Shown piece by piece: positions 1 to 64,000 of a stretch of DNA of 64,000 nucleotides (positions are counted from its first letter, which is position 1; every line of letters starts with the position of its first letter). The DNA lies in IMG/VR virus record IMGVR_UViG_2914811602_000003, positions 4,528 through 68,527 of that record, one strand, 5' to 3'. The translations under genes were made by a program, and so were the position numbers. This stretch comes from a virus. Its lineage: Duplodnaviria > Caudoviricetes. The notes under the pieces are model-generated. The model did no database searches. It saw only the letters and a list, made by a program, of their open reading frames with translations, and had not been told where the DNA came from.

Positions 1-1093
1 GTTCAGCGGCGTGCAAGCGCTCGGCGTCGTTGACCGAGCCGTCGATCACGGCGTAGGGGATCTTGGCGGTGTCGAGGGTGTGCTTGAGCTGGTTGCGCTG
101 GTGCGCCCACCAGAAGGCCACGACACATTGCTGGCGCTGCTCGATGAGTTCGCGGACGAGTTCGTAGCGGTCCTGGTCGAGGTAATGCGCCTGGTCGGAC
201 TCGTAATAGACCGCTCCAGCGCTGGCCTGCATGAGCTTGTTGTGGAGCACGGCGGCGTTGATCGCGGTCACGGTGCCGGTCTCCAGCTCCAGGATCGCGT
301 CCTTGCGCAGGGCCTCGTAGGCGTCGCGCACGGTCGGCGTGAGCTGGTAGGGGACGGTGTGCTCGACGTTGGGCGGGATGTCGATGCAGTCCTCGAAGCG
401 GTAGCGGATGGTGATGTCGTCGATCATGTCGGCGATCACCTCGTTGGCTTCCGGCTTGGGCTCCCAGTTGAAGTGGCTGGTGCGGCCGATCGGCACCGGG
501 GTGCAGAGCGCCTGCCGGAATTTGAAGTAGCTGCGGCCCAGGCGCTCGCCGTCGTCGATCAGCAGGATCTGGTGCCAGATGTGGAGCGGGTCGTTGGTGT
601 TCGGGGTGCCCGTCATCATCAGGCGGATCTCGGGGTCGAGCGCCTCGATCAGCTTGCGCAGCGCTTTGCTCCGGGCGCTGGTGTGGTGTTTGAAGGCGGT
701 CGACTCGTCGACGATCACGGCTTTGATGTCGGCCTCCTTGAGCAGATCGATGTTCTTGAGCAGCCAGGACGCGGCATCGTGATTGGTCAGGTAGATGTCG
801 GCTTCGCGCTGGAACGCCTTGACGCGGTTATGGGCGTAGGCCACGGAGTAGCGCAGTTCTGGGGTGAAGCGCTTGCAGTCAGCGCCCCAGGCGGCTTCCA
901 GGATGGATTTCGGGGCCAGGATGAGCGCGGTACCAGCACCAGGCGCCCGGCGCCAAGCGCTCAGCGCTTCGAGCACAGCACGGGTCTTGCCGGTCCCAGG
1001 GTCTGAGGCCACGAACACCCGGCGCTTGTCCAGGATGAAGTCGGTGGTGGCGCGCTGGTGTTCGTAGGGCGGGGGAATGGGGATTCCGAACAT
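1..1093 (-). CDS. SNF2-family DEXD helicase, 3' end truncated by window edge (not in ORF track)
   Basis: Manual translation from ATG at 1093 (TAATG overlap with upstream stop): MFGIPIPPPYEHQ...SDPGTGKT (Walker A)...LILAPKS...VIVDESTAFK (Walker B)...LMMTGTP; open to position 1. Confidence 0.88.
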   Translation of the reverse strand, partial: MFGIPIPPPYEHQRATTDFILDKRRVFVASDPGTGKTRAVLEALSAWRRAPGAGTALILAPKSILEAAWGADCKRFTPELRYSVAYAHNRVKAFQREADIYLTNHDAASWLLKNIDLLKEADIKAVIVDESTAFKHHTSARSKALRKLIEALDPEIRLMMTGTPNTNDPLHIWHQILLIDDGERLGRSYFKFRQALCTPVPIGRTSHFNWEPKPEANEVIADMIDDITIRYRFEDCIDIPPNVEHTVPYQLTPTVRDAYEALRKDAILELETGTVTAINAAVLHNKLMQASAGAVYYESDQAHYLDQDRYELVRELIEQRQQCVVAFWWAHQRNQLKHTLDTAKIPYAVIDGSVNDAERLHAAE

Positions 1094-1824
1094 TACAGGG
1101 GCTCCACGGCGAAGGTGCAGTCTCCGGTGCCTTTCTGGGTTCCGTAGTCGCACCACTTGCAGTTCATGACGTTAGGACGCGGCGGGAAGCGCGTGGCGCT
1201 GGTCATGGCGCGGAACTTGTCGATGAACTTGTTGAAAAGCTCCTGACCCTTGATGCGCTGGATGTGCTTCTCGGCCACAAGCCCTTTCTCGTCGGTGTAC
1301 CAGAGCTGAGTGGTGATGTCGGTGAGCGACGGGAACAGGAAGAACGCTAGCGCCGCGTAGAGCTGGGCTTGCTGGTTGTGCTTGATCTCGTTGCCGAAGC
1401 GCCGCCCGGTCTTGAAGTCGATGACGGTGGCGGTGAGCGGGTCGTGCAGGATCACGGCGTCGGCCTTGCAGCGCAGCCAGACGGTGTCGGCGTTCCAGGC
1501 GCACGGCTCCAGTTCTCGTGTCAGCGCCCATTCTTCCTCGACCAGGACTTTGCCCTCGCCATAGAACTCGCGCAGGAGTTCAAAGCGCTGGCTGAGTTGC
1601 TCCAGGCTCTTGTGCAGGGTCTCTGTGGTGCCGCGGATGTAGTTCTCGGCGTACTCGTGAACGCGCTGTCCCCGGATCAACGGGCTCGATTCCAGGGGCT
1701 CAGGCGTGGGCAGGCGGCGGATGTATTTCAGGTGTGCGGCATAGGGGCACTGCTCATAGAGCTTGAGCGCGGAGAAGGAGCAGGTCTTGAGGCATTCGGA
1801 CTCAGGGAATTGCGCAGGCGTCAT
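1093..1824 (-). CDS. PD-(D/E)XK nuclease (Cas4/RecB-like)
   Basis: Likely start MTPAQF at 1824. SFSALKLYEQCP, RGQRVH, KAD...VIDFKTG, QAQLYA and C-terminal CKWC...C cysteine cluster. Confidence 0.85.
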   Translation of the reverse strand: MTPAQFPESECLKTCSFSALKLYEQCPYAAHLKYIRRLPTPEPLESSPLIRGQRVHEYAENYIRGTTETLHKSLEQLSQRFELLREFYGEGKVLVEEEWALTRELEPCAWNADTVWLRCKADAVILHDPLTATVIDFKTGRRFGNEIKHNQQAQLYAALAFFLFPSLTDITTQLWYTDEKGLVAEKHIQRIKGQELFNKFIDKFRAMTSATRFPPRPNVMNCKWCDYGTQKGTGDCTFAVEPL

Positions 1825-1826
1825 GG

Positions 1827-2336
1827 TCAGTTGTCCCAGAAGTAGTGGCCGTCGATTTCGGTGACCGAGAAGCGCAGGTCGCCGTTCCAATAGTGCTCGC
1901 AGTCGAAGTAGGGCTGCGCCCATTCGGGGATTTCAGCCCACATCCCGGTCTCTTCGAGGTAGTCGTAGACGAAGTCTTCGTGCGAGTTGTATTGGCCCCG
2001 GTAGCGGTCTTGGAAGCTGTCGACGAGGTCGTCGGCATCACCTTCGTAGATTCCGAGGAACGCGCGCATGGCGTCGCCGTGCTCTTCGAGCGCTTGTCCA
2101 TAGGCGGCGACGGTTGCGATGGATTCGTATTCGTGGAGACTGGGGAAGCCTTCGTAGTCATGGATTGCCCATTCCTCGGCAGGCTCGCCGTATTTCTCGG
2201 CCGTGGGGGATTCGGCCAGCATGTCGTTGATCTCGTCCTGGATCATGTCAGCGTCCTGATCGGCATCGATCCAGGTGCCGTGGAGGACGCCGTTGTTGTA
2301 ATCGGAGAGCGAGGCGACGTAGATGCGTGGTGTCAT
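1827..2336 (-). CDS. ardA: Antirestriction protein ArdA
   Basis: Start MTPRIYVASLSDYNNGVLHGTWID, then EEWAIHDYEGF and PYFD..Y; very acidic, typical ArdA signatures. Confidence 0.88.
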   Translation of the reverse strand: MTPRIYVASLSDYNNGVLHGTWIDADQDADMIQDEINDMLAESPTAEKYGEPAEEWAIHDYEGFPSLHEYESIATVAAYGQALEEHGDAMRAFLGIYEGDADDLVDSFQDRYRGQYNSHEDFVYDYLEETGMWAEIPEWAQPYFDCEHYWNGDLRFSVTEIDGHYFWDN

Positions 2337-2480
2337 GGCGGTGTACCGGAGTAGTGTGGGACGGCGCGTGACGTGCGCCATTCGGTCCAATCACCGTGCG
2401 GAGGTGCATGAAGCTGGAGTGCTACGGCTTGGACGGCGGGCGTTATTGACGCCACCTCCCGCTGGGCGATGCCGTATCGT

Positions 2481-2720
2481 TCAGTGGTAGATGGCCGGGG
2501 CGTGCGGGTCGTCGTCGTAGGGCTGAGCGCTGTGGGTGAGCTCGAAGACCCGGCGCACATGCCGGGCGGCGAGCTCCCCGAGATCATCGCAGCGGGGGTC
2601 AAGTCCCGGATTCTTGAGCATCGTCATCAGCGCATCGAGCGAGGCTATGGTCAGCAGCGACGCCCGGTCTGGGTCGAGAATCTCCGAGTCGGACGATGTT
2701 TGCGTGGCTACTTGGTTCAT
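2481..2720 (-). CDS. Hypothetical protein (79 aa)
   Basis: ORF in operon direction; overlaps the 3' tail of the primase ORF. Confidence 0.5.
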   Translation of the reverse strand: MNQVATQTSSDSEILDPDRASLLTIASLDALMTMLKNPGLDPRCDDLGELAARHVRRVFELTHSAQPYDDDPHAPAIYH

Positions 2721-5052
2721 AGTTTCTCTGCGTGCTGATGAGTGGTTTTTCGAGGATCAGTCCTCTCATGAGCTGGCCGTTGAAGCGGGCCGGTTTCACT
2801 TCGAGGTCGTGGATGGTCAGCATCCGGGTGAACTTCGCGGGTGAGAAGTTCTTGCCCTGGAGGTAGTTGTAGAGTTTGTTCAGGTCATCACGGGGAATGC
2901 GATCGATCGGTTCCGGGGACTTGGCCCAATCACTGACGATCGAGAAGTATTCCTTGTAGGCGAGATCCGGGAGCCCCTGGCGGGTCTTGGAGTCGCCATC
3001 GATGAATTGCAGGAAGTAGTCGAGATCGCCGATCTTGAGGGCATGGAAGAAGGCGTGACTGCTGTTCTGCGCATGGCGGATGACGTCTTTGCGGTGCTGG
3101 TTTTCAAGGGGTCGAGTGACGGCTTGCCGGTCGACACGATAGTTGGCGAGGAACGCGGCAAAGTCATCGAGCTCGGAGTCAATGCGCTCGACCTCATCGA
3201 CTGAGATCAGCAGTGCCCGGCGTTGAGGTGGCGCGACATTGAATCGTCGGTCATTGGATTCGATCGGGAGCGGGTCATTGTGATTGGTGGCGATGATGAC
3301 GTTGTTGTAGAGCTTGCGCGTGACCGCATTGGCTCGCATTTTGCGAATTGAGGTACGGGTTTCCGTGATCATGTTCTTGAGCTTGTCCATGATCTTGTCG
3401 GAGTGCGCGCTTTCGGAGAGTTTGAACTCATCCAGCCAGTTGATGAGCGCCTTCTCCAGGTAGCCGTTGTAGTGCTCCTCGATATTGGGCGTGAGCACGG
3501 GCACAACATACTCGTCCCCGAAAAGGGGCCGCAAAATGCGCTCGAACAGCAAACCCTTGCCGGTGCCCGTGGTGCCGAAGAAGACCCAAGCGGTCTGGGT
3601 TTTCTCGCGGTACTGGAAGATGAAGGCCAGCCAGTTCAGGAAATGCTGCTTGGCGTCCGGCTCTGAGAGCAGGGAGTTGAGCACGCGGTCGATGGTCGGC
3701 GGGATGTCGTCAACGGGGTCATAGTTCTCCGTGAGGTAGCGCGTGGGTTTGAAGACGTTGACCCAGCGCTCATCGACGTCGATGACGCGCGGGTCGGTCG
3801 GATCGAATCGAACGTCCCAGTCCTCAATGATCTCGGGGGCTTCGGCGCCCCGCTGGGCCATGTAGTGCTGACACTTCTGGACGTTGCTGACCGGCCAAAG
3901 CTCGATGGTGTTGGCCTCGGTGTCATAGGCCGCGGTGAAGTAGGTGTCGGTCTCCCGATCGCGGAAGACGAGCGGAAGCGTGGTGCCGGAGCTCGGATCT
4001 TGGGCCGAGGCGCTTCGGGTGTACTGCGCATAGACATCGGGGGCGATGTCCTTGAGCCGGACGAAGGGCTCGTCCTTGAAGTTGCGCAGGATCTCGGGGT
4101 TGTCCTTGGGGAAGTAGTACGCCCAGGAGTCGCCGTGGTTGAGGTTGAGATAGACGAAGCCGCGAGCTTCCTGAACCCCGGTGACGAGCGCCCGTTCGGG
4201 GTTGGTCAGGATCTCGTAGTCGTTGACGAACTTGGTGCGCGCCGTGCGCTTGCGAAGCCCGGCCGCTTTGCGTAGCGCGTTGACGTGTTCGGTGATGCGC
4301 GCGCCGGTGGCGGCGGCGTCGACGTGGAACTTGAGCGAAGCGACGGCGTGGGTCTTGGTGACCAGCCGAATCCGGCGACCGGCGAGCGGATCTTCCAGCC
4401 CGTGAACGATGGGCGGCGCGATGTAGAGCAGCTTGTCGTTCTGGTTGGTGGTGACATCGAGCGGGTACTTGAGGCTGAGCCCGTTGGCGGTGAGGCTGAG
4501 CTGGTCTTTGAGCCCTGGGACGGTGAGGTTCCGGGACTTCGTCCATTCCTTGATGATGCTGGGCAGCACGGGCTTGTCGAGCAGGATGAAGACATGCCCG
4601 CGCAAGCCCTCGGGACGGGTGATCCCCGCCGAGGCGCTGTGCTGGAAGACGTAGGACACATGGCTCAGCGCCGGGTCGAGGGCGTTGAGCGCATGGTCGA
4701 CCGACTCGAAGCCTTCGGAGAAGTCGAAGTCCAGGCAGATCCACTGGGTCGGTGAGTGCGGGTTGGTGTGACCCGCACGCGACTCGTTGTTGAGCGGCCG
4801 ATCGAGGAGTCCCTTGAGGAGGACGCCTTGCTGGTCGGCGGCGCGTTGGACTTCCGCAAAGAAGGCGTCGATATCGGGGACGGGACGCCGATCGCTGCGG
4901 AAGTCCTTGATCATCGGGTAAGGGATTTCCTGCACACCGAAGGCATCCGCGCGGTACTCCTTGGTGATCGGACCTTGGGCGTAGAGAAAATCGATGAACA
5001 CGAGGGCTCTCCCGTTATTGGCGAAGCTGGAGCTCAAGTCTGGCGAGTGCAT
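2599..5052 (-). CDS. Primase-helicase: N-terminal AEP/primpol-like domain plus SF3 (DUF5906-type) NTPase
   Basis: WICLDFDF and GLRGHVFI in the N-half; FFGTTGTGKG (Walker A), NWLDEF (Walker B), IATNHND (motif C), RRFNV. True start may be GTG at 5001. Confidence 0.82.
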   Translation of the reverse strand: MHSPDLSSSFANNGRALVFIDFLYAQGPITKEYRADAFGVQEIPYPMIKDFRSDRRPVPDIDAFFAEVQRAADQQGVLLKGLLDRPLNNESRAGHTNPHSPTQWICLDFDFSEGFESVDHALNALDPALSHVSYVFQHSASAGITRPEGLRGHVFILLDKPVLPSIIKEWTKSRNLTVPGLKDQLSLTANGLSLKYPLDVTTNQNDKLLYIAPPIVHGLEDPLAGRRIRLVTKTHAVASLKFHVDAAATGARITEHVNALRKAAGLRKRTARTKFVNDYEILTNPERALVTGVQEARGFVYLNLNHGDSWAYYFPKDNPEILRNFKDEPFVRLKDIAPDVYAQYTRSASAQDPSSGTTLPLVFRDRETDTYFTAAYDTEANTIELWPVSNVQKCQHYMAQRGAEAPEIIEDWDVRFDPTDPRVIDVDERWVNVFKPTRYLTENYDPVDDIPPTIDRVLNSLLSEPDAKQHFLNWLAFIFQYREKTQTAWVFFGTTGTGKGLLFERILRPLFGDEYVVPVLTPNIEEHYNGYLEKALINWLDEFKLSESAHSDKIMDKLKNMITETRTSIRKMRANAVTRKLYNNVIIATNHNDPLPIESNDRRFNVAPPQRRALLISVDEVERIDSELDDFAAFLANYRVDRQAVTRPLENQHRKDVIRHAQNSSHAFFHALKIGDLDYFLQFIDGDSKTRQGLPDLAYKEYFSIVSDWAKSPEPIDRIPRDDLNKLYNYLQGKNFSPAKFTRMLTIHDLEVKPARFNGQLMRGLILEKPLISTQRNYEPSSHANIVRLGDSRPRPGVAADHSLARCADDDAQESGT

Positions 5053-5362
5053 TCCAGGCAGCGTGCGCCGCGTGCAAGAGTCCTGAGTCGGGATCGTGGG
5101 ACTCGTCGGTGAGCAGGTGGCGCAGGAGCGCGTCGGTGTAGCGCTCGCGTCCGTTGGGAACCGAGAGCCAGCCGTGGTCGGTGTACTTGTTCGCGCCGAA
5201 GGTACCGACGCGCGCGACCTCGGTCAGGGCACGGTTGAACCCGAGCAGCACGAGTCCGGTACGGGGCTTGTGCGCGTCGAGCTTGGCGCCTGGCGCGTGG
5301 GGGTCGCGGCCATGCGGGTCGGTTTCGGCGGTTGGGGTGTTGCATTCCAGGGACATCAGCAA
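5015..5362 (-). CDS. dATP/dGTP diphosphohydrolase domain protein (DUF5664-like)
   Basis: GAKLDAHKPR...EVARVGTFGANKY..GW...RYTDALLRH...DPDSGLLHAAHAAWNAL matches this family's pattern. Confidence 0.82.
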   Translation of the reverse strand: MLMSLECNTPTAETDPHGRDPHAPGAKLDAHKPRTGLVLLGFNRALTEVARVGTFGANKYTDHGWLSVPNGRERYTDALLRHLLTDESHDPDSGLLHAAHAAWNALARLELQLRQ

Positions 5363-5577
5363 ACCTCCAGCGCGTCGGGCCAGTCGCGGGTGGAGTTCGC
5401 TTCGTCGATGGTCGTGAATTTCTCGTGGAACTCACGGGCTTCGCGGACGAAGAGCTCGCCGTCGTAGTTGCAGTAGATGATGACCGGCGTCCCGTCGCGG
5501 GCATTGGTGCAGTCGACAGCGTGGGCAATGATTCGATAGGGCGCGCGGGTTTTAGCGTGGGTGGCGAGGGCGGTCAT
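5356..5577 (-). CDS. DUF1653-like small protein
   Basis: YRIIAHAVDCTN...VIIY...GELFVREAREFHEKF. Confidence 0.7.
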   Translation of the reverse strand: MTALATHAKTRAPYRIIAHAVDCTNARDGTPVIIYCNYDGELFVREAREFHEKFTTIDEANSTRDWPDALEVC

Positions 5578-5762
5578 GGAACCTCCAATCCGTGTTTTTT
5601 GAGGGTCTGCTTGTACTGAATCAGCCGATCAAGGAGGGTGATTTCTTTGTCGATCGCACAGCTCAAACGGGCGCGTAGCTGTTCGTTATCGCGGCGGAGT
5701 CGACGCAGTTCACGCTCAGGGTCAGCGGATGCCCTTGCTGGGTTGCGGGAGTTTTTGCCCAT
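5574..5762 (-). CDS. Hypothetical coiled-coil protein (62 aa)
   Basis: ORF in operon, overlapping both neighbours; heptad-like RELRRLRRDNEQLRARL. Confidence 0.5.
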   Translation of the reverse strand: MGKNSRNPARASADPERELRRLRRDNEQLRARLSCAIDKEITLLDRLIQYKQTLKKHGLEVP

Positions 5763-6279
5763 TGTATTGACCGCGCTTTGAGTACGAGGCGTTGTCGGGG
5801 ACCGGGGTGTTGAGACGCCAGAAGATGACCTGGCCGATCTTCATGCCGGGTTCCAGGCGCAGCGCCTGGTGCTGGAGCGTGTTTCTGAGCTCCAGGGTCA
5901 GGGTGGCGTCGCTCCAGCCGGGGTCGCCCCAACCGGCCAGCGAGTGCTCGATGCCGGAGCGCGCGACGCTGGACTTGAGCTTGAACTCGCAGCAGAGGTC
6001 GTTAGGGAGGTGGAAGGTCTCGACGGTGGCGGCGAGTACGAAGTCACCGGGCTCGAGTACCCAGCCGTTGTAGAGGTCGAGCGGCTTGGGGATGAGCACA
6101 GGGGACTCGCGGGCGGCAAGATTGACGATTGGGCGCTGGTCGCTTGGGTACAGGCGCTCGATCAGGAGCGTGGCGCCAAGACGCACGTCGATGGAGGCGC
6201 CGTTGACGTTGTCATGGGTGGTGTTCTGGATGACGCGCTGATCGACGAGATCGAGCAGCTCGGTGTGAGACAGCAGCAT
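5722..6279 (-). CDS. dcd: dCTP deaminase
   Basis: Start MLLSH with GGAG RBS; ASIDVRLG, KSSVARSG, GWGDPGW..TLTLE, GMKIGQ, Y..RGQYNGQ. Confidence 0.88.
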   Translation of the reverse strand: MLLSHTELLDLVDQRVIQNTTHDNVNGASIDVRLGATLLIERLYPSDQRPIVNLAARESPVLIPKPLDLYNGWVLEPGDFVLAATVETFHLPNDLCCEFKLKSSVARSGIEHSLAGWGDPGWSDATLTLELRNTLQHQALRLEPGMKIGQVIFWRLNTPVPDNASYSKRGQYNGQKLPQPSKGIR

Positions 6280-6340
6280 GAAGCACTCCAAAGGTAGGCG
6301 GGCGATCAGCCTACCAATGGAGCTTCAGGGGCTGCGGGGC

Positions 6341-7396
6341 TTAGATCGTCGCGGCTTCCTGGAAGCGACGGCCTCTCAGCTCCAGGGGCGTGGTGCTGAG
6401 GAGGTTTCCGGCGAAGAAGTTCAGGGAGTCCCGGACATGGAGCTCGAAGCAACCGGGGGTGGTCTCGACGATGAAGTACCCGTGGGAGGGCTCGTCAAAG
6501 CTGTAGGCGCTGTCTGCGGTGTAGGCGAGGTTGCGCGCTGAAAGCGTGCTCTCAAACGGGCGAATCCACTTGGCCCCGGCCGTGTCGTCCACGATGGCCC
6601 GTTCAAGGAACAGGCGCAGGTAGGTGTAGACCGACACCCATTCGAGTTCATGGAGTGCCTCGCGGAACGGGCCTGCAAAGTCCCCAAGACAGGGTTCGTC
6701 GTTGCCGAGGATATGCGGGTGGACCCGGTTCTGGTTGTCCCAGGAGAACGGCGCTTGGTCCCGCTGGCCGCGCACTGGAGCCAGGTGAACGGTGCCATCC
6801 GTCAGGCGGAGACTGACTTGGACGTCCTGGAGTGGGAACGATGGGATGCTCCCCGCGCCGAGTCCTCGGAGCCAGGCGTACGGGTTACGGTCTGGCCGCA
6901 TGAGCAGACCCGTGAACACCCAGCGGACGAAGGGGACGCCATAAGGGGCGTACCCTGTGGCGATACTCCCCGGCTTGAGGTTCGGGAGTCCCGTGAGGGC
7001 TCTGGTGAGATCCGCTTTGGTGACACGCTGCTCGCCCTGGAAGCCGGACGGGTAGCGGCGCAGTTGTTCCCGAGTGTTCGTCAGTTCGACGATGACTTGC
7101 CCTAAGTGGTACTTGGTGCGACGGTGCTGCCCTATGGCGTTCTCGACCAGGTTGTTAAGGGTGCCGCGCACGTTGGCGATGAACTGCTGTCCGTGGTGGT
7201 TTTCGGTGTCGTCGGGGATGTGCTGGTTTAGGGTGTTATCGAGGAGCTGATGCCAGGACTGAAAGTCTTGGATTTGGGCCTCGTGCCGGGCCACGAGCGC
7301 ATGGGTCTCCGCGTAGGAGCGCTCGTAGGCTTCGACGCTGTTCTTCAAACGCTGGTAGTTCGGATCGGTCCAGGCAAGTTCGTAGGCAAATGGCAT
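6341..7396 (-). CDS. Prokaryotic E2 (UBC-like) domain protein with N-terminal coiled coil
   Basis: VHPHILGNDEPCLG aligns residue for residue with the E2 consensus HPNI...G.ICL (Cys 10 residues after the first His); lies directly after the JAB and ThiF genes. Confidence 0.72.
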   Translation of the reverse strand: MPFAYELAWTDPNYQRLKNSVEAYERSYAETHALVARHEAQIQDFQSWHQLLDNTLNQHIPDDTENHHGQQFIANVRGTLNNLVENAIGQHRRTKYHLGQVIVELTNTREQLRRYPSGFQGEQRVTKADLTRALTGLPNLKPGSIATGYAPYGVPFVRWVFTGLLMRPDRNPYAWLRGLGAGSIPSFPLQDVQVSLRLTDGTVHLAPVRGQRDQAPFSWDNQNRVHPHILGNDEPCLGDFAGPFREALHELEWVSVYTYLRLFLERAIVDDTAGAKWIRPFESTLSARNLAYTADSAYSFDEPSHGYFIVETTPGCFELHVRDSLNFFAGNLLSTTPLELRGRRFQEAATI

Positions 7397-7399
7397 GGG

Positions 7400-8125
7400 T
7401 TAGTTTCCTTTCACGAAAAACGGGTCGCTGAGTTGGGCGTAAAAGCGATCTTCGAGGTCGTCGTAGGTGATGATCTCGTCGAGCCGGGGCTCCTGGCGCT
7501 TGGAGCTGATCGTGAAGTTCCGGGCATTGAAGACCGGGGGCTTGGCGCGACGCTCAATGACGCGCGCATCGATCAGCTCATCGAGGGCGTCGAAGAAGTC
7601 GATGTCGCGCAGATGTTCGTAGACGTCCCGATGGACACACTGGAAGACGACGCCCTGGCGCTTGTCGAAGACGTCGAGCTTGTAGTCGCCCTTCTTGTTG
7701 CGGATCTCGCGGATGAACCAGTCGGTGTGTTCGAGGTAGTCGCTCAGGTGCTCCTGGTCGGTGGGCGAGGGCGAGGCGGGCATGTTGACGTGGCTGTGCC
7801 CGTGGTAGCGCAGGTGGCTCGGGTCATCCCCGGCGTCCAGGATCTCCCCGGTGAGTTGCGCGATGGCGTTGGCGGTGATGTCGACGGTCGCGGCGGTGAC
7901 TTCCTGCTCGGGGATCAGGATCTTGTAGACGACATAGGCGTCCAGGTCTTCCTCGTAGCGCACGAGGCCGAACCAGGCCACCTCGACGTCCATCGCGCGC
8001 ACGAGATGGCGCACGGTGAGCTCGGCCTCGATCGTGAAGAGCACCATCGGGGGTTCAGCGCTTGGCGCTGGGTACAAGGGCGTGACGGCGGGCACGTTGG
8101 AGTTCTGGAAAGCGATCTTGGGCAT
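7400..8125 (-). CDS. JAB/MPN (JAMM) metallopeptidase
   Basis: Exact JAMM motif HSH-x7-S-x2-D (HSHVNMPASPSPTD) with upstream Glu in MDVEVAWFG. Confidence 0.87.
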   Translation of the reverse strand: MPKIAFQNSNVPAVTPLYPAPSAEPPMVLFTIEAELTVRHLVRAMDVEVAWFGLVRYEEDLDAYVVYKILIPEQEVTAATVDITANAIAQLTGEILDAGDDPSHLRYHGHSHVNMPASPSPTDQEHLSDYLEHTDWFIREIRNKKGDYKLDVFDKRQGVVFQCVHRDVYEHLRDIDFFDALDELIDARVIERRAKPPVFNARNFTISSKRQEPRLDEIITYDDLEDRFYAQLSDPFFVKGN

Positions 8126-8175
8126 GTTGGGCTCCAGGAATGAGGCGCCGGGACTCGGCGCCTGGGGCTAGGGGC

Positions 8176-8874
8176 TTAGCGCGACCACTCAGCCGTGGTG
8201 ACGATGAGCGGCTTGAAATACGCCTTGATGATGGCGCTGGCGCCTTCAGGGTTGGTCTTGGCGTTGATGAACTGCCACACGGCGAGATTGGCGATCAGCG
8301 CGGCGGTTGGGGCCACACTGAAGGGTGAGCCGCAGGCCGATACCTCGGCGTCCTCGTCCGCGCCCAGGGTGGCGAGGTACTGAGCGCGTTGCTCCTCGTC
8401 CGAGGGGTTGAAGGTGTAGATCACGCCATGCGTCGCGGCCATGCGCGTGTCGATGACACGCGGGATGTCGAAGCAGGGCGTGGGGAGGGCTTCGACGAGC
8501 TGGCGCCGGGTTTCGAGGCTATCGACCAGCAGAAAGACGGTGCCGTCGAGCTCGTGGATAGACTCGGGGGTGACGGCGACGGGCCGGAAGACCATCCCCT
8601 TGGGTACATGAGTCGGCGAGCAGCCGAGTTTGCGCACGGCCCAGTCGAAGAGTCCTTCGGTCTTGGGGATACCGATGTCACGGTGCATGAAAAGCTGATT
8701 GGCCAGGTTGTGCTCCTCGACGCGATCGGGGTCGAAGACCTTGATCCGGGTCAGCCCGAGCTCGACCAGGGTGGCGAAGACGCGGGAGCCGACCGCCCCG
8801 GCGCCGACGATGGTGATGCCGGTGTCGTGGTCGCGAGGGTTGAAGATTTCCTGATGGCGCAGTGTGCTGAGCAT
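8176..8874 (-). CDS. ThiF/E1-family adenylyltransferase
   Basis: ITIVGAGAVGS, FDPDRVEEHNLANQ, PKT, LLVDS, IDTRM; candidate catalytic Cys in EVSACG. Confidence 0.9.
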   Translation of the reverse strand: MLSTLRHQEIFNPRDHDTGITIVGAGAVGSRVFATLVELGLTRIKVFDPDRVEEHNLANQLFMHRDIGIPKTEGLFDWAVRKLGCSPTHVPKGMVFRPVAVTPESIHELDGTVFLLVDSLETRRQLVEALPTPCFDIPRVIDTRMAATHGVIYTFNPSDEEQRAQYLATLGADEDAEVSACGSPFSVAPTAALIANLAVWQFINAKTNPEGASAIIKAYFKPLIVTTAEWSR

Positions 8875-8879
8875 GGCGG

Positions 8880-9434
8880 TTACTCGGTAACGAGGATCAG
8901 TGTGTCGGTATCGGTTTCAGGGCGCAGGTAGAGCCCCCGGTAGTCGTTGTAGTGGGCGCGTTCGAGGTGGCGTTGCACGGATTCGGGGTCGTGGTGGATG
9001 AAGCCGTGCGCGGGCTTGACGCGCTGGGCGCCGACGCGCTGCACGGCGCGGCGGACGCTGTTGAGTCGCGGTTCGAGAAAGAGGCAGTTCTCGTTGTCGA
9101 GCACGAAGAGGTTGCTGACCGGTGTCAGCGGGTGCATGTACTGGTCGAGCATGGCCTCGATGTCGAGGACGTCGATGTCCTTGCCGCTGCGCACGGTGAG
9201 GATGCCGTCCATCTGGTGCAGCGCTTCGAGCCCGAAGCGCTTGTGGATGGTCTTGTTGCCGACCGGCTGCCCGTCCCGAACCCGGTGGACGCGCCCGTCC
9301 TGGATTGAGACATGCACGCCTTCGAGGGCGTACCAGGCCAGGTAGGGGTAGTCGCTGAGCTCGGCGATCCGAGCGGTTTGAATCAACGGATAGGCGGGTC
9401 GAGACTGTGCAGCTTGTCTTGGAGTCGGGTACAT
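8880..9434 (-). CDS. Degenerate ATP-dependent DNA ligase adenylation-domain homologue (probably inactive)
   Basis: Follows the short phage ligase pattern, but KxDG reads ALEG, DGE reads DGI and YEG reads YRG; no OB domain. Confidence 0.5.
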   Translation of the reverse strand: MYPTPRQAAQSRPAYPLIQTARIAELSDYPYLAWYALEGVHVSIQDGRVHRVRDGQPVGNKTIHKRFGLEALHQMDGILTVRSGKDIDVLDIEAMLDQYMHPLTPVSNLFVLDNENCLFLEPRLNSVRRAVQRVGAQRVKPAHGFIHHDPESVQRHLERAHYNDYRGLYLRPETDTDTLILVTE

Positions 9435-9679
9435 AGTTCTGAGAGCTCGGTGACGTGTTCGCAGAGACGGTGTGCATCGTCGAGCGCGGCTCCGATGATC
9501 TGGAAGCGGCGCTTGTGAACGGGCATGTGGAACGTGAGTTGGCGTTCCAGGACGTCGATGTAGTCGGCGGCGCGGATCAGCAGCGGGAGCGCCGGGCCGA
9601 GGTTCGGGTTGAAGTCGCGCAGGATCTGTTGCAGCGCGATGCCCTCATCGAGCAGTCCTTGGTAGAAGTTTTCATCCAC
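9383..9679 (-). CDS. Hypothetical helical protein
   Basis: Likely GTG start at 9679 behind GGAGGAG; 98 aa. Confidence 0.55.
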   Translation of the reverse strand: MDENFYQGLLDEGIALQQILRDFNPNLGPALPLLIRAADYIDVLERQLTFHMPVHKRRFQIIGAALDDAHRLCEHVTELSELCTRLQDKLHSLDPPIR

Positions 9680-9836
9680 GGAGCTCCTCCACGAGTTCTT
9701 CGAGGGTGTAGTGGCTGTTTTTGACGAGCTCTTGGAACACTTCCAGTTGCTCATCCCGAGAGAGCTCCCAGAAGGCGAGACTGAGCTCGCGGAGGGTCAC
9801 CTCGGCGGTGATGTCGACGTAGAGTTCGGCGGGCAT
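9672..9836 (-). CDS. Small hypothetical protein (54 aa, not in track)
   Basis: MPAELYVDITAEVTLRELSLAFWELSRDEQLEVFQELVKNSHYTLEELVEELRG; fills the operon gap. Confidence 0.55.
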   Translation of the reverse strand: MPAELYVDITAEVTLRELSLAFWELSRDEQLEVFQELVKNSHYTLEELVEELRG

Positions 9837-9846
9837 TGGGGGTCTC

Positions 9847-9996
9847 CTAGCGAACGTCGGCGTAGATGACTTGGGCGATGTAGGCGACGAGCACGGTGAG
9901 ATAGATCAGCGCGTGGCCTCCGTCCTTGTCGGCCATCGCCAGCGACATCCCGACGCCCGTCAGGAAGGTGATGAGCATGGTCAGGAATACGAGCAT
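9847..9996 (-). CDS. Small two-helix membrane protein (49 aa)
   Basis: MLVFLTMLITFLTGVGMSLAMADKDGGHALIYLTVLVAYIAQVIYADVR with GGAG upstream. Confidence 0.6.
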   Translation of the reverse strand: MLVFLTMLITFLTGVGMSLAMADKDGGHALIYLTVLVAYIAQVIYADVR

Positions 9997-10205
9997 GGAG
10001 TGGTCTCCTCGATGGGCTGGTATCGGACGACGCGCTTGAGGCCAAGCGCTCGGAGCAAGGCGCGAGGGGCTTGGCGCTGGCCGCGAGCGATCGAGCCGAT
10101 GTGGGTCGGGTGGTAGGGGAGGCTGAGTTGCTCGACGAGCTTGGCGTAGCCTCCGGTGTTCTGGGCGAGTGCCTTGACGTGTTCGCGCAGTTCTTCTTCG
10201 GTCAT
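9981..10205 (-). CDS. Putative HTH DNA-binding protein
   Basis: Start MTEEEL; helix-turn-helix-like segment HPTHIGSIARGQRQAPRALLRALGLKRVVRY. Confidence 0.5.
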   Translation of the reverse strand: MTEEELREHVKALAQNTGGYAKLVEQLSLPYHPTHIGSIARGQRQAPRALLRALGLKRVVRYQPIEETTPCSYS

Positions 10206-10579
10206 GCTGGGTTCTTGGGTCTGGGTTCGAGGGTGTGAGTCCAATGGATCGGGTGCCGGGGTCTAGGGGCTCGAAGCACTGGGCCTTGGGTTCTGATCCA
10301 TTCGCCGCCAATGGGCTCGGGGCGGTGCGCATACCAGAACCAGTCACCGTCCATGTCCATTGCCAACCAGTGCGCCCAGTCCGGGGCGTCGGCCCAGCGG
10401 GAGTCGGGCGGCGGCACCCGTGCATGAGCGACCCAGTGGTCGACCTCGGCGTCGGTCTCGCCAGTGAAGAGCCCTTCGCCCGCCGCGCGCTGAGCGATGG
10501 CTTCAAGCAGGTCGAGGAGCTGGGACGCAGGCGTGGTGCCTGGGGCGTACTCGACGGTGAGGATGAGCTGGGCTTTCAT
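10202..10579 (-). CDS. Phage hypothetical protein with Trp-rich WADAPDWAHWLAMDMDGDWFWY motif
   Basis: Recurrent phage early-gene motif; ATGA overlaps with neighbours. Confidence 0.65.
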   Translation of the reverse strand: MKAQLILTVEYAPGTTPASQLLDLLEAIAQRAAGEGLFTGETDAEVDHWVAHARVPPPDSRWADAPDWAHWLAMDMDGDWFWYAHRPEPIGGEWIRTQGPVLRAPRPRHPIHWTHTLEPRPKNPA

Positions 10580-10827
10580 TCCAGGGTCTCCGCAGATCCT
10601 TGAGCCAGTCGCAAACAGGCTTCGTCAGCCTCGTCCTCAGTGATGGGTTCGAGGAACGAGCGCTCGGTGAGCCAGAGCTGGTCCGTCTCAGGGTTCTCGG
10701 CGATGAGGCTGGCTCCATCGTCACAGTGGACTGCCACGATCTTGCACACGGCGAAGTCGCGATCAGCCGGTGGGAGGTTTTTGGCGAGGAAGGTGTCGAT
10801 GAAGTAGTGGCCGATGTAGTCCATCAA
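10576..10827 (-). CDS. Hypothetical protein (83 aa)
   Basis: ORF with GGAG RBS in operon direction. Confidence 0.6.
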   Translation of the reverse strand: MMDYIGHYFIDTFLAKNLPPADRDFAVCKIVAVHCDDGASLIAENPETDQLWLTERSFLEPITEDEADEACLRLAQGSAETLE

Positions 10828-10885
10828 GGTTCTCCGGGTGAGTGGGCGCCCCAGGCGCTCAGTCCTGGGGCTTGGCGCTGTGGGC

Positions 10886-11101
10886 TTAGGCGGCGCTCTT
10901 CGCGGCCTTGGCGAGCACGATCCGCGCGCCGTCGCTCAGGGTGGCGTCCTGGGCCGAGGCGTGACCGTTGACGGTCAGCTCTTCGTTCGATGACGGGGTG
11001 ATGTCGGCCGCTGCCAGGGCGTCGGCGACGGTGGCGCCGTCGTTCAGAGCGATCTCAGAAACCGAACCCGGAACGCGAACGATCTTGACGAACATGGTCA
11101 T
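10886..11101 (-). CDS. Ubiquitin-like (ThiS/MoaD beta-grasp) protein 1
   Basis: VKIVRVPG...LNDGATVADAL...LTVNG....LSDGARIVL beta-grasp pattern; ends AKAAKSAA. Confidence 0.8.
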   Translation of the reverse strand: MTMFVKIVRVPGSVSEIALNDGATVADALAAADITPSSNEELTVNGHASAQDATLSDGARIVLAKAAKSAA

Positions 11102-11183
11102 GGTGTTTTCTCTCTTTGTTGTGGGTGCTGGGTGGGTGGTGGATGCCCCGAGCGCTCGGGGCTCGGGGCTTGGCGCGTGGGGC

Positions 11184-11402
11184 TTAGCTCGCGCTCTTAG
11201 CTTGCTTGGCGAGGATCAGACGGTCGCCGTCGTTGAGTGGGTGGCCAACGACGACCGGATGACCGTTCACGGAAATCTCTTCCGAGCTGGACGGAGTGAT
11301 CGAGGCGGCGGTCAGGGCGTCTTCGACGGTGGCGCCTTCAGGCAGGCAGACTTCGGACACGGCGCCTGGGACTCGAACGACCTTTACGAACATCGCGGAC
11401 AT
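11184..11402 (-). CDS. Ubiquitin-like (ThiS/MoaD beta-grasp) protein 2
   Basis: Paralogue of 10886-11101 (44/69 identical by manual alignment); ends AKQAKSAS. Confidence 0.8.
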   Translation of the reverse strand: MSAMFVKVVRVPGAVSEVCLPEGATVEDALTAASITPSSSEEISVNGHPVVVGHPLNDGDRLILAKQAKSAS

Positions 11403-11447
11403 GGGTGTGTCTCCTGTGTTGACGGGCTATGGATGGGGCGTTGAGGG

Positions 11448-11621
11448 TCAGTGGCTGACGGCGTTGCGCTCGGTACCGCAGACCGAGCAGCGGACGACCG
11501 GAGGCTGTTCAGGCTTGGTGGCTTTGCGCGTGGGGTTGTGAACGCGCATCTGAGGCCCGTGGAGGGCGTCCTGCTGGGGGTGCTTACAGGTGCAGGGCTG
11601 GATCGTGCAGGGTTGCTTCAT
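11448..11621 (-). CDS. Small Cys/His-rich putative zinc-binding protein (57 aa, not in track)
   Basis: MKQPCTIQPCTCKHPQQDALHGPQMRVHNPTRKATKPEQPPVVRCSVCGTERNAVSH. Confidence 0.65.
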   Translation of the reverse strand: MKQPCTIQPCTCKHPQQDALHGPQMRVHNPTRKATKPEQPPVVRCSVCGTERNAVSH

Positions 11622-11731
11622 GGTGCTTGGCTCTTGGTGCTGAGTGCTGTGCGTTTTGCAGGGCGCACGAAAACGAACGCCGAGCTCTTGGGGCTCGGCG
11701 CTGAGTGTGAAGAACGGGGGAGTGGGGCTGC

Positions 11732-12316
11732 TTAGGCTTCGGTCAGAAGCGTGCGCAGGTGGTCGAGCGTGGTGTCCGGCAGTCCGAGCAGGCGGTTGCG
11801 GTCGACGTCAGAGAGCAGCTCCAGGGCATCGTCGACGGGCTCAGTGCGCGGGGGTGCGGTCGAGAGGCCGAGCGCGGTCGCCAGTTCGTTCTTGTTGTAG
11901 GGGGCCAGCTTATCCCAGGCTTCTTCGAGGGCGGCTCGGCGTCCGTACGGGAGCGTGAGCAGGATCGCGAGGAGCTGTTGCCAGGTGATGTTGTCGGCCA
12001 GCATGTGCCCTGGGATGCGGGCGATGTCGGAACTGCTCAGGTTGAGGTCAGGAATCGGTACGCTCGGCGGGGGCGCTTGGCGCGTGACGCTGAGCGCTTC
12101 GGCCAAGGTGCTGAGCGTGTCCTCGTCGGCGTGCTGGAAGACATCGTGGAGGTTGTTCTCGCTGACGATGGCGTCGAGCAGCTCGCCGCACTCGCGCTTG
12201 GTGCAGGACTCGACATACTCGGTCGGGTCGATCTCGAAGGTCTCGTCGAACTCGACGTCGAGGCTGACGGTCGTCTCGTAGTCGGAGTAGTAGGCGGTCT
12301 TGGTGAAGCTGGGCAT
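11732..12316 (-). CDS. Hypothetical acidic protein (194 aa)
   Basis: Long ORF with phage codon usage; first gene after the AT-rich region at 12.4 kb. Confidence 0.65.
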   Translation of the reverse strand: MPSFTKTAYYSDYETTVSLDVEFDETFEIDPTEYVESCTKRECGELLDAIVSENNLHDVFQHADEDTLSTLAEALSVTRQAPPPSVPIPDLNLSSSDIARIPGHMLADNITWQQLLAILLTLPYGRRAALEEAWDKLAPYNKNELATALGLSTAPPRTEPVDDALELLSDVDRNRLLGLPDTTLDHLRTLLTEA

Positions 12317-12390
12317 GTTACGGCTCTCGCTGAGAATTGAGGGTTTGGAGCTGAGCGTCGAGGGGCTTGGACTTCGCGCTTGGGGCTTGG

Positions 12391-12530
12391 CGTAACTTCG
12401 TAACGGCTAAGTGCTTGGTTTGCTTTGAGAAACACTTGTTACATTTATTTTCTGTTTAGTTGTGAAGTACCTCTTTTGTGATTTCAAAAAATTGTTTTAT
12501 GGGGAGCAGATGCCAGGGTGAATTCGTAAC
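12391..12530 (-). promoter_or_regulatory. AT-rich promoter/operator region with GTAAC repeats
   Basis: Minus strand TTCACA-17 nt-TGTAAC plus ACTTAGCCGTTACG; four GTAAC/GTTAC cores; same arrangement recurs at 29.4 kb. Confidence 0.5.
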
Positions 12531-12538
12531 AGCCACAC

Positions 12539-13093
12539 TCAGTCGACGCCGAGCTGTCTGTACGCCATCTGCACCAGCGCCGCCTGCTTGACGGCGTCGT
12601 CTGTCGCGCTATGCGCCACGCCTGGGTTGGGAGGCGCTGGGATCTCGTCGCCGAAGGCGAGATCGAGGATCGTCCTCACTGACCGCGACATGAAGTATTT
12701 GAAGGGGAACACGATGTTCTCCTGGTGGAAGGCATCGCGCAGGATCACGACGTCGAAGTCAGGATCTTTGGCCCAGACGCGATGCGGCACCGGGCTGAGC
12801 GCCTGGTGCCAGGCGTTGAACCGCGTGAGCGCAGCTCTGAGCGCCTCGTGCGGCCCCGCGAGGAAAGCGTTCTGCGCGTCTTTCGACTGACTCAGCCACC
12901 AGAGCACGGTGCTCGGCTCGATCGCGCGACCGGCGCGATGGTTACTCTCCAAGCTGATATTGGCGGCGAAGGTCGAGACGACCTCTCCGGGCTCAGCGCC
13001 TAGATCGAAGAAGCAGGCGCCGATCGAGAGCACGGCGGCGCGTGGGCTGGTGCCCATCGTCTCGATGTCGACCATTACTCCGGGCTGGTGCAT
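12539..13093 (-). CDS. DEDDh 3'-5' exonuclease (Rv2179c/DUF5051-like)
   Basis: VMVDIETMG...VLSIGA...VWAKDPDFDVVIL...HSATDDA. Confidence 0.85.
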   Translation of the reverse strand: MHQPGVMVDIETMGTSPRAAVLSIGACFFDLGAEPGEVVSTFAANISLESNHRAGRAIEPSTVLWWLSQSKDAQNAFLAGPHEALRAALTRFNAWHQALSPVPHRVWAKDPDFDVVILRDAFHQENIVFPFKYFMSRSVRTILDLAFGDEIPAPPNPGVAHSATDDAVKQAALVQMAYRQLGVD

Positions 13094-13236
13094 AACAGGT
13101 GCTCGCGTAGTTGCAGGATGCCTTCGCACGTCTGGCGATCGAGACCGGTGACAAACATCAGCTCATCGGCGTTGACGATCCCGTCGAGCAGCTCCAGGAG
13201 CGCGGATCTCAGCTCCTGGCACGAGGGCTTGGTCAT
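13075..13236 (-). CDS. Small hypothetical protein (53 aa)
   Basis: MTKPSCQELRSALLELLDG...; ATGA overlap with upstream gene. Confidence 0.45.
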   Translation of the reverse strand: MTKPSCQELRSALLELLDGIVNADELMFVTGLDRQTCEGILQLREHLLCTSPE

Positions 13237-13439
13237 TGGGTCCGGCATTCGGCGTGGTACTCCTGGATGTCGCGTCGACGGTCGTGGCAGATGTGGGTAG
13301 CCAGCTCGTGAATGATCAGATCGAGGTTGTACCGGAGCTTCGGTTTGCGCGAGATCGCGTTGACGAGATCCCGTACCTCCCAGGTTTCCTCGATCTCCTC
13401 GCGCATCCGGTCGACGCTTTGGAGGTAGCGGTAGCTCAT
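13233..13439 (-). CDS. Hypothetical protein (68 aa)
   Basis: ATGA-coupled ORF in operon. Confidence 0.55.
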   Translation of the reverse strand: MSYRYLQSVDRMREEIEETWEVRDLVNAISRKPKLRYNLDLIIHELATHICHDRRRDIQEYHAECRTQ

Positions 13440-13645
13440 TGGCCAATCTCCAGGTTGGTGGGCAACGCGCCATGATCTCGGGGGTCGCGCGTGGGCATCC
13501 CCAAGGGCGCGTTTTCTATGCGCGGGCGCCAGGCGCTTGGGTCGTAGAAGACAGGGTAGGTAGGGACGTAATCGCGAGCGGCTTCTTTAGGGCTTCGGGT
13601 GTAGATCGGGCGCGTGGTCATGTCATGAGGCGAATGTCGATTCAT
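13436..13645 (-). CDS. Hypothetical protein (69 aa; start uncertain)
   Basis: ORF in operon direction. Confidence 0.45.
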   Translation of the reverse strand: MNRHSPHDMTTRPIYTRSPKEAARDYVPTYPVFYDPSAWRPRIENAPLGMPTRDPRDHGALPTNLEIGQ

Positions 13646-13708
13646 GGTCGTCGTGCAAAGGTTGCGGAACTCGGCGCTTATGCTGCGTGCTCGGCGCTTG
13701 GGGCTGCC

Positions 13709-13900
13709 CTAATACGGGAACCAGTCAAGTTCCTCAGGGTCGATTCTCAGCGCTTGGCACTCGGCGCTGAGGAACCGCTCCAGGATCGTGATGTAGGCAC
13801 TGACGGTTCGGTTGCTCTGCGTGTAGTGCTCAGGGATCGGCGCGTAGAACTCCACACAACCGGTCTCCCGGTAGTGGTCGAGACATTCATCGGGGGTCAT
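13709..13900 (-). CDS. Hypothetical protein (63 aa)
   Basis: ORF with GGAG RBS directly downstream of the polymerase. Confidence 0.55.
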   Translation of the reverse strand: MTPDECLDHYRETGCVEFYAPIPEHYTQSNRTVSAYITILERFLSAECQALRIDPEELDWFPY

Positions 13901-13933
13901 GGGGATCTCCGAGGCCGTCCGTGGCCAGTAGGG

Positions 13934-15721
13934 TCATTTAGAGTAGTTCTGTGCCCAACCGCCCTCGGCATCGAGCGGCAGGTCAGGTGCCCAGCTCGGT
14001 GGCTGGCGCATGATGGCGAGCATCTCGTCCATAGCGCTTGGCGCTCGGTCCGTGGGGGCGATGGCGATGACCTCGTCGTGGGTACTGCCGACGACGGTCA
14101 CGCCGTCCAGGGCGTCGATCTGGAGCTTCTGCTCGAAGACGATGTGCCGAGCAAGGGACTGCACGATGTTCTCGTCGAAGAGCCCAGGGGTCAGCTTGTG
14201 GTGCCCCATGTAGCGCCAGGACTCCGTCTCGTGGTCCCACTTGAGCCCGGTGTAGAGGAGGTGCGTGCCGTTGGGCATCTCGACGCACTCGTGCTTGAGC
14301 ACCACGGGGCCAAGGACCGTGTGGTTGTTCTCGTCGAGCATGGTCGGAATCAGCTCGCCGAGGGTCTTCCACATGGCCACGATGGCGTGGTTGTTGCGCC
14401 GCCAGGTCATGACGGTCTGGTAGGCTTCCTCGTCGGTCATGCGGACGGGTGGGGCACCCATGAAGCCCAGCGCGCAGACGGTCTGGAACTTCTTCCAGCC
14501 CATCGAGAACCCGAGACCCAGGGAGAGGAGTTTCCCGAACTGACGTTCGTCCGGGTGCGTCTTCTTCGTCACCTTGTACCCGAAGTGAGCGCTGGCAACG
14601 TGTGAGTAGACGTCGCCGCCGTCTCTGAGCACCTGGAGCACGTCTTCCTGTCCGGCGAACCAGGCGTTCACGCGCAGCTCAATGTTCGAGCTGTCGGCGA
14701 CCAGGACTTGGTACCCAGGCGGGGCTTCGAGGCAGAGCCGGGTGGCCGAGCCTCGCACCAGGTTCTGGACGTTCAAGCCGCCGCCGCCACTCGCCCGCCC
14801 GGTATGAGCGCCCCAGTAGTTCTGAAGCATGGGGAGCGTTCCATCTCCGAGCTTGGAGATGTTCTTGAAGCGCTGGGCTCGCTTGATGTCGGAGTTCGAC
14901 ATAGCCGCGAGCTTGGCCTTCCAGACGTGCTCAAGCTCCGGGTGCTGGGCTCTGAACCGGTTGAACTCGATGTCGTTCTTCGAGAACGCCCCGATCTCCT
15001 GGCCTTTCTCATTGAGCTTGGTGGGCGGCTCCAGGCCCAGGGTGTCTCGCACATAGGCCGAGAACTGCTGGTTGGATCTCAGCACCGAGGCCGGTACGCC
15101 AGAGGCGTCGATCACGCGCTGCTGCTCAGCTTCCAGCTCTTGGAGCCCGGCGCTGATAACCTCGTGGTTGATTCTCAGCACTCCGATCGAGGAGATTCGG
15201 CCGGTCAGACTCAAGAGCTTCTTCTCGACGTCCGGGAGCATGGGGTAGAGCAGGCGGTAGATGCCCCAGCAACCCATGACGTCGTTTAGGGCGTAGGAGG
15301 CCAGACGGTCGTAGAGATGCATGGGGAGCTGGCGCAGCCCCTTGGTCTCCTTGAGGTCGTCGCCCTTCTCGCCAAGATCCAGGAGCGGCATCAAGCGGGC
15401 GAGGTCAGCGTCTCCGCCGATGAGCGCTCGTGCGAGGCCCGCGGTGTCGACGAACTCAGCCGGTCGCACGCCGAACCGGTCGCAGAGAACCAGCGAGTCG
15501 AAGTAGGTATGGCTGATGAGCCGGGTGTCGGCCCAGTCGATCTTGGCGACGAAGTCCTGGAGCTGAGCGCCTGGCACCCAGAACGGAGCTTTGCCGTCGT
15601 CGAGCACGGCCATGCCGTGGATCAAGAAGCGGGGATCTCGGACGTATTCGACGCTGGAGAGCGTCTTCAAGCTGTAGTCGGAGGCGTAGTGCGTCTCCAG
15701 GTCGACGCAGAGTTCGCGCAT
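13934..15721 (-). CDS. polA: Phage family A DNA polymerase (3'-5' exo + polymerase, no 5'-3' exo)
   Basis: CVDLETHY (ExoI), HTGRASG, LVADSSNIELRV (motif A), RQFGKLLSLGLGF (motif B), STHDEVI (motif C). Confidence 0.93.
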   Translation of the reverse strand: MRELCVDLETHYASDYSLKTLSSVEYVRDPRFLIHGMAVLDDGKAPFWVPGAQLQDFVAKIDWADTRLISHTYFDSLVLCDRFGVRPAEFVDTAGLARALIGGDADLARLMPLLDLGEKGDDLKETKGLRQLPMHLYDRLASYALNDVMGCWGIYRLLYPMLPDVEKKLLSLTGRISSIGVLRINHEVISAGLQELEAEQQRVIDASGVPASVLRSNQQFSAYVRDTLGLEPPTKLNEKGQEIGAFSKNDIEFNRFRAQHPELEHVWKAKLAAMSNSDIKRAQRFKNISKLGDGTLPMLQNYWGAHTGRASGGGGLNVQNLVRGSATRLCLEAPPGYQVLVADSSNIELRVNAWFAGQEDVLQVLRDGGDVYSHVASAHFGYKVTKKTHPDERQFGKLLSLGLGFSMGWKKFQTVCALGFMGAPPVRMTDEEAYQTVMTWRRNNHAIVAMWKTLGELIPTMLDENNHTVLGPVVLKHECVEMPNGTHLLYTGLKWDHETESWRYMGHHKLTPGLFDENIVQSLARHIVFEQKLQIDALDGVTVVGSTHDEVIAIAPTDRAPSAMDEMLAIMRQPPSWAPDLPLDAEGGWAQNYSK

Positions 15722-15800
15722 GGTTGACCTCTATCGTTGCGAGGTGGATCGGAGCGGGGGAGTGTGCGGGGCGGGGGAGTGGGGCTGCCCCAGAAACGAG

Positions 15801-15825
15801 AAACCCCGCTCGGGGGCGGGGTTCT
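15801..15825 (-). terminator. Intrinsic terminator-like hairpin
   Basis: AACCCCGC/GCGGGGTT stem followed by TTCT on minus; the same stem recurs at 29826. Confidence 0.5.
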
Positions 15826-15981
15826 TGGGGCTTAGGGCGGACGAACCAGTTGGGTTAGGTGGAGTGGAGTGTGTAGAGGTTCATGCTCGCGCATTGCCCC
15901 ACCGAAACCGCGCGCCAAAGATGGAGATTGTGAGGGAAAGGGCTCAGATGGTCGCGGATGCGGCGAGCATGGCAGGTCGAA

Positions 15982-17634
15982 TCAGTCAGCCGCGAACCCA
16001 GCGCACGTTTCTGCATCATCGACCACATCAGGCAGCAGCGGCAAGCCCAATTCCTTGAGGAAGGTGTTGTGCTGCGCTTGGGCGGTTTTGATGGTCGCTT
16101 CCACCGCGACCAACTGCCGATGTATCGCGTCAAGATCAATCTCTTCCTCGGCTTCGGCCGTGCTGACATAGCGCGAAATGTTCAGGTTGTAGTCGTTGCG
16201 CTCGATCTCGTCCATCGGCACGCGGCGGGAATAGCGATCCGCTTCCCGGCGATACTGATAGGTCTCGACGATCTTGTCGATGTGCTCGGGGTTGAGAACA
16301 TTCTGGCGCTTGCCTTTCTCGAAGTGCTCGGCGGCGTTGATGAACAGCACATCATCGGGCTTCTTGCACTTCTTGAGCACCAAGATGCAGACGGGGATAC
16401 CGGTTGAGAAGAACAGGTTGGCCGGAAGGCCGATCACGGTGTCGATATGGCCGTCTTTCAGGAGCTTGGTGCGGATGCGGGCTTCGACGCCACCACGAAA
16501 CAGCACGCCGTGAGGCAAGATGATCGCCATCGTGCCTTCGTCGCTGAGGAAGTTGAAACCATGCAACAGAAAGGCAAAGTCAGCGGCGGATTTCGGGGCC
16601 AGGCCGTGGCTCTTGAAGCGGAAATCCTCGCCCAGCGCCTCGGTCGGCTCCCATTTGTAGCTGAAGGGCGGATTGGCAACGACAGCATCGCACTTGAGCT
16701 TTTTGGCCGGGTTCATCTCGTTGAACAGCGGCCAGTCATTGGTGAGTGAATCGCCGTGATAAATCTCAAATTCGGTGTCTTTCAACCCGTGCAGCAGCAT
16801 GTTCATGCGTGCGAGGTTGTAGGTGGTGATGTTCTTCTCCTGCCCGTAGATTTTGCCGATGCCGTTTGCGCCCATCTCGTGGCGGACGTTGAGCAGGAGC
16901 GAGCCGGAGCCGCAGGCGAAGTCGAGCACGGATTTCAGTTGCTTCTTTTTGCCGGTGGCCGGTTCTTGGCTGTCGAGGGTGACGATCCGCGAGAGGATGG
17001 TCGAGAGGGTTTGCGGGGTGTAGAACTCTCCGGCTTTTTTGCCCGAACCAGCGGCGAATTGGCCGATCAGGTATTCGTAGGCGTCGCCGAGGATGTCGCT
17101 GGCGGTGGAGAATTGCGCGATGCCTTCGGCGATCTTGGTGATGATGGTGCAGAGCTTTTTGTTGCGCTCGGCGGGGGTGCGACCGAGTTTTTCGGAGTTG
17201 AGATTGATCTCGGAAAAGAGTCCTTTGAACGCCGCTTCAAAGGATTCGTTTTCGATGTAATCGAAGCACCGCTCCAGCGTTTGCAATAGCTCAGTGTCTT
17301 GGGTGCGGGCGCGTTCGTAGAGGCTGCTCCAGAGATAATCGGGATGAATGACATAATGCACGGTGCGGCGCATCTGCTTTTCGAATTCGGGCGCGTCGGC
17401 GGCATTGTCGGCGTACCAGAAGGCGAGCGGCGGGCGGCGGTCATCGAGGCGCGTTTTGGGGTAGTCGGGGCCAAGTTCGCGCTGGGCGGCGGTCTCGTAG
17501 TTGTCGGAGAGGTAGCGCAAGAACAGGAACGAGAGCATGTAGTCGCGGAAGTCGTCCGCGTTCATCGCGCCGCGTAGCTGGTCGGCGATGCCCCAGAGTG
17601 TTTTACCGAGTTGGCTGAGTTGTTCTTTGGTCAT
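15982..17634 (-). CDS. hsdM: Type I RM methyltransferase subunit
   Basis: GAMNADDFRDY, GEFYTP, DFACGSGSLL (motif I), ANPPF (motif IV), GVLFRG, NLNISRY. Confidence 0.96.
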   Translation of the reverse strand: MTKEQLSQLGKTLWGIADQLRGAMNADDFRDYMLSFLFLRYLSDNYETAAQRELGPDYPKTRLDDRRPPLAFWYADNAADAPEFEKQMRRTVHYVIHPDYLWSSLYERARTQDTELLQTLERCFDYIENESFEAAFKGLFSEINLNSEKLGRTPAERNKKLCTIITKIAEGIAQFSTASDILGDAYEYLIGQFAAGSGKKAGEFYTPQTLSTILSRIVTLDSQEPATGKKKQLKSVLDFACGSGSLLLNVRHEMGANGIGKIYGQEKNITTYNLARMNMLLHGLKDTEFEIYHGDSLTNDWPLFNEMNPAKKLKCDAVVANPPFSYKWEPTEALGEDFRFKSHGLAPKSAADFAFLLHGFNFLSDEGTMAIILPHGVLFRGGVEARIRTKLLKDGHIDTVIGLPANLFFSTGIPVCILVLKKCKKPDDVLFINAAEHFEKGKRQNVLNPEHIDKIVETYQYRREADRYSRRVPMDEIERNDYNLNISRYVSTAEAEEEIDLDAIHRQLVAVEATIKTAQAQHNTFLKELGLPLLPDVVDDAETCAGFAAD

Positions 17635-17875
17635 CTGTAGCTTTCTCTCCGATGGAGAACCCGGCCAATGAGGATCGTCTCGCCGACGACATCGAACAAA
17701 ATCCGATAATCGCCGACACGCAGCCGATAGGCCGGTTCGAAATTCGTCAGTTTTTTATATTGGGGACGTCTGGAAAGGCGGCTAATGTTTTAATTGCCGC
17801 GTGCAGGCGTTGTTTTTGAGGTGTGTCGATGTGTTGCAAGTCCTTGATCGCGCTTTTTCGCAGTTCAATCCGCAT
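17631..17875 (-). pseudogene. relE: RelE/ParE-family toxin with 1-bp deletion frameshift
   Basis: MRIELRKSAIKDLQ...PDVPNIK continues one frame over as KLTNFEPAYRLRVGDYRILFDV...VLHRRESYR. The span is 245 nt and the A6 run at 17751-17756 lacks one base. Confidence 0.85.
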
Positions 17876-18053
17876 GAGCGAGATAGTCCTCGAATGGGAT
17901 TGATGATTCATCGCGTGTTGCGTGGAGCGCCTTTAAGTCTTCAAGGTCTTCGATGGAGACGATTTCGGCACCGTCATGCTTGAAGTGTTCGAGTAACCAC
18001 AACACTTTTTCCGCGAGTTGGTCGTCTTTGATGTTGATGGCGATGTGATGCAT
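17865..18053 (-). CDS. Putative RelB-like antitoxin
   Basis: 62-aa acidic ORF overlapping the relE start; ends SIPFEDYL, typical of antitoxins. Confidence 0.65.
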   Translation of the reverse strand: MHHIAINIKDDQLAEKVLWLLEHFKHDGAEIVSIEDLEDLKALHATRDESSIPFEDYLAHAD

Positions 18054-18068
18054 GGCGCTGGCTCTTGA

Positions 18069-19367
18069 TTAGGATTGAGACTTTGGAAAAAGCTGTTGCA
18101 TCAGCCCTTTTTTATGCGTTTTGAGAGCGTCGAGTTTTTCCGTCTGGGCTGCGATGAGGATATCGAAAAAGGAAAGACAGGCGGCGATTTTTTGTTGTTC
18201 TCGTAAAGCCGGGGCAACTAGGGTCATTTCTTTGAAGAATGAAGCGCCAATAGTTTTTATAGTATTGCCGACCGCTATTGCCTCAAAGTATGGCTTCATT
18301 TTTTGCAGGGCATAGTAAAAAAACCAATTCGACAGTTTTGATTCATGACACTGCCAAGCCATGAAATGTTGACTCACTGCCATTGGAGAGTGAAGAACAG
18401 CGCTTTTCCCAACTCCTGCGTCGCGGCTCAAAATTACAGTGCCCGCAGGATGAAGAACTGCTGATGAATTTTTGATGCCGTCTTCGGATATTTCGACTTT
18501 AGTGTTAAAGATGTATCCATTATCTAATTTATCTGAATCAGCCAGCGAAACCCAACGTATTCCTCCATTGTAATAATTCGCTATTTTCTTGTTTGGCGTA
18601 TGCCCTGAACCTCTTTTAGCCATATCTTCAAGACTTTGTTCCTCCCACTCACCAGCCTCCTGAAACTCGGGGAAGCGCAGTCGTGGCACGGTTTCGCCCT
18701 CACGGGGGAAAAGCTGTTGCATCAGCCCGAACTTGTAGGCTTTCAAGGCATCGAGTTTGTCAGCTTGCGCGGCGATCAGGGCATCTAGGGAAGAGAGACA
18801 AGAGGCGATTTTTTGTTGTTCGAGTAAAGAAGACTTGCCTTTTGGCAAGGGGACCGGCGTAGCTAAGAAATCTCGGTTATCGATGTTCAATGAACCATGA
18901 GCGCGTGCACCTATGGTGATGAAATTTTTCAGCCATTTTCCATGTAGATTGTTCAGGAATTGAAAATAAAGAAATTGAGGAAGTGCGCTTTTACGGTCTA
19001 CTCTAAAGCATGTAAATACGCTATTTGGAACTGCTACCGGCGTAGCTCCTGAATACATATCAATAAAGCCTTCTGGGTAATTTTTAGTAGCACTTTTGTT
19101 ATATGCAAAATCTTGGTCTTGAATAACAATATAATTGCGATACTGTGCGCCTGCGATTACTTTGCCGAATTTTTCTAATTGAGAAACTAAACCAACGCCA
19201 GCGGTTATGCTCATTGGGGTAAGTTTCTTGTGCCCTGCTCTCTCGTTTATTAAGGCAGATATTTCATCGAGTTTTCTTAATTCCCACTCCCCCGCATCCT
19301 GAAACTCAGGAAACCGCAACCTCGGTACCAGCCCCGTCTTTTCGTCGCTCATACTATCTTCACTCAT
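18069..19367 (-). CDS. hsdS: Type I RM specificity subunit
   Basis: Two VPRLRFPEFQ(D/E)AGEW and two EQQKIA.CLS..D.LIAAQ..KLDALK..K.GLMQQLFP conserved blocks flanking two low-GC TRDs. Confidence 0.94.
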   Translation of the reverse strand: MSEDSMSDEKTGLVPRLRFPEFQDAGEWELRKLDEISALINERAGHKKLTPMSITAGVGLVSQLEKFGKVIAGAQYRNYIVIQDQDFAYNKSATKNYPEGFIDMYSGATPVAVPNSVFTCFRVDRKSALPQFLYFQFLNNLHGKWLKNFITIGARAHGSLNIDNRDFLATPVPLPKGKSSLLEQQKIASCLSSLDALIAAQADKLDALKAYKFGLMQQLFPREGETVPRLRFPEFQEAGEWEEQSLEDMAKRGSGHTPNKKIANYYNGGIRWVSLADSDKLDNGYIFNTKVEISEDGIKNSSAVLHPAGTVILSRDAGVGKSAVLHSPMAVSQHFMAWQCHESKLSNWFFYYALQKMKPYFEAIAVGNTIKTIGASFFKEMTLVAPALREQQKIAACLSFFDILIAAQTEKLDALKTHKKGLMQQLFPKSQS

Positions 19368-22300
19368 ACGCCGCCAATCCTGAAATCTCACGCCCACCCG
19401 CCTGCTTCTTGAGCAGAGGCGTCAACTCTTCCATCAATGCCCGTTCCGCCTGACCACGCGCTTTCCAGCCGAGACCCAGCGGCGCGAATAGCTCACGGAG
19501 TTGCTCGCCGTCGAAGATCAGGCGATCCAGAACCCCGGTCACAAAGCCTTGCAGCGCCTCCCGCGCCAACCCGTGCCGATCCGCCAGGGCGCTCAGTTCG
19601 TCCTCCGTTTTCTGCGCTTTAAAGGTCTGGTAGCCCTCACGGATGGCCTGCTCGCTCAAGCCCTTTCCGGCTTCCAGGGCGTTGATGTAGGCCACGATGT
19701 CTTCGCGCTCGTCCATCAGGTTGCTGTTGGCGTGCAGCAGACTGATGAGCTGATCGCGGCTCATGGTCTGCTTGCCGGGCGGCTCCTGACTGAAGCGCGC
19801 AACCAGATCCATGATGTAGTCATAGTCGATCGTCGCTGAGGAAAAGAGCACGAACTCGAAATCAAGCTGCTCGATGGTCTTCTGGATGTCGTCGCCGTTG
19901 CCGCCCGTGCCCTGCTGCGCCTTGAGCCGCTGGGCGGTCTCCAGATACATCCCCTTGAAGCCGCGCAAGGTCTCTTCCGGCAAGTGCTGTTCGATCTGCT
20001 CACGTTGCGCGTCGTTCAGGTCGGTGTACTGGTCAAGCTGCGTCTTGAGCCGCTGAATCTCCTTGAAGTGATTGACGAACGCAACCCGCGCTGCATCGCC
20101 CTTGAGATTGTTGACCGCCTCCGGCGTGCAGGGCTGCCCCTGCTTGGCCATGAAGGTTTCCAGTTGCTGCACAGCGGCATCGAGCTTTTCGATGACCGTC
20201 GGGGCCGGATCAACCAGCCAGATTTTGCGGGCGCGACGACTGTCCTCGCCGGAGAAGAGCGCGATGGCCTCATCCACAGCCTTTTGCTGGGCGCGGAAAT
20301 CGAGGATGTTGCCGTAAGGCTTGGTGTCGTTGAGCACGCGGTTGGTGCGCGAGAAGGCTTGAATCAGACCGTGATGCTTGAGGGGCTTATCGACATAGAG
20401 GGTGTTGAGGTACTGAGAGTCGAAGCCGGTCAGCAACATATCGACCACAATTGTAATGTCGATCTTGTGCTTGTGCGGGTAGTCGCTGTTGGGGTACTTC
20501 TGATCTTTGATGCGTTGCTGCACATCCTGATAGTACAGATCGAACTCACTCAACGTGTGGTTGGTGCCATAGCGGGCGTTGTAGTCGGCGATGATCTGCT
20601 GTAGGGCGGCTTTCTTCTTCTCAGGCTCCTGCTGGTTGTCGGCCTTTTCCTGCGGTAGGTCTTGCTGCAACTGCTTGACATCCGCATTGCCCTCGGCGGG
20701 CGGGGAGAACACGCAGGCAATGTTGAGCGGGCGAAAGTCCGGGGCGGTCGCCTGACGTTCAGCCTGCACCTGCTTGAAGCGCTCGTAATAGGCGATGGCC
20801 TCGTTGATGGAGGCGGTAGCCAGCAGGGCGTTGAAGCGGCGCTGGTTGGTCGCGGCATCGTGTTTAGCGAGGATGGCCTCGACGACAGCCGATTGCGCGA
20901 CGACCGGGCCGGGCTTGACGCTGTTGGGCTTGGTTGGGGCTGGAGCCGGAGCCGGCTGGGCGTCTGCATCACTCGGCGCTTTGGGCTTGCCCTCGGCTTT
21001 GAAGTAATCGACATGAAACCGCAGCACGTTGCGATCATCAATGGCGTGGGTGATGGTGTAGGCGTGCAGTTGCTTCTCGAAGATGTCCTTGGTCGTCTTG
21101 TAGGAGCCGACCGTGCCGTCGATCTTCTCGTAACTGGCGTTATCATTGAAGATGGGCGTGCCGGTAAAACCGAACAGTTGCGCCTTGGGGAAAAACCCTT
21201 TGATGGCCTGATGGTTGTCGCCAAACTGCGAGCGGTGGCATTCGTCGAAGATGATGACCAGGCGCTTGTCGCGCAGCGGGGCGAGCCGTTCCTTGTAGGT
21301 CAACTGGCCCTTGTCCTTATGCTGCCGGGCCTTCTTGCTGTTCTCATCCAGCGCCAAGCCGAGCTTCTGAATGGTGGTGACGATCACCTTGTCGGCATAG
21401 TCTTCCGAGAGTAAGCGGCGAACCAGAGTCTCGGTGTTGGTGTTCTCCTCGACACAGCCTTCCTGAAACTTGTTGAATTCGATACGGGTCTGGCGGTCGA
21501 GATCCTTGCGATCCACCACGAACAGGCATTTCTCGATGTCGGGGTTGTCCTTGAGCAGGGTCGCGGCCTTGAACGAGGTGAGCGTCTTGCCGCTGCCGGT
21601 GGTGTGCCAGATATAACCATTGCCCAGACACTCGTGGATGCAGGCAACGATGGCCTTGACGGCATAGATCTGGTAGGGGCGCATGATCAGTAGCCGCTGC
21701 TCACTGGCGACCAGAACCATGTACTGGCTCATCATCTGGCCGAGGGTGCACTTCGCTAGAAACTGCTCCGCGAACTCGTCGAGATGGGTGATCTTGCGAT
21801 TCTCGACATCGGCCCATTGGTAGATCGGTAGAAAACGCTCGTCGGCGTTGAAGGCGAAATGCTGGCTTTGGTTGTTGGCGAAGTAGAAGGTCTGATCGCG
21901 GTTGCTGACGATAAAGAGTTGCATGAAGCAGAGCAGCGTGTTGGTGTAGCCGTTGCCGGGATCGTTGCGATACTCGACGATCTGTTCCATCGCGCGGCGC
22001 GGGTTGATGCCCAACGTCTTCAGTTCGGCCTGCACCAGCGGTAGACCGTTGATCAGCAGGATGACGTCATAGCGGTGGTGGCTGTTGTCGGTGTTGATGC
22101 GCAGTTGGTGAATGACCTCGAAGTCGTTCTTGCACCAGTCCTTGAGGTTGACCAGCATGTAATGCAGTGAGGTGCCGTCCTCGCGCTGAAAGTAGCCGTA
22201 TTCGCGCAGTCGCTTGGCGGCCTGGAAGACATCGGCGGTGATGATCTCATCGCGGAGGCGTGCGAACTCGGAATCGTTGAGCGTGACGCCGTTGAGCGCC

Positions 22301-22425
22301 TCGAACTTGGCGCGAAAATTCTGCTCTAGCGCGGCCTTGTCGCGGATGTCGGGGCGATAGGTGTACTTGAGTTCCTGGAGCTTGTCGATCAGCCGCTGTT
22401 CGATGGCGCTTTCTTTCAGGGTCAT
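19360..22425 (-). CDS. hsdR: Type I RM restriction subunit
   Basis: YDVILLINGLPLVQAELK nuclease motif, WHTTGSGKT, IFDECHRSQFG, FTGTP, MLLTGFD, QAFSRTNR. Confidence 0.96.
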   Translation of the reverse strand: MTLKESAIEQRLIDKLQELKYTYRPDIRDKAALEQNFRAKFEALNGVTLNDSEFARLRDEIITADVFQAAKRLREYGYFQREDGTSLHYMLVNLKDWCKNDFEVIHQLRINTDNSHHRYDVILLINGLPLVQAELKTLGINPRRAMEQIVEYRNDPGNGYTNTLLCFMQLFIVSNRDQTFYFANNQSQHFAFNADERFLPIYQWADVENRKITHLDEFAEQFLAKCTLGQMMSQYMVLVASEQRLLIMRPYQIYAVKAIVACIHECLGNGYIWHTTGSGKTLTSFKAATLLKDNPDIEKCLFVVDRKDLDRQTRIEFNKFQEGCVEENTNTETLVRRLLSEDYADKVIVTTIQKLGLALDENSKKARQHKDKGQLTYKERLAPLRDKRLVIIFDECHRSQFGDNHQAIKGFFPKAQLFGFTGTPIFNDNASYEKIDGTVGSYKTTKDIFEKQLHAYTITHAIDDRNVLRFHVDYFKAEGKPKAPSDADAQPAPAPAPTKPNSVKPGPVVAQSAVVEAILAKHDAATNQRRFNALLATASINEAIAYYERFKQVQAERQATAPDFRPLNIACVFSPPAEGNADVKQLQQDLPQEKADNQQEPEKKKAALQQIIADYNARYGTNHTLSEFDLYYQDVQQRIKDQKYPNSDYPHKHKIDITIVVDMLLTGFDSQYLNTLYVDKPLKHHGLIQAFSRTNRVLNDTKPYGNILDFRAQQKAVDEAIALFSGEDSRRARKIWLVDPAPTVIEKLDAAVQQLETFMAKQGQPCTPEAVNNLKGDAARVAFVNHFKEIQRLKTQLDQYTDLNDAQREQIEQHLPEETLRGFKGMYLETAQRLKAQQGTGGNGDDIQKTIEQLDFEFVLFSSATIDYDYIMDLVARFSQEPPGKQTMSRDQLISLLHANSNLMDEREDIVAYINALEAGKGLSEQAIREGYQTFKAQKTEDELSALADRHGLAREALQGFVTGVLDRLIFDGEQLRELFAPLGLGWKARGQAERALMEELTPLLKKQAGGREISGLAAYE

Positions 22426-22515
22426 CCGATGTTCTCTCCTTGGCTAAGCGTTTCTCGGCCTACGGCGGCACAGCACATCTTGCCGCCGCTGAAGTCAGGG
22501 GCTTCGGAATTGTGG

Positions 22516-22722
22516 TTAAAGCGGCTGATCGCGACAGAGAGGGATCTGAACCTCGACGCGATTGGGTGCCCGTTGCAGCGGATCCAGACCGGGATAATCG
22601 CGAATCATGATCTCCAGCATGTTCGACAGACTGCGATGCTCGCGCTCGGCAGCTTGGCGCAACGCGGCCTTGGTCTCGGGACAGAGGCGGATAGTCAGGG
22701 TCTCGGTCTTGCGGGCTGACAT
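22516..22722 (-). CDS. Ribbon-helix-helix (Arc/CopG-like) regulator
   Basis: MSARKTETLTIRLCPETKAALRQAAEREHRSLSNMLEIMIRDY; directly upstream of hsdR. Confidence 0.72.
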   Translation of the reverse strand: MSARKTETLTIRLCPETKAALRQAAEREHRSLSNMLEIMIRDYPGLDPLQRAPNRVEVQIPLCRDQPL

Positions 22723-23132
22723 AATGGTGCGCGGTCCGGTTTCGCTTGTCGTGCCGCGATAGTACAACAACGGTACGTCCACGGCTAGGCACTAGGGGTG
22801 GCGTGTAAGCTGTGAGGATCAATGGACCAGCGGGGGCAGAAGCCACCCCGAAGATAGGGCAGGCAGCCTTTCGGGCCGGGCGACACGTTAAGGACCGGAC
22901 GTGGCGGTTCCTGTCACCGCTAACCTCGCCGCTATGTTCAACCCGGCGACGGGGCAGGCTGAGGTGAGGCGCGTCTTCAGTGGCGGCGTGCTCGTCCGCT
23001 TCAGGCGGGCATCGTGCCGCTGACGCAAGCGCTGTTGCTGGGTTTTTTGGAGGTCGTCTAGCTGACGTTGCGGCTGACCGAACTTGCACAATAATTCGAC
23101 CCTAGCCTCTTTGCACTCCTCTCTAACCGCTG

Positions 23133-23915
23133 TTAGATTCTTGCCAAACCGTTAGTTGTGATGGAATTTATCGCCATTTCGCGTTTTATGGCAGATGCCT
23201 TTTTCCTGCTAGACTCCGATGGGTTGCGGGTATCAGCGTTAAGCCATGCTTTAATGGTTCCGTTACCCTTGGATGGGTGTGTAAGGTGAACGCATAAAAA
23301 GTTTTTTGTCCTGTATGTAACAGCATCAATCTCTTTAAACCCATCAGGGTATAAAAAGCGAAATAAATTCCTACATTGCCGTATGTAAGGGTCTGTCACA
23401 CCAAGCAAGCACACTAGGTCGACCGATGAAGGAATACTGGAAAGATATTTTTGTGTGCAGTTGGAAATGATCCATGGGATTTCTTTAAAAGATTTAACCA
23501 TTAATTCGCCAGAGGTTTTGTAGACTTCTCTGCCTTTTTCTAGCGATTCCTTTTCGTCTATTCTTGCGCAACTGCAACGAACAAGCGATGTAAAATAAAA
23601 TTCTTGTTCTGTTTCTTTGATTTTTTGGTCAGATGTTTCTAATGGAGATAGTAGTTTAACTCGACGCAGAATATCAGTAAGGTTTCTTCGGGTTTCCTGG
23701 CCGCCAAATGCGACGTCATCAAAATTGCCGCTTTGATAGATATCTGACTGAGTAGAGCCTTTCGAAAAACCAACAACCATTATTCTCGGATTTCTGCTTC
23801 CCCAAGAGCCGGGATCGTTTCTCAGCTTCCATTTTGGATGTGGTTTTATAGTAGCGTCAGGCGAGTTGAAGCAATCACGACAATCCAATCTCCCATGTTT
23901 TTGTAGCTCAGTCAT
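23133..23915 (-). CDS. Uracil-DNA glycosylase superfamily-like protein
   Basis: PRIMVVGFSKG, FYFTSLVRC and VHLTHPS follow the order of UDG-superfamily motifs; low GC. Confidence 0.55.
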   Translation of the reverse strand: MTELQKHGRLDCRDCFNSPDATIKPHPKWKLRNDPGSWGSRNPRIMVVGFSKGSTQSDIYQSGNFDDVAFGGQETRRNLTDILRRVKLLSPLETSDQKIKETEQEFYFTSLVRCSCARIDEKESLEKGREVYKTSGELMVKSFKEIPWIISNCTQKYLSSIPSSVDLVCLLGVTDPYIRQCRNLFRFLYPDGFKEIDAVTYRTKNFLCVHLTHPSKGNGTIKAWLNADTRNPSESSRKKASAIKREMAINSITTNGLARI

Positions 23916-23937
23916 TTTGAACTCCTAATTCTTGCAA

Positions 23938-24198
23938 AGCTAACGAATAAGGTTAGATTCTTCTATCTCGACTTTGGCCATTTTTGGACTCCCACAGCCA
24001 GCTAAGTGCTTGAAACTTCGTAGGGGTGGAAAATTAGAGGGGGTCTGGACGCACGAACGCCGGATTTTGACCCCTCGCTATTTTTCTTGCGCCTTGTAAG
24101 TTACTGATCAAAAATGAGTTGCTGGTCAGGAAAAATGGCAAAATTCGAGTTCATAAAATGACGTAGATTTATGGGTCGTCTTTGATTTTTTGTTAGGC
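23938..24198. repeat. Long nested inverted-repeat element bounded by integron-like core sites
   Basis: IR 23967-23985 vs 24131-24149 (17/19), inner IR about 24030-24045 vs 24069-24085; minus-strand GCCTAAC at one end and GTTAGCT at the other. Confidence 0.55.
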
Positions 24199-25647
24199 AT
24201 TTATTTCAACTTCAATGTCTGAAATTAGTTGGTCAAATTCTGAATTAACTTCAAGAATATATTTCTCAATGGCAACCGTGCGAATGACGCTCTCATCAGT
24301 TTCCGCCTCCTTTGCAATACATGAAGCGTATTTGTGATGATTCTTTACTTCTTCTTTCTCTATCAACCAGTCGAAGTCAATGCCATATTTTTCTTTGATC
24401 AGCTTTTTTACGCTGTCGTTTGTAAAAACCTCCTTTTCTGGCGGCAGGCATCCCGGAAAAGAATACAGGTGTTCTTCTTTTTTTTGACCAATGTCTGCAT
24501 CTCTAATCGCGATTGCCTTTTTGCCCGTTCTCAATAAAACCTTGACGGCTTCCCTCACAGCATCTTTGTCGCCGATATCGTGTACAGCAATTGCTTTTAA
24601 TAATGCCTTGTTTTTTATTCTGATCACTTCTGTTAGTAAAACTTTAGCAAATATGTCTTCGACGCAAACATCTAGCTGCCTAACATAACCGTCAGAAAGG
24701 ACTGATCGGACTTGACATGAAGATATTCTGTTTCTAATTTCAACTCCATTTTCATCCCGCAACAGCAGTTTTCTAGCTTCTGGCGGTAATGCTTCTATAA
24801 TTACGCTTGAATGGGTTGATAAAACAATTTGATGATGCCGTCTGTTGCAAACATCTAATAAATATTTTGCAAATTCGTGTTGCGCACTTTCGTGAAGTGA
24901 CGTTTCAGGTTCTTCTAAGACAAAAAGGCTTTGTTCCGGAGACGTTTCAAGCAAATCAACTGTGTAAAGTATTCTACCTTCTCCGAATCCCATATTATTT
25001 TCAGAATACGAATTTCCAAGTCTAGATGCAATTCCAATCTCTAGCTCTTTCCCTCTGTGTGAGACGCCCTGAAAATTTACGCTATCATATTTGTGGCCTA
25101 TGATTCGCGCCATTTTTGTTACGACATCATTATCTAACTCTCTTTTTTCAGTTATTTTGATATTGATTCCGCCATAAATACTTAAATCTCGCCGTTCAAC
25201 CTTTGGGATGTAAACTGTAAATCCCACGTAAAAACAGTAGCGCTCTGGCTGTCGTTTATAACCAGACCAAGCAGAACTCGCTCGCGTTATAGTAACTTCC
25301 TGCGGCTTTCTATAGTCGTCTGTTTCGTATGTATAGATAATTTTTGCGCTATCTGAAATTGGCTTTGGATCAGCCGGAGATATTGGAAAAAAATCTTTTA
25401 TATATAGTCTTTTATATTGCACTGATGTTTGTGGTTTTTTGTAACCACAAATTGAAACTTGCCCGATCGTGCTTTTTCCTGCGCCGTTTAAGCCGGTAAT
25501 TGCAGTTATCGGAAATTCTATTTCGAAGCTTAAATTATCTATTCCACGAAAGCCCTCAATGTCCAGTTTCCGCAAACAGTGCCCAAAGTTTTTATATCTG
25601 TTTTTTTCTGAAAACTTTGATTTGAGAGTTCTAGCTATATCTGTCAC
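24193..25647 (-). CDS. OLD-family-like ABC ATPase with C-terminal TOPRIM-like domain
   Basis: LDIEGFRGI, GLNGAGKST, MGFGE signature, VLEEPETSLH, LSTHS; C-terminal VCVED...RDAD; likely GTG start at 25647; low GC. Confidence 0.8.
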   Translation of the reverse strand: MTDIARTLKSKFSEKNRYKNFGHCLRKLDIEGFRGIDNLSFEIEFPITAITGLNGAGKSTIGQVSICGYKKPQTSVQYKRLYIKDFFPISPADPKPISDSAKIIYTYETDDYRKPQEVTITRASSAWSGYKRQPERYCFYVGFTVYIPKVERRDLSIYGGINIKITEKRELDNDVVTKMARIIGHKYDSVNFQGVSHRGKELEIGIASRLGNSYSENNMGFGEGRILYTVDLLETSPEQSLFVLEEPETSLHESAQHEFAKYLLDVCNRRHHQIVLSTHSSVIIEALPPEARKLLLRDENGVEIRNRISSCQVRSVLSDGYVRQLDVCVEDIFAKVLLTEVIRIKNKALLKAIAVHDIGDKDAVREAVKVLLRTGKKAIAIRDADIGQKKEEHLYSFPGCLPPEKEVFTNDSVKKLIKEKYGIDFDWLIEKEEVKNHHKYASCIAKEAETDESVIRTVAIEKYILEVNSEFDQLISDIEVEINA

Positions 25648-25861
25648 TCTATATTCCTTTTTGCTTAACAATGAATTTAAAATTAATTAGAATTCTCAGG
25701 TCTATACTGTAGTCCGTTTAAACCCATTGCTATAAAAAGCTAGTAGCTGATGGATGGACTCGCCGTCCTCGCCCGAAATCAGCCCAACGTGGACGCTTGC
25801 CAGGCTGGCCCGCTTCTTCCGTCGATGCAGTACCTCGTGCCACGTCCACGGAAAGGATAGC

Positions 25862-26544
25862 CGAACATCCGGATTTTGCCACAACAGCTACGCAACGTGG
25901 TTAGGGCAAACAGTGGCGGCGCCTAGTTCCCAGCACGCAGTGCTAGGCGTGTTCGGGGACGTCCACGAGCCAGGATCTTAGATCATCGATCTCGGCGCTT
26001 TGGACTAGGGGTCGCGTTCGGCGAGCTGGGTGTTGCCGGTGTTGGCGGTTGTGGAGTAGCGGCAATCCTTTTGCTCTAACGCCAGCTTCAGTCGTGCGCT
26101 TTTGGCGCATCGACTGAATTTACCTGTATGTTTAACTTTTGAAATCTTCCGCTTCTTCTCGGTCTATTTCTCGAATTACCCCACATTCGCTGACATCTAA
26201 CTTCTCTTCAGCGGCTACTTTTTCAAGTTCACGGTATGCGGCTTCTGCGGAATCGTATCCGAATCGAAGTGTTTTGAAGATAGCTGCATCGCTATTTTCA
26301 GGGAAATCAATATGGCATATCGCGTAAGGACCAGGGATCATTTTCTACCTACTTCATTAAAGAATCCACCCGCAGAGCGGGTGGGCGTGGATTAACCCCA
26401 AAGGTGGGGTTATCTGACCACGCCTATAGGGCGCGGATTTTCATATTACGATCAAACGTTGCGAACATCCAGATTTTGCCACCAGCGCTAGGCGTGTTCG
26501 AGCACACTCAAGCCCCAAGCGCGAAGATCATCGATCTCAGCGCT
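25862..26544. repeat. Mosaic direct repeat (three conserved blocks) flanking a small low-GC ORF
   Basis: CGAACATCC(G/A)GATTTTGCCAC at 25862 and 26462; GCTAGGCGTGTTCG and AGATCATCGATCTC repeated with an identical 24-nt spacing. Confidence 0.7.
26132..26341 (-). CDS. Small acidic hypothetical protein (69 aa)
   Basis: Low-GC ORF with an upstream GTAGGTAG purine tract. Confidence 0.55.
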   Translation of the reverse strand: MIPGPYAICHIDFPENSDAAIFKTLRFGYDSAEAAYRELEKVAAEEKLDVSECGVIREIDREEAEDFKS

Positions 26545-26761
26545 GTGTGCTTAGCTTGAACTCCCAGGCTTCGTCGTCGTACTCGCAGTCGGCGCAGCGC
26601 ATCCAGGAGGTGTCATTCCAGTGCCACTCCTCGCCTTTGACGGGTTCGGTCTCCAGCCCGTCCTCGGTCTGATGGAGCGTGCAGGTGACCTCGCAATCAA
26701 CGCGCAGGTTGGTCGAGCCGCACTGGGGGCAGCGGTACTTGGCGCTCGGTGCTTGGTTCAT
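26537..26761 (-). CDS. Zinc-ribbon protein (CPQC...CADC)
   Basis: Start MNQAPSAKYRCPQCGSTNL; two CxxC pairs. Confidence 0.6.
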   Translation of the reverse strand: MNQAPSAKYRCPQCGSTNLRVDCEVTCTLHQTEDGLETEPVKGEEWHWNDTSWMRCADCEYDDEAWEFKLSTQR

Positions 26762-26811
26762 GGCGCTTGGTTCTCGGGGCTTAGGGCTGGGTGCATAGGG
26801 CCAGCCACCAT

Positions 26812-27042
26812 TCATAGAGGTCCGGGTCGTCGATCCAGATGTCCTGGAGCGACCACCAGGGGGCGAAGAGGCGTGGGTCTTGGCGCATGGTGCTTGGGGC
26901 TTGGTTCTCGGCGCTTGGTGACTCGAAGATATCCGCAGTACCCGCAGTGGTCACAGACCCACTGGTAGTCGGTCCCGCGAGCGAGATGGAAGGTGCCCTG
27001 GCCACAATGCCAGCAGCGGCGTTCGACTTGGTCTTCGTGCAT
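26812..27042 (-). CDS. Putative zinc-ribbon protein (CWHC...CDHC)
   Basis: Two CxxC pairs 18 aa apart; C-terminal half is low complexity. Confidence 0.45.
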   Translation of the reverse strand: MHEDQVERRCWHCGQGTFHLARGTDYQWVCDHCGYCGYLRVTKRREPSPKHHAPRPTPLRPLVVAPGHLDRRPGPL

Positions 27043-27175
27043 GGCGCTTAGCTCTCGGTGCTTGGATCTTGGCGCTTAGGCGGGCCGATGACGGTTCGCG
27101 CTCAGCTTGCTTTACAGCCGCTCTGAACCTAACCTTTGGGTTAAACAAAAAGAACAACCGTTGTCAAGTCGGAAA

Positions 27176-27190
27176 CCACTACATCTAGTG
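27176..27190. promoter_or_regulatory. NrdR-box-like palindrome
   Basis: CCACTACATCTAGTG resembles the NrdR box consensus acaCwAtATaTwGtg; single copy. Confidence 0.4.
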
Positions 27191-27267
27191 CATTCCCGAT
27201 TAGCAACGTACTACGGAGACCGTGCCGCGACTGTCGCGTGCCATCCCTAACACGCGCGAGGCTCACC

Positions 27268-27462
27268 ATGAACCGCTCAGAAGCCGCCCAAAACATCTGG
27301 GAGATGCGTCGATTTCGGCGCGAGGTCACAGCCTCACCCGAAGCCGCCCGCCAAGCCTTGAAAGAGGCTGGTATCATGACTGAAGACGGTCATATCGCTG
27401 ATCCCTACAAACCCCTGTTCAAACGCCAGCCCACCGGATGTACGGAAGAAGTCCAAGTCTAG
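27268..27462 (+). CDS. Small hypothetical protein (64 aa), only plus-strand gene in this block
   Basis: GAGG RBS; MNRSEAAQNIWEMRRFRREV...ALKEAGIMTEDG. Confidence 0.55.
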   Translation: MNRSEAAQNIWEMRRFRREVTASPEAARQALKEAGIMTEDGHIADPYKPLFKRQPTGCTEEVQV

Positions 27463-27472
27463 TATTCGGGTT

Positions 27473-27766
27473 TCACGCCGCCACATGCCGAATCACCGGA
27501 CTAGGACGCGGACGCTGCTCGGCCTGCCAGAGATCATATGCCAACTGTCCCTTGAGCCAACTTTCAGCGCTCGGTCCATCCAACCAGGCTTCCAGCCGTA
27601 ACGCCAGATCAACACTGATCGCCGCTTTCCCATTCAAAACTCTCGAAAGCGTCACGCGATTGATACCCAACTCCTGAGCCGCCTGCGTCACGGTCAACCC
27701 AAGCGCCGGTAAGACATCCTCACGCAACGTCTCGCCAGGATGCGGCGGATTATGCATTCTCGTCAT
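27473..27766 (-). CDS. higA: HigA/VapI-family antitoxin (XRE HTH), apparently orphan
   Basis: MHNPPHPGETLREDVL..LGLTVTQAAQELGINRVTLSRVLNGKAAIS..LALRL...WL..QLAYDLW. Confidence 0.9.
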   Translation of the reverse strand: MTRMHNPPHPGETLREDVLPALGLTVTQAAQELGINRVTLSRVLNGKAAISVDLALRLEAWLDGPSAESWLKGQLAYDLWQAEQRPRPSPVIRHVAA

Positions 27767-27960
27767 ACTCAAACCCCTTCTTGTCTGCGACGTGCATAGC
27801 GCTTAGCTCTCGGCGCTTGGGGCGGGGGCATCCTTGATGCTGACCCTCCGCGCCTCACCTCAACGCTCCGCTCGCCAGTCCGCTGGCGTCGAGCGCGGCG
27901 CGGAGATGGAGCGGCTCAAGCGCGAGTAAAACCTGAGCGAGTCGTGGCGGCGCCGGGCCT

Positions 27961-28245
27961 TCAGCGGCACGTCACTACCAACTCCTTACCGCAGGCGTTG
28001 ACGTACTTGCGCAGTGTGGCTAGCGATGGCGAAGGCTTGCCGGTGGCAAGCGCGCGCTCCAGGCGGGCCACGGCGGGTGCCTGGGTGCCCATGCGCTCAG
28101 CCACCTGCGCCTGGGTCAGGCCAGCGGCGCGGCGGGCATTGAGGACGATGTCCAGCCAGAAGAACTCTTCGCGTTCCAGGCGCTCGTATTCGGCGCGAAC
28201 CTCGGGGTCGCTCAACATTTTCGCGATCATTTCATCGTGCGTCAT
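27961..28245 (-). CDS. XRE-family HTH antitoxin
   Basis: ARRAAGLTQAQVAERMGTQAPAVARLE...SPSLATLRKY; downstream of a RelE-type toxin. Confidence 0.85.
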   Translation of the reverse strand: MTHDEMIAKMLSDPEVRAEYERLEREEFFWLDIVLNARRAAGLTQAQVAERMGTQAPAVARLERALATGKPSPSLATLRKYVNACGKELVVTCR

Positions 28246-28261
28246 GGTCGGTGGGGTGCGC

Positions 28262-28591
28262 TCAGGATTCACGTTTCACCTCCTTCAAACGGGCTTCAGC
28301 AATCCGGCGCTCGCGCGGCGGGGTCTTCTCCGACTTCTTTACGAAGCTGTGCAGCATCACGATGCGCCGACCGATCAGGGTGCAATAGAACACGCGAGCG
28401 ATGCCTTCGGCGCCCTTCATCCGCAGTTCAAACAAGCCATCGCCGAAGGCTTTGGTGTGCGGCTCGCCCAGATTGGGGCCGTTCTCCCGCATCCGCTGGG
28501 AATAGCTGATATAGCGCGCCTGCAACGTCGGCGGCAGCGCCAGGATCTCGGCCGCAACGGCATCGCTGTAGTAGTCGATGGTGTAGGTCAC
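28262..28591 (-). CDS. RelE/ParE (Gp49/HigB-like) toxin
   Basis: GPNLGEPHTKAFGDGLFELRMKG...RVFY...VMLHSFVKKSEKTP. Confidence 0.88.
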   Translation of the reverse strand: MTYTIDYYSDAVAAEILALPPTLQARYISYSQRMRENGPNLGEPHTKAFGDGLFELRMKGAEGIARVFYCTLIGRRIVMLHSFVKKSEKTPPRERRIAEARLKEVKRES

Positions 28592-28600
28592 GGGGGGAGT

Positions 28601-28616
28601 ATAACAAATCTGTTAA
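28601..28616. promoter_or_regulatory. Palindromic operator of the TA operon
   Basis: TAACA-AATC-TGTTA immediately upstream of the toxin start. Confidence 0.55.
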
Positions 28617-28786
28617 GCCTTGCCCGCTTGACCCTAAGCGCAAAGTGCATAGCTCTCGGCGCTTGGTGCTCCGTCCCTGGAGCAGGTGTGGGCCTTTGGA
28701 CGTTGCGACAGTGTGACGTTGCACTTGGTACGTTGCGACGGTGTTGCCCGGTTTGACTCCTCGGGCGGGGAGGGTAGTGCTGTGCG

Positions 28787-28996
28787 CTAGGCGCCAAGCG
28801 CCTGGACGACGAGCGTGTCCGGTTTATCGATGAACCAGGTATCTCGGGAGAAGGTCAGGGTGGCATCTTCCAGGTCGAAGGTGCCGAGATCGAGTGCCCG
28901 GCTCGTAGCGACGGCTGCGAGCTCACGGTCGGGGTAGCTTTCGAGACAGGCGTTGTGGATCAAGGTACGGGCGGTGAGCGCTGAGATCGGGGTCAT
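28787..28996 (-). CDS. Early hypothetical protein (paralogue of next gene)
   Basis: IS..TAR.LI...G..L..ATL....W pattern shared with 28993-29193. Confidence 0.6.
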   Translation of the reverse strand: MTPISALTARTLIHNACLESYPDRELAAVATSRALDLGTFDLEDATLTFSRDTWFIDKPDTLVVQALGA

Positions 28997-29193
28997 GCGC
29001 GGTTCTCCTGGGGGTCTGAGAGGTACCAGTCCCCGTCAACGAGCTTGAGCGTAGCGCTTGCGCCGAGCTCGCAGTAGCCAGCGGCTAAGGACTCTTCGGT
29101 CAGCCGAATGGCTTCGGTCTCGTTCTGGGTCTCGTGCATCCACCAAGTCTGGATGAGGATGCGTGCTGTTGGCAGGCTGATCTTTCCGGTCAT
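28993..29193 (-). CDS. Early hypothetical protein (paralogue of previous gene)
   Basis: ATGA-coupled with 28787-28996; shared motif pattern. Confidence 0.6.
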   Translation of the reverse strand: MTGKISLPTARILIQTWWMHETQNETEAIRLTEESLAAGYCELGASATLKLVDGDWYLSDPQENRA

Positions 29194-29295
29194 TGGCTTG
29201 ACTCCGGGGTCTTGGGGTTTAGGGCAAAGCGCTGAAGGCTGAGATGGTGACCGTGCGGGTTTTCCACAGTTCGCAGGTGTCGACGGCGATTGGAG

Positions 29296-29591
29296 CGTTA
29301 CGCGGACTGTTACTGGGGCGTAACAGGCGTAACGCTTTCCACCTCAGTATCCTACTGTTTTGGTAAGAGTTGCGTTACGGATGTTACGGACTTGACTGGA
29401 GCTGTCACGAAGAGCGTAACGGCCTAAGTTGTTGTTTTTTATTGGTCTTATTTTGTTTGTTTCATTGTTACACTTTTTTTAGATTGAGCTGTGAAACAAG
29501 GTTTGTATTTTTAAGGGTTCGCGGGGTAGCAAAAAAATGCAAAAAAACAAAAAATATAAATACGGAAGCGAAACCTCGGAAAAAACGTAAC
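29296..29591. repeat. GTTAC/GTAAC repeat cluster with A/T tracts (origin or control region candidate)
   Basis: Nine GTTAC cores in about 300 bp in both orientations, plus runs of A7 and T7. Confidence 0.75.
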
Positions 29592-29642
29592 ACCGAAACA
29601 GGGCGGCGTTGACGTTGACGCTTCGCGTGTGGGGACCGCGCT

Positions 29643-29765
29643 ATGCACTTATACACCCGCTATCTCGACGAGGTGTTTGAGCGGCAGCGTCAGAATGAAG
29701 ACGCCTGGAGGGAGGCCAACTCGCCGCCGTTGAACCCCTTCGGCGACGACGAAGACGGCTGGTAG
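29643..29765 (+). CDS. Putative 40-aa acidic peptide
   Basis: MHLYTRYLDEVFERQRQNEDAWREANSPPLNPFGDDEDGW, ending near the convergent terminator. Confidence 0.4.
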   Translation: MHLYTRYLDEVFERQRQNEDAWREANSPPLNPFGDDEDGW

Positions 29766-29823
29766 CCACCCCATTCGCCGAGCGCCTGGCTCGGAGCGCT
29801 TGGAGCCTGGGGTCTGAAACGCC

Positions 29824-29849
29824 AAAACCCCGCACGATGGCGGGGTTCT
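29824..29849 (-). terminator. Intrinsic terminator
   Basis: AACCCCGC-6 nt-GCGGGGTT followed by TT on minus, just after the stop of 29859-30674. Confidence 0.65.
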
Positions 29850-29858
29850 GGGGGGCGG

Positions 29859-30674
29859 TTAGGTCCAATCCTCCTCAGCTCTCAGGGTGGCGAGCTGGGC
29901 GAGGGCGCTGATGGGGTCGCGGGCGATCCGCAGCGCTGACTTCTTGGCCGAGTCGATCGCGCCCTGGTAGAGCTCCGCGAAGTCCTGCGGCGCGTCGACG
30001 TCGTATGGGCTGGTGTCGCTCCCGATCTCGGCGCTGGGCAGGTGGCGGGCGACGACCTGCATCGCCAGCCGGATCGTCTCCGCCGTGCGCTGGAGGTTGC
30101 GGGTTGCGCTCTGGGCCAGCAGGCTCTTCACCGTCGCCTCGGGCAGACCGCTGACGCTCGCCATCGTCTTGAGCGTCGTGTCGTCGGCCTGCTGCTTGCC
30201 CTGCTCAGACGTCAGCATGGACGTGAAGGTGTCCTTGAGCGGTTGCGGCTTGTACCCGTGCTGGGCCAGCAGGTTGCGGACGGTCAGCCATTTCCCCAGA
30301 CTGACCTCGGGCGCTTCCTCCTGCTCCAGCCCAAACGCCTCCAGCGCTTCGAGCTCATCGGCCTCGGCCTGAAGCGACGTCATCAGGTCATTGAGGCCGT
30401 CGACGCCCTTGGACGCCAGCTCCTGCTCCTGGCGCAACTTGCTGGCCAGTCGCATGGAGAAGCGGACGACGCGCCCGTTGACCTTCGCCATGAGCGCAAA
30501 GCCCGTGAGCTGCTTTACGTCGTCCTCGGCCTCGCACGCCCTGATAAGCGCCTTCTGGGCCAGGTCGCTGCTCTGGCGCTCGGCCTCCATCATGCTGCGC
30601 CCTTCGGCCATCGCCTCCATCCGAGTCATCAGGCTGTCCAGCGCGGCGGCTTTGGTGCTGATTTCGTTCGACAT
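29859..30674 (-). CDS. Alpha-helical hypothetical protein (271 aa)
   Basis: True start MSNEIS at 30674 behind GGAG; the longer track ORF merely runs through repeat DNA. Confidence 0.7.
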   Translation of the reverse strand: MSNEISTKAAALDSLMTRMEAMAEGRSMMEAERQSSDLAQKALIRACEAEDDVKQLTGFALMAKVNGRVVRFSMRLASKLRQEQELASKGVDGLNDLMTSLQAEADELEALEAFGLEQEEAPEVSLGKWLTVRNLLAQHGYKPQPLKDTFTSMLTSEQGKQQADDTTLKTMASVSGLPEATVKSLLAQSATRNLQRTAETIRLAMQVVARHLPSAEIGSDTSPYDVDAPQDFAELYQGAIDSAKKSALRIARDPISALAQLATLRAEEDWT

Positions 30675-30770
30675 TGCTCTAACTCCAGTTGATTGATCGC
30701 GCCGATGATTACGATTCGGCGCGTTTGTAATACCTATTTGCCTGCGCGGGCGTATGTACATTGCACCTAC

Positions 30771-30900
30771 ACCCGCGCGCCAAGCTCCAAGCTCCAAGCC
30801 CCTCGAACCAGGCGCCTCGCTCCAGGCACCTGGCACCGAGCGCCTAGTACCGAGCGCTGGGCGACAAGTCCCTAGGTCCGAGCACCAGGCGCACCCAGGC
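30771..30900 (+). repeat. Degenerate heptamer array (CCAAGCN)
   Basis: CCAAGCT CCAAGCT CCAAGCC followed by CCAGGCG, CCAGGCA, CCGAGCG variants. Confidence 0.75.
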
Positions 30901-31017
30901 GGGTTCAGCGTCCGGCCTGTGGGTCTTGCGCAGCAGCCAAGCGCGCTTGTACTGGGCCTCTGGGCTCTCGAAGCGCTGGGCCTTGTAGGCGTACCGCTCT
31001 GTGCGTGGCAGGTTCAT
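30844..31017 (-). CDS. Small basic hypothetical protein (57 aa)
   Basis: MNLPRTERYAYKAQRFESPEAQYKRAWLLRK...; ATGA overlap with upstream gene. Confidence 0.45.
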   Translation of the reverse strand: MNLPRTERYAYKAQRFESPEAQYKRAWLLRKTHRPDAEPAWVRLVLGPRDLSPSARY

Positions 31018-31247
31018 GCCGCGTCCTCCTCGATGAACAGGTCACCGAAGCCGAGCACCAAGCGCTCAGCGGCCACGGCGAGCTCCTGGTCCTCGGGCTC
31101 AGGGCGAAGCTCGACGGCGTCGTTGAGGTCGCCGATGAGCGCGTCGGCCTCGTCGACCTCGATCGCACCGGCATCGAGGAGCTGGGTGATGTGCTCGGCG
31201 GTCATCCCGCTGAGGCGCGCAAACAGGCGGATGTCGTCAAAGTTCAT
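31014..31247 (-). CDS. Small highly acidic early protein (77 aa)
   Basis: Start MNFDDIRLF; roughly a quarter of residues are D/E. Confidence 0.6.
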   Translation of the reverse strand: MNFDDIRLFARLSGMTAEHITQLLDAGAIEVDEADALIGDLNDAVELRPEPEDQELAVAAERLVLGFGDLFIEEDAA

Positions 31248-31330
31248 GGCACTAAGCCTCCAGACTGGTTGAACGCCGCCCGGACCATTCCGAGCGACAC
31301 GAACCGAGCCAATGAGCGAAGCGCGACGAA

Positions 31331-31500
31331 CCCAGCACCCAGCACCAAGCACCAAGCACGAGGCGCTAGGGACGAGGACATGACAGGGAAGACGCTTGAA
31401 GACAGAAACAAGAAGACGCGCCATCGCTAGGCGCTGAGCCGCCAGAGCCCGGCGCTGAGCGCGCGGCGCCCGGCGCGAGGGGCGAGGCGCGAGGTCGCAG
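31331..31500 (+). repeat. Heptamer arrays
   Basis: CCCAGCA CCCAGCA CCAAGCA CCAAGCA CGAGGCG at 31331-31365, with further variants to 31500. Confidence 0.7.
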
Positions 31501-31650
31501 GAAACTAGGGTCCAGTCAGGCCGTTCCCGGATTCGGAAGTCCGCGCTGGCGCGTGAGTTCTGGGTGACACGCCCGAAAAATCCACCCTGGGTAGGAAACG
31601 CAGAGGCGGACGGAGCCCAAAAAATTTTTCAAAAATTTTCCGCCGCCTAC
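31500..31650. other. Candidate packaging-initiation / genome-end region
   Basis: Non-coding segment with AAAAAATTTTTCAAAAATTTT directly before terS, between the divergent arms. Confidence 0.35.
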
Positions 31651-31692
31651 ACGCCTTGCAGCCCCGTACCAAGCACTCCCTACAATGCGCGG

Positions 31693-32319
31693 ATGGCGAA
31701 GAAACCCGTCCCCGTCGATACGTTTTCCGATACCGAGCTCGAAGCGCTCAGCACCGAGCGCGAGGCCGATGAGCTGGGCGCCCTGTGGGCGCGCCTGTCG
31801 GTCAAGCAGCAGCAGTTTCTGACGCACCGGTTGGCGGGCATGACGATCGATGAGGCATCCAAGCGCCTCGGCTGGTCTCTGTCGATGGGCAAGCAGATGT
31901 CGACCAACCCGCTGATCAAGCGGTACATGCAGGTCGCCACCCGGCGCGCGGTGCGAAGAACCATGCTCACGCGCGAGGACGTCATCCACGGACTCCTGGA
32001 TGCGGTGGATTCGGCCGGAAGCTCGGCGGATCTGACCCAGGCGTGGCGCGAGATCGGACGGTTGATCGGGGCCTATGAGCCGGAGAAGGTCGACGTCACC
32101 GTGACGGTGGCGGATCTCGATCCGCAGCGGCTCTCATCGATGTCGACCCATGAGCTGCTGAAGATGACCCAGGTCGATGGGGTCTATGTCGTGGACGCCG
32201 AGGACGATCCCGCGCGCCAAGACTACGCGCTACTTCGCGAGGCGCTGGCGCCTCCCACTCCGCTCCAAGCGCTCGGCGCTGAGATCGAGGAGGCCGAGTA
32301 TCGGGATGTCGAAGCGTAA
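31693..32319 (+). CDS. terS: Terminase small subunit
   Basis: LSVKQQQFL...ASKRLGW...NPLIKRYM...LTREDVIHGL; position before terL; likely start MAKKP. Confidence 0.75.
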   Translation: MAKKPVPVDTFSDTELEALSTEREADELGALWARLSVKQQQFLTHRLAGMTIDEASKRLGWSLSMGKQMSTNPLIKRYMQVATRRAVRRTMLTREDVIHGLLDAVDSAGSSADLTQAWREIGRLIGAYEPEKVDVTVTVADLDPQRLSSMSTHELLKMTQVDGVYVVDAEDDPARQDYALLREALAPPTPLQALGAEIEEAEYRDVEA

Positions 32320-34204
32320 GCGTGGCGCCGCCGATGACGGCATCCCACTGATTGACGGGATGCCTGCTGTCCCAGCCAAGCGCAAGGCAATGGTCGAGCG
32401 GGCGATCAAGAAGCATCCCAAACAGCATCGGACGTGCCCGGAGTGCGGAGGGACGTTCTTCGTTCCTAGAGGCAGTGAGCATCGCCACCGAGAGGTCTGT
32501 GACCTGTGCGCGGCCAAGATCCCATCCCCGACCAAGCCTCGTAAGCCCAAGCCCTGCGTGGATTGCGGCGAGGACTTCGTGCCGCTGAAGGCGCAGGAGA
32601 AGCGCTGCTGCCGATGCCAGGAGCGCCAAGACCAGGGGCTCATCGAGCAAGCGATTGCGGTCAAGACCCAGACGATGCGCGATGAGCACTCGGTCAAGGC
32701 CACGCAAGGGCCGATCGACCTCGTGCGCCGGGAGCTGGTGGCGCGCGAGTTGGCCTCGCGCAAGCTCATGGCGTTCGTGGTGCGGATGCAGTCGGACTAT
32801 CAGCCCGGATGGGTCCACAAGGACATCGCCGAGCGGCTGGAGCGGTTCCTGGAGGATGTGGTCAACAAGCGTTCGCCGCGCCTCATGATCCAGATGCCGC
32901 CGCGACTGGGCAAGTCGACGCTGGCCTCGCATATGTTCCCGGCCTGGGCGCTGGGCCGTCGCCCTGAGTTCGAGGTCATCACCTGTTCGTACTCGGCCTC
33001 GCTGGCGATGGAGTTCTCGCGCAAGGTGCGAGCGATGCTCCGTGAAGACGCCTTCAAGGTGGTGTTCCCGGAGTGCAAGCTCGACGAGGAGAACCAGAAC
33101 GCCGAGGGCTGGCGCACGACGCGACGTGGCGGATTCCTACCAGCGGGTGTTGGTGGCGCGATCACCGGTAAGGGCGCGCACATCCTGATCATCGACGACC
33201 CGATCAAGAATTCGGAGGAAGCCGAGAGCGAAACCATCCGCGAGTCGATCAAGGCGTGGTACCAGTCCACGGCCTACACGCGCCTGGCGCCGGGTGGCGG
33301 GGTGCTGATCATTCAGACGCGCTGGCACACGGACGACCTAAGCGGCTGGCTTGAGGATGAGATGCGCCAGGGGCAGGGCGACACGTTCGAGATCGTGCGC
33401 TACCCCATGATCGCGATCGAGGACGAGACCTACCGGAGGAAGGGCGAGGCGCTGCATCCCGAGCGCCGGGATCTGCAAGAGTCGCTGCGCATCAAGCAGG
33501 CGGTCGGCCCGCGCGTGTGGGCGGCACTGTATCAGCAAGATCCCCAGGCCGACGGCGGGCAATACTTCAGCCGGGATATGTTCAAGTTCTACACGCCGCC
33601 CGCGCCGCCAAGGCTCGCGGTCTACGCGGCGTTCGATCTGGCGATCGGCAAGAACGACCGCAACGACTTCACCGTGGGCGCAGTGATCGGGGTGGACGCC
33701 AACGATGACATCTGGGTCTTGGACATCGTGCGCGGTCGCTGGGACTCGCATCGGATCGTCGAGGAGATCCTCCAGGTCCAGCGGGTGTGGAAGCCCGTCA
33801 TGATCGGCCTGGAGAAGGGCCACATCTCGATGGCCATCGGGCCGTACCTCGACAAGCGCATCGCCGAAGAGAAGCTCTACGAGACCAACATCAAGGATCT
33901 GCCGCCCGGACGCCGCGACAAGCTCTCGCGAGCGCGGGCGATCCAGGGGCGGATGCGCCAAGGCAAGGTCAAATTCCCCCAACAGGCTGAATGGCTCGAC
34001 CCCCTGATGAGCGAGATGCTGGCGTTTCCGGACGGGCGCCACGACGACCAGGTCGACGCGCTGGCCTATCTGGGGCAGCTCCTGAGCGAGATGACCACGC
34101 CCCACGTCCCAAGCGCTAAGAGCAAGGCGCGTCGCTCCTGGCGCGACAAGCTCAGGCAATTCGTCCCGTCCGCGCGGGCTCCAAGAACTCCCATGAGTGC
34201 ATGA
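32306..34204 (+). CDS. terL: Terminase large subunit with N-terminal Cys-rich extension
   Basis: QMPPRLGKS, LIIDDP, IQTRW, AFDLA, HDDQVDA; likely start MSKRKR. Confidence 0.95.
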   Translation: MSKRKRGAADDGIPLIDGMPAVPAKRKAMVERAIKKHPKQHRTCPECGGTFFVPRGSEHRHREVCDLCAAKIPSPTKPRKPKPCVDCGEDFVPLKAQEKRCCRCQERQDQGLIEQAIAVKTQTMRDEHSVKATQGPIDLVRRELVARELASRKLMAFVVRMQSDYQPGWVHKDIAERLERFLEDVVNKRSPRLMIQMPPRLGKSTLASHMFPAWALGRRPEFEVITCSYSASLAMEFSRKVRAMLREDAFKVVFPECKLDEENQNAEGWRTTRRGGFLPAGVGGAITGKGAHILIIDDPIKNSEEAESETIRESIKAWYQSTAYTRLAPGGGVLIIQTRWHTDDLSGWLEDEMRQGQGDTFEIVRYPMIAIEDETYRRKGEALHPERRDLQESLRIKQAVGPRVWAALYQQDPQADGGQYFSRDMFKFYTPPAPPRLAVYAAFDLAIGKNDRNDFTVGAVIGVDANDDIWVLDIVRGRWDSHRIVEEILQVQRVWKPVMIGLEKGHISMAIGPYLDKRIAEEKLYETNIKDLPPGRRDKLSRARAIQGRMRQGKVKFPQQAEWLDPLMSEMLAFPDGRHDDQVDALAYLGQLLSEMTTPHVPSAKSKARRSWRDKLRQFVPSARAPRTPMSA

Positions 34205-36387
34205 CGATGAAAAAGACTGAGCGCGATGTGGCGCGTGATGCTTGGGATGCTTATGTGCGAGCGCGTGACGCTGGGCACGAGCAATGGGTCAAGAAGGCCC
34301 ACGAGGCTGAACGCTTCTACGCCGGGGGCGGGCAGCAGTGGGATGAGGCGGATCGCCAGCGTCTGGAGTCGGAAGGGAAGCCCGTGCTGGAGGTGAACCT
34401 GATCCTGAGCACCGTCAATGCGATGCTGGGCGAGCGCATCAATCAGCGCGCCGAGATTCGCTTTCAACCGATGCGTGGCGGCACGGCGCAACTGGCTGAG
34501 GCGGTGTTGACGCCGTTGGTGCGGCACATCCAGGAGGACAATCAGTTCCATTACCTGGAAGGGGAGATGTTCCAGGACGGGCTCATCACTGGGCGTGGGT
34601 ACCTCGATATTCGGATGAACTTCGATGAGGACTTGCGCGGTGAGGCCCGGATCTCGGTTGTCGACCCGATGACGGTGATCCCGGACCCCTATGCCAAGAG
34701 CTATGACACCCGTGACTGGCGCGAAGTGATCACCACGCGCTGGATGACGCTGCATGAGATCGAGGCGGAGTACGGCAAGGAGCATCGCAAGAAGGTCGAG
34801 GCGTTCGCGCTGACCAGCGACTCGTTGGGGGCGTACGAGCACGATTGCATCGAGTGGGCGATCAAGGACCACTCGTTTGGAGACCCGGACGCTGTCGTGG
34901 CCGAGCGCCATTCGACGGAGGACATCTCGCGCGTGCGGGTGATCGAGCGGCAGTTCAAGCAAGTGGCTCCGGCTCGGTTCTATGTGGACAACGCCACGGG
35001 AGACATGCGTGAGATCCCCGAGGATATTCCAGATGAGCGGGCGGCGGCGTTGGCCCAGCAACTCGGTATGTCGATCATTCGCCGGGTGCGACCGCGCGTG
35101 CGGTGGACGGTGACTTGCGGGACGCATGTGATCAAGGACATCTGGTCGCCGTATCCGCACTTCACGATCGTGGGGTATTTCCCGTACTTCATGCGGGGCC
35201 GTCCGTTCGGGGTGGTCCAGAACCTCATCAGCCCGCAGCGGCAGCTCAACAAGGCCGAGAGCCAGGAGCTGCACATCATCAATACCACGGCCAACAGTGG
35301 CTGGATCATCGAGGCCGGATCGCTCCTCAACATGACCGAAGACGAGCTCGAAGCGCGGGGCGCTGAGACCGGGCTCGTGATGGTCGTGCGACAGGGCGCG
35401 CAGCCCCCGACCAAGATCCTGCCTAATCATGTCCCGACCGGGATCAGTAACGTCGCGAGCAAGGCGTCAGGGGCTATCAAGGCGATCTCGGGGATCTATG
35501 ACGCCATGCTCGGGGATGCCGGGCGCGAGGTCAGCGGCAAGGCGCTGGAAGCCCGCATCCAGCGCGGGACGGTGCAGATGCAGGTGCCGTTCGACAACCT
35601 CAACCGTACCCGCCAGATCGTCGGCGAGATGCTGTACGGGCTGATCCGTGAGTATTACACCGAGGAGCGGGTGTACCACGTCGCCGACTTCAACCAGCCA
35701 GGGGCGCCGATCGTCCCGGTCGAGATCAACAAGCAGCAGTTCGACGGGACGATCCTGAACGATGTGACGATCGGTGAGTACGCCATTCGGGTGAGTGTCG
35801 GCCCGTCGCACGACAACGTCCAGGAGGCGCAGTTCCAGGAGGCGCTCCAGTTGCGCGAGGCGGGGGTCATGATCCCGGACTATGCGGTGGTGGAGAACAG
35901 CCATCTGCTGCATCGCCACGAGCTCTCGGAGCTGCTGCGCAAGATGCAAGGCTTCGCGGAACCGACGCCGGAAGAGCAGCAGATGCTCCAGATGCAGCAG
36001 CAGATCCAGATGGAGATGGTGCTGGCGGAGCTCGCGACCAACAAGGCCAAGGCGATGCTGCTCCAGGCCCAGGCGCAACAGGCCCAGGCCAAGGCCCAAG
36101 AGCTGGAAGGCGGTGCTCAGATCCAGGCACTGGAGCTTCAGAGCCACATCGAGCTGGAGCTGCGCAAGCTCGAACAGCGCTGGGCTGAGCTCCAAGCGAA
36201 TCTCGAGAACAAGCTCCAACTGGCCGGTGTTCATGCCGGTATCAAGTCCGATCTGACGCGCTACACCACGGTGGCCAAGCAGACCACTGAGGAAATGCGT
36301 CAGCGTACGGACCTTCAGAAGACCGCTATGCAACTTCAGGCGGCACGCGAGAAGTCCACTCCCCCGTCCAAGAGTAAGGCCCGATAA
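34201..36387 (+). CDS. Portal protein (P22-like)
   Basis: 728 aa after terL; FY.G..QWD, PVLEVNLI, GLITGRG, GVVQNLISPQRQLNK, VSGKAL; Q-rich C-terminal barrel helix. Confidence 0.9.
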   Translation: MTMKKTERDVARDAWDAYVRARDAGHEQWVKKAHEAERFYAGGGQQWDEADRQRLESEGKPVLEVNLILSTVNAMLGERINQRAEIRFQPMRGGTAQLAEAVLTPLVRHIQEDNQFHYLEGEMFQDGLITGRGYLDIRMNFDEDLRGEARISVVDPMTVIPDPYAKSYDTRDWREVITTRWMTLHEIEAEYGKEHRKKVEAFALTSDSLGAYEHDCIEWAIKDHSFGDPDAVVAERHSTEDISRVRVIERQFKQVAPARFYVDNATGDMREIPEDIPDERAAALAQQLGMSIIRRVRPRVRWTVTCGTHVIKDIWSPYPHFTIVGYFPYFMRGRPFGVVQNLISPQRQLNKAESQELHIINTTANSGWIIEAGSLLNMTEDELEARGAETGLVMVVRQGAQPPTKILPNHVPTGISNVASKASGAIKAISGIYDAMLGDAGREVSGKALEARIQRGTVQMQVPFDNLNRTRQIVGEMLYGLIREYYTEERVYHVADFNQPGAPIVPVEINKQQFDGTILNDVTIGEYAIRVSVGPSHDNVQEAQFQEALQLREAGVMIPDYAVVENSHLLHRHELSELLRKMQGFAEPTPEEQQMLQMQQQIQMEMVLAELATNKAKAMLLQAQAQQAQAKAQELEGGAQIQALELQSHIELELRKLEQRWAELQANLENKLQLAGVHAGIKSDLTRYTTVAKQTTEEMRQRTDLQKTAMQLQAAREKSTPPSKSKAR

Positions 36388-36395
36388 GGTGAGGC

Positions 36396-37343
36396 ATGTC
36401 TGAGAATTTGTACGTTGGTGGCGATCCGATCGAAGAGGACGACTTGAGCACGTTGGATCGGGGCGACACGCTCGAACCGAGCACTGAGCCCGAAGCCCCC
36501 GCACCGAACGCTGAGCCCGAAGCGCCGGAAGAGGTACCAAGCGCCGAGTCTGAAGCTCCAGAGCCAAGCGCTGAGACTCAAGCCCCGGAGGAGGCACCGA
36601 CCGGAGAAGCGGCGGTGCCGGAAGGGCTCAAGCCCGACCACAAGATTCCGAAGGCCCGGTTCGATGAGGTCAACCTCAAGCGCAAAGCGGCTGAGGCTCG
36701 GCTTCAGCAGCTTGAGGAGGAGCTGGCGCGGCTGAAGAACCCGGCGTCGGCGGAGAGCTTCGACTTCGATGCCAAGGAAGAGGAGTACATGGCCGCCGTG
36801 GTCGATGGGGAGTTCGCCAAGGCCAAGGCGATTCGTGCTGAGATCCGGCGTGCCGAGCAGGAAGCGCTACGGGCTGAAGCGGCAAAGGTCAAGACTGAGG
36901 CGGTGACCCAGACTCAGATCGAGTTGGATTTCAAGAACACGGTGGTCGAGCTGGAGGCGAAGTATCCGGCGTTCAACAGCCGTGCTGAGACCTTCGACGA
37001 GGACGCCACCAACGAGGTGCTGGAGCTGCACAACGCCTACATGCAGATGGGCAAGTACCCGACGCCCTCGGACAGTCTGCGCGCAGCGGCGGAGCTGATT
37101 GCGCTCAAGTATGGGGTGGTCGTCCCGCAAGCTCCGTCACCGACGACTGAACCACCAGCGGCTCCGTCCAAGCCGGTCGCGGATGCCAAGAAGAAGGCGG
37201 CGATTGCGGCGGCGCAGCCTTCGATTCCTCAAAGCGGTGCGCCGGGGATTCCCTCTGGCCCCAGCATCCGCACGATGTCGGAAGAAGAATTTGACGCGCT
37301 GCCCGAGAGCAAGAAGGCCGAGCTGCGCGGCGATCTGGTGTAA
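36396..37343 (+). CDS. Capsid scaffolding protein
   Basis: Acidic P/E/A-rich N-terminus, IPKARFDEVN, coiled coil, C-terminal MSEEEFDALPESKKAELRGD; lies between portal and capsid genes. Confidence 0.8.
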   Translation: MSENLYVGGDPIEEDDLSTLDRGDTLEPSTEPEAPAPNAEPEAPEEVPSAESEAPEPSAETQAPEEAPTGEAAVPEGLKPDHKIPKARFDEVNLKRKAAEARLQQLEEELARLKNPASAESFDFDAKEEEYMAAVVDGEFAKAKAIRAEIRRAEQEALRAEAAKVKTEAVTQTQIELDFKNTVVELEAKYPAFNSRAETFDEDATNEVLELHNAYMQMGKYPTPSDSLRAAAELIALKYGVVVPQAPSPTTEPPAAPSKPVADAKKKAAIAAAQPSIPQSGAPGIPSGPSIRTMSEEEFDALPESKKAELRGDLV

Positions 37344-37366
37344 GAACTCCTTGTGGGGTGGGCTTT

Positions 37367-37400
37367 GAAGGGGTCGCGTCTGGCGACCCCTTCCTTTTTG
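37367..37400 (+). terminator. Intrinsic terminator
   Basis: 11-bp stem GAAGGGGTCGC/GCGACCCCTTC followed by CTTTTTG. Confidence 0.75.
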
Positions 37401-37562
37401 TTGCAGCCCCACACACAAAACTCATAGTTTTACACATCATGACGCGAACCGACAGCGAGATGTCGGTACGGTTCGCACCCCGTCTTCTGGTGCGCATTGG
37501 GTCGCTCAAGCAGCGTAAGGCTTACACCGCTGAATTCTTGAACAACTGATGGGAACCACCCA

Positions 37563-38669
37563 ATGGCAGTGACCAATTTTGCGGCTCTCACCGACGAGCA
37601 GTTGACCGTCTGGAGTCGCGACCTTTGGAAGGCCGCGCGCAACAACTCGTTCGTGTCCCGCTTCACCGGGACCGGCCCGAACTCGATGATCCAGCGCATC
37701 ACCGAGCTGACTAAGAGCGAAAAAGGGGCGCGGGCGGTCATCACGCTCGTGGCGGATCTGGAAGGCGACGGTGTCGTCGGAGATAACCAACTGGAGGGTA
37801 ACGAGGAGGCCGGGAAGGCGTTCGATCTGGCGATCCAGATCGACCAGCTCCGTCACGGTACCCGGCACAAGGGGCGCATGGCTGACCAGCGCTCGATCGT
37901 CAACTTCCGCTCGACCGCCAAAGACACCCTGGGCTACTGGATCGGTGACCGCATCGACCAGATGGCGTTCCTGACCCTGTCCGGTGTCGGCTATGAGTTC
38001 ACCAACAACGGTGTCCGGCGCCCGAACAACAGCCAGCTCAAGGAGCTGGAGTTCGCGGGCGATGTGACCGCGCCGTCGCTCAATCGCCATCTGCGCTGGA
38101 GCAAGACCACGGGCCTGGAAGCCGGGAACACGGCGGCGATCACCGAGGCTGATACTCCATCCTACGCCATGTTGGTGCAGGCCAAAGCCTACGCCAAGAC
38201 CCAGTACATCCGAGGCATTCGCGGCAAGGGCAACGAGGAGTATTACCACGTCTTCATGCACCCGCTGGCGCTGGCCAAGCTGAAGCTCGACCCGGACTAC
38301 CTGGCGAACTTGCGTCACGCCGGTCCCCGAGGCACTGACAGCCCGATTTTCAGCGGTTCCGTGGTGACTCAGGACGGTCTGGTGATCCATGAGTTCCGCT
38401 ATGTGTTCAACACCACGGCGGCACCTTCAGGCGATCGTTGGGGCGCGCTGGGGGCGGTGCATGGTCAACGCGCGTTGTTCTGCGGTGCTCAGGCGCTGGG
38501 TATGGCGGATCTCGGTAATCCGTACTGGAACGAGGAGTATTTCGACTACGGCAACGCGCAGGGTATTTCGGTCGGCAAGATGATGGGTCTGCTGAAGCCG
38601 GTCTTCCACAGCCAGGCTTCCGGCAGCAAGGAAGACTTCGGGCTGATGGTGATCGATACCGCGATCTGA
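37563..38669 (+). CDS. Major capsid protein (N4-gp56 / DUF4043 family)
   Basis: WSRDLW, IQRITEL.K..KG.....LVADL.GDGV.GD..LEGNEE, IDQLRH, RALFCGAQALG.A, EE.FDYGN, KEDFG. Confidence 0.9.
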   Translation: MAVTNFAALTDEQLTVWSRDLWKAARNNSFVSRFTGTGPNSMIQRITELTKSEKGARAVITLVADLEGDGVVGDNQLEGNEEAGKAFDLAIQIDQLRHGTRHKGRMADQRSIVNFRSTAKDTLGYWIGDRIDQMAFLTLSGVGYEFTNNGVRRPNNSQLKELEFAGDVTAPSLNRHLRWSKTTGLEAGNTAAITEADTPSYAMLVQAKAYAKTQYIRGIRGKGNEEYYHVFMHPLALAKLKLDPDYLANLRHAGPRGTDSPIFSGSVVTQDGLVIHEFRYVFNTTAAPSGDRWGALGAVHGQRALFCGAQALGMADLGNPYWNEEYFDYGNAQGISVGKMMGLLKPVFHSQASGSKEDFGLMVIDTAI

Positions 38670-38675
38670 TGTTGC

Positions 38676-38700
38676 GAGCGCCCGAGACGGGCGCTCTTCT
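38676..38700 (+). terminator. Hairpin after capsid gene
   Basis: GAGCGCCCG-AGA-CGGGCGCTC followed by TTCT. Confidence 0.55.
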
Positions 38701-38721
38701 CGAACCATACCGGAGACTACT

Positions 38722-39114
38722 ATGACCCTGAAGATTTCCGATCGCCAGTACCCGCTGAGCGTGATGACCCCGTTCACTTTCGCTGACCTGACTTCAGGTG
38801 TGGCCGCGCCGATCGTGGAGCTGCCGCCTGGTGCTGTGGTCACCGGCGGAATGCTGGTCATCGAGACGGCGTTTGACTCGGCGACCTCCGACACCCTGAT
38901 CGTGGGTGACGCGGGTGGCCCGGATCGCTATGTCGCTGGCGTCGATGGCCAGGCTACAGGCGCGACGGCGCTGGTCCCCACTGGCTACCTGACCCCAAGC
39001 ACCACGGACATCACCCTGACCTGGACGGGCGTAGGCGCAGCCCCGACCCAGGGCGCGGGATACTTGATTGTGACCTACATCCGCGAGGATCGGTCGCAGG
39101 AAAACCAAGGTTGA
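38722..39114 (+). CDS. Probable capsid decoration/cement protein
   Basis: Beta-rich 130 aa directly after the capsid gene; GAVVTGG.LVIETAFD...VGD...RY. Confidence 0.55.
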   Translation: MTLKISDRQYPLSVMTPFTFADLTSGVAAPIVELPPGAVVTGGMLVIETAFDSATSDTLIVGDAGGPDRYVAGVDGQATGATALVPTGYLTPSTTDITLTWTGVGAAPTQGAGYLIVTYIREDRSQENQG

Positions 39115-39159
39115 TCCAAGGGGCCGGGGTAACCCGGCCTCGTGCCAAGAGGACTACCC

Positions 39160-39546
39160 ATGCCGCAAATGAAGAGCCTTGCACCGGTGCGCATTGCCAG
39201 CCGGGCGGGGCATGTCGTGGTTGTGACACCCGAGGGGTCGTTCGTTCCTGATGTGCTGGTTCCCGAGGCGCTGTCGCGTGGCTGTGTCCTTGTGAACCAG
39301 TCTGGCCCTGCCACCGAGCCGAGGGCGCCAAGCGCTTTGAGCGCAGCCGTTGAGCCGCCTGTCGAGAAGCCCTCCGATCGGCTGGTCCAGATTCGCGAGG
39401 CGGTCACCAAGCTGATCGAGAACAACGATCCGGCTGACTTCACTGCCACGGGCGTTCCGCGGGTTGCCGCTGTGCGCCGGGTGTTCGATGACTCCGTGAC
39501 CTCGGAAGAGATCGCTGAAGCCATGCTGCTGGTAAAGGGCGGCTAA
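39160..39546 (+). CDS. Hypothetical head-associated protein with C-terminal helical (HeH-like) domain
   Basis: GAGG RBS; DFTATGVPRVAAV motif; synteny. Confidence 0.5.
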   Translation: MPQMKSLAPVRIASRAGHVVVVTPEGSFVPDVLVPEALSRGCVLVNQSGPATEPRAPSALSAAVEPPVEKPSDRLVQIREAVTKLIENNDPADFTATGVPRVAAVRRVFDDSVTSEEIAEAMLLVKGG

Positions 39547-39550
39547 GCCG

Positions 39551-40132
39551 GTGGACACCGAGCACTTCTACCCGGAGCTCTCGCAGCTCTTCCCAAACAC
39601 GCCCTGGCTGGCTTTCGACCGCGCGCTGAACATCGCCGCGCGGACGCTGTGCCGGATCGGGCTGGTGTGGCGGGTAGACCTCGATCCGCTCGATTGGGAG
39701 GAGGGGATGGCAGAGTACGAGCTGTTCCCTCCCGCCAACACGCGCATCGTCCAGATTCTGGAGCTCGGTCGCCTTACTCCCACCACGATTCAACAGCTTC
39801 ACCGTCAGGATGCCCGCTGGCGCTCGCGTCAGGGGACGCCGGATGTGTTTGCGCCGACTGGGGAGAACCGGATCACGGTGTACCCCGTGCCGGCATCCAC
39901 TCAGACAGAGGCGGTCATCCCGCGCGTGGCCCTGGCCCCGACGCGCGAAGGCCCGCGACTGGCTGATGACTATGCCTGGCCCTATGAGCGGTTGCTCTTG
40001 CGAGGGGCTGCGGCCTCTTTGGGCGGCGGTTCTTGGCCGGAGTTCGAGCATCTGTGCTACGGCGCACGCAGCCACGCGGTCGACGGCAATCATGTCGGAC
40101 TGGCTCGCCGGGTGCGCTATGGCGGGCTTTGA
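39551..40132 (+). CDS. Putative head-tail adaptor
   Basis: Synteny; A...AARTLC..GLVWR..L pattern seen in podophage adaptors. Confidence 0.5.
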   Translation: MDTEHFYPELSQLFPNTPWLAFDRALNIAARTLCRIGLVWRVDLDPLDWEEGMAEYELFPPANTRIVQILELGRLTPTTIQQLHRQDARWRSRQGTPDVFAPTGENRITVYPVPASTQTEAVIPRVALAPTREGPRLADDYAWPYERLLLRGAAASLGGGSWPEFEHLCYGARSHAVDGNHVGLARRVRYGGL

Positions 40133-40142
40133 GGTTTGAAAT

Positions 40143-40841
40143 ATGGCAAGCGTTCTCGTCCGCGATCTCATCACGCGCGCCCAGACCATCCTCCAGGACA
40201 CGACCAGCACGCGCTGGCCGGTCGAGGAGCTGGTCGGCTGGCTCAATGACAGCTATCGCGAAATCATCTTGGCTCGCCCGGACGCCAACTCGGAGACGGG
40301 CACGTTCACTTGCTCGGAGGGCACGCGCCAGGAGCTTGCCAAGTCGGACGGGGGCTTCCCGAACGCGCTGCGCCTGCTAGACATCGTGCGCAATGTGGCC
40401 CCAACGTCGTCCAAGCGGGCGATTCGGCACATCGACCGTCAGATTCTGGATGACCAGCGGCGCGGATGGCACGCGGATACCCCGTCGGTCAACATCGAGC
40501 ACTTCATGTTCGATTCCCGGCTCCCGCGCTCATTTCTCGTCTACCCGCCCGCGGCGCCGACGGCGCAGCTTGAGGTGGTGTTCTCGTCTGTGCCCTTGGC
40601 TCATCCGGTCGAAGACGCTGAGGATGGCTCGACGGCGACGATTCATATCGTCGATTCCTACGCCAATGCGATGCTCGATTACATCCTCTATCGCGCCTAC
40701 ACCAAGGACGCCGAATACGCCGCCAATGCGCAGCGGGCAGCGAACCACTATCAGGCGATGGCCACGGCGCTCGGGGTCAAAACCCAGACCGACCTCGCCG
40801 TCGACCCGAAGAACCCCGGTTTCACAACCTACCCAAAGTGA
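40143..40841 (+). CDS. Head-tail adaptor (DUF6682-like)
   Basis: RAQTILQD...RW...ELVGWLND..REI...RPDA; DYILYRAYTKDAEY. Confidence 0.65.
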   Translation: MASVLVRDLITRAQTILQDTTSTRWPVEELVGWLNDSYREIILARPDANSETGTFTCSEGTRQELAKSDGGFPNALRLLDIVRNVAPTSSKRAIRHIDRQILDDQRRGWHADTPSVNIEHFMFDSRLPRSFLVYPPAAPTAQLEVVFSSVPLAHPVEDAEDGSTATIHIVDSYANAMLDYILYRAYTKDAEYAANAQRAANHYQAMATALGVKTQTDLAVDPKNPGFTTYPK

Positions 40842-40849
40842 GGTAACGC

Positions 40850-41281
40850 ATGGCCGCAGCCAGCGATTTTCTTGAGTCTGCGCTCCTGGAGCACTTCCGG
40901 GGGACGCCGCTCCCGTTGCCGCCGAACTTTTTCATCGCGTTGCACACGTCCGACCCGACGGATGCGGCTCTTGCAGGCTCAGAAGTGTCGACGGGCGCTT
41001 GGCCCTCTTATGAACGCCAGTCTGTAGGCACACCGCTGTCGAGTGCTTGGACGGCGAGCGTCGATGAGGCCGGTGGCGGCAAGCAGATCACCAACGCCAA
41101 CACGCTGAACTTCCCGGCCAATGACGGCGCCGGTTCGGTCTCGGTGACGCACTTCTCGATCTGGGACGCGGCCACGGGCGGCAATATGTGGGCGCACGCC
41201 CCGTTGGTGGCCATCAAGACCATCGATCCGTCGGACATCTTCAGCGCGATTCCAGGGTCGCTGCGGCTGATCAGCCGTTGA
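40850..41281 (+). CDS. Virion structural / tail protein
   Basis: IALHTSDP...EVS...Y.RQ, ITN...NFP, VTHFSIWDAATGGN. Confidence 0.65.
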   Translation: MAAASDFLESALLEHFRGTPLPLPPNFFIALHTSDPTDAALAGSEVSTGAWPSYERQSVGTPLSSAWTASVDEAGGGKQITNANTLNFPANDGAGSVSVTHFSIWDAATGGNMWAHAPLVAIKTIDPSDIFSAIPGSLRLISR

Positions 41282-41298
41282 TCGTGTAGCCGCCCCCG

Positions 41299-42516
41299 AT
41301 GATGCTCAACGGCGGTCGGCTCAATGCCCAGGTCGTCAACGGCTCGCGCCGGTTGCCGATCTATGCGGATGCCGCGGCGGCGCTGAGCCTTCAGGCTGAG
41401 TGCGCTGCGCACATCGAAGTCCGGTTGGAGGGGACGGCGCCCCTGGCTGTGGGCGCGCAGTTGCAGCCGCAGGTGGCGCGCTCGGGTACGGGCACGGCGA
41501 CGATGCCGTTGGGCGCCTCGCTCGATGCGGTTCGGCTTCGCCTCGCGGGAGGCGAGCTGGATCTGTCGATCGTCCATCTCGATCCGCTCTCGTCTCGGGT
41601 CATTCGCCGCGCGTCCGGCTTGGGGGCCATACAAACCTTTTTCGACCTGACTCCCCAGGTCCACCGCACTGGCGCAGGGTACTTGCCCCTGGTGCTGGGT
41701 GGGGAGCTTGGGGCTTCCGCACGTCGGTATGGGGTATCCCAACCGGCTGTGATCCAGACGGTATCGAGCCTGCGCGGGCGTGTGGAGCGGCGCACAACGG
41801 GTGACGTGGTGGTCGCCCTTGGCCTGGAGGGTGTCGGTCAACGACATCGCCGGGGTTCAGGGAGCGCGGTCTTCGGGGTCATTGCTCTACCGGCTGTCGG
41901 GACGCGGCGTCGTACCGGGCAAGGGGTTGCGACGCTCGCCCTCGAGTTCTACGAGCTCGGTACCACGATCATTCGCGAGGGGGTCGTTGAAGGCGCCGGA
42001 GCGGCCCTCCTTGGGCTGCACACGACACTCACGGCTCAGGCTCAGCGGATGCTCTCCGGGGCGGCGGCCGTCGTTCTGGAGGGAGACGGCGCTGGTGAAG
42101 TGCATGTCCGTGGTGAAGGGGCCGCGGTCGTTGATCTGCGGGCTGAGGGCACGGGGTTCAGGATTCGTCAGCTCCTTCAGGCGGCTGAGGCGGTACTTGA
42201 ACTGGATGCGAGCGTGGGGGCGATTCGTTGGCTGGTCTCGCTTCCTCCACTGCCCGTGGCGACCACGATTCTGCGCGGGGACGGGGCGGTTCGACGGGGT
42301 CTTTCCGGGGACGTGGTCCTGGAGCTTCACACGGAGTCTTCAGGGTTCCTCAACATCGCATCAGCCGATGTCGACAGCCAAACATTCCTACGCCCGCCTG
42401 ATCGGCGCGCTTTCCTACGGTTGGCGGGCGCCGATTTCCACGTATTCACACGTCCAGTCGATCAGCGTGAGTTTGCTCGACCCGCGGACGTGCGGCATTT
42501 CCGAAAGGTGATCTAA
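41299..42516 (+). CDS. Beta-repeat tail-associated protein
   Basis: MLNGGRLNAQVVNG start and G/A/V-rich repeating strands within the tail module. Confidence 0.5.
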   Translation: MMLNGGRLNAQVVNGSRRLPIYADAAAALSLQAECAAHIEVRLEGTAPLAVGAQLQPQVARSGTGTATMPLGASLDAVRLRLAGGELDLSIVHLDPLSSRVIRRASGLGAIQTFFDLTPQVHRTGAGYLPLVLGGELGASARRYGVSQPAVIQTVSSLRGRVERRTTGDVVVALGLEGVGQRHRRGSGSAVFGVIALPAVGTRRRTGQGVATLALEFYELGTTIIREGVVEGAGAALLGLHTTLTAQAQRMLSGAAAVVLEGDGAGEVHVRGEGAAVVDLRAEGTGFRIRQLLQAAEAVLELDASVGAIRWLVSLPPLPVATTILRGDGAVRRGLSGDVVLELHTESSGFLNIASADVDSQTFLRPPDRRAFLRLAGADFHVFTRPVDQREFARPADVRHFRKVI

Positions 42517-42798
42517 ATGCGGGTGGGCACTATCACGCAGCAACCGGCCGAGCGTAAGTGGTACTCGATCGACTACAGCGAAGCCTTAGACCCTGGGGAT
42601 CGCCTCAGCGCGGTGGACTCTGTGGCCGTTGAACCCGAGGGGCTTTCCGCGGTGGCGACCCTCCCCGAGGACGATCGCGTGCGCTTGTTCATCTCCGAAG
42701 GGCAAGACGGGGTGGTTTACAAAGTGACCGTTCAGACTCGAACCGTAGCCAACGAGCTCTGGGAGGATGAATTGGTCGTTCGCGTTAAGGAGGTCTGA
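42517..42798 (+). CDS. Fibre-tail adaptor-like protein
   Basis: QQPAERKWYSIDYS...V..FIS.GQDG..YKVTV......EDE. Confidence 0.6.
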   Translation: MRVGTITQQPAERKWYSIDYSEALDPGDRLSAVDSVAVEPEGLSAVATLPEDDRVRLFISEGQDGVVYKVTVQTRTVANELWEDELVVRVKEV

Positions 42799-42799
42799 G

Positions 42800-44662
42800 G
42801 TGACACAGCGGTTCTCGAATAACGCGGCGACGACGTTGGCCCAAGCACTGAGCGCGGGGGGCACGTCCCTGGTTGTGGCGTCCGGCGCGGCGTTCCCAGT
42901 GCTGGGAGCGGGGGAATATTTCCTGGTCACGTTGATCGAGCGTGATGAAAACGGCAACGAGACGGCCTGGGAGATTGTGAAGGTCGTCGAGGTGATGACG
43001 GGGAACGTCTGGCTCATCGAGCGGGCGCAGGAGGGCACCCCGGCGCGCTCATGGGGCGTGGCTACACGGGTTGAGCTGCGTGCAACGGCGGGGTCGTTGG
43101 AGGCGTTCCTCCAACCCACCGACATCGGTACGACGGTGTGCGCGCAGACGGACCCGCGTTTGTCGGATGCCCGCACACCGACATCCCATATCCACGGCAA
43201 TCTGACCAACGACGGCAAGGTCGGCGCGGTGTCGGGCAAGCCGCTGATTACGGGCACGGGTGGGACTGTGCAGGCCGGGTCGTTCGGTACGACGTCAGGC
43301 ACCTTCTGTCAGGGCGACGACAGCCGTTTGTCGAACGCGCGCACGCCCACGGCGCATAAGTCCACCCACGCCACGGGCGGCTCGGACGCCTTGACGCCTG
43401 CCGACATTGGCGCAGCGACGGCGGCGCAGGGGGCGAAGGCCGACACGGCGCTCCAGCCTTCAGCGATTGGTACGACGGTCCAGGCGTTCACTCAAGGCGC
43501 GTCGCTCACGGAGATGGAACTGGGGGTCGAGGGCGGCGCGCGGACGATGTCGCCTTATTTTGTGTCCAAGGCGATTCGCGCCCAGACACACCCGATTCTG
43601 CACACGCTACAACGCGCGGAAATGAGCGCAACATGGGGTGGTGCGGAGGCCGTCCGAACAACGCTGGGTGGGTCACTGACCGGTACATCGAAGTGGATGG
43701 GGGGAGTGCTGGCCCCTGGCGGAAACATCATGGCTATCCCGTTCGACTCCACGGATGTTTTGATCATCAGCCCGACCAACCATACGGCCACGCGGACAAA
43801 TCTAGGGGCGAGCCTCACCGGAAGCGGAAAATGGTACGGAGGGGTTCTCAGTGGGAACGGGACAATTTATGGCATCCCCCACAATGCGTCAGACATCCTG
43901 GTCATCACACCACATACGGGCGTGGCGACACGATGGAATCCGTCACTGAGTAATATGACCGCCACCTCCAAATGGCGTGGCGGCGTTGCAAGTCCGACGG
44001 GGCTCCTTTGTGGTGTTCCATTCGATGCGCAAGACATCTTAATGATCAACCCGTTTACGGGGACCGCCTCGCGATCGAATATGGGGGCGGCTATGTCAGG
44101 ATCGAACAAATGGATTGGCGGTGTGCTGGCCCCGAATGGGTGGATTTTCTGTATTCCCTTCAACGCGACGAGCGTTTTGGCGATCAATGCCGAGGCGTCG
44201 TCTGCGGTGCTCACGGATTTCGGTATCTCTCTATCGGGAACAAATAAGTGGGCAGGCGGTGTTCTCGGCCCAGATGGGAAGATTTACTGCATCCCCTACT
44301 CAGCGACGGACATTCTTGTTATCGATCCACTAACGTGGTCGGCTACGCGCTTGGCAATGGGGGCGAGCCTGTCGGGTTCGGCCAAGTGGGTGGGTGGAGT
44401 CTTAGGACCGAACGGGCGTATTTATGGGATTCCTTTTACGGCAACCGATGTGCTGTTGATCAACCCGGCGAATGGTACGGCGGGGCGGGGGGCATTCGGG
44501 ATGTCGGGTACAGGATCGAGTAAATGGTGCGGCGGGGTGCTCAGCTACCATAATCGGTTCTACGGTATTCCCCTCGATTCAACGGACATCTTTCAGGTGG
44601 ACATGCGTTGCGCCCCATTAGAGGCCCAAACGTGTTTATCCCCCTACTTGAATAAGATGTGA
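42800..44662 (+). CDS. Tail fibre / receptor-binding protein with 7 C-terminal beta-propeller repeats
   Basis: GTG start; FSNNAATTL...RAQEGT N-terminus; seven repeats of about 46 aa, KW.GGVL.P.G.IY.IP..ATD.L.I.P. Confidence 0.8.
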   Translation: MTQRFSNNAATTLAQALSAGGTSLVVASGAAFPVLGAGEYFLVTLIERDENGNETAWEIVKVVEVMTGNVWLIERAQEGTPARSWGVATRVELRATAGSLEAFLQPTDIGTTVCAQTDPRLSDARTPTSHIHGNLTNDGKVGAVSGKPLITGTGGTVQAGSFGTTSGTFCQGDDSRLSNARTPTAHKSTHATGGSDALTPADIGAATAAQGAKADTALQPSAIGTTVQAFTQGASLTEMELGVEGGARTMSPYFVSKAIRAQTHPILHTLQRAEMSATWGGAEAVRTTLGGSLTGTSKWMGGVLAPGGNIMAIPFDSTDVLIISPTNHTATRTNLGASLTGSGKWYGGVLSGNGTIYGIPHNASDILVITPHTGVATRWNPSLSNMTATSKWRGGVASPTGLLCGVPFDAQDILMINPFTGTASRSNMGAAMSGSNKWIGGVLAPNGWIFCIPFNATSVLAINAEASSAVLTDFGISLSGTNKWAGGVLGPDGKIYCIPYSATDILVIDPLTWSATRLAMGASLSGSAKWVGGVLGPNGRIYGIPFTATDVLLINPANGTAGRGAFGMSGTGSSKWCGGVLSYHNRFYGIPLDSTDIFQVDMRCAPLEAQTCLSPYLNKM

Positions 44663-44668
44663 GGCGAT

Positions 44669-45106
44669 ATGTTGTTCTACTGCTACTCGCGTAGTGACGG
44701 TTCTTTCCAAGGCAGCGGGGTCACTGAGATCCAGAACGCCGAGGTCGGCTCAACAACCATGATGTATGACGGCGATGCCGATACGCCACGGTACTTCGAT
44801 GGCGATCGGTGGGGCGATACGCCGACGCCGCACGGGCCTCCAGCCGCTGTGCTTCCCCCACTTCCCGTGCCCGACAAAGTGAGCCGGTTCCAGGCGCGTG
44901 CCGCGCTGCACATGCATGGGTTGCTTGCATCTGTGGAAGCCTTGATGGCTGATCCTGAGACAGATCCAATCGCGCGAATCGCCTGGCAGGATGCGCAGGA
45001 GTTTCGGCGCCATTCACCGACGGTCGAGGCTATTTCAACCTTGCTCGAACTGACAGCGGAGCAGATCGATACGCTGTTTGTTACGGCAGGGTACATCGAG
45101 GCGTAA
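44669..45106 (+). CDS. Tail fibre-associated chaperone-like protein
   Basis: VSRFQARAAL...AWQDAQEFRR.SP.V......L.LT.EQID.LF follows the tail fibre. Confidence 0.6.
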   Translation: MLFYCYSRSDGSFQGSGVTEIQNAEVGSTTMMYDGDADTPRYFDGDRWGDTPTPHGPPAAVLPPLPVPDKVSRFQARAALHMHGLLASVEALMADPETDPIARIAWQDAQEFRRHSPTVEAISTLLELTAEQIDTLFVTAGYIEA

Positions 45107-45174
45107 GTCATTCTGCTCAGCCCCAGTCTACTGCCCAGTAAAATGGGCCTCATTCCTCTGCCTGGGGCGATTTG

Positions 45175-45336
45175 ATGAGCGAGCGAACGAATACCGAGCT
45201 ACAAGATCAGGAGCGTACCCCGTGTGAAATCTGGAGTCGGGTCATGGGCTATCATCGACCGATTTCAGCGTACAACAAAGGCAAGCTCCAAGAGCACAAA
45301 GACCGTTGCTTCTTCAAAGAGGAGCGCGCGCGATGA
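45175..45336 (+). CDS. Stand-alone NrdD C-terminal glycyl-radical peptide (53 aa, not in track)
   Basis: ERTPCEIWSRVMGYHRPISAYNKGKLQEHKDRCFF matches the class III RNR C-terminal RV.GY motif. Confidence 0.85.
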   Translation: MSERTNTELQDQERTPCEIWSRVMGYHRPISAYNKGKLQEHKDRCFFKEERAR

Positions 45337-45527
45337 ATGTTTTGCTTTCCCAACTTGTCGGGACGCTGATCACCCAACTGGCTCCGAATGTAGCACGGGC
45401 GGCCGTCAAGGCGATTCTTGATGTCGTTGAGCAGGCCATCTTGGATAGCCAGACCAAGACGGATGATGCGATTTTGCTGCCCATCATCCGCGCGATTCGG
45501 GAGACCTACGAGTTGGAGCGTGATTGA
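45333..45527 (+). CDS. Small hydrophobic protein (possible holin/antiholin)
   Basis: ATGA overlap with previous stop; amphipathic helices; lysis-region position. Confidence 0.45.
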   Translation: MNVLLSQLVGTLITQLAPNVARAAVKAILDVVEQAILDSQTKTDDAILLPIIRAIRETYELERD

Positions 45528-45889
45528 TGGACGAGCTTACCTCCAATGTGCCTATCCCCCCGGTGCATTGCGGTACGGACGTCTACTATCGGATCGGGAC
45601 TCAGGTTCATGACCATGAGGCCCGTATCCGGCTCCTAGAGCGTGACACCGTGATGCTGCTAGAGAGTACCAAGCGCTTGACGGATTCCGTGGGAAACCTT
45701 CGGGAGGCTCAAGAGAAGGCCCAGCTACGAACCGAGGAGAAGCTCGACGGTATTGATGCCCGTCTTTCAGCGCACGTTATCGCCGAAACAGGGAGCGTCC
45801 GGCGATTGTTCTCGTCTTCCATTCTCCAATTTTTGGTGGTCGTTTCAGGGCTGTTGTACCTGATTTTTGAAACACGGTTGGCGGGATGA
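45524..45889 (+). CDS. Coiled-coil protein with C-terminal TM (holin-like)
   Basis: HEARIRLLE coiled coil; terminal ILQFLVVVSGLLYLIF; directly before the endolysin. Confidence 0.5.
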   Translation: MMDELTSNVPIPPVHCGTDVYYRIGTQVHDHEARIRLLERDTVMLLESTKRLTDSVGNLREAQEKAQLRTEEKLDGIDARLSAHVIAETGSVRRLFSSSILQFLVVVSGLLYLIFETRLAG

Positions 45890-46236
45890 AGATGGGCGAC
45901 CTTTCTGCGCATTTCTCAAAGCACGAATTTCGTTCCCGTGATGGGGCTGAGCACCCGATTGATCCACGACTGATTGAGATGTTGGAGCGCGTACGCGCGC
46001 ATTTCAACAGCGCTGTAATCATCACGAGCGGCTACCGTTCGCCGGAGTACAACCGCAAAGTAGGCGGGGCGCGCAACAGCTATCACACCAAGGGCATGGC
46101 GGCGGACATTCAGGTTCGGGGGGTTCATCCCAGGGAAGTGTACGCTTTCTGCGATCGTGAGTTTGCCAATGGGGGCGTGGGTCAATACAAGACGTTTACA
46201 CACGTTGACTGCCGCGGCCACAAGGCGCGCTGGTAA
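45886..46236 (+). CDS. Peptidase M15A endolysin
   Basis: HFSKHEFRSRDG, ITSGYRSPEYN..VGG..NSYH..GMAADI, FTHVD.R. Confidence 0.9.
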   Translation: MKMGDLSAHFSKHEFRSRDGAEHPIDPRLIEMLERVRAHFNSAVIITSGYRSPEYNRKVGGARNSYHTKGMAADIQVRGVHPREVYAFCDREFANGGVGQYKTFTHVDCRGHKARW

Positions 46237-46239
46237 TCC

Positions 46240-48786
46240 ATGAAGCTCTCGACCCCGCGCTTCAAAGGCGTTGCGCCCAAGATCCCGCCTCGGTTCCTGC
46301 CCGAGGATATGGCGCAGGTCGCCGAGGACGTCGAAGCGGCGGGGACGTCGCTTAAGCCGTTGCGAGCGCTCGGGCCTGCGGTTGCTTCGGCCATCGCGGG
46401 AGCGAAGACACTCTATCGATTCCGCCAGAATGACCTGAGTGCCGCGCCCCAGTGGTTCGCCTGGGAGCATGAGGTCGATGTGGTGCGCTCGCAGATTGCG
46501 GGCGACGAGCATGAGTGGACGTTCTACACCGGGGACGGGGCGCCCAAGGCGACCAACAAGAACCTGGCCCCGAACTCCGGTGGCCCGCCCGCGCAGTCGA
46601 TCCCGCTCGGGGTCCAGCCGCCGAGCCAGGCACCGGGAGCGACCGAGCAGGAGTACGCCTACGAGACCGAACCGGCGACGTTGACGATCACTTTGGGGGA
46701 GATCAGCTCATTTACGAACCGTTTTGGTCTCAAAGTCAGCCTGGACGGCGGGCAGACGTTCACCCATGACGTAGCCCTCACGGGCGAGATCACCGCGTCT
46801 TCGGTGGCCGATGCGTTGAACGGGGTGGCGGGTCTGACGGCGGAAGTCGTCGGCGGCAACGTGGTGGTCAAGACCTCGGAGGCCGGACGGGATGTGTCGA
46901 TCCACATCAAGTACGCCGAGGACGACTATACACGCAAGTCCGGGCAGGGGCAGGATGCCTGGCCCCCACGTTTGCGGATCTATCAGGCGCACGTCAGCAC
47001 AATCGCCGGGTGGGTCGCCGACAAGGGAGGACGGGTGTTCCTGCACATCCACCGCAACGACCCTGTACCTGAAGTCGTGCATCACTTTCCGCGCGGGGCG
47101 TTCAACGCGCAGATCCTCGTCGACATGCTCAATGCGACCGGATTCCTGGTGGCGGGGATGGATGGGAGCGACGTGTATGTCGAGACGTTCCACCCGCACA
47201 TCGGGGAGGGGGCGCATCTGGGGCTGGCCTTCTGGCAGGAGAACCGAAACCACAATCTCACCTTCGACGCGCACGGTAATGACCCGCACTACGCTGAAGT
47301 CACGCTGAACAGCACGGATCTGTCGTTGCTCAATAGCGAGGACGACATCCAGTATTCGTTGGATGAGGGCGCGACCTACACCACGATCCAGGTCAGCAGC
47401 ACGACGCCTGCGGCGGTGGCGGCGGTGTTCAACGACGAACCGCATCTGGTCGCGGTCACCAATGGCACCAGCGTGGTCATCAAGACCGCGGCTATTGGGT
47501 ACATGGCGCCTCCTCCAGGGCACCCGCATAGCCGAGTCACGCTGGATGTGCGGTACAAGACCACCACCGCCAATGTTCTGCTGGCGACTGGCCGGACCTT
47601 GGACGTGCTTTCCAAGGAGACACGGGTCTACGCCTACACCTGGGTGTCCAAAGTCGACGATTGGGAGCGGGAATCGGCCCCTTCGCCGCCGAGTGAGTCG
47701 GTTGACGTCTATCCGAAGCAAGCCGTATCGGTCAGCCTTCCGTCCGGCCCGTCCGAGGCGCAGGTGACGCACTGGCGCCTGTACCGGTCGGTCAACGGCG
47801 CCTACTTGTTCGTTGGGGAGGAGAGCGTCAGTACGACGAGTCTCGTGGATGGCGTCACAGCGGACGGGTTGGGTGAGGAGATGCCGTCGATGACTTGGAC
47901 GCCGCCCCCGGACGATCTTCAGGGGCTGATCAACCTCCCTAACGGCATGATGGCGGGGTTCACCGGGCGCGACCTGCATTTCTGCGAGCCTTACCATCCG
48001 CACGCCTGGCCTGAGAACTACCAGCAGACCATCGACTACCCAGTGGTGGGCCTTGGTCGCATGGATACGACGCTCGCGGTCCTGACCACGGGCGTCCCGT
48101 ACATCATCCAGGGCAGTCACCCGGATGTGCTGGTGGCGGTCAAGTCGGACCTGGAGCAGGCGTGTGTCTCCAAGCGCTCAATCGTCTCCATGAACGGGTC
48201 GGTGTTCTACGCCAGCCCGGACGGACTCATGCGCCTGTCGCCGAGCGGTTCGGAGCTGGTGACGGGGGCGCTCCTGACGCGCGAGCAGTGGCGGGCGCTG
48301 AATCCCGAGGCGCTGCACGCCTACAGCCATGATGGGAAGTACATCGCACTGTACGGAGATCGTCCTGGCGGCTTTGTGTTCGACACCCGTGAGGGGCAGC
48401 TCTATTTCCATCGGCGAGACGGTGTGTCGGCGGCGTATGCCGACCTTCAGGCCGACCGCTTATACACCGTGGCGGGCGCGGCTATTCGTGCTTGGGGCGA
48501 GGGCGATCCGGTGACGGGCGTGTGGCGGTCCAAGTTGTTCACCTTCCCGCAGATCACCGGATTCTCCTGCGCCCAGGTCGAAGCGGAAGGACCGCCCCCG
48601 GACCCGCCGATCATCTGCACGGTCTTCGCCGGAGGGCAAACGATTCTGGAGCACGCTGTTACCGGTCGTGATCCGTTCCGCCTTCCGGCTGTGCAGGCGC
48701 GGGCGTGGCAGTTCGAGCTGACGGTCCCGGTGGAGATTTTCAACGTCGCGATTGCGCAGGCGATGTCGGAGATTGCCAGTGTCTAA
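46240..48786 (+). CDS. Tail tubular / DNA stabilisation protein (P22 gp10-like) with internal insertion
   Basis: F.G.AP...PR.LP...AQ.A; YAYTWV..ESAPS; W..PP..LQGL..LPNG.MAGF; FCEPY.PHAWP..Y; WRSK.F. Confidence 0.72.
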   Translation: MKLSTPRFKGVAPKIPPRFLPEDMAQVAEDVEAAGTSLKPLRALGPAVASAIAGAKTLYRFRQNDLSAAPQWFAWEHEVDVVRSQIAGDEHEWTFYTGDGAPKATNKNLAPNSGGPPAQSIPLGVQPPSQAPGATEQEYAYETEPATLTITLGEISSFTNRFGLKVSLDGGQTFTHDVALTGEITASSVADALNGVAGLTAEVVGGNVVVKTSEAGRDVSIHIKYAEDDYTRKSGQGQDAWPPRLRIYQAHVSTIAGWVADKGGRVFLHIHRNDPVPEVVHHFPRGAFNAQILVDMLNATGFLVAGMDGSDVYVETFHPHIGEGAHLGLAFWQENRNHNLTFDAHGNDPHYAEVTLNSTDLSLLNSEDDIQYSLDEGATYTTIQVSSTTPAAVAAVFNDEPHLVAVTNGTSVVIKTAAIGYMAPPPGHPHSRVTLDVRYKTTTANVLLATGRTLDVLSKETRVYAYTWVSKVDDWERESAPSPPSESVDVYPKQAVSVSLPSGPSEAQVTHWRLYRSVNGAYLFVGEESVSTTSLVDGVTADGLGEEMPSMTWTPPPDDLQGLINLPNGMMAGFTGRDLHFCEPYHPHAWPENYQQTIDYPVVGLGRMDTTLAVLTTGVPYIIQGSHPDVLVAVKSDLEQACVSKRSIVSMNGSVFYASPDGLMRLSPSGSELVTGALLTREQWRALNPEALHAYSHDGKYIALYGDRPGGFVFDTREGQLYFHRRDGVSAAYADLQADRLYTVAGAAIRAWGEGDPVTGVWRSKLFTFPQITGFSCAQVEAEGPPPDPPIICTVFAGGQTILEHAVTGRDPFRLPAVQARAWQFELTVPVEIFNVAIAQAMSEIASV

Positions 48787-50890
48787 GTCCAGTCTGCCTA
48801 CCGTCACCAGCGATATTCCCCGTGATCTGCGTCTGTTCGTCGATCGGGTTCGCGAGGCGTTCGATGGGGGCTTTGCCACCAGGAGCGACGTGGCCCGCAT
48901 CGTCGGGCGGGCGTTCGGAAAAGACCCGGATGAAGGGGACGAGGGCTGGCTTGATGTCGACATCGACAAGCTCATCGATCTGCTGGAAGAGCGGATCGCC
49001 GACAGTGAGATTGTCCGGTATCTCAACGAACGCATCGATCTGATCCAGCTCCCGGAGACGCGAATCAGAGCGATGACGGCGGCGCTGGAGGAGCGCTTCT
49101 CGCTTCTCAATGCGGAGGTGAACGCCACGATTCGCGAGCTGGTCGACGGCGGGACCGATATCACGATCGGCGGGCAGGGTGGTTACACCTCGCTTCGAGC
49201 GCTGAAGGTGGCAGGGGATCTCAACTCGGCGGCGATCATGCAGCTCAACACGGTGACCGAGGACTCCGGGTCGGTCACGGCGCGCACACTGTACGGGATC
49301 GAGGCGGCGATCTACGATGAGGAGACCGGGCTGGCCGAATCCCACGCGCGCATTACGCGCGAGGAGACCGCACGAGCGGAAGAGGATGCGGCCCTGGCCA
49401 CCCAGATCCAGGAGATCGGCGCCACGGTCGAGACCGAGACAGGTCGGATCGAAGGGCTGATCATGGATGAGCGTGAGGCGCGGGTCGATGAGATCGGAGC
49501 GGTAGTCACGGACCTCACGGCGCTCACCGGGCGGGTGGGGACCAATGAGGGGTCAATCGCCGACCTGAACGACATCTCCGTCACCTCCGGATCAGTGAAC
49601 GCCCGTCAGACCGCGCAGCTCACGGCCACAATCAATGACCCGGATACCGGATTGGCGAAGGCGCACGCCGAGATCACCAGCGTGCGCGAGGCGTATGTGT
49701 CGGCTGATCAGGCGCTGACCAACCAGATCACGGGGCTGACCGCCACCCTGGAAGACCAGGAGGCGATGGTCCGGCAGCTCGATCAGGCGATGGTGGGTTA
49801 CTGCACGCTGGCAGGCCACACCACGCGCGAGGTTTGTGAAGCCGCAGGCGGCACCTGGCTTGTCCGACCGCTGGCTGAGGCTGTGCGCCAGGTCTCGGTG
49901 TCGAGCGGCGGGAACACGCTCTCGATCGAGCAACTCATGCGCGCTTCGGTGGGAGCCGATGGGACGACGACCGGGCTGATCGGCCTGAAGATCGACCACA
50001 GCGGATACATCTCCGGGTTTGGGCTGTCGTCGCAGATCATCAACGGTCAGGCCGTCAGCCATTTCGTCGTCAACGCGGATATGTTCGCTATCGGCAGCCC
50101 CTCGCGCGGCGGCACGCATACGGCGCAGTACCCGTTCATCGTATCGACGTCGACGTCGATCATCAATGGGGAAACCGTGCCTGCGGGCGTCTACATGCGC
50201 GAGGCGTTTATCCGCAACGGCTCGATCACCTCAGCGAAGATCGGGGATGCGGCGATTACCTCAGCGAAGATCCAGAGCCTATGGGCGGGCAAGATCACGT
50301 CGGGGAGCATCGCGGTCGACACGGAGCTGCGCTCGACGAACTACCAATCCGGGGTGCAGGGTTGGATGCTCCGGGGCGATGGCCAGGTCGAGTTCAACCT
50401 GGCAGGCAATCAGTTCAAGATCCGCGACATCGTCAATGGGCAGGCGGTCACACCGTTTCGGGTGCAAGGTGGGGTCGTTTACATCGATCAGTTGAAGGTC
50501 GGCAGCGCCAATCTGCTGTCGAACGCCGTCACGAACGTCGCGGGGGCGTCGGCGAATGGGTGGATGCCTTCGCTTTCACTCCCGTTGTCGGAGCCGGGGA
50601 CGCAGGTCTTGGTCATCGCCACGGCGAACGTCTTCAACTACAGCCCCGTGATGACGGAAGCGCACATGAATCTCAGCGTGGGTTCGATGACCGGGTACCA
50701 TGAGGTTGGCGCCTCGTTTGATGTAGGTACCGCCGTCACGCTGACGGCGGCGGGCATCTTCTCGCCGTCGGTCAGTTCCCCCTGGAACGCCGCCGTCGGG
50801 GCGTTCATTTGGGGGCGCACGGGCGGCGGGCTTGATCCTGGCGTAACGCTGGGCGCGGCCTCGATTACAGCGATTGCGTTCAAGCGATGA
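48779..50890 (+). CDS. Tail tip/fibre protein with DUF1983 (TipJ C-terminal-like) domain
   Basis: Long coiled coil followed by KID.SGYISGFGL, FVVNADMFAI, PFIV, GVYMREAFIRNGSITSAKI; likely GTG start at 48779. Confidence 0.72.
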   Translation: MSKSSLPTVTSDIPRDLRLFVDRVREAFDGGFATRSDVARIVGRAFGKDPDEGDEGWLDVDIDKLIDLLEERIADSEIVRYLNERIDLIQLPETRIRAMTAALEERFSLLNAEVNATIRELVDGGTDITIGGQGGYTSLRALKVAGDLNSAAIMQLNTVTEDSGSVTARTLYGIEAAIYDEETGLAESHARITREETARAEEDAALATQIQEIGATVETETGRIEGLIMDEREARVDEIGAVVTDLTALTGRVGTNEGSIADLNDISVTSGSVNARQTAQLTATINDPDTGLAKAHAEITSVREAYVSADQALTNQITGLTATLEDQEAMVRQLDQAMVGYCTLAGHTTREVCEAAGGTWLVRPLAEAVRQVSVSSGGNTLSIEQLMRASVGADGTTTGLIGLKIDHSGYISGFGLSSQIINGQAVSHFVVNADMFAIGSPSRGGTHTAQYPFIVSTSTSIINGETVPAGVYMREAFIRNGSITSAKIGDAAITSAKIQSLWAGKITSGSIAVDTELRSTNYQSGVQGWMLRGDGQVEFNLAGNQFKIRDIVNGQAVTPFRVQGGVVYIDQLKVGSANLLSNAVTNVAGASANGWMPSLSLPLSEPGTQVLVIATANVFNYSPVMTEAHMNLSVGSMTGYHEVGASFDVGTAVTLTAAGIFSPSVSSPWNAAVGAFIWGRTGGGLDPGVTLGAASITAIAFKR

Positions 50891-51309
50891 GTACCTTGTT
50901 CACGGTGTACGAAACTCTGACCGGGCGAGTCGTGATGTCCGGCGAGACGGATGGCGCGCTCCCCACCACGGGGGAGGGGCAAACCTTGGTGGCTGGCGTG
51001 CGCGCCGATCCGGTGACTGATCGGGTTGTTGTGCGCGAGGGCGTGTTGCAGGTCGAAACCCTTCCACCGCGCCCGTCCATGCACCATGAGTTCGACTTCC
51101 AGGCGGACACCTGGAAGATCCCTTCAGAGCGGGCGACATTCCTTGCTCGCCTTGAGCGAGATCGTCGACTCAAAGCGTCTGATTGGACTCAACTCTCGGA
51201 CGCTCCGGGCGTGGCCAGAAACGAGTGGCAGCGTTACCGGCAGGCACTGCGCGACGTCCCGGCCCAGCCTGGTTTTCCTGAGCATATCGAGTGGCCGACG
51301 CCGCCGTGA
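50887..51309 (+). CDS. Tail fibre assembly chaperone
   Basis: RDRRLKASDWTQLSDAP....W..YRQALRDVP.QPGFP..IEWP..P. Confidence 0.85.
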   Translation: MSTLFTVYETLTGRVVMSGETDGALPTTGEGQTLVAGVRADPVTDRVVVREGVLQVETLPPRPSMHHEFDFQADTWKIPSERATFLARLERDRRLKASDWTQLSDAPGVARNEWQRYRQALRDVPAQPGFPEHIEWPTPP

Positions 51310-51360
51310 CGACTCCGGCTGATAGCGCACAGACCCAAAATCAGACCTTTAGAATCGGGG

Positions 51361-51987
51361 ATGATTTTCAACGCGCTGTTGCGGAGTCGGCTTCCTGCTA
51401 TGACCCCCCTTCATCAGATTCTCGCCCGTAACGCGGGCAGCGTTCTGACCCCCGAACTGATCGTCGGGATCGTTCACGGCTACGAGACGGCGATCTCCGA
51501 CACGGTGTATTCCACGCTCGTAACGCATGAGCCGGTCCCTCCGGCTGTCGACGACCCACGCCTTGAGATCGACCGCCACGTCGTTGGTCCGTGGGTGGCG
51601 CAGCGTGTGGGCCTGTTGTCGGGCGATTGGGGGTCATTCGCCGCACTTGGGTTGCGCGAGAGCCCCGGTGGCCCTCTGGTGGCTGGGTGCATCCTCAACA
51701 ACATCACCGATACCAACGCCAACGCGCATGTAGCCTTCGAGGGCCGGTACGCGCTTAAGCGTTGTTTGCTGTACGGGTTCTTCGATTACGCCTTCAACCA
51801 GCTCGGCCTGGAGCGGGTGACCGCTCTGGTCGACGCTGACAACGCGGATGCCTTGCGCTTCGATCAGCACCTGGGGTTCGCCCCTGAGTTCGTGATCCCG
51901 AAGGGCAACGGCGTGGACGTCGTCATGTTGGTGATGTGGAAAGACACCTGTCGGTGGATCAAGCCTCGGGAGCAATGCAATGGGTAA
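51361..51987 (+). CDS. GNAT-family acetyltransferase-like protein
   Basis: FDYAFNQLGLERVTALVDADNADALRF.QHLGF..E; usual position before ejection proteins; alternative start at 51400. Confidence 0.75.
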   Translation: MIFNALLRSRLPAMTPLHQILARNAGSVLTPELIVGIVHGYETAISDTVYSTLVTHEPVPPAVDDPRLEIDRHVVGPWVAQRVGLLSGDWGSFAALGLRESPGGPLVAGCILNNITDTNANAHVAFEGRYALKRCLLYGFFDYAFNQLGLERVTALVDADNADALRFDQHLGFAPEFVIPKGNGVDVVMLVMWKDTCRWIKPREQCNG

Positions 51988-52999
51988 GAGTTCCTCGGAA
52001 GCCCCTGATTACACCTCTTTGGCCAGCGCGTCGGAGAAATCCGCGCTGTTGAGTTACGAACTAGGGATGGAGCAAGTCGAGCTGTCCCGGTCGCAGTATG
52101 AAGAACTGAAGCCGCTCTACGAGCAGATCACCGCGTCGTTGGTCGACACGCAAAACCAGACCAACAAGCAGGGCACGGACTACTACAACTACTGGAAGAA
52201 CTCCTATCAGCCGGTGGAGCAGCGGCTCCTGGCGCAGGCGGAGTCGTTCAATTCGGACGCCTACAAGGAGGAGCAGGCGCGGCAGGCGGCGGTGGATGCC
52301 GCAAAGGCATACGCGGTCACGCAGCAGGCCAACAACCGCTCGATGGCGGCGATGGGGGTCAACCCGAACTCCGGGCGGTTTGCCGGGCAGCGGAACCAGT
52401 CCACGCTGGCATTGGCGGCGCAACGAGCCAACGCCATGACGAACGCGCGCTCGCAGGCCGAATCGACGGGCTACGCGCGGCTGCTGGATGCCACGAGCTT
52501 GGGACGCGGGCTGACCGGGGCGTCTACGGGAGCGTATTCGGTGGCCATCAATGCGGGTAACTCAGCCGGGGCGAATGCGTCGACGGCGGGTAACAACTAC
52601 ATGGCCGGGTTGAGTAGCGGGGCCAGCACGATTCAGGCCGGGCAAAGCCTGCAAATGAGCGGGCTGTCGAGCATCCTGAACTCGCAGACGAGTGTCTACA
52701 ACAACTCGGTCAGCAGCAACGCAGATATGTGGGGCACGATCGTGGGGGCTGGGTTGGGGGCAGCAACGAAGTCTGACCGCCGCCTCAAAACGCAGATCCG
52801 GTTGGTCGGGTTCCTGGCCCACTTGGGCTTGGGTCTCTACACGTTTGTTTACCGGTTCGATCCCCGGCGTCGGTGGCTTGGTGTTATGGCCGATGAGGTC
52901 GCCAAGCGCTTCCCCGAGGCGGTTGTTACTCTGCCTTCTGGGTACCAGGCGGTTTACTACGACCAGTTGGGTCTTGAGTTGACAGAGGTACCCGCATGA
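51980..52999 (+). CDS. Ejection (internal virion) protein with C-terminal peptidase S74 chaperone domain
   Basis: S/A/G/Q/N-rich helical body; SDRRLK..I...LYTF.Y...GVMADEV...PEAV....GY..VYY..L. Confidence 0.75.
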   Translation: MGKSSSEAPDYTSLASASEKSALLSYELGMEQVELSRSQYEELKPLYEQITASLVDTQNQTNKQGTDYYNYWKNSYQPVEQRLLAQAESFNSDAYKEEQARQAAVDAAKAYAVTQQANNRSMAAMGVNPNSGRFAGQRNQSTLALAAQRANAMTNARSQAESTGYARLLDATSLGRGLTGASTGAYSVAINAGNSAGANASTAGNNYMAGLSSGASTIQAGQSLQMSGLSSILNSQTSVYNNSVSSNADMWGTIVGAGLGAATKSDRRLKTQIRLVGFLAHLGLGLYTFVYRFDPRRRWLGVMADEVAKRFPEAVVTLPSGYQAVYYDQLGLELTEVPA

Positions 53000-55524
53000 G
53001 TTTTTCGGCAGGCTTTGCGCGCGGCGCTCAGATCGGAGACCTGCTCGCCCAGAACTTTATTGATCGTCGCGCCAATAAGGATCTCGAAGCCCTCAGTGAC
53101 CTTGAGGTCATCGAGATCGAGGCGCCGGAGGTCGCCACAGGGTTGGGCGGGGAGGCAGCTTCGGGCAAGGAGTACGTCAAGCGCTATCAGTTCGGCGACA
53201 AGACCTACAGCAGCGCGCCGCCCTCCTATGAGGTCGAGTATGCCCGCGCCCAGCGCCGGGCCGAGCTTCTGCGCAAGAAGGGCAATGACTCGCTGGCTGA
53301 GCAGACGCTGCGCGAGGCTCGGGAGGCGTACAAGCTGGGCGGTCAGGAGTATCACGACTCCCTCGCACGACGCGCTGAGACGTTGTACTACGACGACCTC
53401 GGTGCGCCTCGCCCGATGGAGCAGTTGCTTGGTGATGAGCAGTTGCGGACTCAGTGGGTGGATTTGCTCAACGACTACGGGTTCGAGGACATCCGCGACG
53501 CCAACGGCAACCTGATCCGGGTCGAGGGACTTACGCCGACGCAGGATGGACGTCTGGCGTTGGACTTGGTGGTGTTCGATCCTAAGACTGGTGAGGTCAA
53601 GAGCCGTGGTCCCGCGACCCAAGGGCGAAGCTCTGAGGGTAGCGACCCGGTGGTGCTGTTCACGCCTGAGCAAGCCTTTTCCGGAATGCTCGACCATTTG
53701 CGGGGCCGAAGCGCGAAGTTCGCCGACATCGACAACCAAGGACGCCTGTATCGGGGGCGCCGGGGACTGATCGAAGGGATGCTCGGGGCGGAGTCACATG
53801 CCTCGGTGTCCTACGTCCCCAGCACCCGTGCTCAGCCCCAAGGGCTTGGCGGCGAGCGCCCGGATGCCCCGGACGTGGCGGAAGATCCAAGCGCCCTGGA
53901 CTTCAGTGTCTTGCAGAACGCTCCGGCGGTTTCTGAGCGCTCCGTGCCGGAGAGTGTGGTGCCCGAGGAGCGGCAGGGCACTCGTACTGGGCGTTCGCTG
54001 CGGGAGGCCGCGCCGGTCCACATGCCTGATGACGTAGTCCCCCGTGAGCGCCAAGGCACTCGCACGGGGCGCTCGCTGCGGGAGGCCGCACCGACCCCCA
54101 TGCCCGAGGAGGTGGTTCCCCGTGAGCGTCAAGGGGTTCGCTCCGGGCGGGGGTCTCGCAGCGCCTTGGGCTCGGAGCCAAGCGCCGAGCCCCAGCGCCA
54201 AGCGCCGGTCTCCGGGGCGTGGTCCCCGAACCTGGACTGGAAGCCGGGGTCGGCGATTCGCACCAAGGAGGACGCGCAAGGGGCGGCGGTCTATCACGCC
54301 ACCCGCGCCGGGCTGCCGCCAGAGCTGTTCCTGAGTCTCGTCCAGCAGGAGTCGGGCTGGAACCCGACGGCGCGATCCAACAAAGGCGCGTGGGGCTTGG
54401 GCCAGATCATGCCTGAGACGGCCAGACAGCCGGGTTTTGGTGTGACGCCGGTGCGCAACAACACGCCGGAGGAGAACCTGCGCTTCAGCGCCGACTATCT
54501 CAAAGCGATGCTGGCTCGCTACGATGGGAATGTCCCGCTGGCTCTGGCCGCGTACAACGCCGGAGCCGGGGCGGTCGACAAGGCCGGTGGGATTCCGAAC
54601 TTCCGCGAGACCCAGAATTACGTCCGCACGATCCTCGGTCAAGCAGGCGGCGGTTCGCCGGAACGTGGCAACTCACGCGCTGTGGGCGCATCCCGACAGG
54701 GGAGCCCCCGAGGGTTGGATGCGGCCATCCGTATGGCCACGCACTTCCCCAACGAGGTGAGCGTTAAGGACGCTGAGCGCTACGCCAACACCGGGCGCTT
54801 GGCCGAGCCGCAGTATCTGCGTGATTCCAAGGGCGGGGGTGCCGCGGTCGACCCTTACAACGGTCGCTCGCTCTGGGAGCGTGCGGCGACGGAGACGCCG
54901 ATGACGGCGGCAGAGCAGGCCGAAACTCGCCTGAAGCTGGAGGAGCAGCAGTACAAACTGGCTCAGCAGCGGATGAAGACGATCGAGCAGGTCGGCAAGC
55001 ACGCCTTCGGTGACGATTTCACGCCGCAAGTTGGCGCCATGATGGCGATCACGATGGACGCGCGTGGGATCGAGCCGACCCAGAAGAATCTCTCGACGGT
55101 CATGCATCACGCCAAGCGCACGACGGAAGCGGTGCAGGAGAAGATGAAGCCCCTTATCGGGCGCGGCCCGACGTTCCGCTCCTACTCGGTGGGGATGGCC
55201 GCGGGCGCCCTGGGCCTGACGGAGACGGAGGCAGGTGAGGTTGTCGACCGACTGGTCAAACCGATGCAGTCGATCGTCGGCGGCGAGAACATCAGCGAGG
55301 AAACGCAGCTTCACCTCATGATCGGGCTCGGCACGGTCCAGGAGCGCGCGGGTGTGACCCCGGCAGAGTCGGCGCAGATGATCCAGATGGCCATGCGCTA
55401 CGGGTTCAAGGTGTCGGATCTGCTCCAGCACATCGAGCAGGCCAAGGAGCAAGGGGTGGAGTTGACTCCCTCGCGCTACGAACACGTCCTCGCCCAACAG
55501 ACCGGACGCCGCCATGCTCAATGA
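52996..55524 (+). CDS. Ejection protein with soluble lytic transglycosylase domain
   Basis: LVQQESGWNPTARS.KGAWGLGQIMPETA...YL..ML.RY.G...LALAAYNAG.GAV...IP..ETQNYV. Confidence 0.85.
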   Translation: MSFSAGFARGAQIGDLLAQNFIDRRANKDLEALSDLEVIEIEAPEVATGLGGEAASGKEYVKRYQFGDKTYSSAPPSYEVEYARAQRRAELLRKKGNDSLAEQTLREAREAYKLGGQEYHDSLARRAETLYYDDLGAPRPMEQLLGDEQLRTQWVDLLNDYGFEDIRDANGNLIRVEGLTPTQDGRLALDLVVFDPKTGEVKSRGPATQGRSSEGSDPVVLFTPEQAFSGMLDHLRGRSAKFADIDNQGRLYRGRRGLIEGMLGAESHASVSYVPSTRAQPQGLGGERPDAPDVAEDPSALDFSVLQNAPAVSERSVPESVVPEERQGTRTGRSLREAAPVHMPDDVVPRERQGTRTGRSLREAAPTPMPEEVVPRERQGVRSGRGSRSALGSEPSAEPQRQAPVSGAWSPNLDWKPGSAIRTKEDAQGAAVYHATRAGLPPELFLSLVQQESGWNPTARSNKGAWGLGQIMPETARQPGFGVTPVRNNTPEENLRFSADYLKAMLARYDGNVPLALAAYNAGAGAVDKAGGIPNFRETQNYVRTILGQAGGGSPERGNSRAVGASRQGSPRGLDAAIRMATHFPNEVSVKDAERYANTGRLAEPQYLRDSKGGGAAVDPYNGRSLWERAATETPMTAAEQAETRLKLEEQQYKLAQQRMKTIEQVGKHAFGDDFTPQVGAMMAITMDARGIEPTQKNLSTVMHHAKRTTEAVQEKMKPLIGRGPTFRSYSVGMAAGALGLTETEAGEVVDRLVKPMQSIVGGENISEETQLHLMIGLGTVQERAGVTPAESAQMIQMAMRYGFKVSDLLQHIEQAKEQGVELTPSRYEHVLAQQTGRRHAQ
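53956..54150 (+). repeat. 78-bp (26-aa) tandem repeat, about 2.5 copies, inside the SLT gene
   Basis: VVP(E/R)ERQG(T/V)R(T/S)GR units start at 53956, 54034 and 54112. Confidence 0.85.
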
Positions 55525-58500
55525 TGACCTTCAGCGATTCTTCGCCATCGACGCCGATACGGTGCGCGAGCAGGGCCGGGACGAGCGCGTCCGTCTGGTC
55601 GGGTTCGACGCCCCGGAGACGCGCAAGCCCTGGCGTGGCCAGCGTGGGCAACCGGGGGCGGATCTGGCCACCGAGGAGACGCGCTCGGCGTTGGAGCAGG
55701 GCGCGACGATCATCCCCGTGGGTGGCCGGGACGCGACGGGAACGCGCTCGATGGGACGGATGATCCGCGCCGACGGCGAGGAGCACAGCGAGTACATGAT
55801 CCGCAACGGGCTGGCCTCGCCAACGCAGTGGAGCACGCAGTCGGAGATGGATCAGGAGCTCGCCGGGTTCTTCCGGCGCAACGCCCTGCCCGAGATGATG
55901 ACCGACCAGGAGCGGGAGCTGGCGGCGCGACGCGAGGAGGCGCTGTCCACTCCGGCTGAGTTTGATTTGGCGGGCAACATCCGGTCGGGCGGGATGCCGG
56001 GCGGCACGGTCAAGCGCTCCTGGGATCGTGGCGTCGACAACATGCAGGCGATGCTCTACGCCTTCGGCAACGCTGTGGGCGACCAGCTCGGTGCCGAGGG
56101 CTGGGCGGAAGATGCCCGGCACGGCCTGGAGCGCAACATGATGGAGGCGGCGGTCAATCCGGCGAAGGTAGCCGATTGGGATGCTGTGACCTGGGACAAC
56201 GTCGGTACCTATGCGCTCGAAGCCATCGTCGAGAACCTCCCGAACATGGGTGTGTCGTTGGGCGCGGGCCTGGCTGTGGCGGCTTCGGGCGGCACGGCGG
56301 CGCCAGGTGTGGCCGCCGCTGGTTTGGCGGCGCGCCAAGCCGCGGGCAAAGCGGCCATGCGCTTCGCGCTGGGTTCAGGGGCGGCGAGCTACGGGCTGAA
56401 CGCCGGTGAGGTCCAGAAGGAGCTCCTGGAGGCTGGGATCGATGCTTCGGGCACGGCGCTGGTGGCCGGTATCCCGATGGCGGCGCTGGATGCGATCGGG
56501 TTGTCGGCGATGGCCGCCCCGTTGCTCAGGACTTCGTCGAAGACGGCGGCGCTCCAGATCCTGGAAGCGTCGGGGGCGAAGCTCTGGAAGGAAGCGGCCA
56601 AGGGGCTGGGTAAGGGCGCAGCGATCGGGGCGGCCGTCGAGGCGCCGACCGAAGCGCTTCAGGAGCTGATCCTACTGACAGCACGGGCGTATGAAGACCC
56701 GAGCTTCGAGCTCTTCAGCGAAGAGAACATCAAGCGCGTCCGTGAAGCGGCAATCAAAGGTGGTATCGCCGGTAGCGCGGTCAGCGCTTCGATCACCACG
56801 ACTACGGACTCTGCGCGGCATCTGAGTGCGCGTGACATGGCGCGGCAAGCGGGTGTCACCCCGGAGATGACCGAGGCTCAGGCCGAGACCGCAATCCAGC
56901 AGTGGCGAGAGGCACAGGTCGCACGCGCCGAGACGCAGGTGACGGGCGAGCAACCCACGCGCGAGGTCACGGAGGATGAGACCTACCGGCAAGCCTACCC
57001 GCAGGACAACGTACGGCCGGTGGCTGAATACCGGAAGGCCGAGGGTTGGGACGAGGCCGCGTTCGGCGAACGCACCAGGATCATGAACAACCACCGGGTC
57101 GCGGCCACCGGGATGCACCGCAAGTTCGCCGAGAGGGGCTCGGCGACGGAAGGCGAGCGCGTGGCGCTGTACGAGGCTCGGACCCGAGCGATCAGCGAGG
57201 CACGCAACGCCCTCAACTACATCCGCCAGTTCTCCCCGGAGGCGTCGACAAAGGAAGTCCGCACGCTGGAGGACATCATTCGCCAGCAGGAGGAGCGGAT
57301 CGCTGCCGAGGCGCAACTGTTCGGGCCGGTCGACCAGAACCGTCGTCTGACCGAGTTGACGGCGAATCGGGCCAGTCGGGATGGGGCGTCGTCTGAGTCG
57401 GTTCACACCCAGATCATGGAGGCGATCCCGGAAGCGACCGCTGAGGAGCTGGGGCAGTTCATTGCCAACCAGAAGGCGCGCGAGACGCAGTACAACGGGG
57501 AGGCCCGTTCAGCGATTCGCGCCGAGATCGCGGAGGCTGAGCGCTACCTCAAGGCGCTACGAGGCGAGGACGCACCGACCGGTGACCCAGAATGGGACAC
57601 CTTCGTCGAGCAGTCGCGTGCGGCACATCGGGCGGCTTCTGAGGACTCGGCACTCAATCCCGAGCCCGCAGACGGCCGTATCGTGGTGGAGGAGACCTCG
57701 AACGAGGCACCGAGCGCTGAGAACCAAGCACTCACTCCCCCAAACTCACCACCGGAGACGACCGATGGCTTGCAAGAAGAAGGGCAAGGGCCAACGCCCG
57801 CCGAGATAACCCATGCCCCGAACGAGAGCGAAGGAGTTGCACCATCCGCGACCGCCGAGAACCGAGAGCCAGGAGATCAAGCCGCAACGCCTGGAGTGAC
57901 GGCAACGGATCACAGCGCAGAACAAGCGGTGTTGGAGCCAAGGCGCCTGGAGCGACTGGCACACATCACGGCGGTCGGGGTCAATCTGAAGCCGAGTACG
58001 GTAGCCAGGAAACTCACGCCCGAGCAGAAAACGGAGGTCAAGGCGGCGTATGGCGAGACCAATTTCATCCGCGCCTGGCAGAAGCTCCAGGAGGAGCACG
58101 CCGCCCAAGCGCTGGGAACTGAGAACCGAGCCACTGACAACGGACAGCCCGTGGCTGAGTCCGCCGAGCCGGTGGCTGAGCAACGGCAACCGGAAGGAGC
58201 GCCGAGCGCTCAGCGCGATAGCCCGGTGCAGCGGATCAAGGCGCTCCAGAGCCGGTTAGAGGCCGCACGCGCGAAGCTGGGCCAGCGCTGGGCGCCGATC
58301 GAGGCGCTGATGGCCGAGGGACTTCAGGCCGGTCGCGAGCCCGTGGACGTGATGGAGGAGGCGCTGGCGCAAGCCCGCCAGATGTGGCGCGAGGGCCAGA
58401 AGCAAGCGCCGAGCACCAAGTCTGAGCACGAGGCGCTGGGGCTGACGCAACCCCAGCCGACACTGTCGGGACATCCGGCGTTCCGTGACAAGGATGCGGC

Positions 58501-61500
58501 CAAGTCGGATCAGGCCACGCACTTCATCGGCAAGGGCGCGGAGGGTTCCTCGACGGCGGCGTACCAGAAGGACTGGGCAGGCGTCGCCCCCGAGCGCGTC
58601 AACCAGCGACAGTACCCGCAAGGCGCCAAGGTGTTCGTGTCGATCAACGGCAACCACCCGGCGCGTACGCCCGTTCCGTTCAGTGAGATCCAGCCCGAGA
58701 TCGATGCGGCAATCGATGCCAAGGCGACGATCATCGCGGACCCGAAGGCGGATCGTGAGCGCCCGTACAACACGGGTGAGCGCGACCTGGCAGCGTACCT
58801 GGCTTCGCGCGGGTACGAAGATCCCCAAGAGACGGGCATCTGGACGCCGAAGGCCGACACCGAGCCCCAAGCGCCAAGCACGGAGACCGAGGCGGTAGAC
58901 CCGCTCGCTGAGCTCGCGCGTAGCGGCCAGATCGAAGATCCCCGCGCCTTGATTGAGGTGCTCGCCCAAGACCTCGACGGGGCGTTTCGGGAGTACATGA
59001 TCGACCCGAAGTCGGTCAACGCCTACAGCCGGTTGCTGGAGGCCGCACGCAATGCCGGGTACGCCCGCGCCGGGCTTGAGCCCCCGCAGGCGACCCACGC
59101 GCGCACGCTCCAGGTTCAGACACCGAAGCGCCAGGACGCGGCTCAGCCGCCGAGCTTGGAAGAGGCACCGACGGCGGCAGCGGGGGCGGACAGCCTCGCT
59201 GCTGAGATCGCGGGCTTCGAGGCCACGTTCGAGGAACTGCTGCGCGAGCATCAGGACACGGAAGCCGCCGTGCTGGAGAACGAGGCCCATGCCGCACAGG
59301 ACGAGACGTTCGAGGAACGCCTGTCGCGCGAGCGTGCCGAGATCGAGCGGGCGTACATGGAGGGGACATACCCGCCGAAGCCCGTGTCGCTGGTGGTCAA
59401 CGTCAAGCCGGACGGTGTGAAGGCCGATGGCTTGATGGCCGACGCCGGTGTGGTGGTACTGATCGGGCGTCTGCTCCAGACGGTCACGGCAGAGGCCGGG
59501 CTCAAGGTTCAAGTGTCCCTGGCGCGCGGCGCTGAGCGCCAGACGGTCGCGCTGGATGACTTCACCTGGGATCTAGTCAACACGGATGGATGGTCGATGA
59601 TCGACGTGCGCCTGGAAGGGCTGGTCGAGCCCGACCAGACCGTGCTGAGCGACAACCCGCAAGCGGCGTTGCAGAAGCTCGCGGAGATTTTCACGTCCGG
59701 TGCCAACAGTCCGAGGAACAAGGCGATGTTGCCGGTGGGTGACCTACCGGGCGTCAGCCACACGCAGGTCGCGGTCAACACGGTCGGCATTCGCCGTCTC
59801 GGACGGCAGTTGCGCAGTGACCAGCATGTGCTGGCCGACGAGACGGTCGAGCAGGCGTATCTGCGCGACTTCTTCGAGGGGCTGACCACGCTGACCGAGC
59901 TTCTGGGCACCTCGTTCAAGGGCGTGTTGTCGGGCGACCTGGTGATCGAGCAGAAGGACGGGGCGACGACTACGCTGCGGGATCTGCTGACCAACCTCAA
60001 CGATCAGGCGGTGCTCTATCAGAGCTACGTCGACGCGCAACGCGCCGCGAGCGAGGCGCTGGACGACTACCTCTACCACGCCGGAGCGCTGGAGGCTGAG
60101 ATCCAGGTGTTGTGGGCTGAGATCCAGGCCGAGCAGCAGGGCGCCAAGCTCCCGGCGCAGGCGCGGCGCGAGCTGACCCGGATCGACCAGGAACGGGCGG
60201 CGCTGGAGGTTCAGCGCGAACAGATGATTCAGGAGAAGCGCGGCCATGAGTACAACGCGCGGATGCGTGATCTGGGTGATCGAGTGGCGGCGCTCTATCG
60301 AAAGCGGACGCTCGATGGACCGACCCGAGGGCGGCTGAAGCGTCTGCACGAGGCGCGCCGAGCGCTGATGGAGCAGATTCGACCGCATCGCGACCGCTCT
60401 AAGCTGCACAACGTCTTGGCGCAAGAACTGCGCGCCGAACTTCAGACGCGGGAGATGCTTCCGACCGAGGCGATCAAGGATCTCGACTCTCGGGACTTGG
60501 CGCGCAGCGCTGACCGCGAGCGCGTCTCGCTGGCTGAGTGGCGCGCGGCTGAGGACGCTCTCAAGACGGCTGAAGCTGAGCTGGTTCAGGCGCGTGAGGC
60601 GCGGGCGAAGGCGTCCCGGCGTGAGGCTGTGCAAGCGCATCGCGCCGTGACCCAAGCTGAGCGCCAGATCAACGCTGCACGTCAGGCGTTGCGGGATCTC
60701 GCGGCGCGCGAGCGCTCGTATCGGGAACTGCGCGAAGCTGAGGGTCGGGCGGTTGAGAACGAAGACCAGACCGTCGAGACCGCCCTGGAGCGCGGCACCT
60801 ATGAGCCGGGGCTTGAGACCGAGGAGCGGCAAGCACGCCGCTCAGCGCATGAAGGCCAGCGCGCGGCGCGTGGCGCCGAGCGCCAAGCCCCCGAGCGCGG
60901 TGTCGAGATCACGGTCACGCCGAAGCTAACTGGCGAGACGAGGGTCGAGCATCGGGCGGGCCATCGCGTTTCGGCGATCCTGGATCAAGTGCTGCGCGCG
61001 ACGGCCTTGCGCCAGGACTCGGCAACCGACGTCCAGGTGACGACAGTCGATCAGGCGTCGCTGGAGACCGTGCTGGGTCAGATCGAGGCGCTGGGGCAAG
61101 AGCTCAGCGCCGCGATTGAGGCGATCAAGGTCGGACTGAGCGAGCCGCATCTGAAGCCTTCGGATCGCGCGCGGCTGAAACGGATGCTGGCTGAGCGCGA
61201 GCAAGACCTCGCGGAAGCACGCCACACCTACCGCTTGTTGCTGGACACGCGCCACATGCCCAATCCGGCCCGTGTCATCTACAACAACGGCTACGCCACG
61301 CCGTCGCTGCGGCAGCCGATCGTGGTGCTGAACGACACCATCCGGGGCGGGAAGTCGCTTCAAGAGACGGTGCGCTCGATCGCCCACGAGATCGGGCACA
61401 TCATCCAGCAGGTCTACCTCGACCGGATGAGCCCCGAGGTGCGCGAGGCACTGGCGCGGGCGTTCCAGGCTGACAGACCGTTCGAGGGGATGCCGGAGAA

Positions 61501-64000
61501 CGTCGTGCGCTCGGAACAGTTCGCGGAGTGGTTCGCGGATCAGACTGTGGCCTATGCCGCCCGCCAGGCGCCGCAACATGAGTCAGCCCTGGCGCAGTTC
61601 TTCCAGGACGTGGTCGACGCGCTTCGCGCCGCGTGGCGGGTGCTGCGCGCCCAGACTCAGCTCGATGAGACCTTCCGCCAGTTCCTTGAGGCGGTCAACG
61701 GGTACTACGGGGCTCAGGGCGAGTACCGGGGCTCCAGACTCCAGAATCAGGTGGCGGAGTCCCTGGCGTCGAGTGGCCGCTCTCCATTCCTGGCGCAACG
61801 TCGTCAGGATGACGCGCCGTTTCACAACATGGCGCCGGGGGAGCGACCCGGTCAGCACGACCTGAGCTTCCTCCAGCGCCGTCGCCTTGACCGGCTGCGG
61901 GAGGCGATCGACACGGCGCTGGACGACTGGAATGGCTCGCCGACCAAGGCGTCGATCGTCGATTTCGGTGGATGGCTGTCACGCAACACGTTCCAAACGC
62001 TGGCCTCCTGGTTCGACGCGCGCGGACCGATCATGAAGGAGATGGGCGCGCACTTCTACCGGCGCACGGATGCGCGGGGCAACAACCTGGGGCGTGGGGC
62101 GCCGTGGGAGACGGCCAACCGACAGGACTTCGCCCATGTCTGGAACACGATCCTGGAGCCTGCGCTTGGCCCCTTGCGCCGAGCGCCGGGACTCGTGAAC
62201 ACGCTCCTGGAGTCCGATCCGGGGCTGGAGCGCTCGCCCCTGTACGACGCTGTGCAGCAGGCGCTCATCCGCGAGACGCCACTGAACTCGATCCCGGACC
62301 CGCAGACGCGCGCGACGGTCAAGGGGTTGCGCGAGGCGCTGGAGAAGACGCGCCAGTTCCTGAACGCGGAGTACGGGCTCGACATCCAGAAGCGCGCCGA
62401 TTACTGGCCGGTCGTGGTCGACATGGTGCGGTTCCAGCGTGACAAAGACTTGATCATCCAGACGTTGCGCCGAGAGCTTGGCATGGACTGGGCGGAAGCC
62501 GAGGCTGTCTGGGAAGACACCCTGAACAGCGACGGATCGATCATCGAATTGCTCAATGGGCAGATCGTGAGTGAGACCTCCAAGATCGTCACGCCGGGTT
62601 TCGAGTGGGGGCGGTCACGGCGTTGGAGCCCGGACATCCATCGCGTGCTGCGTGACTGGCAGGTCGACGACATCGGCGGGACGCTGCACCGGTACGCCAC
62701 AGCCGCCGTCAAGCGCGGCGTGACGCAGAAGATGTTTGGCGCCGAGGTTGAGGTCCACAAGCGCGACGGGACCGTGGAGCGGCGCATGGACCCGATCAGC
62801 AAGCTCAATGTGGCACTCGCTCGGGCGCGGCACAGCGGGGAGCTGTCGGAGGCGGAGTTCAAGTTCGCCGCCGAGCAGGCGATCCCGGCGCTGTTCGGGC
62901 AGCTTGGGCTGGATGGCAACCAGGGCTGGCGGACACTCTCGTCGTGGGCCGTGACGTATCAGAACGTCCGGCTGCTGGGCTTCACGCTGTTCAGCTCGCT
63001 CGTGGACCCAGCGCTGATCCTCAACCGCAGTGACGTGCGTTCCACATGGAATGGTCTGCGGGCGATGATCCGGGCGCGGGGTATCGAGGAGGCCAAGGCT
63101 GAGCTCAAGGCGCTGGGTGCGTTGCGCTCGGACATGACCGAGGCGATCGTGAACGATCAGCTCGGCGGGATGTATATGGGCGGGGCGCCGCAACGGATCA
63201 ACGAGGCATTCTTCCGGGTGATCCAGATGCACCGTTGGACGAACATGACGCGCGTCATGGCGCTGCATACCGGGAAGGGTTTCCTCGTCGACCACGCGCA
63301 TGGCGCTCAGCACTCGGAGCTGAGCCGTCAGCGTCTGCGTGTTCTGGGGGTGACCCCTGAGCAGGTGTTGGCGTGGGAGGCGGCAGGAAAGCCTGTTGGA
63401 GACCGAGGGCACGCCGCCGTCAATGCGGCGCTCAACCAGTTCATCGATGACTCGGTGCTGCGTCCGAACGCGCCGTTGCGTGCAGCCTGGGCCTCAGATC
63501 CGCGTATGATGATGTTTGCGCATCTCAAGGGGTTTGCGTGGTCGTTCTACGAGCGGGCGCTGCGCCAGGTGTGGACCGAGAGCGTGCGACGTTGGGGTGA
63601 TGAGGTCGGCCCGTGCAAGGCGTTGGCGTTGATGCCTGCGGTGACGCTCGCTGTCCCGGCACTGGCTCTGGCGCTGCTGGGCTATGAGCTTCGTCGTGAG
63701 ATCGGGTGGTGGGGCAAGGTGCCCCCGCACATGGACAAGGATGGGTTGGATCTGCTGTGGGAACTATCGCAACGCGCTGGGTTCTACGGCCCCTTGCAGT
63801 TTATGATGGACGCCGAGCGCGCGGTGGACCAAGGGAACCGGGTGTGGCTGCTGTCGCTCCTTGGACCGCAGGTCGATCAGATTCAGGATGTCCTCAACAA
63901 CGGCTTTGAGCACGCTGACAAGAGCTTCTGGCGGGCGATCCCAGGCGGCTTGCAGCAGATGCCCGCGGCGCGGCGGTGGTTCGATCGCGAGGTCTGGTGA
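55514..64000 (+). CDS. Giant polyvalent ejection protein (2828 aa): SNase-like, SLOG-like and zincin domains
   Basis: N-terminal IDADTV...VRLVGFDAPE..QPG; central DAAKSDQATHFIG...VFVSING...YNTGERDLAAYL; AHEIGH...EQFAEWFA; helical C-terminus. Confidence 0.75.
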   Translation: MLNDDLQRFFAIDADTVREQGRDERVRLVGFDAPETRKPWRGQRGQPGADLATEETRSALEQGATIIPVGGRDATGTRSMGRMIRADGEEHSEYMIRNGLASPTQWSTQSEMDQELAGFFRRNALPEMMTDQERELAARREEALSTPAEFDLAGNIRSGGMPGGTVKRSWDRGVDNMQAMLYAFGNAVGDQLGAEGWAEDARHGLERNMMEAAVNPAKVADWDAVTWDNVGTYALEAIVENLPNMGVSLGAGLAVAASGGTAAPGVAAAGLAARQAAGKAAMRFALGSGAASYGLNAGEVQKELLEAGIDASGTALVAGIPMAALDAIGLSAMAAPLLRTSSKTAALQILEASGAKLWKEAAKGLGKGAAIGAAVEAPTEALQELILLTARAYEDPSFELFSEENIKRVREAAIKGGIAGSAVSASITTTTDSARHLSARDMARQAGVTPEMTEAQAETAIQQWREAQVARAETQVTGEQPTREVTEDETYRQAYPQDNVRPVAEYRKAEGWDEAAFGERTRIMNNHRVAATGMHRKFAERGSATEGERVALYEARTRAISEARNALNYIRQFSPEASTKEVRTLEDIIRQQEERIAAEAQLFGPVDQNRRLTELTANRASRDGASSESVHTQIMEAIPEATAEELGQFIANQKARETQYNGEARSAIRAEIAEAERYLKALRGEDAPTGDPEWDTFVEQSRAAHRAASEDSALNPEPADGRIVVEETSNEAPSAENQALTPPNSPPETTDGLQEEGQGPTPAEITHAPNESEGVAPSATAENREPGDQAATPGVTATDHSAEQAVLEPRRLERLAHITAVGVNLKPSTVARKLTPEQKTEVKAAYGETNFIRAWQKLQEEHAAQALGTENRATDNGQPVAESAEPVAEQRQPEGAPSAQRDSPVQRIKALQSRLEAARAKLGQRWAPIEALMAEGLQAGREPVDVMEEALAQARQMWREGQKQAPSTKSEHEALGLTQPQPTLSGHPAFRDKDAAKSDQATHFIGKGAEGSSTAAYQKDWAGVAPERVNQRQYPQGAKVFVSINGNHPARTPVPFSEIQPEIDAAIDAKATIIADPKADRERPYNTGERDLAAYLASRGYEDPQETGIWTPKADTEPQAPSTETEAVDPLAELARSGQIEDPRALIEVLAQDLDGAFREYMIDPKSVNAYSRLLEAARNAGYARAGLEPPQATHARTLQVQTPKRQDAAQPPSLEEAPTAAAGADSLAAEIAGFEATFEELLREHQDTEAAVLENEAHAAQDETFEERLSRERAEIERAYMEGTYPPKPVSLVVNVKPDGVKADGLMADAGVVVLIGRLLQTVTAEAGLKVQVSLARGAERQTVALDDFTWDLVNTDGWSMIDVRLEGLVEPDQTVLSDNPQAALQKLAEIFTSGANSPRNKAMLPVGDLPGVSHTQVAVNTVGIRRLGRQLRSDQHVLADETVEQAYLRDFFEGLTTLTELLGTSFKGVLSGDLVIEQKDGATTTLRDLLTNLNDQAVLYQSYVDAQRAASEALDDYLYHAGALEAEIQVLWAEIQAEQQGAKLPAQARRELTRIDQERAALEVQREQMIQEKRGHEYNARMRDLGDRVAALYRKRTLDGPTRGRLKRLHEARRALMEQIRPHRDRSKLHNVLAQELRAELQTREMLPTEAIKDLDSRDLARSADRERVSLAEWRAAEDALKTAEAELVQAREARAKASRREAVQAHRAVTQAERQINAARQALRDLAARERSYRELREAEGRAVENEDQTVETALERGTYEPGLETEERQARRSAHEGQRAARGAERQAPERGVEITVTPKLTGETRVEHRAGHRVSAILDQVLRATALRQDSATDVQVTTVDQASLETVLGQIEALGQELSAAIEAIKVGLSEPHLKPSDRARLKRMLAEREQDLAEARHTYRLLLDTRHMPNPARVIYNNGYATPSLRQPIVVLNDTIRGGKSLQETVRSIAHEIGHIIQQVYLDRMSPEVREALARAFQADRPFEGMPENVVRSEQFAEWFADQTVAYAARQAPQHESALAQFFQDVVDALRAAWRVLRAQTQLDETFRQFLEAVNGYYGAQGEYRGSRLQNQVAESLASSGRSPFLAQRRQDDAPFHNMAPGERPGQHDLSFLQRRRLDRLREAIDTALDDWNGSPTKASIVDFGGWLSRNTFQTLASWFDARGPIMKEMGAHFYRRTDARGNNLGRGAPWETANRQDFAHVWNTILEPALGPLRRAPGLVNTLLESDPGLERSPLYDAVQQALIRETPLNSIPDPQTRATVKGLREALEKTRQFLNAEYGLDIQKRADYWPVVVDMVRFQRDKDLIIQTLRRELGMDWAEAEAVWEDTLNSDGSIIELLNGQIVSETSKIVTPGFEWGRSRRWSPDIHRVLRDWQVDDIGGTLHRYATAAVKRGVTQKMFGAEVEVHKRDGTVERRMDPISKLNVALARARHSGELSEAEFKFAAEQAIPALFGQLGLDGNQGWRTLSSWAVTYQNVRLLGFTLFSSLVDPALILNRSDVRSTWNGLRAMIRARGIEEAKAELKALGALRSDMTEAIVNDQLGGMYMGGAPQRINEAFFRVIQMHRWTNMTRVMALHTGKGFLVDHAHGAQHSELSRQRLRVLGVTPEQVLAWEAAGKPVGDRGHAAVNAALNQFIDDSVLRPNAPLRAAWASDPRMMMFAHLKGFAWSFYERALRQVWTESVRRWGDEVGPCKALALMPAVTLAVPALALALLGYELRREIGWWGKVPPHMDKDGLDLLWELSQRAGFYGPLQFMMDAERAVDQGNRVWLLSLLGPQVDQIQDVLNNGFEHADKSFWRAIPGGLQQMPAARRWFDREVW

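Follow-up and report, generated by a model that had tools for sequence, protein, structure and literature searches.

The window analyzed here, a stretch of 64,000 nucleotides, belongs to an integrated podovirus-like prophage in a gammaproteobacterium. A first-pass annotation of this DNA had proposed that five of its genes encode a ubiquitin-like conjugation system consisting of an E2, a JAB peptidase, an E1, and two ubiquitin-like (Ubl) proteins. All five genes lie where they had been placed, each on the minus strand, and their phage setting is confirmed by genes for a terminase, a P22-like portal, a capsid protein, PolA, and a primase. At the head of the run is a 57-residue Cys-rich mini-ORF (11448..11621, minus strand) recognized from its sequence (CxxxxCxC ... 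CxxC), which has no family match and was not seen beside the cassette in other loci. Just upstream of this ORF, on the same strand, sits a terminator-like hairpin with a 10-bp stem (11676..11702) that may mark the start of a transcription unit running from the Ubl genes to the E2 gene. No other hairpin was found on the minus strand from 11621 to 5000, and the total count was not above that of shuffled controls.

Components encoded at the locus

The two Ubl proteins are beta-grasp paralogues that are 63% identical to each other and lie, as originally described, 2 kb upstream of the enzyme genes and in the same direction. Paralogue 1 (10886..11101, minus strand; 71 residues; tail ..LAKAAKSAA) was recognized through weak ThiS, SAMP2, and RnfH Pfam matches and a family profile, and paralogue 2 (11184..11402, minus strand; 72 residues; tail ..LAKQAKSAS) through Pfam, the profile, and a structure search. 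The family profile is closest to SAMP2, ThiS, and MoaD, with SAMP2 (5lda_B) as the best solved relative (E = 1.8e-7), and the Atlas structure search places paralogue 2 at a TM score of 0.85 to a ThiS-family cluster. The gap between the Ubl and E1 genes is filled by a run of small ORFs (8880..10827, minus strand; candidates of 184, 123, 54, 87, 125, and 83 residues). Because none of the related loci examined has homologues of these ORFs next to its cassette, the run is not part of the conserved cassette. The 2-kb distance between the Ubl genes and the enzymes, with unrelated small ORFs between them, was counted against a conjugation function.

The E1-like enzyme (8176..8874, minus strand; 232 residues) is a minimal ThiF-family adenylating protein, identified by Pfam ThiF and by alignment. 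Its residues 18 to 206 match PF00899 at 61.8 bits (E = 6.9e-17; cut-off 28.1), and the motifs present are G24xG26xxG29, D48/D50, K71, D118..R123, and C181. Across the phage E1 alignment G24, G26, G29, K71, D118, and R123 are invariant, as is C181, the candidate cysteine (SACG) already pointed out in the first pass, in seven phage E1s. From its place in the alignment, C181 would match the catalytic position of ThiF or Uba5. The canonical Arg of the usual NLxRQ motif is missing; the window protein and its marine relatives read NLANQ at this position, and other phage E1s read NLSST, NLPNQ, or NLSGQ. A separate Cys domain and a UFD domain are absent from the enzyme as well. The missing Arg, the missing domains, and the small size of the protein were counted against conjugation. 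PADLOC matches to this protein are limited to the E1 part of CBASS E1–E2 models (best E = 5e-11).

The adjacent JAB gene (7400..8125, minus strand) encodes a 241-residue JAMM/MPN+ metallopeptidase, assigned by motif and profile, and its stop codon falls 3 nt ahead of the E2-like start codon, so that the two genes are tightly spaced. The perfect JAMM motif claimed for this protein is indeed there; the zinc site is complete, with E48, H110-x-H112, S120, and D123 (E..HxHx7Sx2D), and HSH..M....S..D is unchanged in all 19 family members compared. When the family profile was compared with the PDB, the best 12 matches were all MPN+ enzymes but at E-values of 0.004 to 0.16, led by an archaeal Rpn11-like protein (6fju, E = 0.004) and including JAMM1 (0.025) and Rpn11 (≈0.1). 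Pfam Prok-JAB scores 15.6 bits, below its cut-off of 25, and the Atlas neighbors of the protein are viral, some of them with Prok-JAB.

The E2-like protein (6341..7396, minus strand; 351 residues) was assigned from a structure model, a fold search, and a motif. In the model, residues 1 to 115 form an antiparallel coiled-coil hairpin (long helices 12–59 and 67–113), residues 118 to 279 a UBC-like domain, and residues 280 to 351 a beta-rich C-terminal extension; residues 118 to 351 modeled alone reach a pLDDT of 96.5. A fold search of the E2-like domain against 48,161 PDB representatives returned UBC, UEV, or RWD chains for nearly all of the best 50 matches, with Z scores of 5.0 to 7.0 over ≈90 to 135 aligned residues. 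The top match was 3bzh_A (Z 7.0, 117 residues), and further matches were the Tsg101 UEV (6.6), UbcH5c (6.5), BubB (9eav_D, 5.9), and Cap2 (5.8). The Foldseek list was enriched in E2s at weak E-values (0.07 or worse). The protein thus does fold UBC-like by this search, and because the Z scores are middling, we consider the support for the modeled UBC fold (alpha1, four-strand beta-meander, active-site loop, alpha2–4) to be moderate.

The HPHILGNDEPC stretch of this protein corresponds to H226 through C236 (H226-P227-H228-x7-C236), a pattern that is invariant in the nine closest homologs, and 151 of 155 proteins of the family carry an HPH..C motif. E2s have a catalytic Cys about 7 to 8 residues past an HPN-type motif; the model places the motif of the phage protein between the beta-meander and helix 2, and its HPH-to-Cys spacing equals that of UbcH5. 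Model, fold search, and motif counts agree with the initial description of an E2 with catalytic-Cys spacing and a coiled coil. The Pfam E2/UBC families (UQ_con, Prok-E2) gave no match in the window protein or in any of 122 family members, and hhalign found no similarity between the family and the E2 region of eight 6A cap2_3 proteins (probability 0.2). An E2 assignment with middling Z scores (5 to 7) and no sequence-profile support was likewise counted against conjugation.

Conservation across viral contigs

A survey of related phages, in which a DNA pattern picked out 28 loci, found the Ubl gene directly beside the E1-JAB-E2 trio, with all four genes contiguous, in 13 or more further contigs from uncultured viruses. 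Five more loci, of a divergent class, have the complete set arranged as Ubl-E2-JAB-x-E1. The Ubl gene of these relatives directly precedes E1 or E2, and only in the window are the Ubl genes unlinked from E1. Wherever a locus is well covered, E1 and Ubl come with both a UBC-like protein bearing the invariant HPH..C motif and a JAMM peptidase, and the same PolA adjoins the cassette in 11 loci, several of which also share the same primase, Cas4-like, and SNF2 genes. The families of the cassette, the E2-like one with 177 representative clusters, are overwhelmingly viral, and same-clade E2 homologs are full length at 37 to 71% identity. Because of this contiguity and synteny across viral contigs, the cassette is a conserved phage module rather than a chance arrangement or recent cargo.

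The earlier view that the set is native to the phage replication module is therefore upheld, and the real evidence for it is conserved synteny; the two compositional arguments originally offered are uninformative. The GC content of the cassette is 0.63 to 0.65 versus 0.634 for the contig, and phage and host are not separable by GC. Heptamer repeats had been described at gene ends, but no heptamer is over-represented and none is placed at gene ends; CAAGCGC is strand-polar (45 co-oriented sites versus 10), with its sites within genes.

The Ubl tails set the window clade apart from its relatives. In the relatives, which end in AKG+N.. or SG+x, a conserved Gly is followed by N, NG, NA, NV, NS, C, S, R, or RA and, in one case, by a 23-residue tail. 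This Gly-plus-variable-tail arrangement is the pattern of DUB-processed precursors, which suggests that these tails are trimmed by the JAB. In the window clade, all seven Ubls (the pair described here and five more from other samples) instead carry AKS plus two residues, with Ser at the position of the conserved Gly. The window tails themselves, KSAA and KSAS, have no Gly and no Gly-Gly end, and close homologs of paralogue 2 end in AKSAG, AKSAA, or AKSAK. The Gly-to-Ser change and the lack of a tail Gly in the window clade were also counted against conjugation.

A proposed conjugation pathway and its alternatives

The four parts were identified independently of one another, the E1 by Pfam, the Ubl by its profile, the JAB by motif and profile, and the E2 by model and motif. 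The sequences also show the catalytic motifs, the recurrence of the set as a single cassette across many phages, and the precursor-like Ubl tails. We put the probability at roughly 60% that these genes constitute a phage-owned, four-component ubiquitin-like conjugation pathway that is co-expressed with phage DNA-replication genes.

The chemical steps, targets, and benefit that we infer for this pathway are as follows. The JAMM peptidase would trim the short C-terminal tail of both beta-grasp precursors, and the minimal ThiF-type E1 would adenylate the exposed Ubl C-terminus and take it onto loop Cys181. From there the modifier would move on to Cys236 of the UBC-like E2, which would attach it to lysine residues on proteins of the host or the phage inside infected cells. 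The coiled-coil hairpin and the variable C-terminal extension of the E2 probably select the partner, and the JAB may, in addition, remove the modifier again. The analysis turned up no candidate for an E3 or a target. The phage could benefit through modulation of host proteins and defenses or of its own replication proteins; the roles named at first, disabling of defense enzymes, a decoy for host Ubl immunity, or tagging of the replisome, are speculation. The host genome itself encodes two 6A-MBL cap2_3 (E2-E1-JAB) anti-phage proteins, which is circumstantial for an anti-defense role.

A rival reading, which we consider unlikely, holds that the cassette is a prophage-borne defense or superinfection-exclusion module that tags the structural proteins of competing phages in a Bil-like manner and does not serve its own phage's replication. 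Prophages often carry defense genes, and this one has a low-GC island of 10 kb in which a type I restriction-modification system lies among further defense-like genes; the cassette, however, lies outside that island, in the replication operon, and stands beside PolA in 11 viral contigs. Although Bil comprises the same set of parts and attaches its tag to a phage tail fiber (10.1101/2023.09.04.556158), PADLOC models did not match the E2, JAB, or Ubl, the cassette families are almost entirely viral, and a sample of ≈400 other genomes from the host's class yielded no member of the E2 family.

We give still less credence to an absence of protein conjugation altogether, with the E1 activating the beta-grasp C-terminus for a thiocarboxylate sulfur carrier (ThiS/MoaD/SAMP) or for MccB-like nucleotidylation. 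The proximity of the Ubl profile to SAMP2, ThiS, and MoaD would fit such chemistry, as would MccB among the PDB matches of the E1 and ThiF models as its best NCBIfam matches, but the latter score far under their cut-offs (48.9 versus 275). The tail cuts both ways: the lack of Gly is atypical for conjugation, whereas the lack of a Gly-Gly end speaks against a sulfur carrier. Such chemistry is also at odds with the UBC-like protein and JAMM peptidase found in every well-covered locus, and, in keeping with the earlier remark that sulfur-transfer genes are missing nearby, no rhodanese, ThiG, MoaE, or cysteine desulfurase match was found among the neighboring ORFs scanned.

Equally improbable is a decaying or repurposed relic in the window prophage, which takes the Gly-to-Ser change, the Ubl duplication, and the 2-kb insertion as loss of the E1-substrate role, leaving the Ubls to act non-covalently if at all; AKS in all seven window-clade Ubls versus AKG elsewhere and the unlinking of Ubl from E1 only in the window are in its favor, but every ORF is intact, the catalytic residues are kept, same-clade E2 homologs are full length, and conservation of the AKSA tail in homologs 58 to 94% identical from other samples points to selection.

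Beyond the conjugation pathway as such, a wider picture is possible, and we offer it tentatively: tailed phages may own a complete E1-E2-DUB-Ubl cascade within their replication program, with a virus-specific E2 family and, in the window clade, a Ser-ended modifier, and may use it to rewire or disarm host proteins during infection, possibly including host E2-E1-JAB defenses. To our knowledge, work on such ubiquitin-style kits has dealt only with bacterial defenses against phages, and our literature search found no paper describing a phage cassette of Ubl, E1, JAB, and E2.

Comparison with known systems

Sampylation (SAMP2/UbaA/JAMM1) shares a small ThiF-like E1 with the phage cassette, SAMP2 is the best solved relative of the Ubls, and JAMM1 is among the matches of the JAB profile, as is an archaeal Rpn11-like protein. 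Sampylation is not known to use an E2, and SAMPs, which have a Gly-Gly end, double as sulfur carriers; the phage cassette, in contrast, always includes an E2-like protein and has a different Ubl tail. A ThiS/MoaD sulfur-carrier system was rejected on the KSAA and KSAS tails and the lack of a ThiG, MoaE, or rhodanese among scanned neighbors.

Type II CBASS Cap2/Cap3 and the 6A-MBL cap2_3 proteins (E2-E1(-JAB) fusions) likewise combine E1, E2, and JAB chemistry, and PADLOC E1–E2 models match the phage E1. The phage proteins, however, are separate and unfused, their substrate would be not a CD-NTase but a beta-grasp Ubl dedicated to the system, and the cassette has no CD-NTase, effector, or MBL neighbor. 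With its genes separate and no PADLOC match on neighboring ORFs, type II CBASS was rejected. The analogy to PRTRC operons drawn in the first-pass annotation also fails, with TIGR03736 (PRTRC_ThiF) at 31.2 bits versus 144.75 and no other PRTRC model match among ten ORFs. Of that interpretation, the phage-owned Ubl/E1/JAB/E2 set native to the replication module stands, whereas the PRTRC, GC, and heptamer arguments do not.

The TAPI (Ubl) and TAPK (JAB) proteins of lambdoid and T1 tail assembly, class 5 of Iyer et al. 2006 (PMC1779556), are also a phage-encoded beta-grasp/JAB pair, but they come without E1 or E2 and belong to the tail module instead of the replication module. BubB of the Bub pathways (class 6e) is among the fold matches of the E2-like domain (9eav_D). 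Bub proceeds through oxyester intermediates; neither its E1 nor its E2 has a catalytic Cys, its JAB is fused to the E1, and its Ubls have several domains (PMC11601596), whereas the Cys residues of the phage E1 and E2 are invariant and the phage Ubl is single-domain.

Bil (BilABCD), operon class 6d of Iyer et al. 2006 (PMC1779556), is a bacterial anti-phage Ubl conjugation system whose Ubl is made as a precursor, with JAB trimming exposing the reactive C-terminus (PMC10557695). Its four separate genes for a small Ubl, E2, JAB, and E1 correspond to those that are contiguous in the phage relatives, whose Gly-plus-tail Ubl ends match such a precursor. Unlike Bil, the cassette is phage-encoded and sits in a replication module rather than a host defense island, and no PADLOC model matches its E2, JAB, or Ubl. 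Its E2 forms a family of its own, outside Pfam, and bears a coiled-coil hairpin and a C-terminal extension, and its E1 is a 232-residue adenylation domain that has no room for an inserted mobile catalytic-Cys domain and is missing the NLxRQ Arg. The window-clade Ubl tail, moreover, carries Ser and offers no Gly for a DUB to expose. Overall, the cassette is Bil-like in its parts list only.

Components of the cassette

The putative conjugation cassette is encoded on the minus strand and comprises genes for a UBC-like protein (E2; 6341-7396), a JAMM/MPN+ peptidase (JAB; 7400-8125), a ThiF-type E1 (8176-8874) and two beta-grasp ubiquitin-like proteins (Ubls; 10886-11101 and 11184-11402). All of these ORFs are intact and co-directional, the core cassette is bordered by gaps of 3 and 5 nt, and the set is placed between the exonuclease gene and the genes for the dCTP deaminase and primase.

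The E2-like protein (351 aa) has no match in Pfam, NCBIfam, PHROG or PADLOC. At E ≤ 1e-3 its family numbers 177 representative clusters; family members are about 270 to 650 aa long, and 151 of 155 proteins carry an HPH..C motif. The full-length model contains a two-helix hairpin (residues 12-113), and residues 118-351, modelled alone with 122 homologues, reach a pLDDT of 96.5. An exhaustive structural comparison of the C-terminal domain returned almost exclusively UBC, UEV and RWD chains, among them UBE2E1 (Z 7.0 over 117 residues), the Tsg101 UEV (6.6), UbcH5c (6.5), BubB (5.9) and Cap2 (5.8). Because this list is so homogeneous, and because the modelled HPH-x7-Cys element is located between the beta-meander and helix 2, a UBC-like E2 is the best reading of the protein, even with Z values that are middling. 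Sequence-profile methods give it no support; hhalign found no similarity between the E2 core and the E2 region of the 6A cap2_3 proteins. The full-length family profile retrieved only coiled-coil proteins from PDB sequences, and Foldseek and VIA runs on the full-length model yielded coiled-coil matches only. Since the profile methods are unsupportive, we regard the E2 assignment as moderately strong, not proven.

The E1 (232 aa) contains a Pfam ThiF-family domain (61.8 bits; cut-off 28.1) and is an adenylation domain alone. In an alignment with six other phage E1s, the GxGxxG motif, D48/D50, K71, D118..R123 and C181 are all kept, and the protein reads NLANQ in place of the usual E1 motif NLxRQ. 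Distant relatives of this E1 are present in crAss-like phages and in Xanthomonas jumbo phages. The replication region of the crAss-like phage cr128_1 (NC_055885.1; L013:3525-5651) has a ThiF-like gene adjoining a JAMM-motif protein (HSHNNMSTFFSGTD). Xanthomonas (PhiXhv-12, L012:4929-5612) and Erwinia jumbo phages carry a related ThiF that is annotated as 'thiamine biosynthesis protein', beside which no JAMM or HPH..C neighbour was detected.

The JAB protein (241 aa) falls below the Pfam threshold. It carries the residues E48 and H110-x-H112-x7-S120-x2-D123, and across the 19 members of its family H, S, H, M, S and D do not vary. A profile built from five sequences matched nothing in the PDB, and 19 were needed; the top matches of the larger profile were MPN+ enzymes only, namely the archaeal Rpn11-like 6fju (E = 0.004), JAMM1, Rpn11 and BRCC36.

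Ubiquitin-like proteins and their C-terminal tails

The two Ubls (71-72 aa) are 63% identical. A profile of their 22-member family finds SAMP2 first (E = 1.8e-7), followed by PF1061, RnfH, MoaD and ThiS, and an Atlas model of one Ubl matches ThiS-family clusters with a TM score of 0.85. Tandem Ubl paralogues are a recurrent feature of this phage group, since in two other viral contigs the cassette Ubl is likewise preceded directly upstream by another beta-grasp ORF of greater divergence (L017:6405-6620 and L038:10913-11131, both minus strand). These extra ORFs have different tails (..FMYG and ..TGAT).

A DUB-trimmed precursor is recognised by a conserved glycine with a variable stub behind it, as shown for BilA and BilC (PMC10557695). 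The Ubls of main-class relatives end in ..AKG followed by N, NG, NA, NV, NS, or N plus a 22-residue Lys/Pro/Ala tail, and those of a divergent class have ..SG and then C, S, R or RA. The last of these main-class ends is found in locus L032 (1442-1723, plus strand), where the protein runs on past ..QGAKGN into the Lys/Pro/Ala-rich tail (AAKKPAAKPVKKPASKPAKKPAKK); this Ubl would be a natural long precursor and would require processing. The main oddity of the cassette is a Ser-for-Gly tail. Ubls of the window clade end in AKS followed by AA, AS, AG or AK, with Ser at the position of the Gly in the others; the tail is counted as free of Gly throughout. Read from these termini, either the mature end in this clade would be Ser, or else the system would have changed.

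Phage ownership and prophage context

A DNA pattern for HPH-x6-PC-x-GDF located 28 viral contigs, and local HMMs placed Ubl, E1, JAB and E2 adjacent to one another in 13 of these loci. In the five loci of the divergent class, the E2 is longer (447-575 aa) and is accompanied by a Ubl-like ORF of 67-78 aa, an E1 and a protein with the JAMM motif; in most of the remaining loci, the contig or the examined stretch ends too early. A PolA homologous to that of the window adjoins the cassette in eleven loci, and several of these share the primase, Cas4-like and SNF2 genes too. Judged by gene order, this synteny shows the cassette to belong to the phage. The first-pass annotation had instead argued for a native origin from GC content and from heptamer repeats at gene ends, neither of which was borne out: GC is equal in phage and host, and there is just a transcription-polar heptamer, CAAGCGC, with its sites within genes. 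On both arms (window 1-16000 and 30000-64000) this heptamer, which forms the core of GCCAAGCGC, mostly follows the direction of transcription (45 sites vs 10), and it is rare in the island at 16-26.5 kb (4 sites). Its polarity may be a simple codon-usage effect.

Of the Atlas neighbours of the JAB and Ubl, 83-100% are viral. The E2 family was found in none of about 400 further genomes sampled from the host's class, and the E2 alignment found nothing among species-representative contigs. In the phage collection, neither the region at the nucleotide level nor the E2 at the protein level had a match.

The window region is an integrated phage (G000:C1:352844-416843) within a 528-kb contig of a 4.58-Mb host genome that is 99.99% complete. 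For a housekeeping gene in the flank, the closest named relatives (85% identity) come from Chromatiaceae-like gammaproteobacterial MAGs. Minus-strand phage genes encode a family A DNA polymerase, an Rv2179c-like exonuclease, a dCTP deaminase, a DUF5906/VapE-type primase-helicase, a Cas4-like nuclease and an SNF2 helicase; those on the plus strand encode the large terminase, a P22-type portal, the capsid, a tail-tip fibre, an SLT-domain protein and an ORF of >2,800 aa. This last ORF (55514-64000, plus strand; >2,828 aa) follows the SLT-domain protein, continues past the right window end and probably encodes a very large ejection or internal virion protein. Ordinary chromosomal genes flank the element on both sides; YchF, for example, resumes just right of the window (L042:1-700). 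About 3.4 kb to the left, a 368-aa ORF named by eye is a candidate integrase (L041:13318-14424; G000:C1:348317-349423). If this ORF is the integrase gene, the element would be a prophage of ~69 kb; no tRNA was found at its junctions. A lower-GC insert (to 0.41) at 15982-26500 separates the replication and structural arms and contains putative type I restriction-modification genes (hsdM, hsdS and hsdR) with further low-GC3 ORFs, all co-directional with the early genes.

The position of the cassette within the replication operon suggests that it is expressed together with the replication genes. No minus-strand terminator-like hairpin was found between 11621 and 5000. One with a 10-bp stem lies at 11702-11676, just ahead of a 57-aa Cys-rich ORF (11448-11621, minus strand; CxxxxCxC ... 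CxxC) immediately upstream of the Ubl genes. This ORF has no family match, and no homologue adjoins other cassettes. A 184-aa ORF (8880-9434, minus strand) ends 5 nt ahead of the E1 start; it too lacks a family match, and none of the related loci has an equivalent next to the cassette.

Proposed mechanism, host immunity and known systems

In the most likely mechanism, the JAB would trim the Ubl precursor, the E1 would adenylate the Ubl and then hold it as a Cys181 thioester, and the Ubl would be handed to Cys236 of the E2 and moved onto target lysines, with the E2 coiled coil and variable C-terminal extension as the probable specificity element.

The host itself encodes two 6A-MBL cap2_3 proteins, which are anti-phage E2-E1-JAB fusions (688 and 644 bits; cut-off 320), at G000:C34:362093-364666 (L043:5097-7667) and G000:C56:193921-196230 (L044:4922-7228), together with a 461-aa JAB-E1 fusion (G000:C23:233590-234975; L045). 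Among 300 genomes sampled from the host's class, just 7 have cap2_3. An interplay between the phage cassette and host Ubl-type immunity is thereby conceivable, which is not evidence for it.

To our knowledge, bacterial ubiquitin-like conjugation has been characterised solely as host immunity (CBASS, Bil and Bub). A full cascade encoded by many uncultured phages by their replication genes would mean that phages, too, employ this chemistry in the arms race, and it would bring with it a minimal E1 and an E2 family not described before. The Ser-for-Gly tail bears directly on how strict the glycine specificity of E1s and DUBs is. What the window cassette adds is a prophage copy within an assembled, near-complete host genome with two 6A-MBL systems, which makes available a defined set of genes along with a phage and its natural host.

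In phages, Iyer et al. 2006 (PMC1779556) described only a tail-assembly pair of Ubl and JAB. The literature covered, which is incomplete and does not prove absence, yielded no paper on a Ubl-E1-JAB-E2 cassette in a phage. Membership of the cassette in PRTRC, CBASS or sulfur-carrier systems was rejected, as the defined tests failed. Overall, the phage cassette has the same parts list as Bil (BilABCD; operon class 6d) but differs from it in E2 family, E1 architecture, Ubl tail and genomic owner.

Follow-up and report, generated by a model that had tools for sequence, protein, structure and literature searches.

The 64,000-nucleotide stretch of caudoviral DNA analysed here (the window) carries, in the replication/early module of a prophage, a cassette encoding two tandem ubiquitin-like proteins (Ubl1 and Ubl2), an E1, a JAB/JAMM metallopeptidase and an E2-like protein. 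The element lies inside a 528-kb chromosomal contig of a 4.58-Mb genome, and genes for a primase, a dCTP deaminase, an exonuclease and a family-A DNA polymerase are found on the same strand. The E1, JAB and E2-like genes are located downstream of the Ubl genes, also on this strand, such that a dedicated E1 is present only about 2 kb away. The features are as follows:

6341..7396, minus strand: E2-like protein, 351 aa, with a coiled-coil hairpin (residues 12-113), an alpha/beta domain (122-290) and a small beta domain (290-347)
7400..8125, minus strand: JAB/JAMM metallopeptidase, 241 aa, with E48 (EVAWFG) and H110-S-H-x7-S-x2-D123; weak Prok-JAB match
8176..8874, minus strand: minimal E1 of the ThiF family, 232 aa; PF00899, E 6.9e-17
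~10848-10885, minus strand: weaker hairpin 3' of Ubl1, z -1.6 only, lacking a T-tract
10886..11101, minus strand: Ubl1, 71 aa (ORF), ThiS-superfamily beta-grasp protein with tail K68-S69-A70 and cap A71
11145..11169, minus strand: GC-rich hairpin just 3' of the Ubl2 stop, RNA fold -21.1 kcal/mol, z -3.27, lacking a T-tract
11184..11402, minus strand: Ubl2, 72 aa (sequence read directly), paralogue of Ubl1 with tail K69-S70-A71 and cap S72

Ubl1 and Ubl2 align without gaps and are identical at 44 of 69 positions (64%; BLASTP E 2e-31), ending in LAKAAKSAA and LAKQAKSAS, respectively. Their final glycines are Gly58 (Ubl1) and Gly59 (Ubl2); the last 13 residues are glycine-free, and neither protein has the terminal glycine of a ThiS/MoaD-type Ubl. 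The paralogy and the glycine-free K-S-A-(A/S) tails described in a first-pass annotation of this DNA are thus confirmed, as is the divergent patch of seven residues (48-54), suggested there as something that might give the two Ubls different targets, which falls where the family varies most (2.0-3.3 bits per column). Each gene has its own start codon, with AGGAGA positioned 8 nt upstream of the Ubl2 ATG, and the duplicated unit of ~298 bp takes in the 3' flank (TAAGCCC..GCGCCAAGCCCC). Neither of the Ubl-flanking hairpins was called as an intrinsic terminator.

Pfam returned weak ThiS, RnfH and SAMP2 matches for both proteins, all sub-threshold; the ThiS (PF02597) scores were 18.6 bits for Ubl1 and 17.4 bits for Ubl2, below the gathering cut-off of 22.5, which multi-repeat relatives from the same family exceed (41-56 bits). 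The AF2 model of Ubl1, built from a 68-sequence alignment (pLDDT 87.8), has the beta-beta-alpha-beta-beta order of a beta-grasp fold, comprising strands at residues 2-10, 14-20, 40-44 and 60-65, a helix at 25-31, and a flexible tail from residue 66 to 71. The top Foldseek match of this model is Caldiarchaeum ubiquitin (6fj7; E 5e-4, 28% identity), with further matches to mycobacterial MoaD, NEDD8, RnfH and SAMP1 (prob 1.00, E 5e-4 to 7e-3). From the predicted fold and these structural matches, Ubl1 and Ubl2 are genuine ubiquitin-like members of the ThiS superfamily with a beta-grasp fold.

When 1.84 billion representatives were searched with a HMMER profile, a large Ubl family emerged, with 1,091 clusters at E<=1e-3, of which 228 reach E<=1e-10; it is mostly phage-carried, and many of its members consist of two to four spacer-free, head-to-tail repeats. 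Ala67 and Lys68 are invariant in the 10 close metagenome homologues of Ubl1 (57-87% identity), whose tails are K-S-A in eight cases, K-G-N-N-A in one (P0009, ...AAKGNNA) and K-N-A in one. In IMG/VR, 13 loci encode Ubls with 48-55% identity, all of the complete ones ending in ...GAKGN (the L005 sequence stops short of the tail), and the gene order is Ubl, E1, JAB, E2-like, polymerase, primase. Metagenome loci add the tails ...KGNVA, ...KGNA and ...KGAI; a more distant metagenome cassette has, in this order, E2-like, JAB, E1 and Ubl (...PKGN), and one triple head-to-tail poly-Ubl was also found. All four components occur together in 12 of 15 fetched loci (11 from IMG/VR plus L029), the others being cut by a contig end (L002, L005 and L023-L025 are partial in this way); the E1 gene adjoins the Ubl gene in the viral as well as the metagenome loci fetched. 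Candidates L015-L022 from genome contigs and L027, L028 and L030-L033 from metagenomes were rejected as family members, being RnfH/MoaD-like with unrelated tails. Searches of 400 same-class genomes with the Ubl profile and of 379 other same-order genomes with the E1 gave no match; among 50,697 phage records, there was no DNA match to the cassette and no tblastn match to Ubl1, and the E1 matches were only 31-35% identical.

The tails of 162 family proteins follow a consistent pattern. The terminal triplet is KGN in 93, KSA in 18, KGA in 14, KGG in five and KNA in two, and the internal junctions of poly-Ubls are KGN (94), KGA (7), KGG (4) and RGG (3). Residues beyond the terminal triplet number zero in 64 proteins, one in 57 and two to four in 18. 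Positions 67-70 have column entropies of 0.86, 0, 1.18 and 0.99 bits, against 3.07 bits for the cap at position 71. Lys68 is the sole invariant column in the 68 single-domain members; since distant members carry arginine or other residues there, its conservation points to charge recognition rather than to chemistry on the lysine. The greater surprise, at the level of the family, is a large set of phage Ubls that are mostly Asn-ended, often poly-Ubl, and accompanied by a complete enzyme set.

The organization of the family resembles that of eukaryotic polyubiquitin, in that the spacer-free units are usually followed by one extra residue after the last; in polyubiquitin genes, too, an extra residue follows the last unit. 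Unlike in polyubiquitin, the junction is K-G-N rather than R-G-G, and in the window the two units are separate tandem genes with their own starts and downstream hairpins.

Several observations bear on which tail residue would be activated. The Pfam ThiS model places Ser69-Ala70 of Ubl1 and Ser70-Ala71 of Ubl2 on profile positions 75-76, its last two, which correspond to the ThiS Gly-Gly. In K-G-G relatives such as P0108 and P0065, the model is aligned to its final position, where P0108 ends exactly, and the KGG and KGN poly-Ubls have an equal repeat period. Further, the third triplet residue is conserved even as the last residue of the protein, with the next position maximally variable, a pattern expected of a mature end plus a cap that can be discarded, like that of polyubiquitin genes. 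On the basis of the ThiS register, the K-G-G relatives and this conservation, the third tail residue is most likely the activated position, with the serine penultimate, the alanine activated and the last residue a removable cap. The mature tail would accordingly read K-G-N, K-G-A or K-G-G across the family and K-S-A in the present lineage, capped by alanine in Ubl1 and by serine in Ubl2. The non-canonical activation at Ser or Ala put forward in the first-pass annotation is plausible and can be sharpened to Ala after removal of the cap; the co-evolved E1 that formed part of the same proposal is not supported, as described below.

Cleavage one residue earlier, i.e. K-G|N in the family and K-S|AA here, would instead leave a serine end for activation, with the third residue (Asn or Ala) either required as a cap or read as a determinant at P1'. 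JAMM enzymes characteristically cleave after glycine, which is the commonest residue at the second triplet column (68%), and in the close homologue P0009 a glycine is aligned with the serine. The BubCD peptidase, moreover, makes its mature Ubl end by cutting after Gly229 (PMC11601596). However, none of the 162 proteins stops after the second triplet position, whereas 64 stop exactly one residue further on; the third residue (0.99 bits) does not vary as a disposable cap does; and the terminal glycine falls at the third position by the ThiS model as well as in the K-G-G variants. In the E. coli CBASS system, substitution of the terminal glycine by serine abolishes conjugation, while substitution by alanine weakens it (PMC10097602). 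Together, these observations make the earlier cut unlikely.

With activation at the third residue as the preferred reading, the question arises whether K-S-A is a retained variant. It occurs in 18 sequences that come from several sources, diverge from one another by up to about 60%, and fall into at least eight separate 50%-identity clusters among the best 150 family representatives. In a tree of 68 Ubl cores, whose 65 columns give little resolution, the K-S-A labels group together, and both a single origin and several are compatible with the data. Wastewater contigs from four metagenome runs, about 90-99% identical to the window, span both Ubl genes in tandem, the Ubl1-Ubl2 arrangement being bridged by one 380-nt metagenome contig. 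In these contigs, the tail codons have only synonymous changes (Ubl1 Ser69 AGC>AGT and Ala70 GCC>GCT; Ubl2 Ala68 GCT>GCC), while nonsynonymous changes are clustered at codons 50-57, in the variable patch, and also affect the Ubl2 cap (S72>G, giving ...AKSAG). The codon pattern indicates that the K-S-A tail is under purifying selection, and the serine-to-glycine change in Ubl2 that the final residue is a cap free to vary, even to glycine.

Conceivably, the prophage is defective and its K-S-A tails mark a K-G-N Ubl that has decayed into inactive alleles, as glycine occupies the position in most of the family and the element is integrated in a chromosomal contig. The first-pass annotation had allowed for such an outcome, with homologues all ending in KG, but this is not what was found: K-S-A recurs among the divergent sequences described above, both genes are intact and in tandem in the wastewater relatives with tail codons that change only synonymously, and motifs are retained in all partner enzymes. 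The decay explanation, already disfavoured, is extremely unlikely, and Ubl1 and Ubl2 most probably function as modifiers with an alanine end, rather than being dead copies. All 18 K-S-A proteins are single-domain; since there is no poly-Ubl among them, JAB processing may differ in this lineage.

The E1 consists of one domain, without a rhodanese or E2 fusion. The ThiF profile (positions 21-202) aligns to residues 18-206, indicating that the Rossmann domain begins at the start of the protein, without an N-terminal peptide-clamp. It contains GAGAVGS at residue 24 (GxGxxG), a DxD region and NLANQ at residues 56-60, with cysteines at positions 85, 134 and 181 only; NLANQ and the lack of CxxC are as had been described previously. 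Cys181 (SACGSP) is the sole family-invariant cysteine, and its location in the crossover loop was judged by sequence alone. The best PADLOC match is to an E1-E2 of the Cap2 type (E 5e-11), with only a faint JAB match for the rest of the cassette; among PDB sequences, the matches include Cap2 chains and MccB (E 4e-7).

The lack of the NLxRQ arginine and of CxxC had been proposed to reflect an E1 co-evolved with the glycine-free tails. Analysis of 120 E1 homologues does not support this proposal: the arginine column is asparagine or serine in all 117 that are readable (HNLANQ in 96), and CxxC is absent from all 120. Because the nine E1s found beside K-G-N or K-G-A Ubls are likewise NLANQ-type and CxxC-free, these features are family-wide E1 hallmarks rather than adaptations to a Ser-Ala tail. 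Positions 147, 151, 188 and 192, which flank the conserved TRMAxTHG and C-G-S-P-x-S-V-x-P motifs, are Ala/Val/Ala/Ala here and Ser/Asn/Gly/Ser beside K-G-N Ubls; they differ between near relatives of the window and the E1s linked to K-G-N Ubls, a difference that plain phylogeny may account for. The NLxRQ arginine binds the ATP phosphates in characterised E1s (MoeB and ThiF), and its loss implies that the chemistry of the phage E1 may differ from theirs.

The JAB protein has a complete JAMM motif (E48 and H110-S-H-VNMPASP-S-PT-D123), which is kept in eight aligned homologues. In the E2-like protein, H226-P-H-x7-C236-x-G-D is invariant across the 14 sequences aligned. Its AF2 model (pLDDT 90.3) comprises a coiled-coil hairpin, a helix, a beta-meander, the HPH..C loop, three helices and the small beta domain, an element order that is the one of a UBC fold. 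The structural evidence for an E2 is weak but consistent: Foldseek gave weak matches to UBE2A, Rad6 and Ube2S (E 0.1-0.3, TMt 0.42), and atlas leads pointed to viral Prok-E2_D clusters (0.86) and to a Prok-E2_D cluster/PRTRC protein B (TM 0.49). VIA-align searches with the model were dominated by the N-terminal coiled coil, matches in BFVD were only to unnamed phage proteins, and a Pfam per-member scan, a PDB profile search and hhalign against two Prok-E2_D proteins gave no match. We therefore use the term E2-like, rather than E2, for this 351-aa protein, in view of its motif, predicted topology and weak structural matches. With respect to PF14460 (Prok-E2_D) itself, no candidate was found in the whole genome, the hhalign probability was 0.2%, and the PRTRC ThiF model TIGR03736 scored 31 bits against a cut-off of 144.75, which places the cassette outside the PRTRC/6D class.

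The analysis establishes that the genes are real, as well as the fold, the family tail pattern, the synteny, the integrity of the catalytic motifs and the purifying selection acting on K-S-A; from these we infer the biochemistry and targets of a conjugation pathway. The JAB would first cut off the one-residue cap (A71 in Ubl1, S72 in Ubl2), whereupon the exposed alanine carboxylate would be adenylated by the E1. The Ubl would then form a thioester with Cys181 of the E1 and subsequently with Cys236 of the E2-like protein, before attachment to target lysines of phage or host proteins; the JAB may also reverse this attachment. We give an even chance to this explanation as a whole, in which Ubl1 and Ubl2 are functional conjugation modifiers activated at a terminal alanine and the large phage Ubl family works with a dedicated minimal E1, JAMM peptidase and E2-like protein.

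Among working systems, type II CBASS offers the nearest precedent: a bacterial-type E1 acts on a C-terminal glycine or alanine and a JAB trims or reverses the link (Cap2/Cap3; PMC10097602). Across 1,583 CD-NTases, the chain ends in Gly or Ala after a variable penultimate residue, and Cap2 conjugates those with an alanine end (PMC10097602). In keeping with this likeness, the best defence-library matches of the phage E1 are to Cap2-type E1-E2 models. Unlike in type II CBASS, the phage substrate is a beta-grasp Ubl and not a nucleotidyltransferase, the E1 and E2-like proteins are encoded by separate genes, no CD-NTase or effector is found here, and the element is a phage rather than a host defence island. 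By analogy with the effects of the E. coli Gly-to-Ser and Gly-to-Ala substitutions, non-Gly tails can be costly.

Such a cost is compatible with a different role, in which K-S-A blocks activation and the Ubls remain unconjugated, acting non-covalently as adaptors, or by decoying or inhibiting the Ubl-type defence enzymes of the host. The host genome does encode enzymes that could be engaged in this way, i.e. two 6A-MBL cap2_3 E2-E1-JAB fusions (NF058523, E 1e-206 and 3e-193) and one JAB-E1 fusion, and the CBASS substitutions show that non-Gly tails impair conjugation (PMC10097602). The decoy alternative offered in the first-pass annotation thus gains a context from these host fusions, but the synteny weighs against it: distant phage lineages keep the Ubl in company with its own E1, an intact JAMM peptidase and a Cys-bearing E2-like protein, none of which a pure decoy would need. 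Moreover, the enzymes in the window retain all conserved catalytic residues, and selection keeps the specific K-S-A sequence, beyond the mere loss of glycine. We consider a role without conjugation improbable.

Conjugation by the phage enzymes also has to be weighed against sulfur transfer, given the similarity of the cassette to the ThiS/MoaD and ThiF/MoeB systems, including CysO-Mec and QbsCDE, in beta-grasp fold, tail length, ThiS register and Pfam ThiF E1. A Ubl that is adenylated and then thiocarboxylated could feed a phage thio-modification, e.g. of nucleotides from the neighboring genes; the cassette lies among nucleotide-metabolism and replication genes, including that for the dCTP deaminase, and Ubl, E1 and JAB trios are known carrier arrangements (PMC1779556). 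In contrast to these systems, the Gly-Gly of ThiS/MoaD is replaced by G-N in the family and S-A here, and the phage E1 has neither the CxxC zinc site, nor the NLxRQ arginine, nor a rhodanese domain. Further, no rhodanese domain, cysteine desulfurase or sulfurtransferase is found in the cassette, which does contain a conserved E2-like partner with a catalytic-type cysteine and, across the family, poly-Ubl precursors of the kind typical of conjugation systems rather than sulfur carriers. To our knowledge, all known sulfur carriers end in Gly-Gly. A sulfur-carrier function is thus very unlikely.

A broader reading, which we advance only tentatively and regard as doubtful, is that E1 chemistry is glycine-free throughout the family, with activation of an asparagine end in most members and of alanine here, by an E1 lacking both the NLxRQ arginine and the zinc site, such that these phages possess an orthogonal tagging system. 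MccB (microcin C7 synthetase), an E1-like enzyme that acts on a C-terminal asparagine, is among the best PDB matches of the phage E1, and most of the Ubl family is Asn-ended; by analogy, the Asn-ended members could be activated via a cyclic imide as in MccB, giving a different linkage. Unlike MccB, the phage E1 is without the N-terminal peptide-clamp, and the window Ubls end in alanine or serine rather than asparagine. MccB chemistry needs a succinimide, which alanine cannot form, and we therefore rejected MccB-type chemistry for the K-S-A lineage, as Ala cannot cyclise. If the broader reading is correct, the K-S-A lineage represents a natural experiment on the steps that need the Asn side chain, and phages deploy a complete orthogonal protein-tagging system in infection.

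Irrespective of the chemistry, the parts list of the cassette matches operon classes of Iyer et al. (PMC1779556), and the combination of Ubl, E1, E2 and JAB/peptidase is that of Bil (BilA-D) and Bub (6E) (PMC11601596). In contrast to the phage tails, those of Bil and Bub expose a terminal glycine, and these systems serve as host anti-phage defence. The phage cassette does not group with Bil, as no PADLOC Bil model matched and the phage E1 is a single 232-aa domain (architecture as in PMC11601596). Prokaryotic Ubl-E1-E2-JAB sets have so far been host defences (type II CBASS and Bil) or uncharacterised host operons (Bub, 6A and 6D), and no report of an E1/E2/JAB/Ubl system encoded by a phage came up in the full-text literature searched. 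Here, the complete cassette is a conserved piece of a phage replication/early module, and the terminal-glycine rule is broken, by asparagine in most family members and by Ser-Ala at both canonical glycine positions in the present lineage. If these Ubls are conjugated, the substrate range of E1 enzymes would be widened, and one may ask which targets phages tag in the course of an infection; trypsin digestion would then provide a mass spectrometric handle, i.e. a lysine remnant of +158.07 Da for Ser-Ala or +171.06 Da for Gly-Asn.

The C terminus of the JAB protein, VKGN, was considered as a possible mimic of the Ubl tails in the family. The codons AAA GGA AAC at this end serve as Shine-Dalgarno for the E2-like gene 4 nt downstream, and JABs from KG-lineage phages carry different C-terminal ends; we therefore treat the resemblance as a coincidence.

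In the E1 of the window (8176–8874), residues 147, 151, 188, and 192 adjoin the conserved motifs TRMAxTHG and CGSPxSVxP. These four positions read A, V, A, and A in the window and in its 81–89% identical relatives; they read S, N, G, and S in at least eight of nine E1s encoded beside Ubls with K-G-N or K-G-A tails. The four residues are candidates for tail-specificity sites or may carry plain phylogenetic signal. A 35% identical E1 is encoded in Xanthomonas and Erwinia jumbo phages of ~227 kb (PV764601.1, PV764602.1, PV764603.1, OQ603353.1, and OQ603359.1), annotated, where an annotation is given (the three PV records), as “thiamine biosynthesis protein”, and may be part of a related phage Ubl system. 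Tblastn of Ubl1 against the phage collection returned no match.

Among the 162 members of the family that were examined, ~44% are head-to-tail poly-Ubls (e.g. L026:3761–3967; representatives P0021–P0170), with two recognizable repeats in 50, three in 16, and four in 6. Their repeats meet at a K-G-N junction without a spacer, a head-to-tail arrangement likewise found in polyubiquitin. Each of the 18 proteins with a K-S-A tail has a single domain, and the window instead has its two Ubl copies through tandem gene duplication. Wastewater metagenome contigs (runs X2, X3, X4, and X6; about 90–99% identical to the window) carry GGC (Gly) as the last codon of Ubl2 in place of the AGC (Ser) of the window (11189), giving a tail ending AKSAG, and lack 7 bases at 11154, in the spacer that separates Ubl1 from Ubl2.

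The JAB protein of the window ends in FFVKGN (7400–7414, minus strand), like the consensus Ubl tail of this family. The same three codons, AAA GGA AAC, double as the Shine-Dalgarno sequence of the E2-like gene, whose start lies 4 nt past the JAB stop, and JABs of the KG lineage have C-termini other than KGN (EGGY, REH, KE, and KDH); the match is probably a coincidence and, less probably, a mimic of the Ubl tail.

The host genome encodes three fusion proteins of Ubl-type enzymes:

Contig C34, L043:658–3171, minus strand, cap2_3 fusion (NF058523)
Contig C56, L042:355–2652, plus strand, cap2_3 fusion (NF058523)
Contig C23, L040:1441–2823, minus strand, JAB-E1 fusion of 460 residues, Bub/6E type

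The two E2-E1-JAB fusions, with Prok-E2_A, ThiF, and Prok-JAB domains, match “anti-phage 6A-MBL system cap2_3” (E values 1e-206 and 3e-193). The prophage, which encodes a Ubl system itself, thus inhabits a host that has three systems of Ubl-type enzymes.

Between the Ubl pair and E1 lie ~2 kb of small ORFs (8880–9434 and 9383–10827, both minus strand), and none of those of 184, 123, 54, 87, 125, and 83 residues has a family match; in the K-G-N phages this interval holds a single small unrelated ORF of 54–124 residues. Elsewhere in the window, GC content at 15982–25671 is lower, 0.41–0.58 against ~0.63, in a stretch placed between the polymerase and the remainder of the phage and containing genes of type I restriction-modification size (550, 442, and 1021 residues).
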